Assembly: GCA_039621445.1 (NCBI GenBank)
Contig: CP154954.1
Span: 41,161,572-41,225,571, forward strand
Source of the DNA: Euglena gracilis
Lineage: Eukaryota
DNA length: 64,000 nucleotides
Reading direction: 5' to 3'
Made by a program: the position numbers and the translations under genes. Below the pieces are notes generated by a model that saw nothing but the letters and a program-made list of their open reading frames with translations, was not told where the DNA came from and did not search any database. Below are positions 1-64,000 of this stretch, piece after piece; within the stretch, counting starts at the first letter, position 1, and each line of letters starts with the position of its first letter.

Positions 1-1107
1 GGGGGGGGGCGTTGTACGGGGGGGGAACCCTGTGCCGGCAAAAAATTGGCCACAGGTGGGGCATGTGGCCATTTCGGGCTGCTTTTTTGCCCAGTTTTGG
101 CATTGTTGGCCATTTTGGGCCATTTTGGGCCATTTTGGCGGTTTCCTTTGCCATTTTTCGTCATTTTTTACCGTGTTTGGCCATTTGTTTTAAACGAATT
201 TTTAGCGAAAAATGCACAAAATGTCGACCGTCAAAATGGGAACCCGTTGGGGATCAACGTTTCCCGAGCCCCCCCCCCCTCATTGATGGGGGTAAAGGCA
301 AAGCCCGAGCCAAGAGGATGAAGGAAAATTGCCAGAGAAAAAGAGGATGGCGGTTGAGAACTCTCAAAGTAGCTTGTAAGCACACCATCCCCCCCAAACT
401 TGTCCCCCCCCGGACACTGTCCCATACTCGGCCAAGGGTCCAAGGGTCCGCCAAAAGAAATTTGTTGAGCCCAAATCTTGTCCACCCCCCCCCCGAACTG
501 CCCCTACCCGGGCCAGTGTTAGCCTGGGAATGGGACAAGATCAGGGGGGGATGGTAATCAAAAACTTGTTTCATTCTCCTCAGTTGCAAAGAAAAGGGTC
601 CTCGGTGCACCACTTGGAACAGAAAACGACCTGCCAGCAACATCACAATCTCGCACACTTACATCAGTTTTATTCATTTCAGAAAATTTGTGATCATTTT
701 TGGGGGATATTGGCTTTTTTCTTGCCATTTTTGTGGGGCATTTTCAGCCATTTTTTGGCAGTAATGCCAACAAATTACAAAAGAAAACTTCTGTGAAACA
801 TACAAATTTAAAAAGCTAGATTAAGTCACACAATTCTTCCTTCGCACACATAAAGATCGCACATGATCGGGGGGGGGGGGTCGTCAGACGCTGCCCGTCA
901 GTCGCCCGGTCGTTGGACAAGGGGGGCGGGAGGTAAATGCACACACACAAACACACACACACACGCGCGCGCGTGATGGCACACTAAATACAAACACCAC
1001 ACACGCCTCGCGCGCACATGCACGCACACACGTGCACATGCGCGCATACACACATAAGACACAACCAAACACCGCAGCAAACCCACTTCAAGGGCAGTGC
1101 CCTGGCC

Positions 1108-15532
<14,425 letters not shown>

Positions 15533-15581
15533 TGTGCACGGCGGAGGGCGGCCCAAACGAAGCCGGGTTTAACGTCGATAT

Positions 15582-15600
15582 CTGAGAACAGGAAGGCGGA
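15582..15600 (-). promoter_or_regulatory. Candidate spliced-leader (trans-)splice acceptor
   Basis: Polypyrimidine tract plus CAG (tccgccttcctgttctcAG), ~50 nt upstream of the ATG; conserved in the paralogue. Confidence 0.5.
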
Positions 15601-18054
15601 ATGGATGAGGGGTGGGGAGGGAGGGTTTTGAACTGGCTCCCAGGCAACAGCGTAGCACAGGATGCAAAACTGACGGTGTTGCATTTCTGTTATGTGCGGC
15701 TCCCCAGAGCCAAATCTCTCTGCTTCCCAGAACGTGGAGAGGCAGGGCCAAAGTGGTTCAAAAGCACACACACACACCCCAGGGACTGGGAGGCACAGAG
15801 ACTTGCTGAGGACTCAGCAATGGTTACACTCATTTGCCGGCTTCTGCATTCCTGGGAGTGTTTCACTCTGAGAATGCTGGATTTCCAGGCTGACTCTCCG
15901 GCTGGGTGCTGTGGAAACGAGGCAGAAACAAAGGGGAATGGCCCCCTCAAAATTGAAGCAGAAAATTGTCGCACAGAGGTATAGCACAGTCAAATCCCAC
16001 TGTCTTCAACACCTACAATGCCAACCAGAAAATACCCGCAGCCACTTACAGTAATCTTCACGGATCTTCACGGAAGCGGCAGAGCAAGGAAGAATGCGAC
16101 GGACATCCATGCGCAGCTGCACACTACACCGTAGAGCAGAACTGTTCACTGTCCCCCTCCCTGCCCCTCTGACTTTCCTTTTCCTCCCTCTGGTGAAGGG
16201 AGCCGATGGAAAGAGGGGCTAGGGACAGGGCTGGACGGGAAGATTTGGTGTCGGACCCCCCACCACCATCCAAAACAGTGCAAGCGAACTTTCCTTTGGC
16301 GCCGAAAGCTTTGAAGGAAAAAAGTTTGATATGGAAATTGGTGCCCCTGGGGAAAAAAGGGGGGGGTCCCACCCACCCACCCACCCACCCACCCGGGGGG
16401 GGGGTCCCACCAACCACGATGACAGGATGAGGGCGGGGGGGATGCCTACCCCGCATGGGGTTTCTCGGTTTCTCGTCCAACTCTGGCTGGGGCACGGGTG
16501 GCACGGGATGTCGCCGCAGGAGGGGAAAAACACCCTGCCGGGAAGGGAGGGCCACACAGCGCCGGCTACGGATGCAGGCCAGCCCTGCACCCCGCTGCCA
16601 GCGCCCGGACCAGATCGGTGCATCCGGACGGGGCGAGGAGGTCCGCACCTCCATCCTTTCTCCGCAGTTGCACATCGCACAACAATGGCAGCGAAGAAAA
16701 GGAACAGTGCTGGGAATAAGTCCAGAACTTCAAAATATCCATTTCTTTTTGACAAGCAGCCAACAATGAAGACCACTCAAACCCTGGGGATGCCTGGCCT
16801 CTTGGGGTGGGTGGGCGGGCTGGGTTGATTCTCAAAATGGACGGCTGGGGTCAGGCCTTCATCCCTTTAGATGCACTTCATCCCCCTGGGGGTGCAACAA
16901 ATTCCATCCAGAACCAGAGGCAGACATTTTCAAACAAAACATCACACGGTTTCCAGCAGCAGGCAGGGGTACCAGCTTGGCCTGGTCATGTCTACGGCCC
17001 CGCAATGGCGGTAGCGCCGTGACTGGGACTGTGGGCTGTGGGCTGTGGGCTGTGTGTTGTGCAATGGAGGCGGGCCCCACATGGGTCGAGGAAGTGCCCC
17101 CCCCCACCCAACCTGCGGCACACACCGGTGCCTGGGGGAGAGGAACAGACCCCCCACAGTGGTGCCCACACCGGACGTCCTGGGGACAGAGGGAGGAGGC
17201 TAAGCAAGCAAGAAAGCAAGACAAACGTCGGTGGCCAGAGGTGGCCAGGAAGGATATAACATGTAACTTGTAACTTGTATAACAGGTGGGAAGACAGCGG
17301 TCCTGTTGCTGCCAGGGCACGGCGCGGGCTGGGGCCACGGCTGGAGACGCCGCGTGTTACCTTGGCGAGGACTCCAGGCTGGTGCGAAATTGTTGAAACG
17401 GTCTGTGGACACAGGCAAGGGATTATGGGACAAGGTTGACAAGGCGTTCCGCCTGTGAAGCCAGCTGTTAGGTCACACATCCCACCCACACACAACCACA
17501 CCCACATCCACACCCACACCCACACACAGACACACACACACACACACACACACACGTAGACACATAAACACACACACACACGACACAAAACACACACACA
17601 CACACACGACCCATCGTCGACAACAAGGAGAGACTGGAGGCTCTGTCCTGAGGGACTGAAAAGGGGGTGGGCCCAGGTTGCTGGGCGGACCGCAGCGCGT
17701 GTGGCAAAGGGCCAGAGGCCAAAGCGGCATGGTTGCAGCCAAAGGGAGGGAAGCGGAGGCGGCCAGGAGGGAGTGACACTGGGGTGTGACATATGCGTGG
17801 CATATGCTGTGCTGGGTGAACGACCGAGCGACGCGGCTCTGCAGTCAGTTGGGATTGTTTCCTGCCGTTTTCCTACCAGAGTGCAGAGTGCCGTCCACCT
17901 GTGAGGAGGTGCATGGTCAGCAGAACCCACTCTTGCATGCTATATGTACATATACATACATATATGTACATATGTGTATGTATATGTGTGTGTGTCTGTA
18001 TGGCAGGCGGGTAGCAAGCCCCCCTGGGGGGCCCTTGCTGCTCACCACCCCCCA

Positions 18055-18387
18055 CTGGGTGGTTGGAGTTACTGATTGCTGAAGGGTTAGGGTTAAGACC
18101 GGCTGGCCGGATTTCCACCCCCGCACGTGAGACGCGTATCCGGCCTCCCTGCCGGATAACAATGCCTGCATCGCAAATCCTAGCACCCGCCCTATTCCTG
18201 TCACTCCAAAGACCAGGAGGGCTCAATTCCCCAACCATTCGGCGGGCTTTACTGCCGATCTGCCACTTTGGGAATCGCGCGGCCGAGGCAGGCCGGATGC
18301 GCGTTTCACGCGGGGGGAAAGAATCCAGTTGGCCGGTCCTAACCCAAACCCCTGTGCTTTCAGTAAGCAGTAACACCAACCACCCTG
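18055..18387. mobile_element. MITE with ~70-bp TIRs containing TTAGGG-like units (second copy ~25794-26144)
   Basis: gggtggttggagttactgattgctgaagggttagggttaagaccgg ... ccggtcctaacccaaaccc...cagtaagcagtaacaccaaccaccc. Confidence 0.65.
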
Positions 18388-18409
18388 CTACGCATGCCCG
18401 CCTGCGAAG

Positions 18410-18670
18410 TATACATACATACACATATACACACACATACATACATACATACATACAAACATACATACATACATACATACATACATACATACATACATAC
18501 ATACATACATACATACATACATACATACATACATACATACATACATACATACATACATACATACATACATACATACATACATACATACATAACATACATA
18601 CATACATACATACATACATACATACATACATACATACATACATACATACATACATACATACATACACACA

Positions 18671-18701
<31 letters not shown>

Positions 18702-18743
18702 CATACATACATACATACATACATACATACATACATACACACA

Positions 18744-18774
<31 letters not shown>

Positions 18775-18920
18775 CATACATACATACATACATACATACA
18801 TACATACATACATACATACATACATACATACATACATACATACATACATACATACATACATACATACATACATACATACATACATACATGCATACATACA
18901 TACATACATACATGCATGCA
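18410..18920. repeat. (ACAT)n microsatellite
   Basis: Seen directly. Confidence 0.95.
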
Positions 18921-19539
18921 TACCCCCCACCTTGTCCAACGATCACTAAATATCGCTGCTGACCTGCGGGGGGTCGCTATTTTGATCAAATATCGCTACT
19001 GACCGGGGGGGGGGGGGGGCAGTTAGACAAGGCCGGGGTCAAATTTTTTTCTCTCGCTTCGTGCCAAGGTGAACAAAAGGTGAAAAAAATGGCCAAAGGT
19101 GGTCAAAAGGGGGCAAAACGTGGATAAGGCAGTCAGAAATGGCTTAAAATGGCCTCAAATGTGCAAAAAAAAATAGCCAGAAGCAGCCAAAAACTGGCAT
19201 AAATGAAGCAAAAATGCATTCAAAGCAGCCAAAAGTGATTTAAATTGCCAAATGCAGCCCAGAGTGGCCAAAAGTGGCCGAAAATGGCCAAAAGTGGTCG
19301 AAAATGGCCAAAAACGTGGCCCAAAAAAAGCCAAAAGTTGCTGATTTGCATGAAAAACAGGCAAAAAAAGAATGGAAATAAACTATACATGGGATACTAG
19401 TGGAAACTTGTGAAAATTGCAAACGCTAGCGTCTGGAAAAAAGATCACCTGGAAAAAGATCGCTACTGACCGGGGGGGTCGTTGGACAAGGCCGGTCGTT
19501 GGACAAGGGGGGGGGGAGGTACATACACACATACACACA

Positions 19540-19540
19540 T

Positions 19541-19635
<95 letters not shown>

Positions 19636-19713
19636 CACAGACAGGCAGGCAGGCAGACAGGGACATGCAGGCAGCCAGGCATATGCAGGCAGCCAGGCAC
19701 ATGCAGGCAGACA

Positions 19714-19754
<41 letters not shown>

Positions 19755-19770
19755 ACAGACAGACAGACAG
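19540..19770. repeat. (ACAG)n/(GCAG)n microsatellite
   Basis: Seen directly. Confidence 0.95.
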
Positions 19771-19774
19771 ACAT

Positions 19775-20259
19775 GGCAGCCTCCAACGATGCGGCCCGCG
19801 GGTCGGATAGTTGGATCGGGGGGGGGGGTCGTATGGTGGGACCTGGGTCCCACCTTTCGACTTTTCGGGCCCGCCAAGGAAATGCGTGGTTTCCGGGCCA
19901 CCGGCGACGGATTTGGAGAGGATTCCCGCTGAATTTTCGGAATAGGGTTAGGGTTAGGATCAGGCCGAGAATCGGCCAACTTTGGGGCCAAGTGAGGCCG
20001 GAAGTTAGGTCCCCCTTTCGGAAGTTTTTTGACACGTTTTTGTCTAAAAATGTCCGAATTCAGCCTAAATTCGGCCCGAATTCGTCCAGATGGCGGCCTA
20101 ACTTCCCCAAAATGGGTGCCCGACGGCCTGCCGACCGTAACCCTTTCCCCATCCCAATCAATAACCCCAAATTTCTCCACTGGTCGGACCCAGGTCCCAC
20201 CATACGACCCCTCCCCCTTCCAACTAAACGACCTGCGGGCTGTTTAGTTGGAGGCTGCC
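19775..20259. mobile_element. MITE with GGCAGCCTCCAAC TIRs
   Basis: Perfect 13-bp TIR; flanks acagacat / acatacat, so TSD is 4 or ~8 bp; superfamily uncertain. Confidence 0.65.
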
Positions 20260-21290
20260 ACATACATGCATGCATGCATGCATGCATGCATAAATACAAA
20301 CATATATTGCATGGTATTTATGGCGTCTGTCCTGGTGAGGGCGGTCCGCAGCTTGCATGTTTGGGATTGTCATTCAGGTTGGGTTGCTTGCTACGTCCTT
20401 CGTTGCACAAAGTGCCAAACCCCTGCAGAGATATTGGTAAATGCATAGGCCCAAAGATGGACGCCGGCACCACGGGTGTGAAGGACTCAGGTGCTCAAAC
20501 TTAACTTGAGTTTGTTCATGAGGACATGTAATATGAGACGAACATGGCAGCTGGGCTTCGGGTGGGGTTGCTCCATAGCAAAAGACCACAAAAGACCACA
20601 TTATTCATGGGGCTAAAAATATTGGCCAACCGTTCATATTTTTAAGGCTGGGCAAGACCAAAAAGCGGGGGATCGGGATACGTCAGGAACGTGCGCATGC
20701 CAAGTTTGCCACGTTCTTCCCTTGCTCCCACTTGTGGTCCAGCACTGCACCTGGCGGAGTGGGTCACCTGGCTGTCGTAGGAGGGGAGTCGGTCAGGGGG
20801 AACACAGAGCCGGAGCAGACCAAGCAGCTCACAAACCCATCCTGGTGACCAAGGCCAGGGTCCGGCAATAGGGAGGGGGATGCTGAGGGGGGGGGGGAGA
20901 TAGCGCACACACACTCACCCACCCACCCACGTAGACACATCCACACACACACACACACTCACACACAAAACACACGCACACACATACGCATGACCCATCG
21001 TCGACAACAAGGAGAGACTGGAGGCTCTCTGTCCTGAAGGACTGAAAAGGGGGTGGGCGGACCGCAGCGGACCGCAGCGGACCTGCTGGGCGGACCGCAG
21101 CGCGTGTGGCAAAGGGCCAGAGGCCAAAGCGGAGGGAAATGGAGGCGGCCAGGAGGGAGTGGCACTGGGGTGTGACATATGCATGGCATATGCGGGGGTT
21201 GCCGTGCTGGGTGAACGACCAAACGACGCGACTCTGCAGTCAGTTGGGATTGTTTCCTGCCGTTTTCCTACCTGTGCAGAGTGCCATCCA

Positions 21291-21998
21291 CAAGGATGGA
21301 TATTGATATTGGGTTGGGGGGGGTCCCGATAAAACCCGATTTTTCGACCCCCCCCCCCCGATATCCACGATAAATCCGAGGAAAACCGATATGGAGAAAT
21401 AATTTAGGCCAACCTTGGGGCATTTTGGGTCATGAAGCCACTATTTGCTCATTTTCCAATCCATTTTGGCAATTTTGGGTCATCTTGCGCTCCTTTTGGG
21501 CAATGTGGACTATTTTTGGCTTTTTTTTTTGGTCCATCAAGAGTTCCTTTGGGCCACTTCTGGCAAGTTTTGCAAATTTGGGGAACCTTGAGCAGTATTC
21601 AGGCATTTTGGGCATTTTTGGCCATTTTTTTGGCTTATTTTTTTTCTTTGGGTCCATTTTAGGTCAAGTCAAGCTATTTTTTGGCCTTTTTGGGCCATTT
21701 TTTTTTTTTTTTTCCACTTTGCAATATTTTGGGCTATATTTTTGAACATTTTGGGGTTTAAATTCTGCATTTGGGTTGGTGATTCCTGATTTGGTGCTGA
21801 ACTCCCAACTTGATGACATCGATACTTTTTTTTCAAATTTTGCTGTTCGGAGATTCCAAATTTGGTTATAACAGGGACCAAAAACAAGGGAAAAGTGCAT
21901 GAACCCCCCCCCAATAAAGCCGATATTTTTTTTCGGACCCAATATAATCGATATTTTCGATAAAGCCGATATGGGCCGATAACCAATATCCATCCTTG
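21291..21998. mobile_element. hAT-like MITE
   Basis: TIR CAAGGATGGATATTG; TSD ccRtccac; empty site at ~17891 (gtgccgtccacctgtgagg). Confidence 0.75.
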
Positions 21999-22056
21999 CC
22001 GTCCACCTGTGAGGGGGTGCGTGGTCAGCGGAGCCCACCCTTGCATGGTATATATA

Positions 22057-22548
22057 CGGCAAAGCCAATTCTCTGCCCCCCCCCCCCCGGGGCCAGTGGT
22101 TGTACCTACCGGGGACTTCGGCCGCCCAGGTGAAACTACTGGGTCCCCCCACATTTTCCCAGGGAAATCCGTGCACCGGAGGAAAATTTTTTTGAAGATG
22201 GAGCAGGTTTTGGGGTTAATTTCCGGAATAGGGTTAGGGTTAGGGTAGGGTTAGGGTTAGGGGTTTGGGGTTAGGGGGAATTAGGCAGTTCGAGCAAATT
22301 TCGGCCCAGTTTCGACCGAATTTTAGGCCGAATTTTGGGCCCCCTTTTTTCATCCGATTTCGACCGTACTTTTTCCCGGAATTGTAACCCTAACCCAAAT
22401 CCAAATCCTATCCCCACCCCAAAAATTAACGGAAACACTGTACATCGCGAAACCCAAAAATTGGAGTTGGTGAAAGAAGTGGGACACCCCCAGGTTAAAC
22501 CACTGCCCCCCCGGGGGGCGGGGGGGGGCAGAGAATTAGCCTTGCCAT
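22057..22548. mobile_element. MITE with GGCAARGCYAATTCTCTG TIRs, containing interstitial TTAGGG repeats
   Basis: Inverted termini at ~22058 and ~22546; (TTAGGG)n at 22230-22276. Confidence 0.6.
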
Positions 22549-22615
22549 GTGCATATATATAAACATATTTGTATGTGTATTTTTTCTATTATTCATATGG
22601 CAGGCGGGTAGCAAG

Positions 22616-23627
22616 CAGGGGGGGGAGAAACTGCACACGGGCCGGTAAAAAACTGGACTGCAAAAAAAACTGAAAAAAAAAACTGCAAAAAAAAAACTGC
22701 ACTTCAACAAAAAAGAACAATAAACAAGCTGAAATGGTGTGCATCTGCAAAACAACGTAAATTGCGACCACAGGAGCACGCCCCAATTCACATAACTTTT
22801 TTGCACAGCTTTGGAGCCGATGACGACAAAATGGAAGCACTCAATCAAGGTGCACTATGCATGGCTTTTCATGCACTGAAATGCAAGTCATGTGTTTGGA
22901 TGCCGGGTCACACCGGTTTTCCTGCACATGCCAAGATGCCAAACGGTTTCCTTTCTAAATATGGGGAAAATGCACATTTACCCATACACATGAATTTTAA
23001 ATGCTTTCATTTCTTGCAGGGGATGTTCAGTTTGGAACTTTCGGTCTTTGAAGCATTTGGATTGTGTGACATTTGGCCACAATGCTTGGGGCAAGACCCA
23101 ATCTTCTTCAGGAGCTTGTGCTCCATTGCGGCATCGCGAATTTCGAAATCCTCAACTCCAACTTCAGCCAAAATTTGCACAAAAAAGAAACAATTTTTGG
23201 ATTTAGTCCCTAGGAATCCCAACGTAAATAGTTGAATCTGCTCAGGAGTGTGCAAATGGCGCTTGCCAAAATAAGCATCGTGACATCTGTCACCACAGGC
23301 TGGAGACGGAGCAATTTTGGTTGGGGAAAAGTTGTGGGTTTGTCACCAAAACAATCTGTTTTTTTTTGGAATGGTGGCTACACCAATCTCTGTTGTATTC
23401 AGAGGCAAGACAGCTGGCAAGACAGTTTGGGGCAAGACAATTGGTGGGATAACTGTAGACAACACAACTCGTGAACAGGTGATGCTTTTTCTTGAGAAAC
23501 ACCCTTCAAACATAGAATCCAGCACCAAAAAAAAACAGACGCCTCAGGTTTCCTCAAAACAGGAATCAAAAAAACTGCAAAAAAAAACTGCAAAAAAAAA
23601 ACTGCACGGTGCATGTTTCCCCCCCTG
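22616..23627. mobile_element. hAT-like MITE
   Basis: CAGGGGGGG...CCCCCCTG termini; TSD (g)tagcaag; empty site at ~18010 (ggcgggtagcaagccccc). Confidence 0.7.
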
Positions 23628-26245
23628 TAGCAAGCCCCCCTGGGGGCCCTTGCTATTCACGACCAGGGGACCTTGACGACGTCCTTAAGGACCCCCCCCC
23701 CCGGGGGTCCAGCCTCCGGCTGAAAAACAGGCTGCTGGCTGGAAACGAGCTGTTGGCTGGACTCCCCCCCCGGGGAGATGGGGGGTCGCTGAGCTCTTAT
23801 CCCTTTATGGGTAAGAGCGAAGCTCAATTCTGGGCAAAAGGGGGGGGTCGGACCCCCCCTCCCCCCCCCCCTGGGTCGGGGCCACCTCGGGAACCGGCGG
23901 ATTATCACCATGATCACGGTTCCATTCCCGGAATTTGTCTTCAGTCGCGAGCGACTGGATTTCTAGTTTCCGAATCACCTCCGTTTGACCCCCAACTCCC
24001 CACCAGGCCCGAGTTATCCAGCCGCGAAGGGGTCCAAACTGGGTAGGATTGGCCCGCCCTCCCCCTCTTCCGGCTCTGCCATTTCGCCGGGGTCCAAAAA
24101 TCGGTCAAAAAATCGTTTTTCAAAAATATCTCGACATTATCTCCGGAAGTGTCCCACTGACAAAATGCACCCTCGGAGGCCCTCTATCACCCCGTTCACC
24201 ATTTTGGCCGCCGACATGCATGCAAGCCAACTCCGGCCAAGCATGCATTTTTGCGGCCCAAAACGGCCATTTTGGGGAGTTTTTGGGGCCGTCTTTTGCT
24301 CAAAAAATCGGGTTTTTCAAAACATCTCGACAATGAAACAAAATCAAAGAAAAATGAAGCCCTTCAAATGCCCTATCCAACCATACTTTCCCCTCGACTG
24401 TTCGTGCAGCCCGAGTCACAGCCATTTCCCGGCCAATTTTGGCCCATTTCTGGGGCCATTTTGGGTCATTTTGGGGGTCAAAAAATCGATGTTTCCAAAA
24501 TATCTCGAAAATGAAGCAAAATCAAAGAAAACGTCCGGAGACCCAAATTAAAGCCCTTACAGTGCCCCATCTAAGGGCATTTTGATTTCCCCGCAACTCC
24601 CCGCCTGGCCCGAAATATGGCCGATTTAAAGCCAAAAACAGCACGGCAGGGCTTGTGACTCAGCCGTTTTCGGCCCCTTTTGGGTCCAAAAATCAATTTT
24701 TCTAAAATTGCTCAAAAATGGTGGGGAATCAAAGGAAATGTCCGGAGACCTGAATTGAAGCCCTCAAAATGCCCCATCTAACAGTGTTTTGATTTCCCGG
24801 CAACTCCCCACCCAGTCCAAGTTACGGCCATTTTTCGGCCGATTTTGGCCATTTTGTGCAGTTTTGGCCTGTTTTGACTTAGCCCTTTTGACCATTTTCG
24901 GTAAAAAAAAAAAAGTCGAAAATCAATTTTTTTTGCCTGAAACCATGTTTTTTGGCCTCCCAGCCCGGAAAAACGGTTTTTGAGCCGAAATTGAGTGTTT
25001 TTTGCCCCCCCCCAGCACCCCCCCCCCGTTTTTGACCCGAAACCAATGGATTTTGGGTCAAAAACAGGTCGAAAAAGTCGAAAAATCAAACTTTTTTTGC
25101 CTGGAACGATGTTTTTTGGCCTCCAGGACCCGGAAAACCTGGTTTTCAGCCGAAAATGAGCGTTTTCGACCCCCCCCCCCGGCCCCCGTTTTTGCCCGGA
25201 AAGCCATGGATTTTGGGTCATTTCTGGGTCAAAAAAAGCCGAAGAAAACTGAAGAAAAGGGGTGGGGAGGGGTATGGTGGGGTCTGTGCCCTAATATTGT
25301 GAGTCACCGTAAATTGCAAGTGTGAAATTTGTAAAACATAAATTACGCAAAGTTGCAATGCTAGTATTTTCGGCCTTCCATTACGTGCAAGTCCGATTAA
25401 GAGCTCAGCGCTATTCAAAATCTGGTCCGGGGCTTGAGCGGGCTGGGCTGGGCTGGGTCGATGAAAAACAAACTGTTCTAAAACATTTTTGCCCTCTTGA
25501 CATTTTGATGGACGGAGCTGGATCAAGGCTGTGATGGAGGAAGCTGTGGTGAGGGGGAAAATGCAGGGACAGGTGAGCTGGGCAGCCCAGTTGGCTGGCC
25601 AGGCTGCGGCTGGCTGGCCTGGCCTTCGACCGGGATGGACGCGACTTTATTTCACTCGACCCCCCCTCCAAGGGGGGGGGGCAAGCCCCAAATTGGGCTG
25701 CTGGCTGGATTTGAGCTGCTGGCTGGACGGACCCCCCCAGGGGATGGGGTACCTTCCAGCTTAAGAAATCCCTTGTTACTCACGACCCCACACTGGGTGG
25801 TTGGAGTTACTGATTGCTGAAGGCGCAGAGGGTTAGGGTTAGGACCGGCTGGCCGGATTTCTGCCCCCGCACGCAGGTTGCGCATCCGGCCTCCCTGCGC
25901 GGGTGGCCTCATAACAATGCCCGCATCGCAAATCCTAGCACCCGCCCTATTCCTGTCACTCCAAAGGCTAGGAGGACTCAGTCCCCGAACCGTTCGACGG
26001 GTTTTACTGCCAATCTGCCACCTTTGGGAATCCCGCGGCTGAGGCCAGGCCGGATGCGCATTTCACGCGGGGGCGAAAATCCAGTTGGCTGGTCCTAATC
26101 CAAACCCCCTGTGCTTTCAGTAAGCAGTAACACCAACCACCCTCCGACCCACAGCCGCTTGCGAAATATACATACATACATACTTACATACACACATATG
26201 CACATACGTACATGCATGCATACTTATATACATACACACACACAC

Positions 26246-26284
<39 letters not shown>

Positions 26285-26998
26285 TTCAAATAGACACAGA
26301 CACACGGTCAGGCAGGCAGGCAGGCAGGCAGCCAGGCAGGCAGGCAGGCAGGGAGACAGACAGACAGACAAACAGAAAGACAGACAGACAGACAGAAAGA
26401 CAGATATATGGCGCCTGTCCGGGGTTTGGTTAGGGCGGTCCGCAGCCGGCATGTGTGGGATTGTCATTCAGGTTGGGTTGCTTGCTACGTCCTTCGTTGC
26501 ACAAAGTGCCAAACCCCTGCAGAGATATCGGTAAATGCATAGGCCCAAAGATGGACGCCGGCACCACGGGTGTGAAGGACTCAGGTGCTCAAACTTAACT
26601 TGAGTTTGTTCATGAGGACATGTAATATGATACGAACATGGCAGCTGGGCTTCGGGTGGGGTTGCTCTATAGCAAAAGACCACAAAAGACCACAATTTAT
26701 TCATGGGGCTAAAAATATTGGCCAACCGTTCGTATTTTCAAGGCTGGGCAAGACCAAAAAGCGGGGGATCGGGATACTTCAGGAACGTGCGCATGCCAAG
26801 TTTGCCACGTTCGTCCCTTGCTCCCACTTGTGGTCCAGCATTGCACCTGGCGGAGTGGGTCACCTGGCTGTCGTAGGAGGGGAGTCGGTCGGGGGGAACA
26901 CAGAGCCGGAGCAGACCAAGCAGCTCACAAACCCGCCACTCGCACTGTGGCCGGCGGCCGGGTGGGGAAGGCAGGGAAAAGAGAGCCGTAAACCTATA

Positions 26999-27473
26999 CC
27001 CGCCCCCCCCCCCGGGCTATCGTCGTGTGACAAATTGGGCAGCACGGAGGGGGGTGGCAATTTCCCGGGGTGACAATCTGGCCGGCACAGAGGGGGGCGT
27101 CAATTACCCGGGGGCGTCAATTGCCCACCCATATAAGCCACATTAACACCAAATGGCCAACAACACCATCTGAAACACAAGTGAATGGAGCAAAAATGCA
27201 GCTGTGATGGTGATACTTTGCAGAGCGTTTGGTATGCAAAAGCTCTCAGCACGCTGTAGCAAAACAGAATATCAATCGAGTCGTGTCGGCGAAAAGAAAG
27301 TTCACAGTGCAATACTGCAAACGGGGGTGATAAATTGGGCAGCACGGAAGGGGGTGACAATTTCCCGGGGTGACAAATTGGCCGGCACAGCCAGGGGTGA
27401 CAATTGCCTGGGGGCGTCAATTGCCCGGGGGAGGGGGGGATCAATTGCCCGGGGGGGGGAGGGGGGGGGCGGG
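26999..27473. mobile_element. TA-flanked MITE, same family as 6880-7384, opposite orientation
   Basis: TA|CCCGCCCCC...GGGGCGGG|TA; internal sequence is the reverse complement of 6880-7384. Confidence 0.7.
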
Positions 27474-28205
27474 TATGTATATGACGCCCGGCAGTCCCCC
27501 CTGTGACTAAAGGTGCGTCCCTGCCTGCACTGTGGTTTGCCAGCAAAGCTGTGCCTGTAGCGGTGCCAACTTGGGGAGACGTTCCCCCTCCATGCCCAAC
27601 GACTGGTAACCTCTGTCCTCTGGTGGCGGGTGGGCGCTCATGCCTTGTGAGATACAGGGTTCTGGCCAAAAAAAGGTGTCCTCCTTCCAAAGGTGGTCAG
27701 TCGCCACAGCCCCCCAGCCTTGACCAAGCTCCATTCATCAAAATGTCGAAAATGGCGAAAATGTATTAGAAAATTTTGTTTTTCATCGACCCAGCCCAGC
27801 CCAGCCCCCTCCAGCCCCTGACTCCCCTGTGCCCCCTGGGGGGGGGGGGGTCCAGCCAGCAGCTCATTTCCAGCCAGCAGCCTTTTTGCCAGCCGGAGGC
27901 TGGACCCCCCCCCCCGGGCCCTTAATAAAACCCCTGCCCCCAATCCTGGTGAGACAGGGGTGGGGGTTCAGTCCAAAAAAGCACTTCCACAGACTGGCCA
28001 GACCTCCAACAAAATGTCCTTCGACCGGGGGGGGGGGGTCTTAGACATAGAGGATCAATTAGGTTTCAAATGTGCTTCATCGCAGGAAGTTTCACTGGAA
28101 CTGCGGCGATGCTTTTGCGGCAGAGCGGTTTTCCTTCGGGGAAACCTGCCCCGGGACAACCCGGTCCATGTCAGACAGCCAGCCGTGCCGCCGGGCGGGA
28201 AAGGG

Positions 28206-30524
28206 TCAGCCGACCTTCTTCTCCAGCTCCCGCATCTGCTCCTGAAGCTTCGCCACCACTTCGTCGCAGTAGGTGCGGACTGCCTGCAGCTCCCCCTTCA
28301 GGGACGTGTTCTCTTGCTCCAGGCTGAAGACCTTGGCCTCCCGAGCAGAGCCGCCCCGAACGTTCTGCCACCCTCCCCTCCCGCCTGCCCGACAAACTGG
28401 TGTGTGGAAGGAGACGGCAATGCAACGGAACGGCCCATCATGAAGACTCTGCGAGGGGTAACTGGGGCACCCTCGGCAACCGCCCAGCGGGGGTAGGGTT
28501 GGCCCTGGGCGGCCTCGTCCATGCGCTGCCCGAAGAGGTAGAACAGCTCGTGGCCTGCGCGGATCTTCTCAATGGCGTCCTGTCGGTCGCCCCAGCCGGT
28601 GATGCGGGAGAACGAGGCGGTGTCCTCCAGGTCCTATTGAGAAGCAGGGGGAGGGTTAACGTGGGATTTGGCGGGGCTGCGGTTGGCTGCGGCCGTGTTC
28701 ACGGGCGGCGTTGCAACAATCCACGTTTCCACTTCCCACGGCAACACCCACCCTCCAGATTGCCAGATTGGGGGCAGGCCGGGCGAGGTTGAAGGAATCC
28801 GAAGCGGGGGATGGATATGGTTCACCTGCCAACCCCAGAACAGTCCTGGACGATGCTACCCGACTCGTAGTATCTGCTGTTTCCCGCTCTTTTCACCGCT
28901 TTGGGGGGAATGAAGAGGTGCTCGTGCACTCGTCCACAACACCCCCTTGTCCAACGATCACTAATGTTCGTCTCCGGCCAGGGTGGGGGTTATGAGACGG
29001 GGGGGACCCAGGTCAGAAAAAGTTGGACAACAATTTGGCCGTTTTATGCTGTGCTTTCGGCCCTTTTGGGTCAATTTCGTCACTTTGGCCTCTTTGGGCC
29101 ACTTTTGGCCGCTGTTACCTATCCCCCGGGGGGGGGGTGGGGGGCGCTTGGCCCAAGCCATGATTGAAGGTAAAGGCAGGGGCCAATCTTATGGGGGCAA
29201 GTTTGCACACTAAAAATTTTGGCAGCCATGTGCAGAAGGCAGAAGGCCAAGTTTGTATGTAAGGAGAGGGGGCCAAGCGCCAATCTTTTTAAGCTGCTCT
29301 TGGCCATTATAAAGCATTTTTGGCAATTTTTTTAGCCACCTTTTGGAAACTCTTGGCTAATTGTAGCAGTCTAGCGTCAGTAATGTCAAGCCACCCTTTG
29401 AAATTTCCTTCCATTTTTCAGCCATATTGAGTCCTAGCATTTTGCATTTTCAGACATTTTTATCATTCTTGGCCATTTTTGTCCAGCTTTTTTTTGCAAA
29501 AAAAAGCAAATTAATGCACAATTATTCCCTTATTTTTGGAACCAGCATGGCTTCCAAAAAGGTCACATCTGACCAGGGGCCGGTCGTTGGACAAGCTTGG
29601 TTGAACGGGGGGGGGGGGGCATGTAATGCTTTCGAGCTTTTGAGCATCCCTTCGAAATCCTGGGCTGGGTATGTTGTCTCTAAATCATACAAAACCCCCC
29701 CAAGGAAACTGCCTCAGACAAGTCAGCGAGTACAGAAGTAGGAGACAGGTCCCTCCCTATAAGGACAGGTAGTGGGTGCGGGGGCAGGAGACACTTTTCT
29801 GTGCAGGTCCCAGTCAGAGAAAAATGACAATTGACATTAGAGACTCTTACAACTGACCTGCAATTGGAAGATGCTGATGAGCATCCTTGTGCTCTTGGAG
29901 ACACTGGAGCACGCTCATGCATGAAATACCCCCTTCTTTTCTCCTTCAGTCTACAATATATCAGGGGTTTCCACCCGATATATTTTTTTCCAATTTTTTC
30001 GGCATTTTCCCAAACACCTCTAATCAATCCCCCCAATCTTCGAGTATTTTGGGGGAAATTGCAAAGGGAAAAAGCAGCAGAAAATCGCAGGAAATTGCGG
30101 ACTGGAAAATTTGGTGCGGATGAAAATTCGGCATGGAAAGTTGCGAGAGAACTGTGGATATCAATCGCCCTCCGGAGAATGTTCAAGCTTGAGCACTCAC
30201 ACAACACACACAACACAACACACACACACAACGCACACAACGCACACAACGCACACAACGCACACAACACACACGGCACACTGTGTGGTACACACCTTGT
30301 AGTGGAGGAAGAAGTTGTGGATCTCCTCCTTGACGTGGGCGGGCAGTGTGTCCAGGTCCTGGATCTCATCCATGCGCGGCTCCTTCACCGCCACGGCGAT
30401 GATCTTCGTGTCGGGGCCGCGCTCGTCGACCAGGGAGAGCATGGCCACTGCCCGCACAGCCACCACGCACTGGAAGTGCAGCGGCCGCGGACCCCCCCAC
30501 TGGCTGCCAACAGGTCTGTGTCGC

Positions 30525-30619
<95 letters not shown>

Positions 30620-30623
30620 TGTG

Positions 30624-30667
<44 letters not shown>

Positions 30668-30701
30668 TGTGTGTGTGTGCATGCGTGCGTGCGTGCGTGT
30701 G

Positions 30702-30741
<40 letters not shown>

Positions 30742-33700
30742 TGTGTGCGTGCGTGCGTGTGTGCGTGCGTGCGTGTGTGCGTGTGCTGGTGTGCCAATGG
30801 ATGAGTGGGTGGGTGGGTGGGTGGGAGGACATCAAGGGAGGTAACCCCCAAAATAACCTGGCGGGTTGCCAGGTTATTGGAACCAACTTTTGCCCCCCCC
30901 CTGCCAGGTTTTTTGGGCCCTTTTTTCAGCGCCGTAAAGTATTTTTGCTAAAAAGGGGGTGCCAAGCTACCGGAACCTCCCCCCTCCAGGTTATTCGGCC
31001 ACTGCCAGGAGCAAGGCCCCGCCAGATTATTGGGGGGGGGGGGTTAGGGTGTGATGCGAGGGAGGAGGGTTCCGAAACCCCTTTGCTTCAAACCAGAAAA
31101 GAGCCGGTTTTGCTACTGTTTATGTGTAAAAGCTAGTCACCATTCTGCTTTGTATTGTCCACTGATTGTTTACTGATCTGTCAAAAAAGCTGGATAACAC
31201 GATTTGGGGGACACTTTTGAAACCCCCAAAATAACAGCAAACCCCCCAAAATGCCTGGTGCTTTGGGCCAGGCACTTTTCCCGAAGGCCGATCCACCCCT
31301 CCACCCTCCCTCCCACCCTCCCTCAACCCAAAGGGGGGCATTTGGAACTCCCCTCCCCTTAGGGCAGGGGGATCGTCAGACGTCCCCCACCCCATTCAAA
31401 ACTAGCGATCACATTACATTATACATCACATTTACATTATACACCCTAACGTCAGGGAACACAGTGAGGGGTTGCCTTGACCCTACCCCCCCCCCTCCAT
31501 ACAATTTTTTGCCGACCCCCCCCTGGGGGGGGGGGGGGGAGGCCGCTCCACTTTTCGAAAAACCAGTCAGTCACTTTTTTGGGGAAATTCTGGAATCCAA
31601 AAGAAACTTGACCAAAAACATGAAGAAAAAAAACTCCAAAAAAAATTTCCGGCGCCTTCGGCGCCGAGTCACTTTAGTGGTTTTTTGCCGACCCCCCTCC
31701 CCTCGGGGGGAAGGGGTCCGGGCCAAAAACCAGTCAGTCACTCTGAAAAAACCAGCCACCCACCCCCCCCAGGGGGTCGGCCAGTGACTAAGTGGTTGTA
31801 AGCCCCCCTCCCCCAATCAACCCATAACAGACAATGGGGAGGCCCAGGTGGGAATGAGGAGAGGATGAGGACGTCCATCGGGTTGCCGTCGGAGCCCAGT
31901 GTCTGGGGAATGAAGCCATAGTTCCCAGGGTAGAAGGCTGAGGAGTGACCCCACCGCCCCAGCCACAGCCACAAGGTGGGGGGGGGGGATGCCTGGTCTT
32001 GGTATGGGAATGGCCAAAAAAAAAAACACCTGGCACCGCGGAAAATTGGTTATTTTGATTTTGGTGGTTTGCCAAAAATTTGCCAAAAAAAATTGGCCAC
32101 TTTGAGGGGGGGTACCCTCAAATTGGCCATTTTCCTTTGGCGCCTTTGGCGCCAAAAGTGCCCCCCCCCAAAGTGCCCCCCCAGTTCCCATGGACCCAAA
32201 AGGGGGAACGGGGGGCAAGGGGGTTACCATGTTAAAATAGTAATGAAAATCGCTCACAAAAAGAAGATTTGTGACCACAAACCTCCACCTACCATGTACC
32301 CCCCCCCTGTACCAGGATACTGGAAGGCCTGGGGGGGGGGGTCAGACCCCCCACCACCCGGGACCATGGCACTGGCGCAAAGAAAACTCCTTAGCTGCCA
32401 AAGGCGCCAAAGGAAAATTTGACCTAAAAAAGCGGCGCCCCCAGAAATATGCCAAGGGAAGATATGGAAAAGCCTGGTGGGGGGGGGTAGACCGCCCCCA
32501 CCCACCAGGATGGGGGAAGGGGGGCCAACCGCCCACCCACCACCCGGTTGCGGAGACTCCCGTACAACCCTGCAGTTGGGCGCGGGCGGATTTGGTGTGG
32601 TTGGGGCGGCGGCTGGAACACGCGGTCCAGCTTCAACAGGCCGACCTCCTTGCTGAATTTGTACTTGTTGGAAGAGCCCTTCGGGTTCTCGATGACGGCG
32701 TTGACCACCTTCGGCGCCTCCACCCCAATGTCCCCTGCGAGCCCCCCTGCGGGTCCCTGCCCGACCCCCATGCTATCAGCTCCAATAAGTGTCCTTCAGT
32801 TGAACACGAGCCACGGTGCTCTGCGTCACACTGAACTGGTTAATTGCCATGGGGAACGCACCTTGCCCCACACACTGCAAATTAGAAGGAAAAGGCACGA
32901 TGCCAAAACGATGGTGAGGAAAACACATGCATTTTCGCGTCGGCAAGTCACAGCCTTACTGCACACAGACAGACACGCACCAGACTCGGGAGTGGGGTTT
33001 GGTCACTCTTTCCTTTCCTTCTGTTCAATTCTGCCCCGGTCCATTTTCTTCCATCATTTTTATTCGGCTCTGCTTCGTTTTTGCCTCCAGCGGTGGAAGG
33101 GACTCGGCCGCGCCGAGAGCACCTGACCCGCAACCCGGAAGCCCTGTCTGGGCACCTTTGTGATACAAGCAGTCGTCAGGAACAGCGAAACCATGCAATA
33201 TGGAATATTTTTTAACATCCCTTTTTTCTCACAGAGCGATGGTCGGACATGTCCAAGATATGGTGGTGACAAGTTGGGTCACATTTTGGGGAAATGGGCC
33301 TAAATGGCCCATTTTCCCTTGGTGTGGCGTTTCCAGGCTGCTTTTGGAAATTTTCCGCATCGTGGTTTTTCATTTTCACCGCATGCGCCGATGAATCCCT
33401 CGGTGTGCTTTGGGGGGCCTTTGGGGGGGGGGGGAGGGGCAGGGCCAGCTCGGCCGAGGTGGTACAGGCGGGGGACGTTGATGAAGTCCGTGGCGGTGCG
33501 GTCGTACGTCGCGGCCGCGTCGAGCACCTCCTGGATGGCGGCCTTCTTGTTGCGCCAGCCGGTCACCTTTGACCACTTGTCCTTCTCCAGCGACTTGTAC
33601 GTCTCGAAGAAGTGCTGGATCTCCACCTTGACGTGCTCCCCGATGTCCGTTGGGGGCCCGGCGGGGTCCTGTGTTCATGCTTTCCGATGCGGGAGGGGCA

Positions 33701-36700
33701 GACCCAAACGAGACATCAATAGGAGGAGTGTGCGACACAGCAACCCCCTGGAGGATAGAGTTGCCAAACGATGTCTGGCTGCCAAGAGGGCCAAATCCCA
33801 CCCAAATATAAGACCGTGGATCCTCTTTTTGGGTCCGTTGCTGAAAATCCCAAAAGAGGTCTTGTTTTGGGGGGTGGTCCATTTTTTCGATTTTTGCTGT
33901 AAAATCGTTCAAAAAAGAGTTCCCACGGGAGAGTCCAAAAGCAGATTCAAAAAAAGCAAGATTCTTGGAAATGAGCGAAAAAATTCTCAAAAATGCCACA
34001 TTCAACCACTGAAAAAAATGGCAAATAAAAAAATACGAATAAATTGCACATTGTGGTGCACTTTTACAAATTCAGGGAGTTTGCCTTTCAAATTCTTTCA
34101 AGAATCCTGGGAGGGTCTCATTTCGGGGGGGTCTGGTTTTTCTGGGCTTTTTCTGCTGAAAATCAGTCGAGGGGGTCTTGTTTTGGGAGAGGTTAAAACC
34201 CACCGGGGGCAGGTCGTTGACCTCCAGGAAGCGGGGGTCCTGGTGGACCACGGCCAGCAGCTTTGCGTCGGCGCCCTTCTCGTCCGCCATGTCCAGCACT
34301 CCGATGACGCGCGCGTCGGCCACCGTGCCCGGGGCGAGGGAGAAGGTGGGGGCAGGGGGGACGTCGAGAGGCCGGGGTGCCGGACGTTGCCGAGGTGCGA
34401 GGGAATTGGGTGGATGTGATGCGCACCAATTGTGCATCAGTTGTGTCACTGGGCGGTCGCTGTGGTTGACAATGGGCTGAGGCGCATGAATGCGCCTCCG
34501 TCTTTTGTTCGGTTCTGTGCATTTTGGTCTTCGTGCCCATCAAAGAGAAAGGGGGGGGTAGGTGGGTGTGGGTGGGTCAGTGTGTTGTGTATTGTGTGTT
34601 TGTGTGTGTTGTGTGTGGTTGTGTCTGTGGGTGGGTGGGTGGGTGGGTGGGTGGGTGGGTGGGTGGGTGGTTGGCGTGTATGGTCTGCATGTGTGTGGAT
34701 GCGCGGTTTGAAAATACCTTAGCACTGCTGAGTGTGCAAAACACAACAAAAAGCATTGGCACGTAACTGAAAAAAAATGAGGATGCGGTGGAGATCAGCG
34801 GGAGGTTTGCTGTGGGAGGTTGGGTTGCGTTTGGTTTGTCGGCCACGGCCAACCGAGTTCAAAGAAAAATTATCTGGTTGGAATTTGGCACCCGCGGCGG
34901 TCAGCCGCCACCAGCCAGAAATCCAACCATGGACGTTGCTGGCAATGCAATGCTTGGAACTGCAGCCGGCCGCAGCCAGCTGCGGCCGGACATGAGCCCA
35001 ACCAGAGAGCTCCCCCAGATTGCAATGTGTGGTCATATTTGCGTGATAAATTGGCCCCTGCTGGGTACCAGTTGCCCCAGACAGCCGCCCAAATAGGGGT
35101 AATACACATGGAGAACCCTCAGTCGGTGCCTTTGGCGCGTCGATCGGGTCCACCCATTTTGCCCTAGTTGGGTGGCTCTTTGGGTTTGCTGTGCACCTTG
35201 TGGAGACCAATGTAATAATGGACAGGTCCAACTGTTTTTATTAGAATCCTAACCGTAACCCTATTCCTTTAAATAATTTCATCAACTGCGTAATTACTCA
35301 ACAATTGGTCGGCTGGCTGGCTGAGGCTGGCCGCAGCCGAAGGTGATCCAAACACAGAAAAATGTGTCCCCCCGTTGGTTGGAAAAGCAGCCAGCCGTGG
35401 CCGGCAACAGTCCAAACACCAGTCAGTTGAGGTGAAGTAGCTTGGATGGCCCTGCCACAGCCAACAAAACGTGAGCCAACCTCCCATGGCAACCCCCCCC
35501 CAGAGATCAACCACAGTTGATTGTCTGTGATGTGGTCCGGGGAGGAGGGTCAACCCCCCCTGGCTGGACAGCACCAGGATGTCGAGGGGGTCGCCGTCGC
35601 CGCACAGGGTGCGCGGGATGAAGCCGTAGTCGTACGGGTAGAACACCGCGGAGTGCAGCACACGGTCCAGCCGCACGCAGCCCGTCTCCTCGTCGAACTC
35701 GTACTTGTTGTTGGCCCCCTTAGGGCACTCGATGTACGCCTGCACGATGTCCCGGGCACGGCGAGGCCCTCCTGGGACGTTACAGTCATGAGCAGGAGGA
35801 GCGGGTTTATCCGATGCGAGTGCTTAAAAAAATAAACAACGAAAAAAAGCTATCCAGATGAGGCAGAGGGCTGGGGTCGAGGCAGAAACGCCCCTCCCCT
35901 GCCACTCCACTGCGAGGGAGCTACCCAAACGACATGGCTTGCCCAGCCGTGGGCCGGGAACATGTCGTATCGGGGGGCCTGCCCGGCGCGGGTCACGCCA
36001 AACAGGTCGCGGGGTGCGTGGTGGAAGTCCACTGGCGGCTGCTCGCAACGCTTTTGGGCGCCTTCCTCCCCCTCCGTGGCGGCCTCCGACTTCTTGTGTT
36101 CGAGGTCGCCGCGCGTGAGCACAGGCGCATTCATGCAAGGAACAGCCCCCTAAAAACGAGGGCAGAGAAAACTGGCTTTACGCTGTCCTTGCTCACCCAC
36201 CAAAAACTATTACATTATACGAAACGCACACAAGGACCAAAGGCAGCACAATCTTCATTGCGCCTTGACAAAGTTGTCAGCTGAAAGTCTTCAGCTGACA
36301 AACAACTGGGCACAAGCCCACAACTTAGGCCTTTTGAGGACTTACCAGCATGACAGCAATCATCAACGTTGAAGAAAATACTTTTTGGATTTTCTGTTTT
36401 TTGGGGGGCGATTTTTGTTACTTGGCCACCCGATGAGGTCCTTTGGGTGGTTGTTAACTAAAGGCGGGGAAAATCCTGACCTGATGCTTCCAATACAGAC
36501 CCTCGCGGCAACTTCCAAAGGGCAGGTTATAGCCTCGCCAGGATGACAACCACTTCCGGGAGGGGGGGGGCGGACAAACCACCCCCTTCAGGAAGGCTGT
36601 CAGGGGCGGCGGGCGAGGTACATCTGGCGGGAGTCGCGGAGGTCCTGCAGGGCTCGCTCACGGCCGTGGAAACCGCTCACCTTGGCCCACTTCACGTGGC

Positions 36701-39700
36701 CGGGCTTGGACTCCAGCCGCTTGTAGTTGGCAAAGAAGTGCTGGATCTCCCGCATGCAGTGTGACGGCGGCAGGGCAGGATGGGTGGGCGGGGGGGGGGG
36801 GGGGGGGGGAGCAGGCTGAATTCGACCAACACTGGGGGGTCAGAGAGCCAGCGGGCCGGCAAGCACTTCCCCCTGGCTGCCTGGGGGGATCGGTAGCTGC
36901 CTGGTCGTGGGCCAAAGTATTTCAAAATGGGCCTTTTCTGGGCTTTCGGCGCCTTCCGCATCAGAGTGCCAGGCACTTTGGGTGGGGACTCCACCCGCCC
37001 CCAGGCGTCGGATCTGGGTGCCTTGGAGTGCCTGTCCAAGCAGACACATCGGAGGACCCACAGTCGGTTGCAAATGGTCCCACTTCTTCCTCTGGTGGTA
37101 GAAGCAGGTGCAGGACCCAGCGAGGGGAAAGCCGGTGCTTTCGCCTGCGGCGGCGGGGGTCCGGACCCTGGGTGGGAGATCGGGCAGGTCCCGGATCGTG
37201 TCAGAGCGGGGGTCCTTGTGGACCACCGCCAGCAGCTTCTGGTCCCGGGCAGGCAAGGCCCTGACCACCCACCGGGCTACCCACCGCTGAATGTTAGGGT
37301 TGTTGTTAGGGTTTGTTGGGGACAGTTGGTGAGGGGGGCACGAGGGCTGAACGGGGACCCATCACGTCGCAGAGAAGTGGCACTGGTGTGGACGGAGGGG
37401 AGGGGAGTCTCCCGTTAAAAAGGGAGAGGCTCCTGCACAGGGCCCAGGGGCCTGGCCCTGCCCCTTCTCGTCCTCCATGTCCATCACTCCGATGATGCGG
37501 GCATCCGCCACGACGCCCGGCGTCAGGGGGTAGTTGGACAGGATGAGCACGTCGATTGGCAGCGAGGGCACCGCTCAACGGAGACGCTGGCCGGGAGTGC
37601 ATAGCAGACAGTCTTTCACTGGCAGTATGTGTGTGTGCGTGTGTTTAAGACATTAAATAAAGCTAACGTTTGGGGATCATTCAGTTTGCAAAATGGCATT
37701 AAATGAGCTAAATCAAGACGGTTTTGAGACATAATCTTTTGTCTTTTGTCCCTCCAGTTTCCAGAAATGAAAGCGCTTTTGAGCCTTCATACAAATAATG
37801 CAGAGGATTCAACCTGCAGCGCTTTCAAAAAACATAAAGAATGAGAATTACAGGGGAAAAAAGAAAAAGAAAAGGCACCAACAAGAATAAAATGCCCAGC
37901 AAACGAGGTATTCTTTGGCGGCACATCTCGCACTTAAGCTTTTTTTCTTTGTTAATGTGCACTAACGCATACATGGACATCTTTTTTTAACAAAAATGAC
38001 AAGATATGGCCCCAAAAACCCAAAAATGTAGGCAGGATGTGCTGTGCCAGGACGAGGAGATGGAAGCTGGGGCTTTGGCAAATAGTAGTGCATAAGAGCA
38101 GGTGTAACCGCAGCATATGATACGCGCAACGTCCAGCAGGTGTGTTTTGAACAATGGCTGTCTCATTAACAGGATATTGACTGAATGATTTGGTGAGCTG
38201 TGCCTAAGCCTGAAGCGATACCCTGCAACTTAGCTGTTTGAGAAATTGGCAGTCGGTGTGGGCAAATGCGCAAATGGGCGGTGTGCGCAAATGCGCACAC
38301 CAACCGTTTGTGTAAGTGTGAAAAGGACCATGTGTGCCAGCTGCAATTGATATCTTTGCAAAATTGTACAAGCGGCTGGCTTGTGCAAATGCGAAAAACA
38401 GTCTGTTTGGTGGGTTGGCTCATCTGCACACAACACCCACTTGTGCAACTTAACACACGTACCATTTGGAGGGTGTGGCACCACTGAACTTTAGAAATCC
38501 TTACGTGCGAGGTATTCTGTAAAATTTACAAATTTACACAATAGAACGGCCAGCCTGCGGGCCCGAATTTGGGCATCAGCAATTGAAGCTGTGAAAAACC
38601 ATCCTTGGACCCTGAAACATCAAAACAAACGACACTTTCAGGTTTTATCCTGAAAAAAACTAATCTTAGAAGTGCCCTTCACCCCCAGTATTTTAGTCCA
38701 AAAATGAGGTACAGTACATTGGCTGAAAATGGATGTGTATGCTGACTTGAAAACCCCTGTGTTCAGGGTGCCACATAATGCAATACACTGACACGCTTCA
38801 TTTGACCTCCTCAAGTACACCTTACAACACCCTGTTTCGATCCTTCGTCTCAGAAGTCACGGTTGCCAAGGCTTCAAAATGAAAAGGAATTCTGGTTGGT
38901 GCCCACAATTGTGAAAAGCAACCATTTTAATGGTTGATGCGCGCATTTGCGCACACCAAGCCCAAGCATACCAGCAATTCAACAAAGGGGGTCCAGCACC
39001 ACAGGAATACAAGGGAGGTAAAATCACAGTGTTGTCACATTCATTTTCCAACTCCAAACACACTGCCATTGGAGGCTCTCAGTTGGTTTGAAAATGGTTG
39101 GTCTGTGCAAATGCGCACATCGCCCATGGGTGCATTTGAGCACAGCCACGGAGCCTTAAACAGCAGCAGGGCATTGATGGGCAACTTGCCACTGAATTCA
39201 ACAGAAAACTGGTGGCAATCCTCCTGTGTTCTTTATCCCCCTCATGAGACCCCTGTGGCAGGATTCTCGAACAGTCCATTGTTTATGTTGCATGTGCACT
39301 TCCACTCCTTTCGTGGCTAACTTCAAAAACCCCCACAATGTGCCGCAAAACTTCAAAAAGCAAGCAAAGAGGTGGGTGGACCTGCCACCCCACCTCCAGA
39401 GCACCACCTGGCGCTGGCAGTTGTCACACAGGGAATGGGGGGAGGCGGCACCGGGATTTTGGTGTTTTTGTCGGTGTTTTTTTTCCACTTTGAGGGGGGG
39501 TAGGTCCGGGGGTTTTCGTGTCATTCTGACCTCAAAAAAACAGCAAAAAAAACACGTAATTCTCAGGAAAGCCAGTGCCCAAAATGAGAAATCGCTCATA
39601 TTTGTCCAATGCTTCTGCCTCTCACCCTCACCACTTGCAACGCCGGTGGTGTGCGAAAATGCGCACATCGACCTAAAAAAGCTTAAGTGCGAGATGCGCC

Positions 39701-40449
39701 GCCTAAGGTATTTATCCCAAATGGCCAGCGAGTTGGCCAGCAGTGACCTCGAAGGGTCGCCATCGCCGCACAGGGTGTTGGGGACGAAGCCATAGTCCCC
39801 GGGGTAGAACACGGAGCTGTGCAGGACGCGGTCCAGGGTCAGCAGGCCCCAGTCCTTCTCCAGCTCGTACTTGTTGGGGGTCACCGAGGGGGCCGGCGGT
39901 GCAAAGGGGAGGAGGGTCCCCCAACCCTCGGGCTTCTGGTCTGAAGAGCTCTTATTGCAGTGCTTGCTGTGGTTGGCCCAAGGGTGGCCAAGGGTGGCGC
40001 CATTGCAATAGATTCCTCAATTTTGAAGATCAATTCCCCTCTTTGGGCTTGGCTGTTCTGTGCTCTTTCCAACCCCCCAAAAATGGGCAAGCTCAATCCC
40101 ATGAATGGGGAGGGCACACCCCGGAAAGCATGGGAAGGGAACCTACTTGGAGAAAAGGGATGCCGAAAAAAGCCTCCATTCACAAGCACCACGAACCAAA
40201 TATGATCCAACCACCCGGGACCCGGGGGACCACTCCATGCCACTCAACGTTGGTACATCCTCCAAAGACAACCGGCCTGCTCTCGGTGGCACGGCCGCCC
40301 CCCGCCCCGAATGGCACCTCCACGAACACGGGCACGATGTCCTCCTGCGGGTTCTGCGGCAGCGCCTCCAGCACCGCGCTGTCGATGAGCATGTGGCCGT
40401 GGCTGGTGGACCGGTCGGAGCCCGTGTAGCTGGGGTGGTGGGTCGGCAT
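28206..40449 (-). CDS. ppa: Soluble inorganic pyrophosphatase (family I) with three tandem PPase domains and a C-terminal coiled coil; 14 exons, 655 aa
   Basis: Exons 40449-40307, 39882-39754, 37557-37460, 37246-37174, 36765-36603, 36137-35955, 35751-35566, 34347-34211, 33651-33456, 32732-32615, 31946-31850, 30482-30296, 28633-28511, 28340-28206 sum to 1968 nt, from ATG to TGA in one frame. Each domain has the motifs NKY(E/K), LDRV.HS..FYP..YGF.P.TL, DG(D/N)P.D, DE.G.D.K and FF..YK. Confidence 0.93.
30527..30790. repeat. (GT)n/(GCGT)n microsatellite in PPase intron 11
   Basis: Seen directly. Confidence 0.95.
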
Positions 40450-40472
40450 GGCAGGGGTGGGACCAGGGAGGT

Positions 40473-40493
40473 CTGGGGGTCGGAAGGGGGGGC
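40473..40493 (-). promoter_or_regulatory. Candidate spliced-leader acceptor of the PPase gene
   Basis: Pyrimidine-rich ccccccttccgacccccAG, 23 nt upstream of GCCATG. Confidence 0.45.
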
Positions 40494-42942
40494 CCATGCC
40501 GGCAGCCACCTACACCACACCCGCGGATGCGGTGCGCAATGGGGGGTTGAGAGTTACTGAGTTAGAGTTCACCATTCTGGGGTGATAATTCCAACCCACG
40601 TACATCAGAAAAAGTGAAATTGACTGTCTCCACTCCGCCGGACGGCAAATACCTGTGCATAGATGTGGTGCCCGCCATTCAAATCTGCATGCTGGGGTTC
40701 CCAGTGAAGGAGAAGCACCACATCACAGCAATGGGTGTAGGCCATCACACCACATTCATGAATGTAACCCCCCCCAAAAAATAAGCCCCCCCCCATAAAT
40801 AAGACCCTTCCTGGCTGGTCCGAGCAAAAATCCATGAAATGAACCCCCCCATAAATAGACCCCCCCCCCTGCCGGCGCGAAGCGCTGGATTTTTGAAAAA
40901 ATGGGGCATTTTGGGGGATATATCTGCCATTTTGGAACAATTTTCACACAACTCAGCATATTTTCTCCTATTGTCTGGCACGAAGCGCCGAATTCTTCGA
41001 CAATTGGTATTTTGGGGGTCGTTTTTTTGGACATTTTGGGGTGTCCAAAAACTTTTCCAGCAAAAATCAATAAAATAGACCCCCCCCCATGAATAAGACC
41101 CCCCTCGGGCTTTCCAGCAACCGACCCATAAATTCCTATTATATATATATATATATTAATCCTATTATGGGGGGTTTAGGTGTAGTCATCCCACCCCCAA
41201 TCCCACACCACAAACAGACGCATTCCACCCAACAAATAGACCCAAGCCCATTGCTTATCAATCTGCGGGTGGACACGCACCGTACTGGGCCTCACTGGGC
41301 AAACAATACCAATATTTCCGTCCAAATATCAGGAACCTCTAACACAATACGCAACCCAGCCCATGATGCAACCGTCAATAGGGCCAAACGGAATGCCGGC
41401 ACCCCACTCAACAACCAGGGTGCTAACCAGGAAGTTTCATTTTCTTGCAAGGAAAAAAATGCCAGGACAGTGCCACCAGCTATGGCACTTGATCCTTCTA
41501 AAATGAAGATCTGTAACCAAATGCGGATTAACTGTTGGCCACAGTTAATCCGCATTAATCTGTTAATCCGCCACAGTTTATTCGCATCCGCCACGAGAGG
41601 CACAGCCCTCTCGTGGTGGGAACTTCAAATCCTTCAGAATTCTGGCACTTCCAATCCTGGCAAACTCACAATTTCACGCATTGGGGGAAGGATATGAAAA
41701 TCCAATGTGGTCCAAAAGGCTGCCCCTGGACTCGCTGGCACTGGTTCAGTTGGATTTACCTCAAAACCGAAGGGCTTTTCAACCCTGCAGGAATCCAGCT
41801 CGTAAATTCGAAAATTTGGGCCGGCTGGAAAAAGCTGGGCTGACCCCATAGTTGGGCTCGAAGAGGGTTAAAAAAAAATTGTGTTTCTTGTTTGTTTTGT
41901 GTTCAGTTTCGAAAAAAATGCCCCCAAAAACTGCCAGTTATACAAAAAAAAACCCGAAAATTGCCTGGGTGGCCTTTCACAAGCCACTTTTTGCCCATTT
42001 GGCCGACTTTTTGCACCTCGAAAGCAAGAAATGTGTTGCCGTCCATCCAGACATCCTTGGAAAATAAACAAAATTTGTCAATGGGGGAGGGGTGTCCGAG
42101 GCTGGAAAAAAGGCTGCGCTTAAGCAACGGCCCACCATCCAAAGTGCCAAAAAAAGGGGTGAACTTGACCATACAATTTTCGCCCTTGGACAGCCTTTTC
42201 ACCTGAGGGAGGTCCTTGAGGAGCTGGGTCCTGGGCAAAAAAAATGCAGTTCCAGGGTTTCCGGTCAGCCCTGGGCCTCCCCGAAGACTTTCTTCGCCTT
42301 CAGGCTGCCCTTCTTCTCAATCCCCTCCAAGAACTTGGGGAGAGGGCCCCCGCCTCGGAAGGCTGGCCAGCCCCCCCCACCCCCCCCACCTATCCGCAGC
42401 TGCAGGCAAGAACGTGAGGGCCTCCCCCTGAAAAAGGCGACCTGACCCTGTCCCCCCCCCACCACCACTGGGTTGGCTGATGGGGGGGGGGGGGGGTGCC
42501 CATAGCGGTCCGCGGCCCCGCCTTCGGGACCCACAGCCATTTCAAAGTGTCCGCCGGGGTCCAACCCAAACCCCACCTCCCCCACCTCCAGCGGGAGGGG
42601 GCCCTCCGCGGAGCCCATCAGCGCGGTGCAGAATGCCGGGACGGTCAGCGCGTCCCCGGCGGCCAGCGGGTGCAGCGCCTCCAGCAGCTTCTTGTCCCAG
42701 TCGGCAGGGGTGTCGAGGCCGGTGTGCTCATACAGGTCGACTGTCGGCCCGCCGGTGCCCAGGGGTTCCCCACGTCCCCAGCCCCACAGGTGTGTGTACC
42801 CACACCGCTGCATGAAAGCCTTGTGTCATGTGCCATAAGTGGGGGTTGGGCCTGTATGGCCGGGCACCGAGGTTGTCTTTTATTTGTAAACAGGGGGCAG
42901 CCCAGACGCACCACACCACACCGCACCGCGCTGCATCGCACC

Positions 42943-43414
42943 CAGGGATGGATGGGAAGCCTTGAGGGGGGGGGTCGGACCCCCCCCCTCCTACATCGAA
43001 ACTGAGGAGGGGCCGAAAATTTTTCGATTTCATGGACGGGCAAAGGGCCGGAAATCGGGTCGAAATCGGTCAAAAATCCGTGATTTTTTTTTGAAAATCG
43101 ATCCAAAAATGCTCATTTTTTGAAAATTTTTGAACATTTTTTGGGGGGAAAAACACCAACACATCAAAAAATGGGCAATATGTCCAAAAGTCAGCAAAAG
43201 GGGTATTTTTTGCTCATTTTCCGGCGCGCAGCACCGGAAGAAAAATTTCTGCTATTTTTGGCACCTGTCAAGGAGGAGGGGTGGGGGTCTGGACCCCCCT
43301 CCCAACATCTAGGGGGTGGGGGTCCGGACCCCCCCCCTACCACCTTACCCCCCTAGGGGGGGGGGACCTCCCTACCATTTACCTCAATACCGAAGGGCTT
43401 CCCATCCATCCCTG
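42943..43414. mobile_element. hAT-like MITE
   Basis: TIR CAGGGATGGATGGGAAGCC; 8-bp TSD atcgcacc; second copy at 63397-63940. Confidence 0.9.
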
Positions 43415-43664
43415 ATCGCACCATACTTGTGGTCAATCACGGGAGGTTTGGCGGCCAGAGGTCAGGTGGTTGGTTGGGTGTCTGACCCTGGCCCAACCAA
43501 AAAAAAAACTATTTTGGCCCACGGCCCGAACATTTTCATCTTGTGGCCCCCTGCACATCATTTTGATGGCCTTGGCCGACCCAGCAGCAACTACCTTCTG
43601 GCGTTGCATTGCGCGCTTTGCATTCCTGGATCTGCATTTTGTAGTGTGGTGTGGTGTGGTGTCT

Positions 43665-44070
<406 letters not shown>

Positions 44071-44359
44071 ATGTGGTGTGGTGCAGTGCGGCGCGATGAG
44101 GTGCAGTGCAGTTAGGAAATCATTTAGGGGCCCAGTTGTCACGGAACAAAGGCGGCCCAAGCCTTCCACGATGGCCACAGCCTCCTTCACGGACATCTCC
44201 TTTCGCTTCTCCACACCATACTTCTCAAACGACTTCTGCAGGTACTTGCTGATGGATGAGCCGCTGTGCAAGTCGGCCCCAGGGCAGAATGTGGGGACTC
44301 AAAGCACTCATGCCCAAAGCCGAGGCCACACAACATGGAGTAACACGCCATGTTGGGAG

Positions 44360-44525
44360 GAGGGGTTTTTTTAAGACCGGGGGGCGGTGGGATATACTTT
44401 TCGGCACCGAAAATTTTGAAAGAAGAGCTATTTTTAGCATTTTTCGCAATTTTGGGCACTTTCAGGGAAATTTGAGTGGATCCCCTAGGACCCCCCCCCC
44501 GGGTCCAAGGATAAAAAAACCCCTG
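44360..44525. mobile_element. hAT-like MITE in the first intron of the truncated paralogue
   Basis: Termini gaggggtttttt / aaaaaaacccctg; 8-bp TSD gttgggag. Confidence 0.75.
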
Positions 44526-44628
44526 GTTGGGAGGAGGGAGACCATTGATGCAGCCCTGCCTCAAGTCAGCCAGCGACATTGTGCGCAGCGGAGGGCGGCC
44601 CAAACGAAGCCGGGTTTAACGTCGATGT

Positions 44629-44648
44629 CTGAGAAGAGGAAGGCGGGA
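44629..44648 (-). promoter_or_regulatory. Candidate spliced-leader acceptor (paralogue)
   Basis: cccgccttcctcttctcAG, ~50 nt upstream of ATG 44579. Confidence 0.45.
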
Positions 44649-46487
44649 TGGATGGGGGGTGGGGAGGGAGGGTTTTGAACTGGCTCCCAGGCAACAGCGT
44701 AGCACAGGATGCAAAACTGACGGTGCTGCATTTCTTTAATGTCCGGTTCCTCAGACCCAAATCTCTCTGATTCCCAGAACGTGGAGAGGCAGGACCAAAG
44801 TGGTTCAAAAGCACCCCCCCCCACAGAGGGTGGGAGGCATGGATACTTGCTGAGGACCCCAGCAATGATTACATTGATTTGCGGACGACAACATTTCTGC
44901 ATTCCTGGGATTGTTTCACTCTGAGAGTGCTGGATTTCCAGGCTGACTCTCCGGCTGGGTGTTGTGGAAACAAGGCAGAAACAAAAGGGAATGGCCCCAC
45001 AAAAAAGAAGCAGGAAATTGTCGCAGAGGCATAACACAATTGAATCCTACTGTCTTCAACACCTACGACGTCAACAGAAAATACCCGCAGCCACTTACAC
45101 CAAACTTCACCTCCGACGGAAGCGGCAGAGCAAGGAAGAATGCGACGGACATCCATGCGCAACAGTACACTACACCGTACAGCAGAACTGTTCACTGTCC
45201 CCCTCCCTGCCCCTCTCATTTTCCCTTTCCTCCCTCTGGTGAAGGGAGCCGATGGCAAGAGGGGTTGGGGACATGGCTGGACGGGAAGGTTTGGTGTCGG
45301 ACCCCCCCCCCACCAACCAACACACTGCGAGGGAACTTTCCTTTGGCGCCGAAAGCTTTGAAGAAAAAAGTTTTGACGTGGAATTCGCCGCCCCTGGAGA
45401 GAAAAAAAAATGGGAAGGGGGGCCCACCAACCACGATGACAGGATGATGGCAGGGAGGGGGGGTGCCTACCCTCCACAGGGTTTCTGGGTTTCTCGTCCA
45501 ACTCTGGCTGGGGCACGGGTGGCACGGGATGTCGCCGCGGGAGGGGCAACAACACCCCACCGGGGTGGGTCTGGGTCTGGGAAGGCCACACAGTGCCGGC
45601 TACGGACGCAGGCCAATCATGAAAACAGCTGCCAGCGCACGCCTGCCTAGATCGGTGGCACAGGGCGAGGAGGCCCCCAACCCCATCCTATCCCCACAAC
45701 CCTCATGGTTCCACATTGCACAACAATGGCAGTGAAGAAAAGGAACAGTGCCGGGAAAAAATCCGGAACTTCAAAATATCCGTCTTTTTTGACAAGCAGC
45801 CAACAATGAAGACCACTCAGACCCTGTGATGCCTGGCCTCTTAGGGTGGGTGGGTGGGCCAGGTTGATTCTCAAAATGGATGGCTGGGGTCAGGCCTTCA
45901 TCCCTTTAGATACACTTCATCCCCCTGGGGGTGTGACAAAATCAGTCCAGAGCCAGAGGCAGACGTTTTCAAACAAAACATCACACGGTTTCCAGCAGCA
46001 GGCTGGGGTACCAGCTTGGCCTGGTCATGTCTGCGGCCACGCAATGGCGGTGGCGCTATGGCTGGGGCTGTGGGCTGTGCGTTTGTGTGTTGTGCAATGG
46101 AGGCAGGCCCCACATGGGTCGAGGAAGTGCCCCCCCACCCAACCTGCGGCACACACCGGTGCCTAGGGGAGAGGAGCAGACCCCCCACAGTGGTGCCCAC
46201 GTCGGACGTCCTGGGGACAGAGGCAGGGGCTAAGCAAGCCAAACGCCGGTGGCCAGAGGTGGCCAGGAAGGATATAACTTGCCCAGGTCGGAAGACGGCG
46301 GTCCTGTTGGTGCCAGGGCACGGCGCGGGCTGGGGCCACGGCCGCGAGATGCCGCCTGCGTGTTGCCTTGGCGAGGACTCCGGGCTGGTGCGAAATTGTT
46401 GCAACGGTCTGTGGACACAGGCAAGGGATTCCGGACAAGGTTGACAGGGTGTTCTGCCTGTAAAGTCAGCTGTTAGGTCACACACCC

Positions 46488-49400
46488 CACCCACCCACAC
46501 CCACACCCACACCCACACCCACACCCACACCCACACCCACACCCACACCCACACCCACACCCACACCCACACCCACACCCACACCCACACCCACACCCAC
46601 ACCCACACCCACACCCACACCCCCACCCACACCCACACCCACACCCACACCCACACCCACACCCACACCCACACCCACACCCACACCCACACCCACACCC
46701 ACACCCACACCCATCTCGGCAGACTTCGGCTCATCGCCCCTCTAACCTCCAACACAACGCTTCAATCAGAGTGCTCCACTTCACGTGTTCTTGTGTATGT
46801 CTGTAGCTCATGTATCCTCTTCCCCCCCCTATTCATCTACCATTGCTATGTCAAGCACCAAGGGCATTCCACTTGCTCATTAACGTCTGCCATGGTGTGC
46901 TATACACACTGTAATGTACCCTCTGCAAGGCGATTTTATCGATTGTATCGTTTTGGTTGGTGCTGCCCCCTTTCCACCCTGGTCCGACGGGAGTGGTTGT
47001 GCTGTTTGGGTTGCCCCTTTCTGCTCTCGTCTGGTAGGGCTGAGTGTGTGCTTGAGTTGTTTGTGCTGCCCCCTTTCCGCTCTCGTCCGGTAGGGCTGAG
47101 CGTGTGCTTGTGTTGTTCGTGTTGCCCCCTTCCCGCTCTCGTCCGGTAGGGCTGAGCGTGTGCTTGTGTTGTTCGTGTTGCCCCCTTCCCGCTCTCTCCG
47201 GTAGGGCTGAGCGTGTGCTTGTGTTGTCAGTGCTGCCCCCCTTCCCGTTCTCGTACGGTTGCTTGTGTTGTTAGTGCAACGTCCTTCCCCTGATGTCTTG
47301 TTCCATGCCAATGATGCTCTTATTGGTTAGATATTACCCTCCCCCCCCCTATGTCCAACGACTAGTAACCTCTGTCCTCCGACCGGGGGGGGGTGGTCGT
47401 TGGACATAGGGTAGTGACCAAAAGGTGTCCTCTGACCGGGGGGGGGGGGGTGGTCGTTGGACAAGGGGTCAAAATAAATGTTGGCGGGTAATCGGGACCC
47501 CACCCCCCAAATAAGGTCAAATTTTCCCTTCCAGCGCTTTGCGCCGAAAATTTTGGGCAATTTTGACAAGTTTTTGTCCAAAAAAGTGCCAAAAATGGCA
47601 TTTTGGCCAATTTTTGACCGATTTGGGGCACAAAAAAATTTGGCCCGGCGCGGACCAAAATTTTTGCCAAACCTCCAAAAAGGTGTCCTCTGACCGGGGG
47701 GGTGGTCGTTGGACATAGGGGGGTCGTTGGACATAGGGGGGGGGGGGGTACTATCCTTGAATTGTTATTTTTTATTTATTTATTTATTTTCATTTTCCTC
47801 CCTTCCCGCAATAAATGCTAAATAAGCCCCTTTCGCGTTGCCTGTACCCGCCCAGGCTCACCAAACCAAACCAAACCATGCCCCAAATCACAGTGGGGTG
47901 ATTGGAACCTTTGTCTACGGTTGTGTGTTCAGAATGCCAGAGATAAAATGGAAAGAAAAATACCACACATGCAATTGCATCTGTCTTTGAAAATCATTCC
48001 TGGAGAAATCAAACTCCTTTTCATTTGACACTGTCCCAATTAAATGCGGTCAGACGCCGATTTTTTTGCTTTTCAAACAACATTACTTAACCTGCATTAC
48101 TTCATCACACTCATAATTTTTATGGTAAACAGGAGTGCAATGCAAACCCTTTGTGATCCACCCACACCCACACCCACACCCACACCCACACCCACACCCA
48201 CACCCACACCCACACCCACACCCACACCCACACCCACACCCACACCCACACCCACACCCACACCCACACCCACACCCACACCCACACCCACACCCACACC
48301 CACCACCACACCCACACCCACACCCACACCCACACCCACACCCACACCCACACCCACACCCACACCCACACCCACACCCACACCCACCCCCACACCCATC
48401 TCGGCAGACTTCGGCTCATCGCCCCTCTAACCTCCAACACAACGCTTCAATCAGAGTGCTCCACTTCACGTGTTCTTGTGTATGTCTGTAGCTCATGTAT
48501 CCTCTTCCCCCCCTATTCATCTACCATTGCTATGTCAAGCACCAAGGGCATTCCACTTTGCTCATTAACGTCTGCCATGGTGTGCTATACACACTGTAAT
48601 GTACCCTCTGCAAGGCGATTTTATCGATTGTATCGTTTTGGTTGGTGCTGCCCCCTTTCCACCCTGGTCCGACGGGAGTGGTTGTGCTGTTTGGGTTGCC
48701 CCTTTCTGCTCTCGTCTGGTAGGGCTGAGTGTGTGCTTGAGTTGTTTGTGCTGCCCCCTTTCCGCTCTCGTCCGGTAGGGCTGAGCGTGTGCTTGTGTTG
48801 TTCGTGTTGCCCCCTTCCCGCTCTCGTCCGGTAGGGCTGAGCGTGTGCTTGTGTTGTTCGTGTTGCCCCCTTCCCGCTCTCTCCGGTAGGGCTGAGCGTG
48901 TGCTTGTGTTGTCAGTGCTGCCCCCCTTCCCGTTCTCGTACGGTTGCTTGTGTTGTTAGTGCAACGTCCTTCCCCTGATGTCTTGTTCCATGCCAATGAT
49001 GCTCTTATTGGTTAGATATTACCCTCCCCCCCCCTATGTCCAACGACTAGTAACCTCTGTCCTCCGACCGGGGGGGGGGGGGGGGGGGCGTTGGACATAG
49101 GGTAGTGACCAAAAGGTGTCCTCTGACCGGGGGGGGGGGGGGTGGTCGTTGGACAAGGGGTCAAAATAAATGTTGGCGGGTAATCGGGACCCCACCCCCC
49201 AAATAAGGTCAAATTTTCCCTTCCAGCGCTTTGCGCCGAAAATTTTGGGCAATTTTGACAAGTTTTTGTCCAAAAAAGTGCCAAAAATGGCATTTTGGCC
49301 AATTTTTGACCGATTTGGGGCACAAAAAAATTTGGCCCGGCGCGGACCAAAATTTTTGCCAAACCTCCAAAAAGGTGTCCTCTGACCGGGGGGGTGGTCG

Positions 49401-51855
49401 TTGGACATAGGGGGGTCGTTGGACATAGGGGGGGGGGGTACTATCCTTGAATTGTTATTTTTTATTTATTTATTTTCATTTTCCTCCCTTCCCGCAATAA
49501 ATGCTAAATAAGCCCCTTTCGCGTTGCCTGTACCCGCCCAGGCTCACCAAACCAAACCAAACCATGCCCCAAATCACAGTGGGGTGATTGGAACCTTTGT
49601 CTACGGTTGTGTGTTCAGAATGCCAGAGATAAAATGGAAAGAAAAATACCACACATGCAATTGCATCTGTCTTTGAAAATCATTCCTGGAGAAATCAAAC
49701 TCCTTTTCATTTGACACTGTCCCAATTAAATGCGGTCAGACGCCGATTTTTTTGCTTTTCAAACAACATTACTTAACCTGCATTACTTCATCACACTCAT
49801 AATTTTTATGGTAAACAGGAGTGCAATGCAAACCCTTTGTGATCCACCCACACCCACACCCACACCCACACCCACACCCACACCCACACCCACACCCACA
49901 CCCACACCCACACCCACACCCACACCCACACCCACACCCACACCCACACCCACACCCACACCGACACCCACACCCACACCCACACCCACACCCACACCCA
50001 CACCCACACCAACACCCACACCCACACCCACACCCACACCCATCTCGGCAGACTTCGGCTCATCGCCCCTCTAACCTCCAACACAACGCTTCAATCAGAG
50101 TGCTCCACTTCACGTGTTCTTGTGTATGTCTGTAGCTCATGTATCCTCTTCCCCCCCTATTCATCTACCATTGCTATGTCAAGCACCAAGGGCATTCCAC
50201 TTGCTCATTAACGTCTGCCATGGTGTGCTATACACACTGTAATGTACCCTCTGCAAGGCGATTTTATCGATTGTATCCCCCTTTCCCCTCTGGCTGGTGG
50301 TGCCCCCTGCTCGCTTGTGCTGGCCCTTTCCCGCTGAGGGCCCCCCTCTGCTGGTGTTGCTGCCCCTTCCCTCCTGCCCGCGTGTCCGGTAGGCGTGCTT
50401 GTGTTGTGTTTGTTGTTGCCCCCTTCCCGCTCTCCCGGCCTGAGCCCCCCCCCCCCCCCCCTTGTGCGCTGCTTCCCCCATGCCACCATGCTACCCCCAA
50501 CCCAGCCTTCCCCATAGATAACCCTCCCCTCCGGTCCAACGCCCAAACCTCTGTCCTCCCCCCCAAATTGCTGGACCCTCCACCCCCCCAAAAGGTCCTT
50601 TCCCCTTCCACCCCACGCCCCAAATGACCACCCCGATCACAAAACAAATTTTGGCCTCCCCCAAAAACAGCCAAAGCTGCACAAAAAAAGGTGCTTTACA
50701 ATTTTTCGATTTGGGGGCGTTGGACAGGGGGTTGTGCTGGGTTGTTCTGCTCTCGTCTGGTAGGGCTGAGTGTGTGCTTGAGTTGTTTGTGCTGCCCCCT
50801 TTCCGCTCTCGTCCGGTAGGGCTGAGCGTGTGCTTGTGTTGTTCGTGTTGCCCCCTTCCCGCTCTCGTCCGGTAGGGCTGAGCGTGTGCTTGTGTTGTTC
50901 GTGTTGCCCCCTTCCCGCTCTCTCCGGTAGGGCTGAGCGTGTGCTTGTGTTGTCAGTGCTGCCCCCCTTCCCGTTCTCGTACGGTTGCTTGTGTTGTTAG
51001 TGCAACTGTCCCAATTAAATGCGGTCAGACGCCGATTTTTTGCTTTTCCAATGATGCTCTTATTGGTTAGATATTACCCTCCCCCCCCCTATGTCCAACG
51101 ACTAGTAACCTCTGTCCTCCGACCGGGGGGGGGTGGTCGTTGGACATAGGGTAGTGACCAAAAGGTGTCCTCTGACCGGGGGGGGGGGGGTGGTCGTTGG
51201 ACAAGGGGTCAAAATAAATGTTGGCGGGTAATCGGGACCCCACCCCCCAAATAAGGTCAAATTTTCCCTTCCAGCGCTTTGCGCCGAAAATTTTGGGCAA
51301 TTTTGACAAATTTTTGTCCAAAAAGTGCCAAAAATGGCATTTTGGCCAATTTTTGACCGATTTGGGGCACAAAAAAATTTGGCCCGGCGCGGACCAAAAT
51401 TTTTGCCAAACCTCCAAAAAGGTGTCCTCTGACCGGGGGGGTGGTCGTTGGACATAGGGGGGTCGTTGGACATAGGGGGGGGGGGGTACTATCCTTGAAT
51501 TGTTATTTTTTTATTTATTTATTTTCATTTTCCTCCCTTCCCGCAATAAATGCTAAATAAGCCCCTTTCGCGTTGCCTGTACCCGCCCAGGCTCACCAAA
51601 CCAAACCAAACCATGCCCCAAATCACAGTGGGGTGATTGGAACCTTTGTCTACGGTTGTGTGTTCAGAATGCCAGGGATAAAATGGAAAGAAAAATACCA
51701 CACATGCAATTGCATCTGTCTTTGAAAATCATTCCTGGAGAAATCAAACTCCTTTTCATTTGACACTGTCCCAATTAAATGCGGTCAGACGCCGATTTTT
51801 TTGCTTTTCAAACAACATTACTTAACCTGCATTACTTCATCACACTCATAATTTT
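46488..51855. repeat. Near-identical tandem triplication of a ~1.65-1.7-kb unit: (CACACC)n array, ~55-bp minisatellite and a TA-flanked MITE
   Basis: The anchor ccatctcggcagacttcggc recurs at 46711, 48397 and 50040; the third unit is interrupted at ~50277-50745. Confidence 0.9.
47336..47748. mobile_element. TA-flanked MITE with CCCCCTATGTCCAACGAC TIRs (copies ~49022-49438, ~51077-51486, ~51858-52245, ~61358-61768)
   Basis: Inverted termini tatgtccaacgac / gtcgttggacata with poly-C/G ends. Confidence 0.75.
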
Positions 51856-52678
51856 TACCCCCCCCCCTATGTCCAACGACCAGTAACCTCTGTCCTCCGA
51901 CCGGGGGGGTGGTCGTTGGACATAGGGTGGTGACCAAAAAGGTGTCCTCTGACCGGGGGGGTGGTCGTTGGACATGGGGTCAAAAAAAAGTTGGTGGGCA
52001 CCCGGGTCCCTACCCACCCAAAAATGCCCCAATTTTCCCTTCCGGCGCTTCGCGCCGAAAATTTTGGGCAATTTTGACAAATTTTTGTCCAAAAAGTGTC
52101 AAAAATGGCATTTTGGCCAAATTTTTGGCCAATTTTTGGAAAAAATTTTTCGTCCCGGCGCTTCGCGCCGGGACCAAAAATTTGGTCAAACCTCCGAAAA
52201 GGTGTCCTCCGACCGGGGGGGTGGTCATTGGACATAGGGGGGTCGTTGTGTGTGTGTTGTGTGTGGTGGTGAAAACCCGGCCGACACCCACACCCACACC
52301 CACACCCACACCCACACCCACACCCACACCCACACCCACACCCACACCCACACCCACACCCACACCCACACCCACATACCCACACACACGTATACAAATA
52401 CACACACAAAACACACACCCACACATGACCCATTGTCAACAACAAAGAGAGATGGGAGGCTCTCTTCCCTGACTGGGATTGAAAAGGGTGTGTGTGTGTG
52501 TGTGTGTGCAGCGCGTGTGGCAAAGGGCCAGAGGCCAAAGCGGCATGGTTGCAGCCAAAGGGAGGGAAGCGGAGGCGGCCAGGAGTGACACTGGGGTGTG
52601 ACATATGCGTGGTGGCATATGCAGGGGCTGCCATGCTGGGTGAACAACCGAGCGACGTGGCTCTGCAGTCAGTTGGGA

Positions 52679-53555
<877 letters not shown>

Positions 53556-54761
53556 GTTGAATGGTATTTATGGCACCTGTCTGGAGTTTGGTGAGGGCAG
53601 TCCGCAGCCTGCATGGGCAGGACTGTCTGTCATGATGTTGGGTTGCCTGCTATGTCCTCCATTGCACAAAGTGCCAAACCCCTGCAGAGATATCGTTAAT
53701 GCACAACCCCCTTCTTTATGCACAAAGACTTAGGCGGCGTAAAATTGCCCATGAAAAAAATTGACTGAAATGTCACCCAGAACCCCGTAAAAATGTTCTG
53801 AAAAACAACCAAAATTTTCGAATTGCACTACACGTCAAAAATTTTTCACGTTTATGATGACAGAATAGATGAAGCAGAAAACCACTTCGATGATTTTTAA
53901 TTTTCTTTTTAGAAGAAACATAAAACAAATACCCCCCCCCTATTTGAAGCGCAGGTGCGCTTATAGCGGACCTTCATCTCCAAAACAGGGAGGTGCGCTT
54001 CTATTTGGACCCTCCCTTTCTGATTTTTGTTTATTTTCTTCAGAATCACCATCAAAATGACCCCGCGCTTGTAGGGGCTCCGTGCTTCTATTAGGGGGGG
54101 GGGGGGCGGGTTTACGCAACAGCAAAATGTTGCAGAAAATATAGATTTATGGACAACCAACGACCTACAACAACTGTCTTGGAAACAAACAGATACATAA
54201 TGGGAATATATATGTGCAAATGCTTGTATACACCAAACACGCAAATATAAGAACAAAAATAAAGTCACATGCACAATGGAGCGGAATACCGCTTCATCAA
54301 TGCAGATAGTTGTGACATTACATAAAGCACAGCACAGTCAGAACTAGCAGAAACACAGGTACAATTTACGCTTTACAGAATTAAGCTGTCCATTATACTT
54401 AATGTCACTCGCGAGCTACATAACTGTTTACCGGTAGCATGTACTATGAACAGAACAACAATCGTATTGTTGTTATCTAAATGCAGGAATGAGGAAACAG
54501 TGGTGGACCGAAGGCGAAAATCATCCACCACAAATCATGCATGTATCTCAGCCTTCAGTACAATACATCCGCTGAGTTCATCGAGTCCATGAGAAGTCCT
54601 CTGCAAACATGACCTTGGCGGAGTTCTTATCACCAAATGTTGTGGTGGAAGAAATAGTTTTATGTTGCAAAAAGAATAAAATGAAGTGGAAAACCGCTTC
54701 ACCTACGACTTGAATCTCAATGATCTTTGTTCATACCGAGTGATGTGACCACAAAATACTA

Positions 54762-55496
54762 CAATGCATCTCAAGGTTATTCACGTGGCACCGTTTCAAG
54801 GTTTTCACGTGGGTTAAAAAATAAAAAATTCTGTTTCTGTGGGATGACGTCCAAATGACAGGCAAAGCAGCACATGGGGTGACAAATATCGCTTGGCACA
54901 CTCCCCTGGTGCCTCTTATGTTGTTTAATCGCGGGTGTGCAGGCTCTTGGCCACCTGCACAGCCGTCAAACGACGGACCATGCTGCCATACAGATTTGGG
55001 ACCAGGTAGGAGGGGCCTGGAACCACTCCCGTTGGAGAGCTGTCCACAGCTCATCACAGGACGAAAAGCGCTTCCCAACAAGGCGGGAAGCAAGCCAAGC
55101 CCAGCAGTGTTCCACTGGATTTAAACCGGGGGACTGCGGAGGCCAGGGGGTCAGCAAATTTACACGGTTCCTACTCAAAAAGTTCATGGTGGAACGGCTG
55201 GTGTGGGGAGCCCTGGCTATTGCTGTGGCAAACGGTCGCGGGACAAGTGCGGCATACGCCAGCACCTCTGCCCGGACACGCCGCCTAAGCTCACCGAAAG
55301 CGTGAGATCTGGTCATTGTGTGACTGGGGAAGGAACAGGAACCACAAGGCACAAAATATAAGTATTTTGGGACTGCAGGTTCAGCTTCCTGCCAACAGAA
55401 AGTGACCGCCACAAATTTTTTCGGTTTTTCATTTTTTTAAACCCACGTGAAAAACCTCAAAACGGTGCCACGTGAATAACCTTGAGAGACGTAGTG
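54762..55496 (-). mobile_element. Tc1/mariner (IS630-Tc1) deletion derivative with a transposase C-terminal fragment
   Basis: ~70-bp TIR (tctcaaggttattcacgtggcaccgttt...); TA flanks; WPPQSPGLNPVEHCW resembles the Tc1 motif WPxxSPDLNPIE. Confidence 0.85.
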
Positions 55497-57129
55497 TAAA
55501 CGGTCCAAACCACACGCATTCACGTAGTTTACCTGCATGGCCTTAGTGGGCTGCCGCTGGCTATGGTCAGCAAAAGCCGCATGTGGCGGGGACTGCCCAC
55601 CCCCTCCACATACGTCCTGTGGTTCCCTACTGGCGACAGCCAACTTTTTGCTTTTACTAGAGGCAGCGGGAATCCGCTTCGATATGAAGCCGCACATATG
55701 TGGGTAGCGACTGTGATCACCCAGGCAGTCGGGATCATCAGTATGGATTGTACGCAGTTTCTTGGCAGATGATAGCTTTCAGGTGTACTGCTGAGTCACA
55801 TTGCACTGGGCAGCTAAAGAAAGATGGGAGGAGAGTGTATATACCGAGATCAAGATACTGGGTAGTGCCAGTGATCACCTGGTTAGTCCACAGGGTAGGG
55901 TAGTGACTGTGATCACGGCAGGCAGTCATGCCCCTCCGAGTAATGTCAGTGATCACCCACGCGGTTGTACCAAAAAGAACAGACAATAATTTCAAAATGA
56001 GAACACGTGGCATGGATTCAGGGTGGTGCATGGTAATGCCACTTGTTGGCCCCGAATGTTCAGTTTCATCAGGGGTTTCACATCCTTGCGATTTTTAATG
56101 AGGGCCATTAGAGTCCCTTTGGGTCTTTCCTTATGCTTTTTTCTGGTTTTTCAAAAAGTGCAGCGTAAAACCGCTTCCAATGACATTTCGTATTTTTTTG
56201 CGGGTGTGTTTGTCGTCTGTTAATCCGTTCTTCATCCTTACATGGCAATTGCATTGCCCTGGGGCCAAGGAAGTCCACAGCAGGATCATCCGCCACGTAG
56301 CCCTGAACGTCTCCAGGTTCATCCCGGAAGGGACGGAGACCGCCCCCGCACCGCCGACGGAGGGGGAGCCCCCGTTCAAACAGGGCGGCCGGGACCCGAA
56401 GGAGTCCAAATCCAAGGAGACCAAAGAGTCCCAGGACAAGCCCAAGGAGAAAGAGTCCAAGGACAAACCCGACAAGAAGAACAAGGACACGCCCAAGAAG
56501 GGCACTCGGGGGAAGCAGTCACCGGCCGGGCGGCCGGCATACAGGGAGAGGCGCAGTAGTCTTTTGATCATGGTGTTTGCTTTATTATGTTCTGTTTCAT
56601 TGTATTCAGTAATTGTTCTTCATTTCTGACGAAGCGTTTTTCCGCTTCGTTAATACAATCTGAGAAATCCATCCACCTTTTGCACACTGTCTTTCATGGA
56701 CAACGTCTGTGTTCATATTAACCTATAACCTCCCTTCAAGAATGAGCAAGACAAAGGCGTCTCAACGAAACTCCGGTTTCTGTCTGCTCTGTTTCCAGTC
56801 TGTGCCACTCCCTGATGCCGAGGAAGCGGTCCGCCCTGGAGAACATCAGGAGATGGTGGTTGACAATGAGTGAGCGGGCGGCTGCGGCGGCCGTGGTGGC
56901 AGCGGGCGGCTGGTGTCGCCGGCGAGGGAGGGGCAAGCGAGGCCCAGACCCAGACCCAGACCCAGACCCAGACCCAGACCCAGACCCAGACCCAGACCCA
57001 GACGGATCTCGGGGAACCTGTGGGGGAACCAATTTCACTTTCTCCGGACACAGGGGTGCACATCCAGGAGGAGGTTGAGGAGGATCCCTCCATCCCAGTG
57101 ATGGACAGGGATTGGTCTCCGGGCATATG

Positions 57130-58300
57130 AAAATTGCCCTGTGTAGGGGCCTGTTTATGCAAGTGTGCAGGCCCCTGCAAGAGAATGGACAAAATGTACA
57201 GAGACGGGCTCCTCTGTGTGCCCACCAGCCTGATGGGGCTCGGGGACGCTGGACACCCGGGAGCCTCCAGGCTCTGGCACAGGTGGGGGGGTGGTACAGG
57301 TTCGCGGATCCAAAGAGGCTGAAAAAATCACCCAAGGCATCCAGCGGCAATGTGAAATCTGCCAAGCCTGTGACCCCTCTCGAGCACCTTTCAAGTGTGC
57401 TCTCGAAGCCACCCCTGTGCCACCCTTCCTCATGGACAGTGTGGCAGTGGACCTGTTCGCCATGCCTGAAGTGACCCACGAGGGCCAAGTGTATGATTAC
57501 CTGGCCCTGTGCGTGGACCGTGAGAGTGGATGGACAGTGACCACCACCCACAAGTACAAGGGCTTGACAGCCGAGGTGGTGGCCAAGGTCATGTTCTGCC
57601 ATTGAAACATGTTCGGGGTACCCTCTGTGGTGACCTCGGACCGTGGCCCCAATTTTGCCTCGGCTTGGTGGCAAACGATGTGCGCCGCCATGGGGGTGAG
57701 GCGTGCCTACGGGCAGGCCTACTACCACCAGGCCAACGGCCGGGCAGAGGTGGCGGGCCAACGTGTGATGAACACCCTGTCCAAGCTCATCGCTGACCTG
57801 TCGGAGAAGGAAGCCTCATGGGTGGTGCTGTTGCCCAAGGCTCTCCGGAACTCCGCCCCCAGACACATCCGGGAACAGACAAGCTGGCCACCAAGTGGAA
57901 AAGGGGGACTGTGGTGGCCCGCCGGTGTCGCCACTCGTATGTGGTGGAGCTGGCCCCGGGGGCCCGCCAAGAGGCACACCGGAGCCAACTCAAGCTCCAC
58001 ACGGAGGACGAGTTCTCCACCGACCCCCTCCCACTCTTTTATTTCAACGACAAGGCAGCCCCCCTGGAGGTGGGACCAGATGTGTGGGTGGTGGAAGAGA
58101 TTGTGGGCAGCTGGAACCACCCAAAAAACGGGGGTGCCGGAATTTCAGGTGAGGTGGAAAAATTGGGATCCAACAGATCTCCAATGGCTGCCATGGTCCG
58201 ATTTCTTCCCATCCTACAACGAGGATGTGGTGAACTATTGTGCGGCCAAGGGGATCCCGTTGGAGGTCGTGGGACTTCTCCGCCCCGGGAAGAGGGGGGT
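57130..58300 (+). mobile_element. Degenerate Ty3/Gypsy (chromovirus-like) integrase plus chromodomain remnant
   Basis: CEICQAC zinc-knuckle part, SVAVDLF, VTSDRGPNF, QANGRAE; chromodomain WVVEEIVG...EFQVRWKNWD...QWLP; TGA at 57603-57605 and frameshifts. Confidence 0.85.
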
Positions 58301-58414
58301 GGCGGGGACGGGGTCAATAAGGGGGGAGAGGGACAGGAGGAGGCGAGGGGACGGCTGGTGCGGGGATTGTGGTGGTGGCGGAGCACACACACATCCTTCG
58401 CTCTTGTGCGTAGG

Positions 58415-58941
58415 ATGCAGCGCTACGTGCCCCGTCACCCCTACGTCCCTGGACCACTTCCCGTCGCCCCCCCCCGCCACATTCGGCCGCCGAGGTGGAG
58501 GCCACCCTCCTCGCCCTCTTGCCCGCAGACAAGCGCCCCCGCCTGGACAATCCCGCGGAACCGCCCCAGCCGGCCGAGTCCCCCCGACCACCATCCCCCA
58601 CGCGCCCGGAGGACCTCCGCTCCCTGCTGGCCTACCTCGAGGGGCTGGCGGCGGAGGTGGAGCACCTCCGGAGCGTGGTGGGGCGGTTGGTGGGTGACGG
58701 AGCGCCGCAGCGGGTAGATGCGGAGGTGCAGGCGGAGGCGCCTGGCGAAGGGGACGACCAGGGGAACGAGGAGGAGGCAAGTGAGTCGGGGTCGTTGGAC
58801 CTCCTCGCCGCGGCTGCCACGGCCGGGGATCCTGATGCCGAGGACGCCGAGGAGGACCAGGTCGGGGACCCCGGCGGGGTGCTCCAACTGCTCCTCGCGG
58901 AGTTCGAGCCCTTGTGGCCCGGCTCCGACGGGGACCCCTAA
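58415..58941 (+). CDS. Extra ORF 3' of the Gypsy integrase (Pro-rich, short coiled coil, acidic tail); needs +1 base in a C run
   Basis: GC3-rich codons; EDLRSLLAYLEGLAAEVEHLRSVVGRL; followed by a poly-G tract at ~58998-59015. Confidence 0.4.
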
Positions 58942-61900
58942 GCCCCCCCGCCGACCCGGACATAGCCCGGGCCGGCTTCCTTGTGGAGGCTAGCCCAGGG
59001 GGGGGGGGGGGGGGGACAGAAAATTGGGGTCGTGCGGAAAACCTTGGAGGGACCGATATTGTTTCCTTTCTTTGTTGCTGTTGTTGTTGTGTTTTGCAGG
59101 TTCAATCTCGATCTCAATTTCAGCGAGTCAACCTCACAGTGCCCTTTGCTGCGGGCGAGGGGGCCAGGAGGGACGACGGGACGCCCAGGTGGGGCGAGGA
59201 GGCCACAAGAGCAGAACGGGGGGGGTCCCAAGGGTTGAGGGGGCCCACAGGCCCCCCAAGGCTGACCACGTCCACCACCCGTGGCCGAGGGGCAAGCGCC
59301 CCACGAGACGAGGCGCCCTACGCGCCGCACGTGCACCACACCGCACGGTGCAGCGCCCGAGGGGCCCATAGGGGGTCCACGGACGCCTGCGGGCCCGAGG
59401 GTCCATAGGGCCACGGAGGCCAAACGGGTTCCTCGAGCCCCCGGGTGTTCATTATTTTTTTGTTCGAGCCTTTCAAGTGTTCGGTTGATCTTCATTTCAT
59501 TTTCGGCGTTGGAGGGGCCCCGTGGCCAATTTGGCCCGGGGGGGGGGGGGCACCTACAATTTTAACCAATTTTTGATGGATGGCCACACCTCTTCGGCCC
59601 CCAGACCCAGACCCAGCCCTCAAACACCCGCACTGCTTCGCGCACTTCGCATGCCTATTTCGCTGTGTCTTTCATTTGTGTGTGTCTTTGGCATGGCTGC
59701 GGAACTCGGGGCCTCGGGGGGTTGTCGGATCTGTCACATGAGTGCCTTGGCAGGAGTAGAAATAGATCATACACTCTGTTTTATGACTCTGCTGTGGAAT
59801 ACATCACAGCTTTTCAATCATGTTCGCTGAGACTTTTATGTACGTTGTGTGTTTGATGCTTCAGTGTATGTGGTGAGTTTCTCTATTCAAATGGTTCAGC
59901 GTTGTTCTTAGTTCGATGTATGCAGTTTGGGACCCTGATATGTTTAAATTTCTTACCTTCAGTTTAAGGAAGCGGAAGACCGCTTCTTCGTTATCATGTT
60001 TTTATTTCGCAGGTTATTCCCCATCGCCTCCTTATGACTGAGCAGTTCAGTCGCCAACAGAAGCAGTAAAGGTGTGTATTGTTTTGTGTCTTACGATTTG
60101 TAGTGCATAGATGTTATTCGCAATTTCTATTGTGCATTTTGTCCGTTTGCTTGTGCGAAATATTCACTTCTCAGTTTCTATGGTTCATTATATCCTTTGA
60201 AATGAGGAACAATGTTTTGTCTGAAAGGACTGCTGATTGGATGGACATCACACACTTGCATCCGATTTTGCACTTCGGTTTCCGTTTCTTATCAAAGCGG
60301 TTTTCCGCTTCCTTATTGTTTCTGAAAATTTTCAAGCATGTTCTGTTTGCTTTTCATCGCATATGATTCTGCGTGTTTTTTTTTCAGTTTCCGGTGATCT
60401 ACATCTGATTTTGAAGCGGAATGTCATTTTTACCGCTTCCTGTTTTGTGATTTTCTTTTTTCCCCCTTTGCAGGGGGATTCGAGTTCTTTCCTCGCCGGC
60501 GGCAGGCGGAACCAGGTGTGAATCTGCACGTTCCTCCTGTTTTTGCAATTTTTGTGTTGGTTTCGTTCATTTGCATACAATTTGAAAATAAAAGTGGTGC
60601 TTCGGGTCTGTTTTAGGCTTTATAGGACTCTGTTACTACAAGCCAAACGTCCATCAGAATTGGCCGAAATCGGGACCTCTTCTGAAACCTCAAAATGGGC
60701 CTTTTTGGAAGCAAGTTTCCGCTTCCTCTTCCGTTTCGGACGGGTCAGAAATTTTGGGCAGTTTACGCCGCCTAAGAAAGATGGACGCCGGCACCATTGG
60801 AGTGAATGACTCAGCTTCTCAAAATAAACTTGAGTTTGTTCATGAGGGCGTGTAATATGAGACGAACATGACAGCTGGGCTTCGGGGATTCGGGGGGGGG
60901 GGGGTAGCTCTATAACAAAAGACCACAATTTATTCATGGGGCGAAAAATTTTGGCCAATTGTTTGTATTTTCGAGGCTGACCATAAAAGCGGGGGGGTCG
61001 GGATACTTCAGAAATGCGGCAGGCCAAATTTGCCACGTTCTTCCCTTGCTCCCACTTGTGGTCCAGCACTGCACCCAGCGGAGTGGTTTACCTGGCTGTC
61101 TCGGGAGGGGAATCGGTCGGGGGGAACACGGAGCCGGGGCAGGCCAAGCAGCTCACAAACCCATCCTTGTGACCAAGGGCAGGGTCCGGCGATGGGGAAA
61201 TGCTGAGGGGGGGATGATAGCACACGCGCGCACACCCACCCACCCACCCACCCACAGCAATCCACAAAACACTCATACACACACAACGCACACAGACGAT
61301 GGCCACCCTTAACAAAAAAGTTGGGCCCACTGAACCCCACCGTCCTAACTGTAACACACCCCCCCCCCCCTATGTCCAACGACCAGTAACCTCTGTCCTC
61401 CGACCGGGGGGGTGGTCGTTGGACATAGGGTGGTGACCAAAAAGGTGTCCTCTGACCGGGGGGGTGGTCGTTGGACATGGGGTCAAAAAAAAGTTGGTGG
61501 GCACCCGGGTCCCTACCCACCCAAAAATGCCCCAATTTTCCCTTCCGGCGCTTCGCGCCGAAAATTTTGGGCAATTTTGACAAATTTTTGTCCAAAAAGT
61601 GTCAAAAATGGCATTTTGGCCAAATTTTTGGCCAATTTTTGGGAAAAATTTTTCGTCCCGGCGCTTCGCGCCGGGACCAAAAATTTGGTCAAACCTCCGA
61701 AAAGGTGTCCTCCGACCGGGGGGGTGGTCATTGGACATAGGGGGGTCGTTGGACATAGGGGGGGGGGGTAATAAATACACATCCCTAGGGTCTGCATCCC
61801 CTGAAACTCCCCTGATAAGTGCGCACCCCCCCCCTCCAACTGGATTGTGCCCGCTGCAATTTCGACTATTTTGAATGATTTTGAGCCACTTTGGGCCTCC

Positions 61901-62384
61901 AAATAACGTCCAAAAAGGTGTCCTCCGACCGGGGGGAGGGTGGTCATCGGACATTGGGGGGGGGGGTGGCTACTGGTGAAGTGGCGGGCGCCAACCGCGA
62001 GCCACCCGTCAACGTTGGCAGGGGAGGAAAGTGGGGGACCTGCGCTTCCCCACCGGCCCCTGGACACGGCTGCCCTCCGGTGTGGCCCTCCCTCGGCCCG
62101 GGGACGGGGTCTGTCCCCGGCGCATCCAAGCCGCGTTGGCCGCGGCGCCACACGCGCTGCGGCCGGCAGCCGGGCGGGGGAAGGCACGGACCGACAAGGT
62201 GTCCTTCAACCGGGGGGGGGGGGTCTTAAACATAGGGGGTCAGTTAGGCTTCAAGTGCTTCATTCCAGGAAGTTTCACTGGCACCGCGGCGATGCTTTTG
62301 CGACAGAGCGGCTTTCCTTCGGGGAAACCTGCCCCGGGACAACCCGGTCCGTGTCGGCCGGCCGCGCCGCCGGGCGGGAAAGGG

Positions 62385-63015
62385 TCAGCCGACCTTCTTC
62401 TCCAGCGCCCGCATCTGCTCCTGCAGCTTCGCCACCGCGGCGTCGCAGTGGCTGCGGACCGCCTGCACCTCCGCCTTCAGGGACGTGTTCTCCTGCTCCA
62501 GGCTGAAGACCTTCGCCTCCCCGGCAGAGCCGCCCCGACCACACTGCCACCCTCCCCCCGCCTGCCCGACAGACTGGTGCGTGGAACACATTGCAATGTA
62601 CCAAAATGTGTCTAGGAAGCTGAGTACATTTAACCAAATTGTCAAACCGCAAATTATGCCAAGGGTGCCCCGCCCACCCCTCTCAGGGTGCTCAGAACAG
62701 GGTGTTCCGCTGCGTTGCCGTCTCCTTCCAGTATTGCCAAACCCCTCGAAAAGGAGAGGGGGGCACTGGAGATGGGCTCTTCTCCCCTAGAAAGGGATAT
62801 TATGTTGGAGCATGGCATGGAAAAAAAACACAGATAATGCACATTAAATGTTATCTGTGAACCTCCCAGCGGGGGTGAGGTTGGCCCTGGGTGGCCTCGT
62901 CCATGCGCTGCCCGAAGAGGTAGAACAGCTCATGGCCTGCGCGGATCTTCTCGATGGCGTCCTGCCGGTCGCCCCAGCCGGTGATGCGGGAGAACGAGGC
63001 GGTGTCCTCCAGGTC
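62385..63015 (-). CDS. ppa: 3' end (last two exons) of a second multi-domain PPase paralogue; gene continues beyond the window
   Basis: Exons 63015-62893 ([41 protein letters not shown]) and 62519-62385 ([19 protein letters not shown]...EKKVG*); same AG acceptor and CAG/CTG intron as paralogue 1. Confidence 0.88.
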
Positions 63016-63396
63016 CTGTTGGGACGCAAAAAAAGGTGTTAAGCGAGAGGGGGGGAGGGGGTAGTCCCGGAACCCCCCCTCCCTCCTCAGTCCCGACGCC
63101 CCAGTAGGTCCTCCTCAGTCCCGACACGACGAGGTAGTGGGAAACTGAAGCGGGGGATGGATATGGTTTACCACTTGGAGTATCTGCCTTTTCCCGCTCT
63201 TTTCACTGCTTTTGTGTGGAATGAAGAGGTGCGTGTGCCCTCGTCCACAGCGCACCCCCTTGTCCAACGATCACTGATGTTCGCCTCCGACCGGGGGGAG
63301 GGGTCGTGAGACAGGGGGGACCCAGCAGCAAAAAAAAAAAAACTGGGCAAAGATGGCGGTAGTTGGCCGCTTTAAGCTGCTCTGGTGGCCCTTTGG

Positions 63397-63940
63397 CAGG
63401 GATGGATGGGAAGCCTTGAGGGGGGGGGGGGGGGGTGGGACCCCCCCCCTCTCGACACGGAGGGGGGGGGCGGGGTGGGTCGGACCCCCCCCCTCCTACC
63501 TCGAAACTGAGGGGGGGCCGAAAAATTTCGATTTCATGGACGGGCAAAGGGCCGGAAATCGGGTCAAAATCGGTCAAAAATCCCTGATTTTTCTTTGAAA
63601 ATAGATCCAAAAATGCTCGTTTTTTGAAATTTGTTGAACACTTTTTTGGGGGAAAACACCAACACATCAAAAAATGGGCAATATGTCCAAAAGTCAGCAA
63701 AAAGGGGTATTTTTGCTCATTTTCTGGCGCGCAGCGCCGGAAGAAAATTTTTTTCTGCTATTTTTGGCACCTGTCAAGGAGGGGGGGGTGGGGGGGTGCG
63801 GACCCCCCCTCCCAACATCTAGGGGGGGGGGGGGTGGTCCGGACCCCCCCCTACCACCTTACCCCCCTGGGGGGGGGGGGTGGTCGGGACCCCCCCCCTA
63901 CCACCTACCTCAATACCGAAGGGCTTCCCATCCATCCCTG
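63397..63940. mobile_element. hAT-like MITE (family of 42943-43414)
   Basis: TIR CAGGGATGGATGGGAAGCC; 8-bp TSD ccctttgg; empty site in the paralogous intron at ~29061. Confidence 0.9.
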
Positions 63941-64000
63941 CCCTTTGGGGTTACTTTCGTCACTTTGGTCACTTTGGAGCACCTTTGGGGGACAGCCTTA

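What the first reader, a model, noticed from the sequence alone, without database searches (positions are those of the whole stretch)
28206..40449. Pyrophosphatase with three fused PPase domains and a coiled-coil tail
Seen: 14 exons join into one 655-aa ORF containing three complete family I PPase domains. A ~65-aa linker follows domain 1, a short linker follows domain 2, and a ~45-aa heptad tail ([19 protein letters not shown]...[13 protein letters not shown]) ends the protein. Known: family I PPases normally have one catalytic domain per chain, and the E. coli enzyme is a dimer of trimers. Inference: this chain may be a covalent pseudo-trimer that dimerises or is anchored through the coiled coil. 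I do not recall this architecture being described.
Basis: partly seen in the sequence, partly recalled or inferred. Interest (0 to 1): 0.8.

Follow-up and report, generated by a model that had tools for sequence, protein, structure and literature searches.

The report
Triple pyrophosphatase gene with coiled-coil tail
One intron-rich Euglena-type gene encodes a single protein made of three pyrophosphatase domains, the third probably inactive, and a dimer-forming helical tail; this rare design is shared by several protist groups and has apparently never been studied.

Summary
On the minus strand, 18 exons (44579 to 28206) join into a 744-codon frame with no internal stop. It is 725/744 identical to an assembled transcript protein, EG_transcript_1590. 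Its ATG at 40449 is internal Met106, giving 639 aa rather than 655. Four upstream exons add a helical N-terminal module.

Pfam finds three PF00719 domains in the transcript protein and six relatives. The design is rare but conserved: 47 near-full-length clusters, including Euglena mutabilis, Eutreptiella, two diplonemids and Guillardia.

Across 55 members, domain 1 keeps all 14 catalytic residues in 54. Domain 2 keeps them in 22, including this gene. Domain 3 keeps them in none.

AlphaFold2 gives confident whole-chain models (pTM 0.76 and 0.88). A two-copy fold pairs the tails in parallel and in register (score 0.48, best control 0.01).

Best reading: a covalent pseudo-trimer with two active sites and one degenerate domain, dimerised by the tail. 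Nine literature searches found no description. No RNA reads could be laid, and the trimer geometry was not checked directly.

The parts
28206..44579 (-). Whole coding span of the gene: 18 exons, 17 introns, 744 codons plus TGA
   Evidence: joined frame of 2232 nt, no internal stop, 725/744 identical to P0001
42289..44579 (-). Exons 1-4 (44579-44562, 44274-44164, 42738-42610, 42336-42289): N-terminal module of about 100 aa, helical and EF-hand-like at lead level only.
   Evidence: AF2 helices 13-96 with block pLDDT 55-76; Atlas best 0.87, EF-hand clusters; Pfam found nothing at E<=10
36618..40458 (-). Exons 5-9 (40458-40306, 39881-39756, 37559-37458, 37244-37173, 36764-36618): lead-in and PPase domain 1, with all 14 catalytic residues
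35955..36104 (-). Exon 10: 50-aa linker between domains 1 and 2. It holds 6 of the 19 differences from P0001.
33456..35751 (-). Exons 11-13 (35751-35566, 34347-34211, 33651-33456): PPase domain 2, with all 14 catalytic residues, followed by the linker of about 21 aa
   Evidence: (Thermus 2prd, E 8.9e-57)
28512..32732 (-). Exons 14-17 (32732-32616, 31947-31852, 30484-30296, 28633-28512): PPase domain 3. Fold is kept, but two catalytic positions are changed (Glu to Lys; Asp to Asn within DGNPMD).
28206..28341 (-). Exon 18: 45-aa heptad tail and stop codon. It continues the last helix of domain 3.
   Evidence: helix 676-743; parallel in-register pairing

Best explanation
This is one nuclear gene of a Euglena-type genome. 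It is read as one mRNA and one chain of about 83 kDa (mass is my estimate from 744 residues). The chain order is: a helical N-terminal module, PPase domain 1, a 50-aa linker, PPase domain 2, a linker of about 21 aa, PPase domain 3, and a 45-aa coiled coil.

Shown:
- The open 744-codon frame.
- Three PF00719 domains of the bacterial family I type.
- Co-linear relatives in euglenids, diplonemids, a cryptophyte and unnamed protists.
- Domain-specific conservation of the catalytic residues.

Inferred:
- The three domains pack against each other within the chain as the three subunits of a bacterial PPase trimer do.
- Domains 1 and 2 hydrolyse pyrophosphate.
- Domain 3 has lost full catalytic competence. 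It completes the trimer and carries the C-terminal helix.
- Two chains pair through a parallel, in-register coiled coil. This would give a six-domain particle with four active sites. In diplonemid-type members, where domain 2 is also degenerate, it would have two.
- With no hydrophobic N-terminal segment, the protein is most likely cytosolic.
For: -: 18 exons, 744 codons, no internal stop, 725/744 identical to P0001.
- three PF00719 stretches in 7 of 7 proteins scanned.
- 12 proteins align co-linearly from domain 1 to the tail.
- named members from Euglena mutabilis, Eutreptiella braarudii, Rhynchopus euleeides, Diplonema papillatum and Guillardia theta. There are 47 clusters of 585-744 aa among 60 hits at E<=1e-30.
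- domain 1 rows form one clade (SH-aLRT 85) and domain 3 rows form one clade (100). 31 of 32 single-domain PPases lie on the other side of a branch with support 97. The triplication therefore predates these lineages.
- catalytic residues intact in domain 1 in 54/55, domain 2 in 22/55 and domain 3 in 0/55.
- none of the 19 differences between the window and P0001 falls on a catalytic position.
- AF2 pLDDT 82.7 with pTM 0.76 (P0001), and pLDDT 89.0 with pTM 0.88 (P0003). By my own reasoning these values are too high for three freely jointed domains.
- two copies of domain 3 plus tail scored 0.48 against a best control of 0.01. That mark was reached by 20 of 30 proteins solved as pairs of one chain and 1 of 23 solved as single chains (microbes). 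On eukaryotes it was 17 of 29 and 0 of 30. The runs share at least 83% of contacts and partner pLDDT is at least 77. The closest contacts are i-to-i (707:707, 714:714, 718:718).
- heptad positions are conserved. Position 704 is L/V/I in 49/55, position 714 is L/M/I/V in 50/55, and position 711 is Asn in 31/55. That an Asn at a core position favours parallel dimers is recalled knowledge from GCN4.
Against: - No RNA reads were laid on this locus. The guide transcript is 97.4% identical, not identical, so it may come from a paralogue or allele. The window holds pieces of two further copies.
- Exon borders were placed by homology to that transcript, because 16 of 17 introns lack GT..AG. The in-frame joining is therefore partly built in.
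- No tool gave coordinates, so likeness to the bacterial trimer is untested.
- The two-copy fold shows confident contacts only along the tail (residues 693-743) plus residue 581. It does not support a hexamer-like stacking of the bodies. Generic coiled coils may also score from memory.
- Loss of activity in domain 3 is read from two substitutions only.
- Location in the cell is untested.
Confidence: 0.6

Rival explanations
1. Tethered enzyme. The chain is real, but the coiled coil binds another protein or structure (cytoskeleton, flagellum or membrane skeleton) rather than itself. Alternatively, the three domains join domains of other chains to build larger assemblies.
For: - The tail-only interface leaves the bodies free.
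- Weak matches of the tail to coiled-coil families of cytoskeletal proteins, all below their cut-offs.
- An extra N-terminal module in this gene that 11 of the 12 aligned relatives lack.
Against: - Whole-chain pTM of 0.76 and 0.88 argues for a closed intramolecular body.
- The self-pairing fold passed its mark against three controls.
Confidence: 0.2
2. Polyprotein precursor. As with some Euglena plastid proteins (recalled knowledge), the chain is cut at the linkers into three separate pyrophosphatases.
For: Euglenids are known to make polyproteins (recalled). The chain has three units of one family.
Against: - The units are only 56, 43 and 44% identical to each other.
- Each unit is orthologous across phyla.
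- The two linkers differ in length (about 50 and about 21 aa) and in sequence.
- The first 30 residues hold no hydrophobic signal-like segment (read).
- Domain 3 is never catalytically intact.
- A cryptophyte and diplonemids share the design.
Confidence: 0.07
3. Three neighbouring genes, or a non-functional copy, wrongly read as one gene. The transcript would then be an assembly chimera, or this copy would be silent.
For: - No reads were laid on this locus.
- Partial duplicates of the head and tail lie in the same window.
Against: - No stop codon lies between the domains across 744 codons.
- A dedicated linker exon exists.
- 47 independent clusters of the same length and order come from transcriptomes, metagenomes and one annotated genome.
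Confidence: 0.05

Closest known systems
Bacterial and archaeal family I soluble pyrophosphatases (Thermus thermophilus 2prd, E. coli 1i40/1ino)
   Same: Each of the three domains has the same fold and sequence family. Domain 2 matches 2prd at E 8.9e-57. Foldseek gives TM 0.92 normalised to the target. Domains 1 and 2 keep all 14 catalytic residues.
   Different: Those enzymes have one domain per chain and form a homohexamer, a dimer of trimers (established knowledge). Here three diverged domains sit in one chain, one of them degenerate, with a coiled coil. No solved chain among the 50 rows shown covers more than one domain (TM normalised to the query at most 0.23).
Trypanosomatid acidocalcisomal soluble pyrophosphatase (VSP1), an EF-hand domain plus one PPase domain (recalled, not tested)
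   Same: A euglenozoan family I PPase with an added N-terminal helical module.
   Different: It has a single catalytic domain of the eukaryotic type. Here Pfam PF18823 scores 23.8 bits, below its 26.8 cut-off, with no stretch of its own. The N-terminal module matched no Pfam family.
Sulfate-activation fusions that carry a PPase domain (APS kinase / ATP sulfurylase / PPase)
   Same: A family I PPase domain fused into a longer chain in protists. I saw this only as a passage in the review PMC11210485 and as the listing of PMC2275785.
   Different: Those fusions join different enzymes of one pathway. Here the same enzyme is fused three times.
Unnamed multi-PPase chains found here: P0125 (545 aa), P0129 (483 aa), P0135 (398 aa)
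   Same: Two or three family I domains in one chain. P0125 starts with a signal-like hydrophobic segment.
   Different: They lack the coiled-coil tail and the co-linear linkers, and score far lower against the family profile (337 bits or less, against 663 or more). They are probably independent fusions. I did not place them in the tree.

Membership tests
Family I inorganic pyrophosphatase (Pfam PF00719) | Profile match above the curated cut-off | tested here: met
   P0001 scores 515.5 bits with 3 stretches; 8 window exon pieces score above 23.5 bits.
Family I inorganic pyrophosphatase (Pfam PF00719) | Beta-barrel fold with two flanking helices | tested here: met
   the AF2 model matches 2prd with TM 0.92 (normalised to the target) and 1qez_A with TM 0.94.
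Family I inorganic pyrophosphatase (Pfam PF00719) | Fourteen conserved active-site residues (E, K, E, R, Y, Y, D, D, D, D, D, K, Y, K). That this set is the active site is recalled from E. coli work. | tested here: inconclusive
   met in domains 1 and 2 of this gene. Not met in domain 3 (Glu to Lys; Asp to Asn), nor in domain 3 of any of the 55 relatives.
Family I inorganic pyrophosphatase (Pfam PF00719) | Mg-dependent hydrolysis of pyrophosphate | not testable with these tools
   Needs an enzyme assay.
Bacterial-type hexamer (dimer of trimers) | Three domains packed around a three-fold axis, and two trimers stacked | tested here: inconclusive
   pTM of 0.76 and 0.88 implies fixed packing of the domains, but no coordinates were available for a superposition. 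One search gave no confident body-to-body contact apart from residue 581.
Euglenid polyprotein precursors | N-terminal signal-like presequence, and near-identical units joined by a short repeated linker (features recalled) | tested here: not met
   no hydrophobic N-terminal segment, by reading; units are 43-56% identical; the two linkers are unlike each other.
Trypanosomatid EF-hand PPase (Pfam PF18823) | Match to PF18823 above its cut-off | tested here: not met
   23.8 bits against a cut-off of 26.8, with 0 stretches, lying inside a PPase domain; no family matched residues 1-125.

The most novel reading that the evidence does not exclude
The family is a natural covalent PPase trimer in which fusion allowed the subunits to specialise. 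Domain 1 stays the catalyst. Domain 3, and in diplonemid-type members domain 2 as well, became a pseudo-enzyme that still completes the trimer needed for activity and may sense a ligand. The coiled coil lies on a two-fold axis and rebuilds the bacterial dimer-of-trimers from two chains. This would be an undescribed quaternary solution for a housekeeping enzyme, shared by euglenids, diplonemids and cryptophytes.
Probability: 0.35. Interest if true: 0.7.

Novelty: new variant of a known kind. Interest (0 to 1): 0.55.

Why it matters
Soluble pyrophosphatase is a textbook one-domain housekeeping enzyme whose activity depends on its oligomer.

A conserved chain that hard-wires three subunits, keeps one always active and lets one or two decay is a natural experiment. 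It shows which parts of the trimer are needed for catalysis and which only for assembly.

It also gives a clean case of pseudo-enzyme birth inside a fusion, and a shared marker across euglenids, diplonemids and a cryptophyte. Whether that sharing reflects ancestry or transfer is open.

Tried and rejected
- RNA support at this locus. The look-up of sequencing runs listed no holder on record as RNA ('no RNA holder listed').
- Whole genome. None is held for this window, so the copy number outside the window is unknown.
- Earlier notes of this scan. Searches returned nothing relevant.
- N-terminal module. Pfam at E<=10 found nothing. The Atlas gave EF-hand clusters at 0.85-0.87, below the 0.9 mark, which is a lead only.
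- Foldseek on the whole model returned only single-domain PPases, so it could not test the trimer geometry.
- Literature. Nine searches and a term search inside the review PMC11210485 (two passages seen) found no description of a multi-domain family I PPase. Supplementary tables of Euglena proteome papers were closed and may list this protein.
- The polyprotein, three-gene and chimera readings were considered and ranked low (see the rival explanations).
- P0140, a plant protein with 4 stretches, looks like a repeated segment inside one domain and was not counted as multi-domain.

Full report
**What is in the sequence**

Open frames on the minus strand between 40.5 kb and 28.2 kb carry pieces of the family I pyrophosphatase profile PF00719.
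- In one search, 9 of 10 pieces matched at E<=0.1, and 7 of those were above the 23.5-bit cut-off.
- In one search, 1 of 3 pieces matched, at 63.1 bits.
- The pieces cover the profile three times in order.
- The last frame ends in a heptad-like tail that hits only weak coiled-coil families, all below their cut-offs.

**Transcript-level guide**

I searched with one exon of domain 2 for longer proteins. That search found 511 hits among 521 candidates and listed 120. Twelve of those listed are 617-744 aa.

The best hit is the eukprot entry EG_transcript_1590 (P0001, 744 aa). That this label means Euglena gracilis is my recall of the naming scheme. Pfam finds three PF00719 stretches in all 7 of the 7 such proteins I scanned.

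**Gene model**

The model rests on three steps:
- tblastn of P0001 on the window;
- a search for two small exons;
- enumeration of every junction.

These give 18 exons from ATG 44579 to TGA 28208-28206. Joined inside a script, they make 2232 nt, or 744 codons with no internal stop. 725 of 744 residues are identical to P0001, with no indel.

The intron lengths are 170-2196 bp. Only 1 of 17 introns is GT..AG. That fits the non-conventional introns of euglenids (recalled), but it means the borders rest on homology.

Its ATG at 40449 is Met106, so its stretch encodes 639 aa, not 655. The four missed exons encode a helical module of about 100 aa. This module has no Pfam match and only a lead-level EF-hand likeness (best score 0.87). 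Of the 12 aligned relatives, only P0001 has it.

**How common the design is**

A profile of 12 members was searched against 1.84 billion representatives.
- It found 10,917 PPase-like proteins at E<=0.001.
- Only three representatives among the 150 listed are full-length and co-linear: P0005, P0121 and P0122.
- There are also fragments and a few other multi-domain chains (P0125, P0129, P0135).

At 90% clustering, 47 of 60 hits at E<=1e-30 are 585-744 aa. The source names cover Euglena mutabilis, Eutreptiella braarudii, Rhynchopus euleeides, Diplonema papillatum and Guillardia theta. The design is therefore rare, but conserved in several protist lineages. Where it has a name at all, it is filed simply as 'inorganic pyrophosphatase'.

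**History of the three domains**

I built a quick maximum-likelihood tree of 68 rows.
- 36 rows are domains from 12 of the 22 aligned proteins. Near-duplicates and fragments were left out.
- 32 rows are single-domain hits, taking every third hit of 150-260 aa.

Results:
- All domain 1 rows fall in one clade (SH-aLRT 85).
- All domain 3 rows fall in one clade (SH-aLRT 100).
- 31 of 32 single-domain enzymes lie on the other side of a branch with support 97.
- Domain 2 is not resolved as one clade (3 changes). Its diplonemid rows are very long branches.

The triplication and fusion therefore predate the split of these lineages. Within P0001 the domains are 56% (1 vs 2), 43% (1 vs 3) and 44% (2 vs 3) identical.

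**Catalytic residues**

I used the 14 positions that are invariant in domain 1. I recall these as the E. coli active-site set. In 55 members of at least 580 aa:

| Domain | Members with all 14 residues |
|---|---|
| 1 | 54 of 55 |
| 2 | 22 of 55 |
| 3 | 0 of 55 |

- The other 33 proteins have 9-12 changes in domain 2; all four named diplonemid members (Rhynchopus P0013, P0293 and P0311; Diplonema P0294) are among them.
- In domain 3, the second Asp of the D-x-D-x-x-D motif is never Asp. It is K in 17, R in 15, N in 9, E in 5, S in 4, Q in 2 and other residues in the remaining 3.
- This gene has domains 1 and 2 intact. Its domain 3 has two changes: Glu to Lys, and Asp to Asn within DGNPMD.
- None of the 19 differences between the window and P0001 touches these positions.

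**Structure**

- Domain 2 matches Thermus PPase 2prd at E 8.9e-57.
- AlphaFold2 of P0001 with 22 aligned rows gave pLDDT 82.7 and pTM 0.76. One unbroken helix runs from residue 676 to 743.
- The Eutreptiella-type orthologue P0003, which lacks the N-terminal module, gave pLDDT 89.0 and pTM 0.88 with 52 rows.
- Such whole-chain scores imply that the model fixes the three domains against each other. This is my inference.
- Foldseek found only single-domain PPases, with TM normalised to the query at most 0.23 in the rows shown. No solved chain has this design, and I could not check the geometry against a bacterial trimer.

**Pairing of the tail**

I folded two copies of residues 530-744.
- The score was 0.48, against a best control of 0.01.
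- That mark was reached by 20 of 30 proteins solved as pairs of one chain and by 1 of 23 solved as single chains. On eukaryotes the counts were 17 of 29 and 0 of 30.
- The runs share at least 83% of contacts, and the partner's pLDDT is at least 77.
- The confident contacts run along residues 693-743 and are i-to-i. This is a parallel, in-register pair.
- The bodies do not touch with confidence, except at residue 581.
- A coiled coil may pass from memory. The result shows likeness, not binding.

The first heptads are conserved across the family:
- position 704 is L/V/I in 49 of 55;
- position 711 is Asn in 31 of 55;
- position 714 is L/M/I/V in 50 of 55.

**Reading**

The best-supported account is a covalent pseudo-trimer with two working sites and one degenerate domain, dimerised by its tail and probably cytosolic. 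My rough odds for each step are:
- one gene and one chain: about 0.9;
- compact pseudo-trimer: about 0.7;
- domain 3 not a normal catalyst: about 0.75;
- tail homodimer: about 0.6;
- a true hexamer-like stack of the two bodies: about 0.3.

The rivals are a tethering role for the tail, a cleaved polyprotein, and a mis-joined or silent copy.

**What is missing**

- No RNA reads could be laid.
- No genome is held for this window.
- Supplementary tables of papers were closed.
- Nine literature searches, plus a term search of one review, found no description of a multi-domain family I pyrophosphatase.

Noticed in passing
window 62191-63333, minus strand: A second copy of the last two exons of the same gene (63033-62893 and 62522-62388, followed by a stop). 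It is 84-94% identical in DNA to 28006-29021, and its tail peptide differs at several residues. The rest of this copy lies beyond the window end.
   Followed up: partly
window 12174-17494, minus strand: A duplicate of the gene's upstream region and first four exons: MSLADL at 15532, then 15195-15079, 14062-13934, and a small exon near 12290. It is co-linear with 42187-46499 at 78-92% identity. No PPase exon follows in the 12 kb down to the window start. It may be a truncated copy, or a different gene that shares the N-terminal module.
   Followed up: partly
window 28209-44579: 16 of 17 introns lack GT..AG. Only the intron 30295-28634 is conventional. Long GT-rich microsatellites sit in introns at 30523-30785 and 43644-44068.
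   Followed up: partly
P0131 (5113 aa, NCBI, unnamed): A giant protein with 19 stretches matching the PPase profile but no D-x-D-x-x-D-like signature. It appears to be a non-catalytic repeat of the PPase fold.
   Followed up: no
P0125 (545 aa), P0129 (483 aa), P0135 (398 aa): Other chains with two or three family I PPase domains. P0125 has a signal-like N-terminus. None has the coiled-coil tail, so they are probably independent fusions.
   Followed up: no
33 of 55 family members, including Rhynchopus P0013, P0293 and P0311 and Diplonema P0294: In this clade domain 2 has lost 9-12 of its 14 catalytic residues, leaving only domain 1 intact.
   Followed up: partly

Follow-up and report, generated by a model that had tools for sequence, protein, structure and literature searches.

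Conventional introns of Euglena gracilis use GT/C-AG borders (PMC11170887, PMC3935182), but many introns of this organism do not, and a gene for inorganic pyrophosphatase (PPase) that is interrupted 17 times raises the question of which kind of intron it contains and by which features these introns are delimited. The window, i.e. the whole stretch of DNA that was analysed, comprises 64,000 nt of contig CP154954.1. A tblastn search of this window with the transcript-derived protein EG_transcript_1590 (P0001, eukprot, 744 aa) recovered 17 exons in frame, all of them on the minus strand, and an eighteenth exon, the first coding one, was found to begin at 44579. The protein is the best match of the gene (98% identity, the next ones 89-70%), and this eukprot top match identifies the host as a euglenid. 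PF00719 was recovered on three stretches of EG_transcript_1590 (E 1.6e-156), and the product consists of three inorganic-pyrophosphatase domains followed by a coiled-coil-like tail at the C-terminus. A first-pass annotation, made from the DNA letters, had described 13 introns within 40306-28341. These are all present, as introns 4-16 in the numbering used here (0-16), but the gene as a whole is larger and runs from 44579 to 28206 (Table 1). The junctions were set at the amino-acid level via the 98%-identical protein and not via RNA of the PPase locus. When the introns are taken out in this way the 18 exons read through without a stop or a frameshift and the protein identity is recovered, in agreement with the earlier claim that the rule for the intron ends restores the reading frame; intron 5, for instance, interrupts the pyrophosphatase motif DGDP/ID.

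Table 1. The PPase gene, its introns and three transposon-like elements in the window. Hyphens set the terminal spacers off from the paired ends.
Feature	Position	Strand	Length	Remarks
Triple inorganic-pyrophosphatase gene, ATG to stop	28206..44579	-		18 coding exons, 17 introns
Intron 0, nonconventional	44275..44561	-	287 nt	AGG-CAGGGC...GCCCTG-GGGCC, next exon G; 6-bp lead helix; CDG/CH'G code complete
Intron 1, nonconventional	42739..44163	-	1425 nt	TTGG/CCGA at +4/-6: 4 bp, one mismatch, 5 bp; holds 472-bp element
Intron 2, nonconventional	42337..42609	-	273 nt	10-bp helix GAGGGCCCCC/GGGGGCCCTC at +4/-6
Intron 3, 'intermediate'-looking	40459..42288	-	1830 nt	GT start, CC end; 9-bp helix at +5/-5 (protein-best placement)
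Intron 4, nonconventional	39883..40306	-	424 nt	GGGGG/CCCCC at +4/-6, 5 bp; other placement: 6 bp, 6-nt spacer
Intron 5, nonconventional	37558..39753	-	2196 nt	helix from +4/-7 with a 3' spacer of 6 nt; 4 bp and 7 bp separated by one mismatch
Intron 6, nonconventional	37245..37457	-	213 nt	full code GGC-CAGGC...GCCTG-CCCGG, next exon G
Intron 7, nonconventional	36766..37173	-	408 nt	full code ACC-CAGGGT...CCCTG-CCGCC, next exon G
Intron 8, nonconventional	36102..36614	-	513 nt	helix CGCCGC/GCGGCG
Intron 9, nonconventional	35752..35954	-	203 nt	helix CACGGC/GCCGTG
Intron 10, nonconventional	34348..35565	-	1218 nt	full code AGC-CAGGGGGGGT...CCCCCCTG-CCCCC, next exon A; 10-bp lead helix
Intron 11, nonconventional	33652..34210	-	559 nt	9-bp helix CCCGGTGGG/CCCGCCGGG
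Intron 12, nonconventional	32733..33455	-	723 nt	6-bp helix from CGAGC/GCTCG
Intron 13, nonconventional	31947..32614	-	668 nt	10-bp lead helix; 15/16 positions paired
Intron 14, nonconventional	30483..31849	-	1367 nt	15-bp lead helix; holds 261-bp GT/GCGT microsatellite
Intron 15, conventional GT-AG	28634..30295	-	1662 nt	GT...CCCTCCCCCTGCTTCTCAATAG; C-rich pyrimidine tract before AG; no end helix, duplex -2.2 kcal/mol
Intron 16, nonconventional	28341..28510	-	170 nt	full code GCC-CAGGGCC...GGCTCTG-CTCGG, next exon G
Nested non-autonomous element in intron 1	42943..43414		472 bp	19-bp perfect inverted ends CAGGG...CCCTG; 8-bp target duplication
Element in intron 2 of a paralogue	12543..13900		1358 bp	inverted ends CAGGC...; 8-bp duplication TCCCCCAC
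Second copy of the CAGGGATGG... element, 88% identical	63397..63940		544 bp	8-bp duplication; upstream of the final two exons in a further PPase copy

To see which borders the protein allows, every donor/acceptor placement that reproduces EG_transcript_1590 was enumerated. GT-AG borders are possible in intron 15 only and impossible in the other 16 introns, including intron 3, which starts with GT and has a non-AG end. For 15 of the 17 introns neither end is conventional in any protein-compatible placement also giving AG. The earlier statement that 12 of the 13 introns in 28341-40306 lack GT-AG is thus corroborated, and so are its length range (170-2196 nt for introns 4-16) and the coordinates and ends of its three example introns (32614-31947, 31849-30483 and 35565-34348, i.e. 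introns 13, 14 and 10). Intron 15 alone shows all the characteristics of a conventional Euglena spliceosomal intron; its AG and pyrimidine tract are retained in a paralogue, and a C-rich tract has been reported for E. gracilis introns (PMC11170887). Many of the borders are slidable owing to short direct repeats: at least two nucleotide-identical placements exist for 14 of the 17 introns and at least three for 10 of the 17, as compared to 17% of random pseudo-introns with at least three. The borders of intron 8 share the direct repeat ACCTCG of 6 nt, which allows 7 equivalent placements, and the excision of this intron takes out an in-frame TGA. In the chosen placements of the 16 non-GT-AG introns, a purine occupies intron position +1 in 15 and the first position of the following exon in all 16, although the latter count is only partly independent, as in slidable introns the placement was chosen partly with this purine in view.

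What the 16 introns share instead of GT-AG is a pair of complementary ends. Taking as criterion at least 4 contiguous pairs, with G-U allowed, in a placement that the protein permits, a helix of 4-15 bp was found to start from exactly +4/-6 in 14 of the 16, so that the first 3 nt and the last 5 nt of the intron stay unpaired. In each of these 14 the next exon opens with a purine, and the number rises to 15 when a 3' spacer of 6 nt is allowed. The pairing of +4 with -6 had been put forward for the shorter gene model, and there it holds for 11 of the 12 non-GT-AG introns, the exception being intron 5; the stems of up to around 15 bp that had been mentioned have their longest representative in intron 14. 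A shift of intron 3 by 1 nt brings its helix to +4/-6, at the cost of one residue (T to A) and of a pyrimidine as exon start.

The geometry goes beyond what chance would produce. A scan of registers gave its maximum at a 5' spacer of 3 nt and a 3' spacer of 5 nt (13 of the 15 introns tested), and with the purine required only 0-8 of the 15 fitted in the adjacent registers off the helix line, as against 13. Of 210 non-cognate combinations of 5' and 3' ends, 30.5% reached at least 4 bp, despite having more placement chances, and in 2000 sets of 15 random pseudo-introns the number that fitted the geometry was 2.13 on average and 7 at most. The duplex energies point in the same direction. The comparison of the first and last 25 nt with shuffled and GC-matched controls, which had been proposed as a check, showed the cognate ends (mean -24.5 kcal/mol) to be more stable than the non-cognate ends (-18.6), the letter-shuffled ends (-19.4) and the GC-matched pseudo-introns (-15.4), and none of 20000 re-paired sets of ends reached the cognate mean. 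For single introns the unconstrained duplex energy is a weak signal, with only 6 of 16 beating 93% of the non-cognate pairs, since the ends are uniformly rich in G/C and conform to a loose common consensus; hence the need for a position-specific test. Similarly, the three introns that were folded as a whole were no more stable than their shuffles (z = +1.08, -1.35 and +0.25), and in one of the three, intron 16, the minimum free energy (MFE) structure fails to pair the ends. The end helix of intron 2 appears in both the MFE and the centroid of the whole-intron fold, and in the fold of intron 9 the first 3 nt and the last 5 nt are single-stranded.

Given these properties, 15-16 of the PPase introns are very probably euglenid nonconventional introns residing in a nuclear gene of E. 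gracilis. Introns without GT-AG and with base-paired ends are a well-documented peculiarity of euglenids, and the introns described here are of an already known kind that is ordinary for Euglena. They resemble the published ones (PMC12501133, PMC3935182) in the non-GT-AG borders, the spacers of 3 nt and 5(-6) nt and the helix from +4/-6, and likewise in the purine that opens the downstream exon, the slidable direct-repeat borders and the presence of a conventional intron in the same gene. The likeness claimed in the first-pass annotation therefore extends to borders, pairing, repeats and purine, all of which agree with what PMC3935182, PMC12501133 and PMC11170887 describe. Pairing of +4 and +5 with -6 and -7, and optionally of +6 with -8, is part of the published description (Milanowski et al. 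2014, PMC3935182), and the code was formulated by Nomura et al. (2025, PMC12501133) as 5'-N3CDG-/-CH'GN5-6, in which the middle bases D and H' are complementary, with R following across the border. The share of nonconventional introns has been put at around 58% in E. gracilis and at 71.8% in E. agilis (the latter in PMC12501133), so that at least 15 among 17 would be encountered with a probability of 0.10 if the E. agilis share applied and of 0.009 under that of E. gracilis; their number in the PPase gene is unremarkable.

The PPase introns differ from the published code in one respect: the strict CDG/CH'G trinucleotides occur in 5 of the 16 only (introns 0, 6, 7, 10 and 16). The other 11 keep the geometry and are closed by GAG/CTC, GGG/CCC, CGC/GCG, CAC/GTG, CCC/GGG, CGA/TCG, CGC/GTG, TGG/CCG or TTG/CGA. 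According to PMC12501133, 38.8% of the nonconventional introns fall outside the code, a knock-in study showed the CDG/CH'G trinucleotides to be needed, and synthetic introns of 50 bp as well as introns with central changes of +/-5 bp remain spliceable. The occurrence of 11 introns with the exact 3/5 helix geometry but without CDG/CH'G argues that the ruler is structural. Related phenomena are known from other lineages. The noncanonical introns of diplonemids, the sister group, likewise have inverted ends rich in G/C, and a MITE origin has been proposed for them (PMC12621601); this likeness is one of published descriptions. The introners of Micromonas, dinoflagellates and others, as presented in PMC11282704, share inverted ends, border repeats that look like target duplications and a variable length, but they are mostly spliceosomal, with splice signals made on insertion, whereas the ends of the PPase introns themselves form the recognition structure.

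On this basis the removal could be envisaged as follows. In the pre-mRNA both ends of an intron would pair with each other in the helix from +4 and -6, and the end of this helix would act as a ruler for the removal machinery. One cut would then fall 3 nt ahead of the 5' strand of the helix and the other 5 nt, or in some cases 6, beyond its 3' strand, each before a purine, after which the exons would be joined; interior and length of the intron would be irrelevant to its removal. Intron 15, with its GT-AG borders, would be removed by the ordinary spliceosome. Nonconventional introns have been described as giving circular products and as being removed late (PMC11282704), and by analogy with the literature this PPase copy is presumably spliced in the nonconventional way, its nonconventional introns may leave as circles, and their removal may come after spliceosomal splicing. 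That the machinery itself has yet to be identified, as the first-pass annotation put it, agrees with the Discussion of PMC12501133 and with the 2024 review (PMC11282704).

Judging from the published work, cleavage and ligation are somewhat more probably independent of the spliceosome than not. Under the main alternative the geometry holds, yet the introns are excised by a spliceosome, modified or additional, for which the end helix merely brings the splice sites together. The review PMC11282704 leaves both options open, and section 10 of PMC11170887 states that spliceosome dependence needs experimental verification. Within the gene, the GT at which intron 3 begins could be taken in favor of such a spliceosome. 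Together with its non-AG 3' end and its 9-bp end helix, this GT makes intron 3 similar to the 'intermediate' euglenid introns of Milanowski et al. (2016, PMC4770533). However, in a paralogue the donor of intron 3 is GC, unlike in 'intermediate' introns, and the GT of the main copy therefore looks incidental, which agrees with the doubt expressed in PMC4770533 that such introns form a distinct type. Considering in addition that the 15 clear cases have neither a 5' consensus that could pair with U1 nor a pyrimidine tract, and that the products, as cited second-hand in PMC11282704, are reported to be full-length circles and not lariats, we regard excision of these introns by such a modified or additional spliceosome as rather unlikely.

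A comparison with the other PPase copies bears on the status of the locus. Two more partial copies are located in the window (15532..12274 and 63033..62388), and in these paralogues the helix of introns 0, 1 and 16 is retained with different N3/N5 spacers; the paralogous intron 16 was found at 62892-62520. What the paralogues share is thus the helices, whereas spacers and interiors have diverged, in part by kilobase insertions. The presence of these copies, and the fact that the identity to EG_transcript_1590 is 98% and not 100%, with 6 of 50 residues different in exon 9, might suggest that the copy studied here is a silent or decaying paralogue with introns that are valid by homology, the known transcript originating from another locus. 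In view of the residue difference of around 2%, EG_transcript_1590 may indeed stem from another paralogue or allele. Yet the exons of the present copy are open throughout and its helices and spacers are intact, which makes a silent or decaying copy improbable, and either state would leave the nature of the introns unchanged. Finally, the notion that the ordinary spliceosome cuts at cryptic GT/GC-AG sites nearby, the odd borders being an artefact of fitting a non-identical protein, is hardly tenable: conventional E. gracilis introns are reported to use GT/C-AG and 5 of the 16 introns (1, 2, 6, 12 and 16) have a frame-preserving GC-AG within 45 nt at the expense of one extra residue edit, but the other 11 need 3 to 7 extra edits or, like intron 10, have no alternative, chance GC...AG pairs are common in GC-rich DNA (3-59 candidates per intron where there are any), and the junction residues of the nonconventional reading are shared by two related proteins, P0002 and P0003, wherever their sequence spans the site (e.g. 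EKGQDQK, LY.L.IG and MD.AEAKV).

Returning to the nonconventional introns and their ends, we found that the window contains five transposon-like elements with 8/8 flank identity, i.e. 8-bp target duplications, with inverted ends of 15-25 bp and with CAG...CTG termini. Three of the five sit within introns of PPase copies. No such elements with an 8-bp duplication were present in control windows (20 and 10 block-shuffled). The earlier claim that only the ends matter, since some introns carry transposon insertions, is borne out by the elements inside intron 1 and inside intron 2 of a paralogue. For the latter element (12543-13900) the homologous locus provides the empty site, a single TCCCCCAC in the main copy near 42578-42586, whereas the other four have no homologous site to compare. 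A scan for other duplication lengths gave mostly tandem or palindromic arrays at 7 bp or less, nothing at 9-10 bp and two hits at 11 bp that resemble a tandem unit. DNA transposons of the hAT superfamily make 8-bp target duplications. The five elements are similar to such transposons in their perfect 8-bp duplications and short inverted ends starting with CAG; they differ from them in that the 4 longest frames of the three elements of more than 1 kb gave no Pfam hit of any kind at E up to 0.1, and with no transposase in these frames the superfamily of the elements is not established.

The dimensions of these elements suggest an origin for the introns. Spacers of 3 nt and 5 nt add up to 8 nt, the length of the duplication, which means that an excision according to the rule would remove an element along with one copy of its duplication and restore the mRNA to its state before insertion. 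Tentatively, and with somewhat less than even confidence, the nonconventional introns might therefore represent the precise excision, at the RNA level, of a class of DNA transposons with CAG...CTG ends and 8-bp target duplications. The five elements of the window look like live members of this class. The three intron-borne ones, that at 42943..43414 among them, show the published code in full on the transcribed strand and would then be introns within introns, with predicted excisions of 43417..42938, 13903..12538 and 63943..63392. Remnants of an 8-nt duplication were also looked for around 15 old introns, where the identity was 48/120 inside the predicted block and 68/300 outside it (Fisher p = 3e-4); this signal is concentrated at -2..+2, with only 1 of 15 matching at +1, and a shared Y/R cleavage consensus explains it equally well. 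Neither the 3+5=8 arithmetic nor such element families were found in the openly accessible main texts that were searched, and the side observation of transposon-like elements with 8-bp duplications may be new. What the literature proposes, including the Discussion of PMC12501133, is a possible 'MITE-like' origin, and the 8-nt direct repeat that accompanies one recently gained intron has been attributed to break repair (PMC4770533).

The phenomenon as such has already been catalogued genome-wide and dissected genetically, and was here rediscovered from raw sequence. The PPase gene offers a clean worked example, with 15-16 nonconventional introns beside one conventional intron, and its 11 motif-less introns are natural test substrates for the 38.8% that the published code does not explain. 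The CAG...CTG elements with their 8-bp duplications might explain, in a concrete and testable way, where the spacer lengths and the introns as such come from.

The best match to the translation of one exon was a transcript-derived protein of 744 aa (P0001, eukprot EG_transcript_1590; 98% identity) with three PF00719 pyrophosphatase (PPase) stretches; the next matches, at 89-70% identity, were related proteins with three domains as well. A tblastn comparison of P0001 with the window gave 17 collinear in-frame exon matches (44274 to 28209), and the gene totals 18 coding exons and 17 introns, numbered 0-16. The 13 introns that the first-pass annotation placed in 28341-40306 are all recovered, as introns 4-16; the gene itself is larger than that span, which sits within it on the minus strand. 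Relatives with three domains are found in diplonemids, in cryptophytes and in many transcriptomes. Domains 1 and 2 carry GDGDP(I/L)D, and domain 3 reads SDGNPMD with Asn replacing Asp, both in P0001 and in window exons 5/6, 10 and 14. Read unspliced, the gene resembles three separate PPase genes; an in-frame TGA within intron 8 then closes the first domain and the next segment opens with ATG. Intron 8 takes out this stop.

To define the borders of each intron, donors and acceptors were tried at every position within 24 nt and those placements retained for which the joined translation had the fewest mismatches to P0001. A GT-AG pair is possible only for intron 15 (30295-28634), which bears out the earlier count of 12 out of 13 introns without GT-AG. 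Intron 3 starts with GT and ends with CC, and the remaining 15 lack a conventional end pair in any P0001-compatible placement. In a wider search (45 nt per side, any frame-preserving, stop-free GT/GC-AG pair, scored by edit distance to P0001), a GC-AG pair was available at one extra residue change for introns 1, 2, 6, 12 and 16, an alternative cost 3-7 extra changes for ten introns, and intron 10 had no candidate. With ~2% of residues differing between the window translation and P0001, the GC-AG alternatives that cost a single residue may still apply to the main copy, judged by protein alone. At the junctions of these five introns, two related proteins, P0002 and P0003, have the same residues wherever they cover the sites.

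The best in-register helices between intron ends cluster at a constant total of ~8 unpaired terminal nucleotides. When contiguous pairs, G-U included, were counted in any placement that the protein permits, 13 of the 15 introns 1-14 and 16 had a helix of 4 bp or more that begins at +4/-6, together with a purine opening the next exon, that is, with 3 unpaired nt at the 5' and 5 at the 3' end (3/5). Intron 0 also fits 3/5 (6 bp), and a 3' spacer of 6 nt accommodates intron 5, giving 14/16 at 3/5 and 15/16 when 3/6 is allowed. The +4 to -6 pairing proposed in the first-pass annotation thus holds at 3/5 for 11 of its 12 non-GT-AG introns and at 3/6 for intron 5, and the lead helices measure 4-15 bp, in line with its stems of up to ~15 bp. 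Across the register matrix, counts are highest at (3,5) and amount to 0-8/15 in neighbouring registers that do not continue the same helix. Cognate ends pair over at least 4 bp in 14/15 and at least 6 bp in 11/15 cases, against 30.5% and 8.6% for non-cognate ends (210 combinations, every placement combination). In 2000 sets of 15 random pseudo-introns with matching lengths and equally many slid placements, the mean count was 2.13 and the highest 7.

Duplexes between the 25 nt at either end of the intron had a mean energy of -24.5 kcal/mol for cognate ends, compared with -18.6 for non-cognate ends (sd 5.9, n = 240), -19.4 with letter-shuffled 3' ends, -9.4 for random pseudo-introns and -15.4 for pseudo-introns whose two ends each had 64% G+C or more. 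The cognate mean was reached by none of 20000 random re-pairings, and results were similar with 30 nt; the shuffle check suggested beforehand came out in favour of cognate pairing, also against GC-rich controls. Other results count against this reading: for single introns, the unconstrained energy of only 6/16 surpassed 93% of non-cognate pairs. Whole-intron folds of three short introns were not more stable than shuffles, and the end helix was present in the MFE structures of introns 9 and 2 and absent from that of intron 16.

The window also holds partial copies of the gene, which suggests a tandem gene array; no additional exons of the 5' paralogue were found from 12274 to 1. Introns 0, 1 and 16 have paralogue counterparts in which the helix nucleotides are identical and the spacers changed (intron 0, GGGCC/GGGCT; intron 1, GGC/GAT and CAGTC/CCGTC; intron 16, GCC/ACC and CTCGG/CCGGG). 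Lengths differ too: intron 1 has 1425 nt in the main copy and 1022 nt in the paralogue, intron 16 has 170 and 373 nt. Judged from these sequences, unchanged helices beside altered spacers show constraint on the helix, not covariation. In the paralogue, intron 3 has GC in place of GT, and intron 2 has lost one spacer nucleotide, placing its helix at 3/4.

Nonconventional introns of euglenids are already known and well dissected. Their borders are described as variable and blurred by direct repeats, with +4,+5 and -7,-6 as the most conserved pairs (Milanowski et al. 2014, PMC3935182). For E. gracilis, 11,527 GT-AG introns are reported versus 4,498 + 11,653 nonconventional ones, with consensus CCAGG at +3..+7 and CCTG at -9..-6 (Gao et al. 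2024, PMC11170887). In E. agilis they make up 71.8% of introns and direct repeats occur at 84.4% of introns; knock-in mutagenesis defined the code 5'-N3CDG-/-CH'GN5-6|R, pairing adjoining the motif is also needed, synthetic 50-bp introns are spliced, and trans-acting factors are given as still to be identified (Nomura et al. 2025, PMC12501133). Late removal and circular products are described in a 2024 review (PMC11282704, citing a J Mol Biol 2021 paper). Because the PPase introns match this description, the finding is a correct re-discovery: the observation is confirmed and the reading of these introns as euglenid nonconventional introns is supported. Only introns 0, 6, 7, 10 and 16 (5/16) carry the strict CDG and CH'G trinucleotides, whereas the other eleven have the same geometry with different closing trinucleotides and fall within the 38.8% that the code leaves unexplained in that report (PMC12501133). 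The share of 15-16 out of 17 introns is not remarkable at the E. agilis rate (P(>=15) = 0.10) and moderately high at the E. gracilis rate (P = 0.009).

Self-comparison of the window revealed dispersed repeats inside introns, including an element in intron 1 with a second copy elsewhere. Scanned for inverted ends that begin with CAG and span 10 bp or more, the window gave 154 pairs, five of which had identical flanking 8-mers (8/8) while the others centred on 2/8; twenty block-shuffled windows contained no 8/8 pair. A second scan, not restricted to CAG (perfect 8-bp flank repeat, inverted ends of 11 bp or more), gave six elements, five starting with CAG, and none in ten shuffles. The five CAG...CTG elements encode no recognisable protein. 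Elements of the hAT type typically have 8-bp duplications and CAG ends. One element lies in paralogue intron 2, which owes its length of 1612 nt (273 nt in the main copy) to this 1358-bp insertion; the main copy has the empty site with a single TCCCCCAC. Among other repeats, a CAG-ended pair flanked by 7-bp direct repeats may be an older member of the CAG...CTG class, the two CAATTG arrays at about 6.9 and 9.5 kb are inverted relative to each other, and long microsatellites are located in introns 14, 1 and 10 and downstream of the gene. Two adjoining segments resemble a tandem unit more than a transposon.

Coordinates of the PPase gene, its partial copies and repeats (all five CAG...CTG elements have 15-25-bp inverted ends and perfect 8-bp duplications)
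Feature	Position	Strand	Details
First coding exon	44579 (start)	minus	MSLADL
Stop codon	28206-28208	minus	
In-frame TGA	36599-36601	minus	intron 8
Paralogue, 5' exons	15532..12274	minus	aa 1-102
Paralogue, 3' exons	63033..62388	minus	aa 660-744
CAG...CTG element	2802-3937		
CAG...CTG element	8206-9221		
CAG...CTG element	12543-13900		paralogue intron 2
CAG...CTG element	42943-43414		intron 1; 19-bp perfect inverted ends CAGGGATGGATGGGAAGCC
CAG...CTG element	63397-63940		second copy of intron-1 element, same ends, another 8-bp duplication
CAG-ended pair	22616-23627		CAGGGGGGGGA
CAATTG arrays	6895-9580, 27027-27464		~17-bp palindrome-containing unit, GGGGGCGTCAATTGCCC-like
Adjoining segments	47655-49335, 49347-51382		~1.7-2.0 kb; same 11-bp repeat CCCGGCGCGGA; 11-bp inverted ends
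Microsatellites	30523-30785, 43644-44068, 26168-26404, 34562-34674		GT/GCGT/GTGG type

Read on the transcribed strand, each of the three elements within PPase copies carries the published code in full: N3-CAG...CTG-N5 and then a purine. The 3-nt and 5-nt spacers add up to 8, the length of the duplication, an arithmetic that we did not find stated in the literature searched. A recently gained gapC intron is reported with an 8-nt direct repeat, ascribed to break repair (PMC4770533). Speaking against a tie between spacers and transposon duplications, the old PPase introns have no clear 8-nt remnant; their excess identity is limited to -2..+2 and may reflect a cleavage-site consensus. From the sequences, a link between the spacers of nonconventional introns and the 8-bp duplication of transposons appears possible. 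As the spacers sum to 8, nonconventional excision would remove a fresh insertion together with one copy of the duplication, and would thereby restore the original message.
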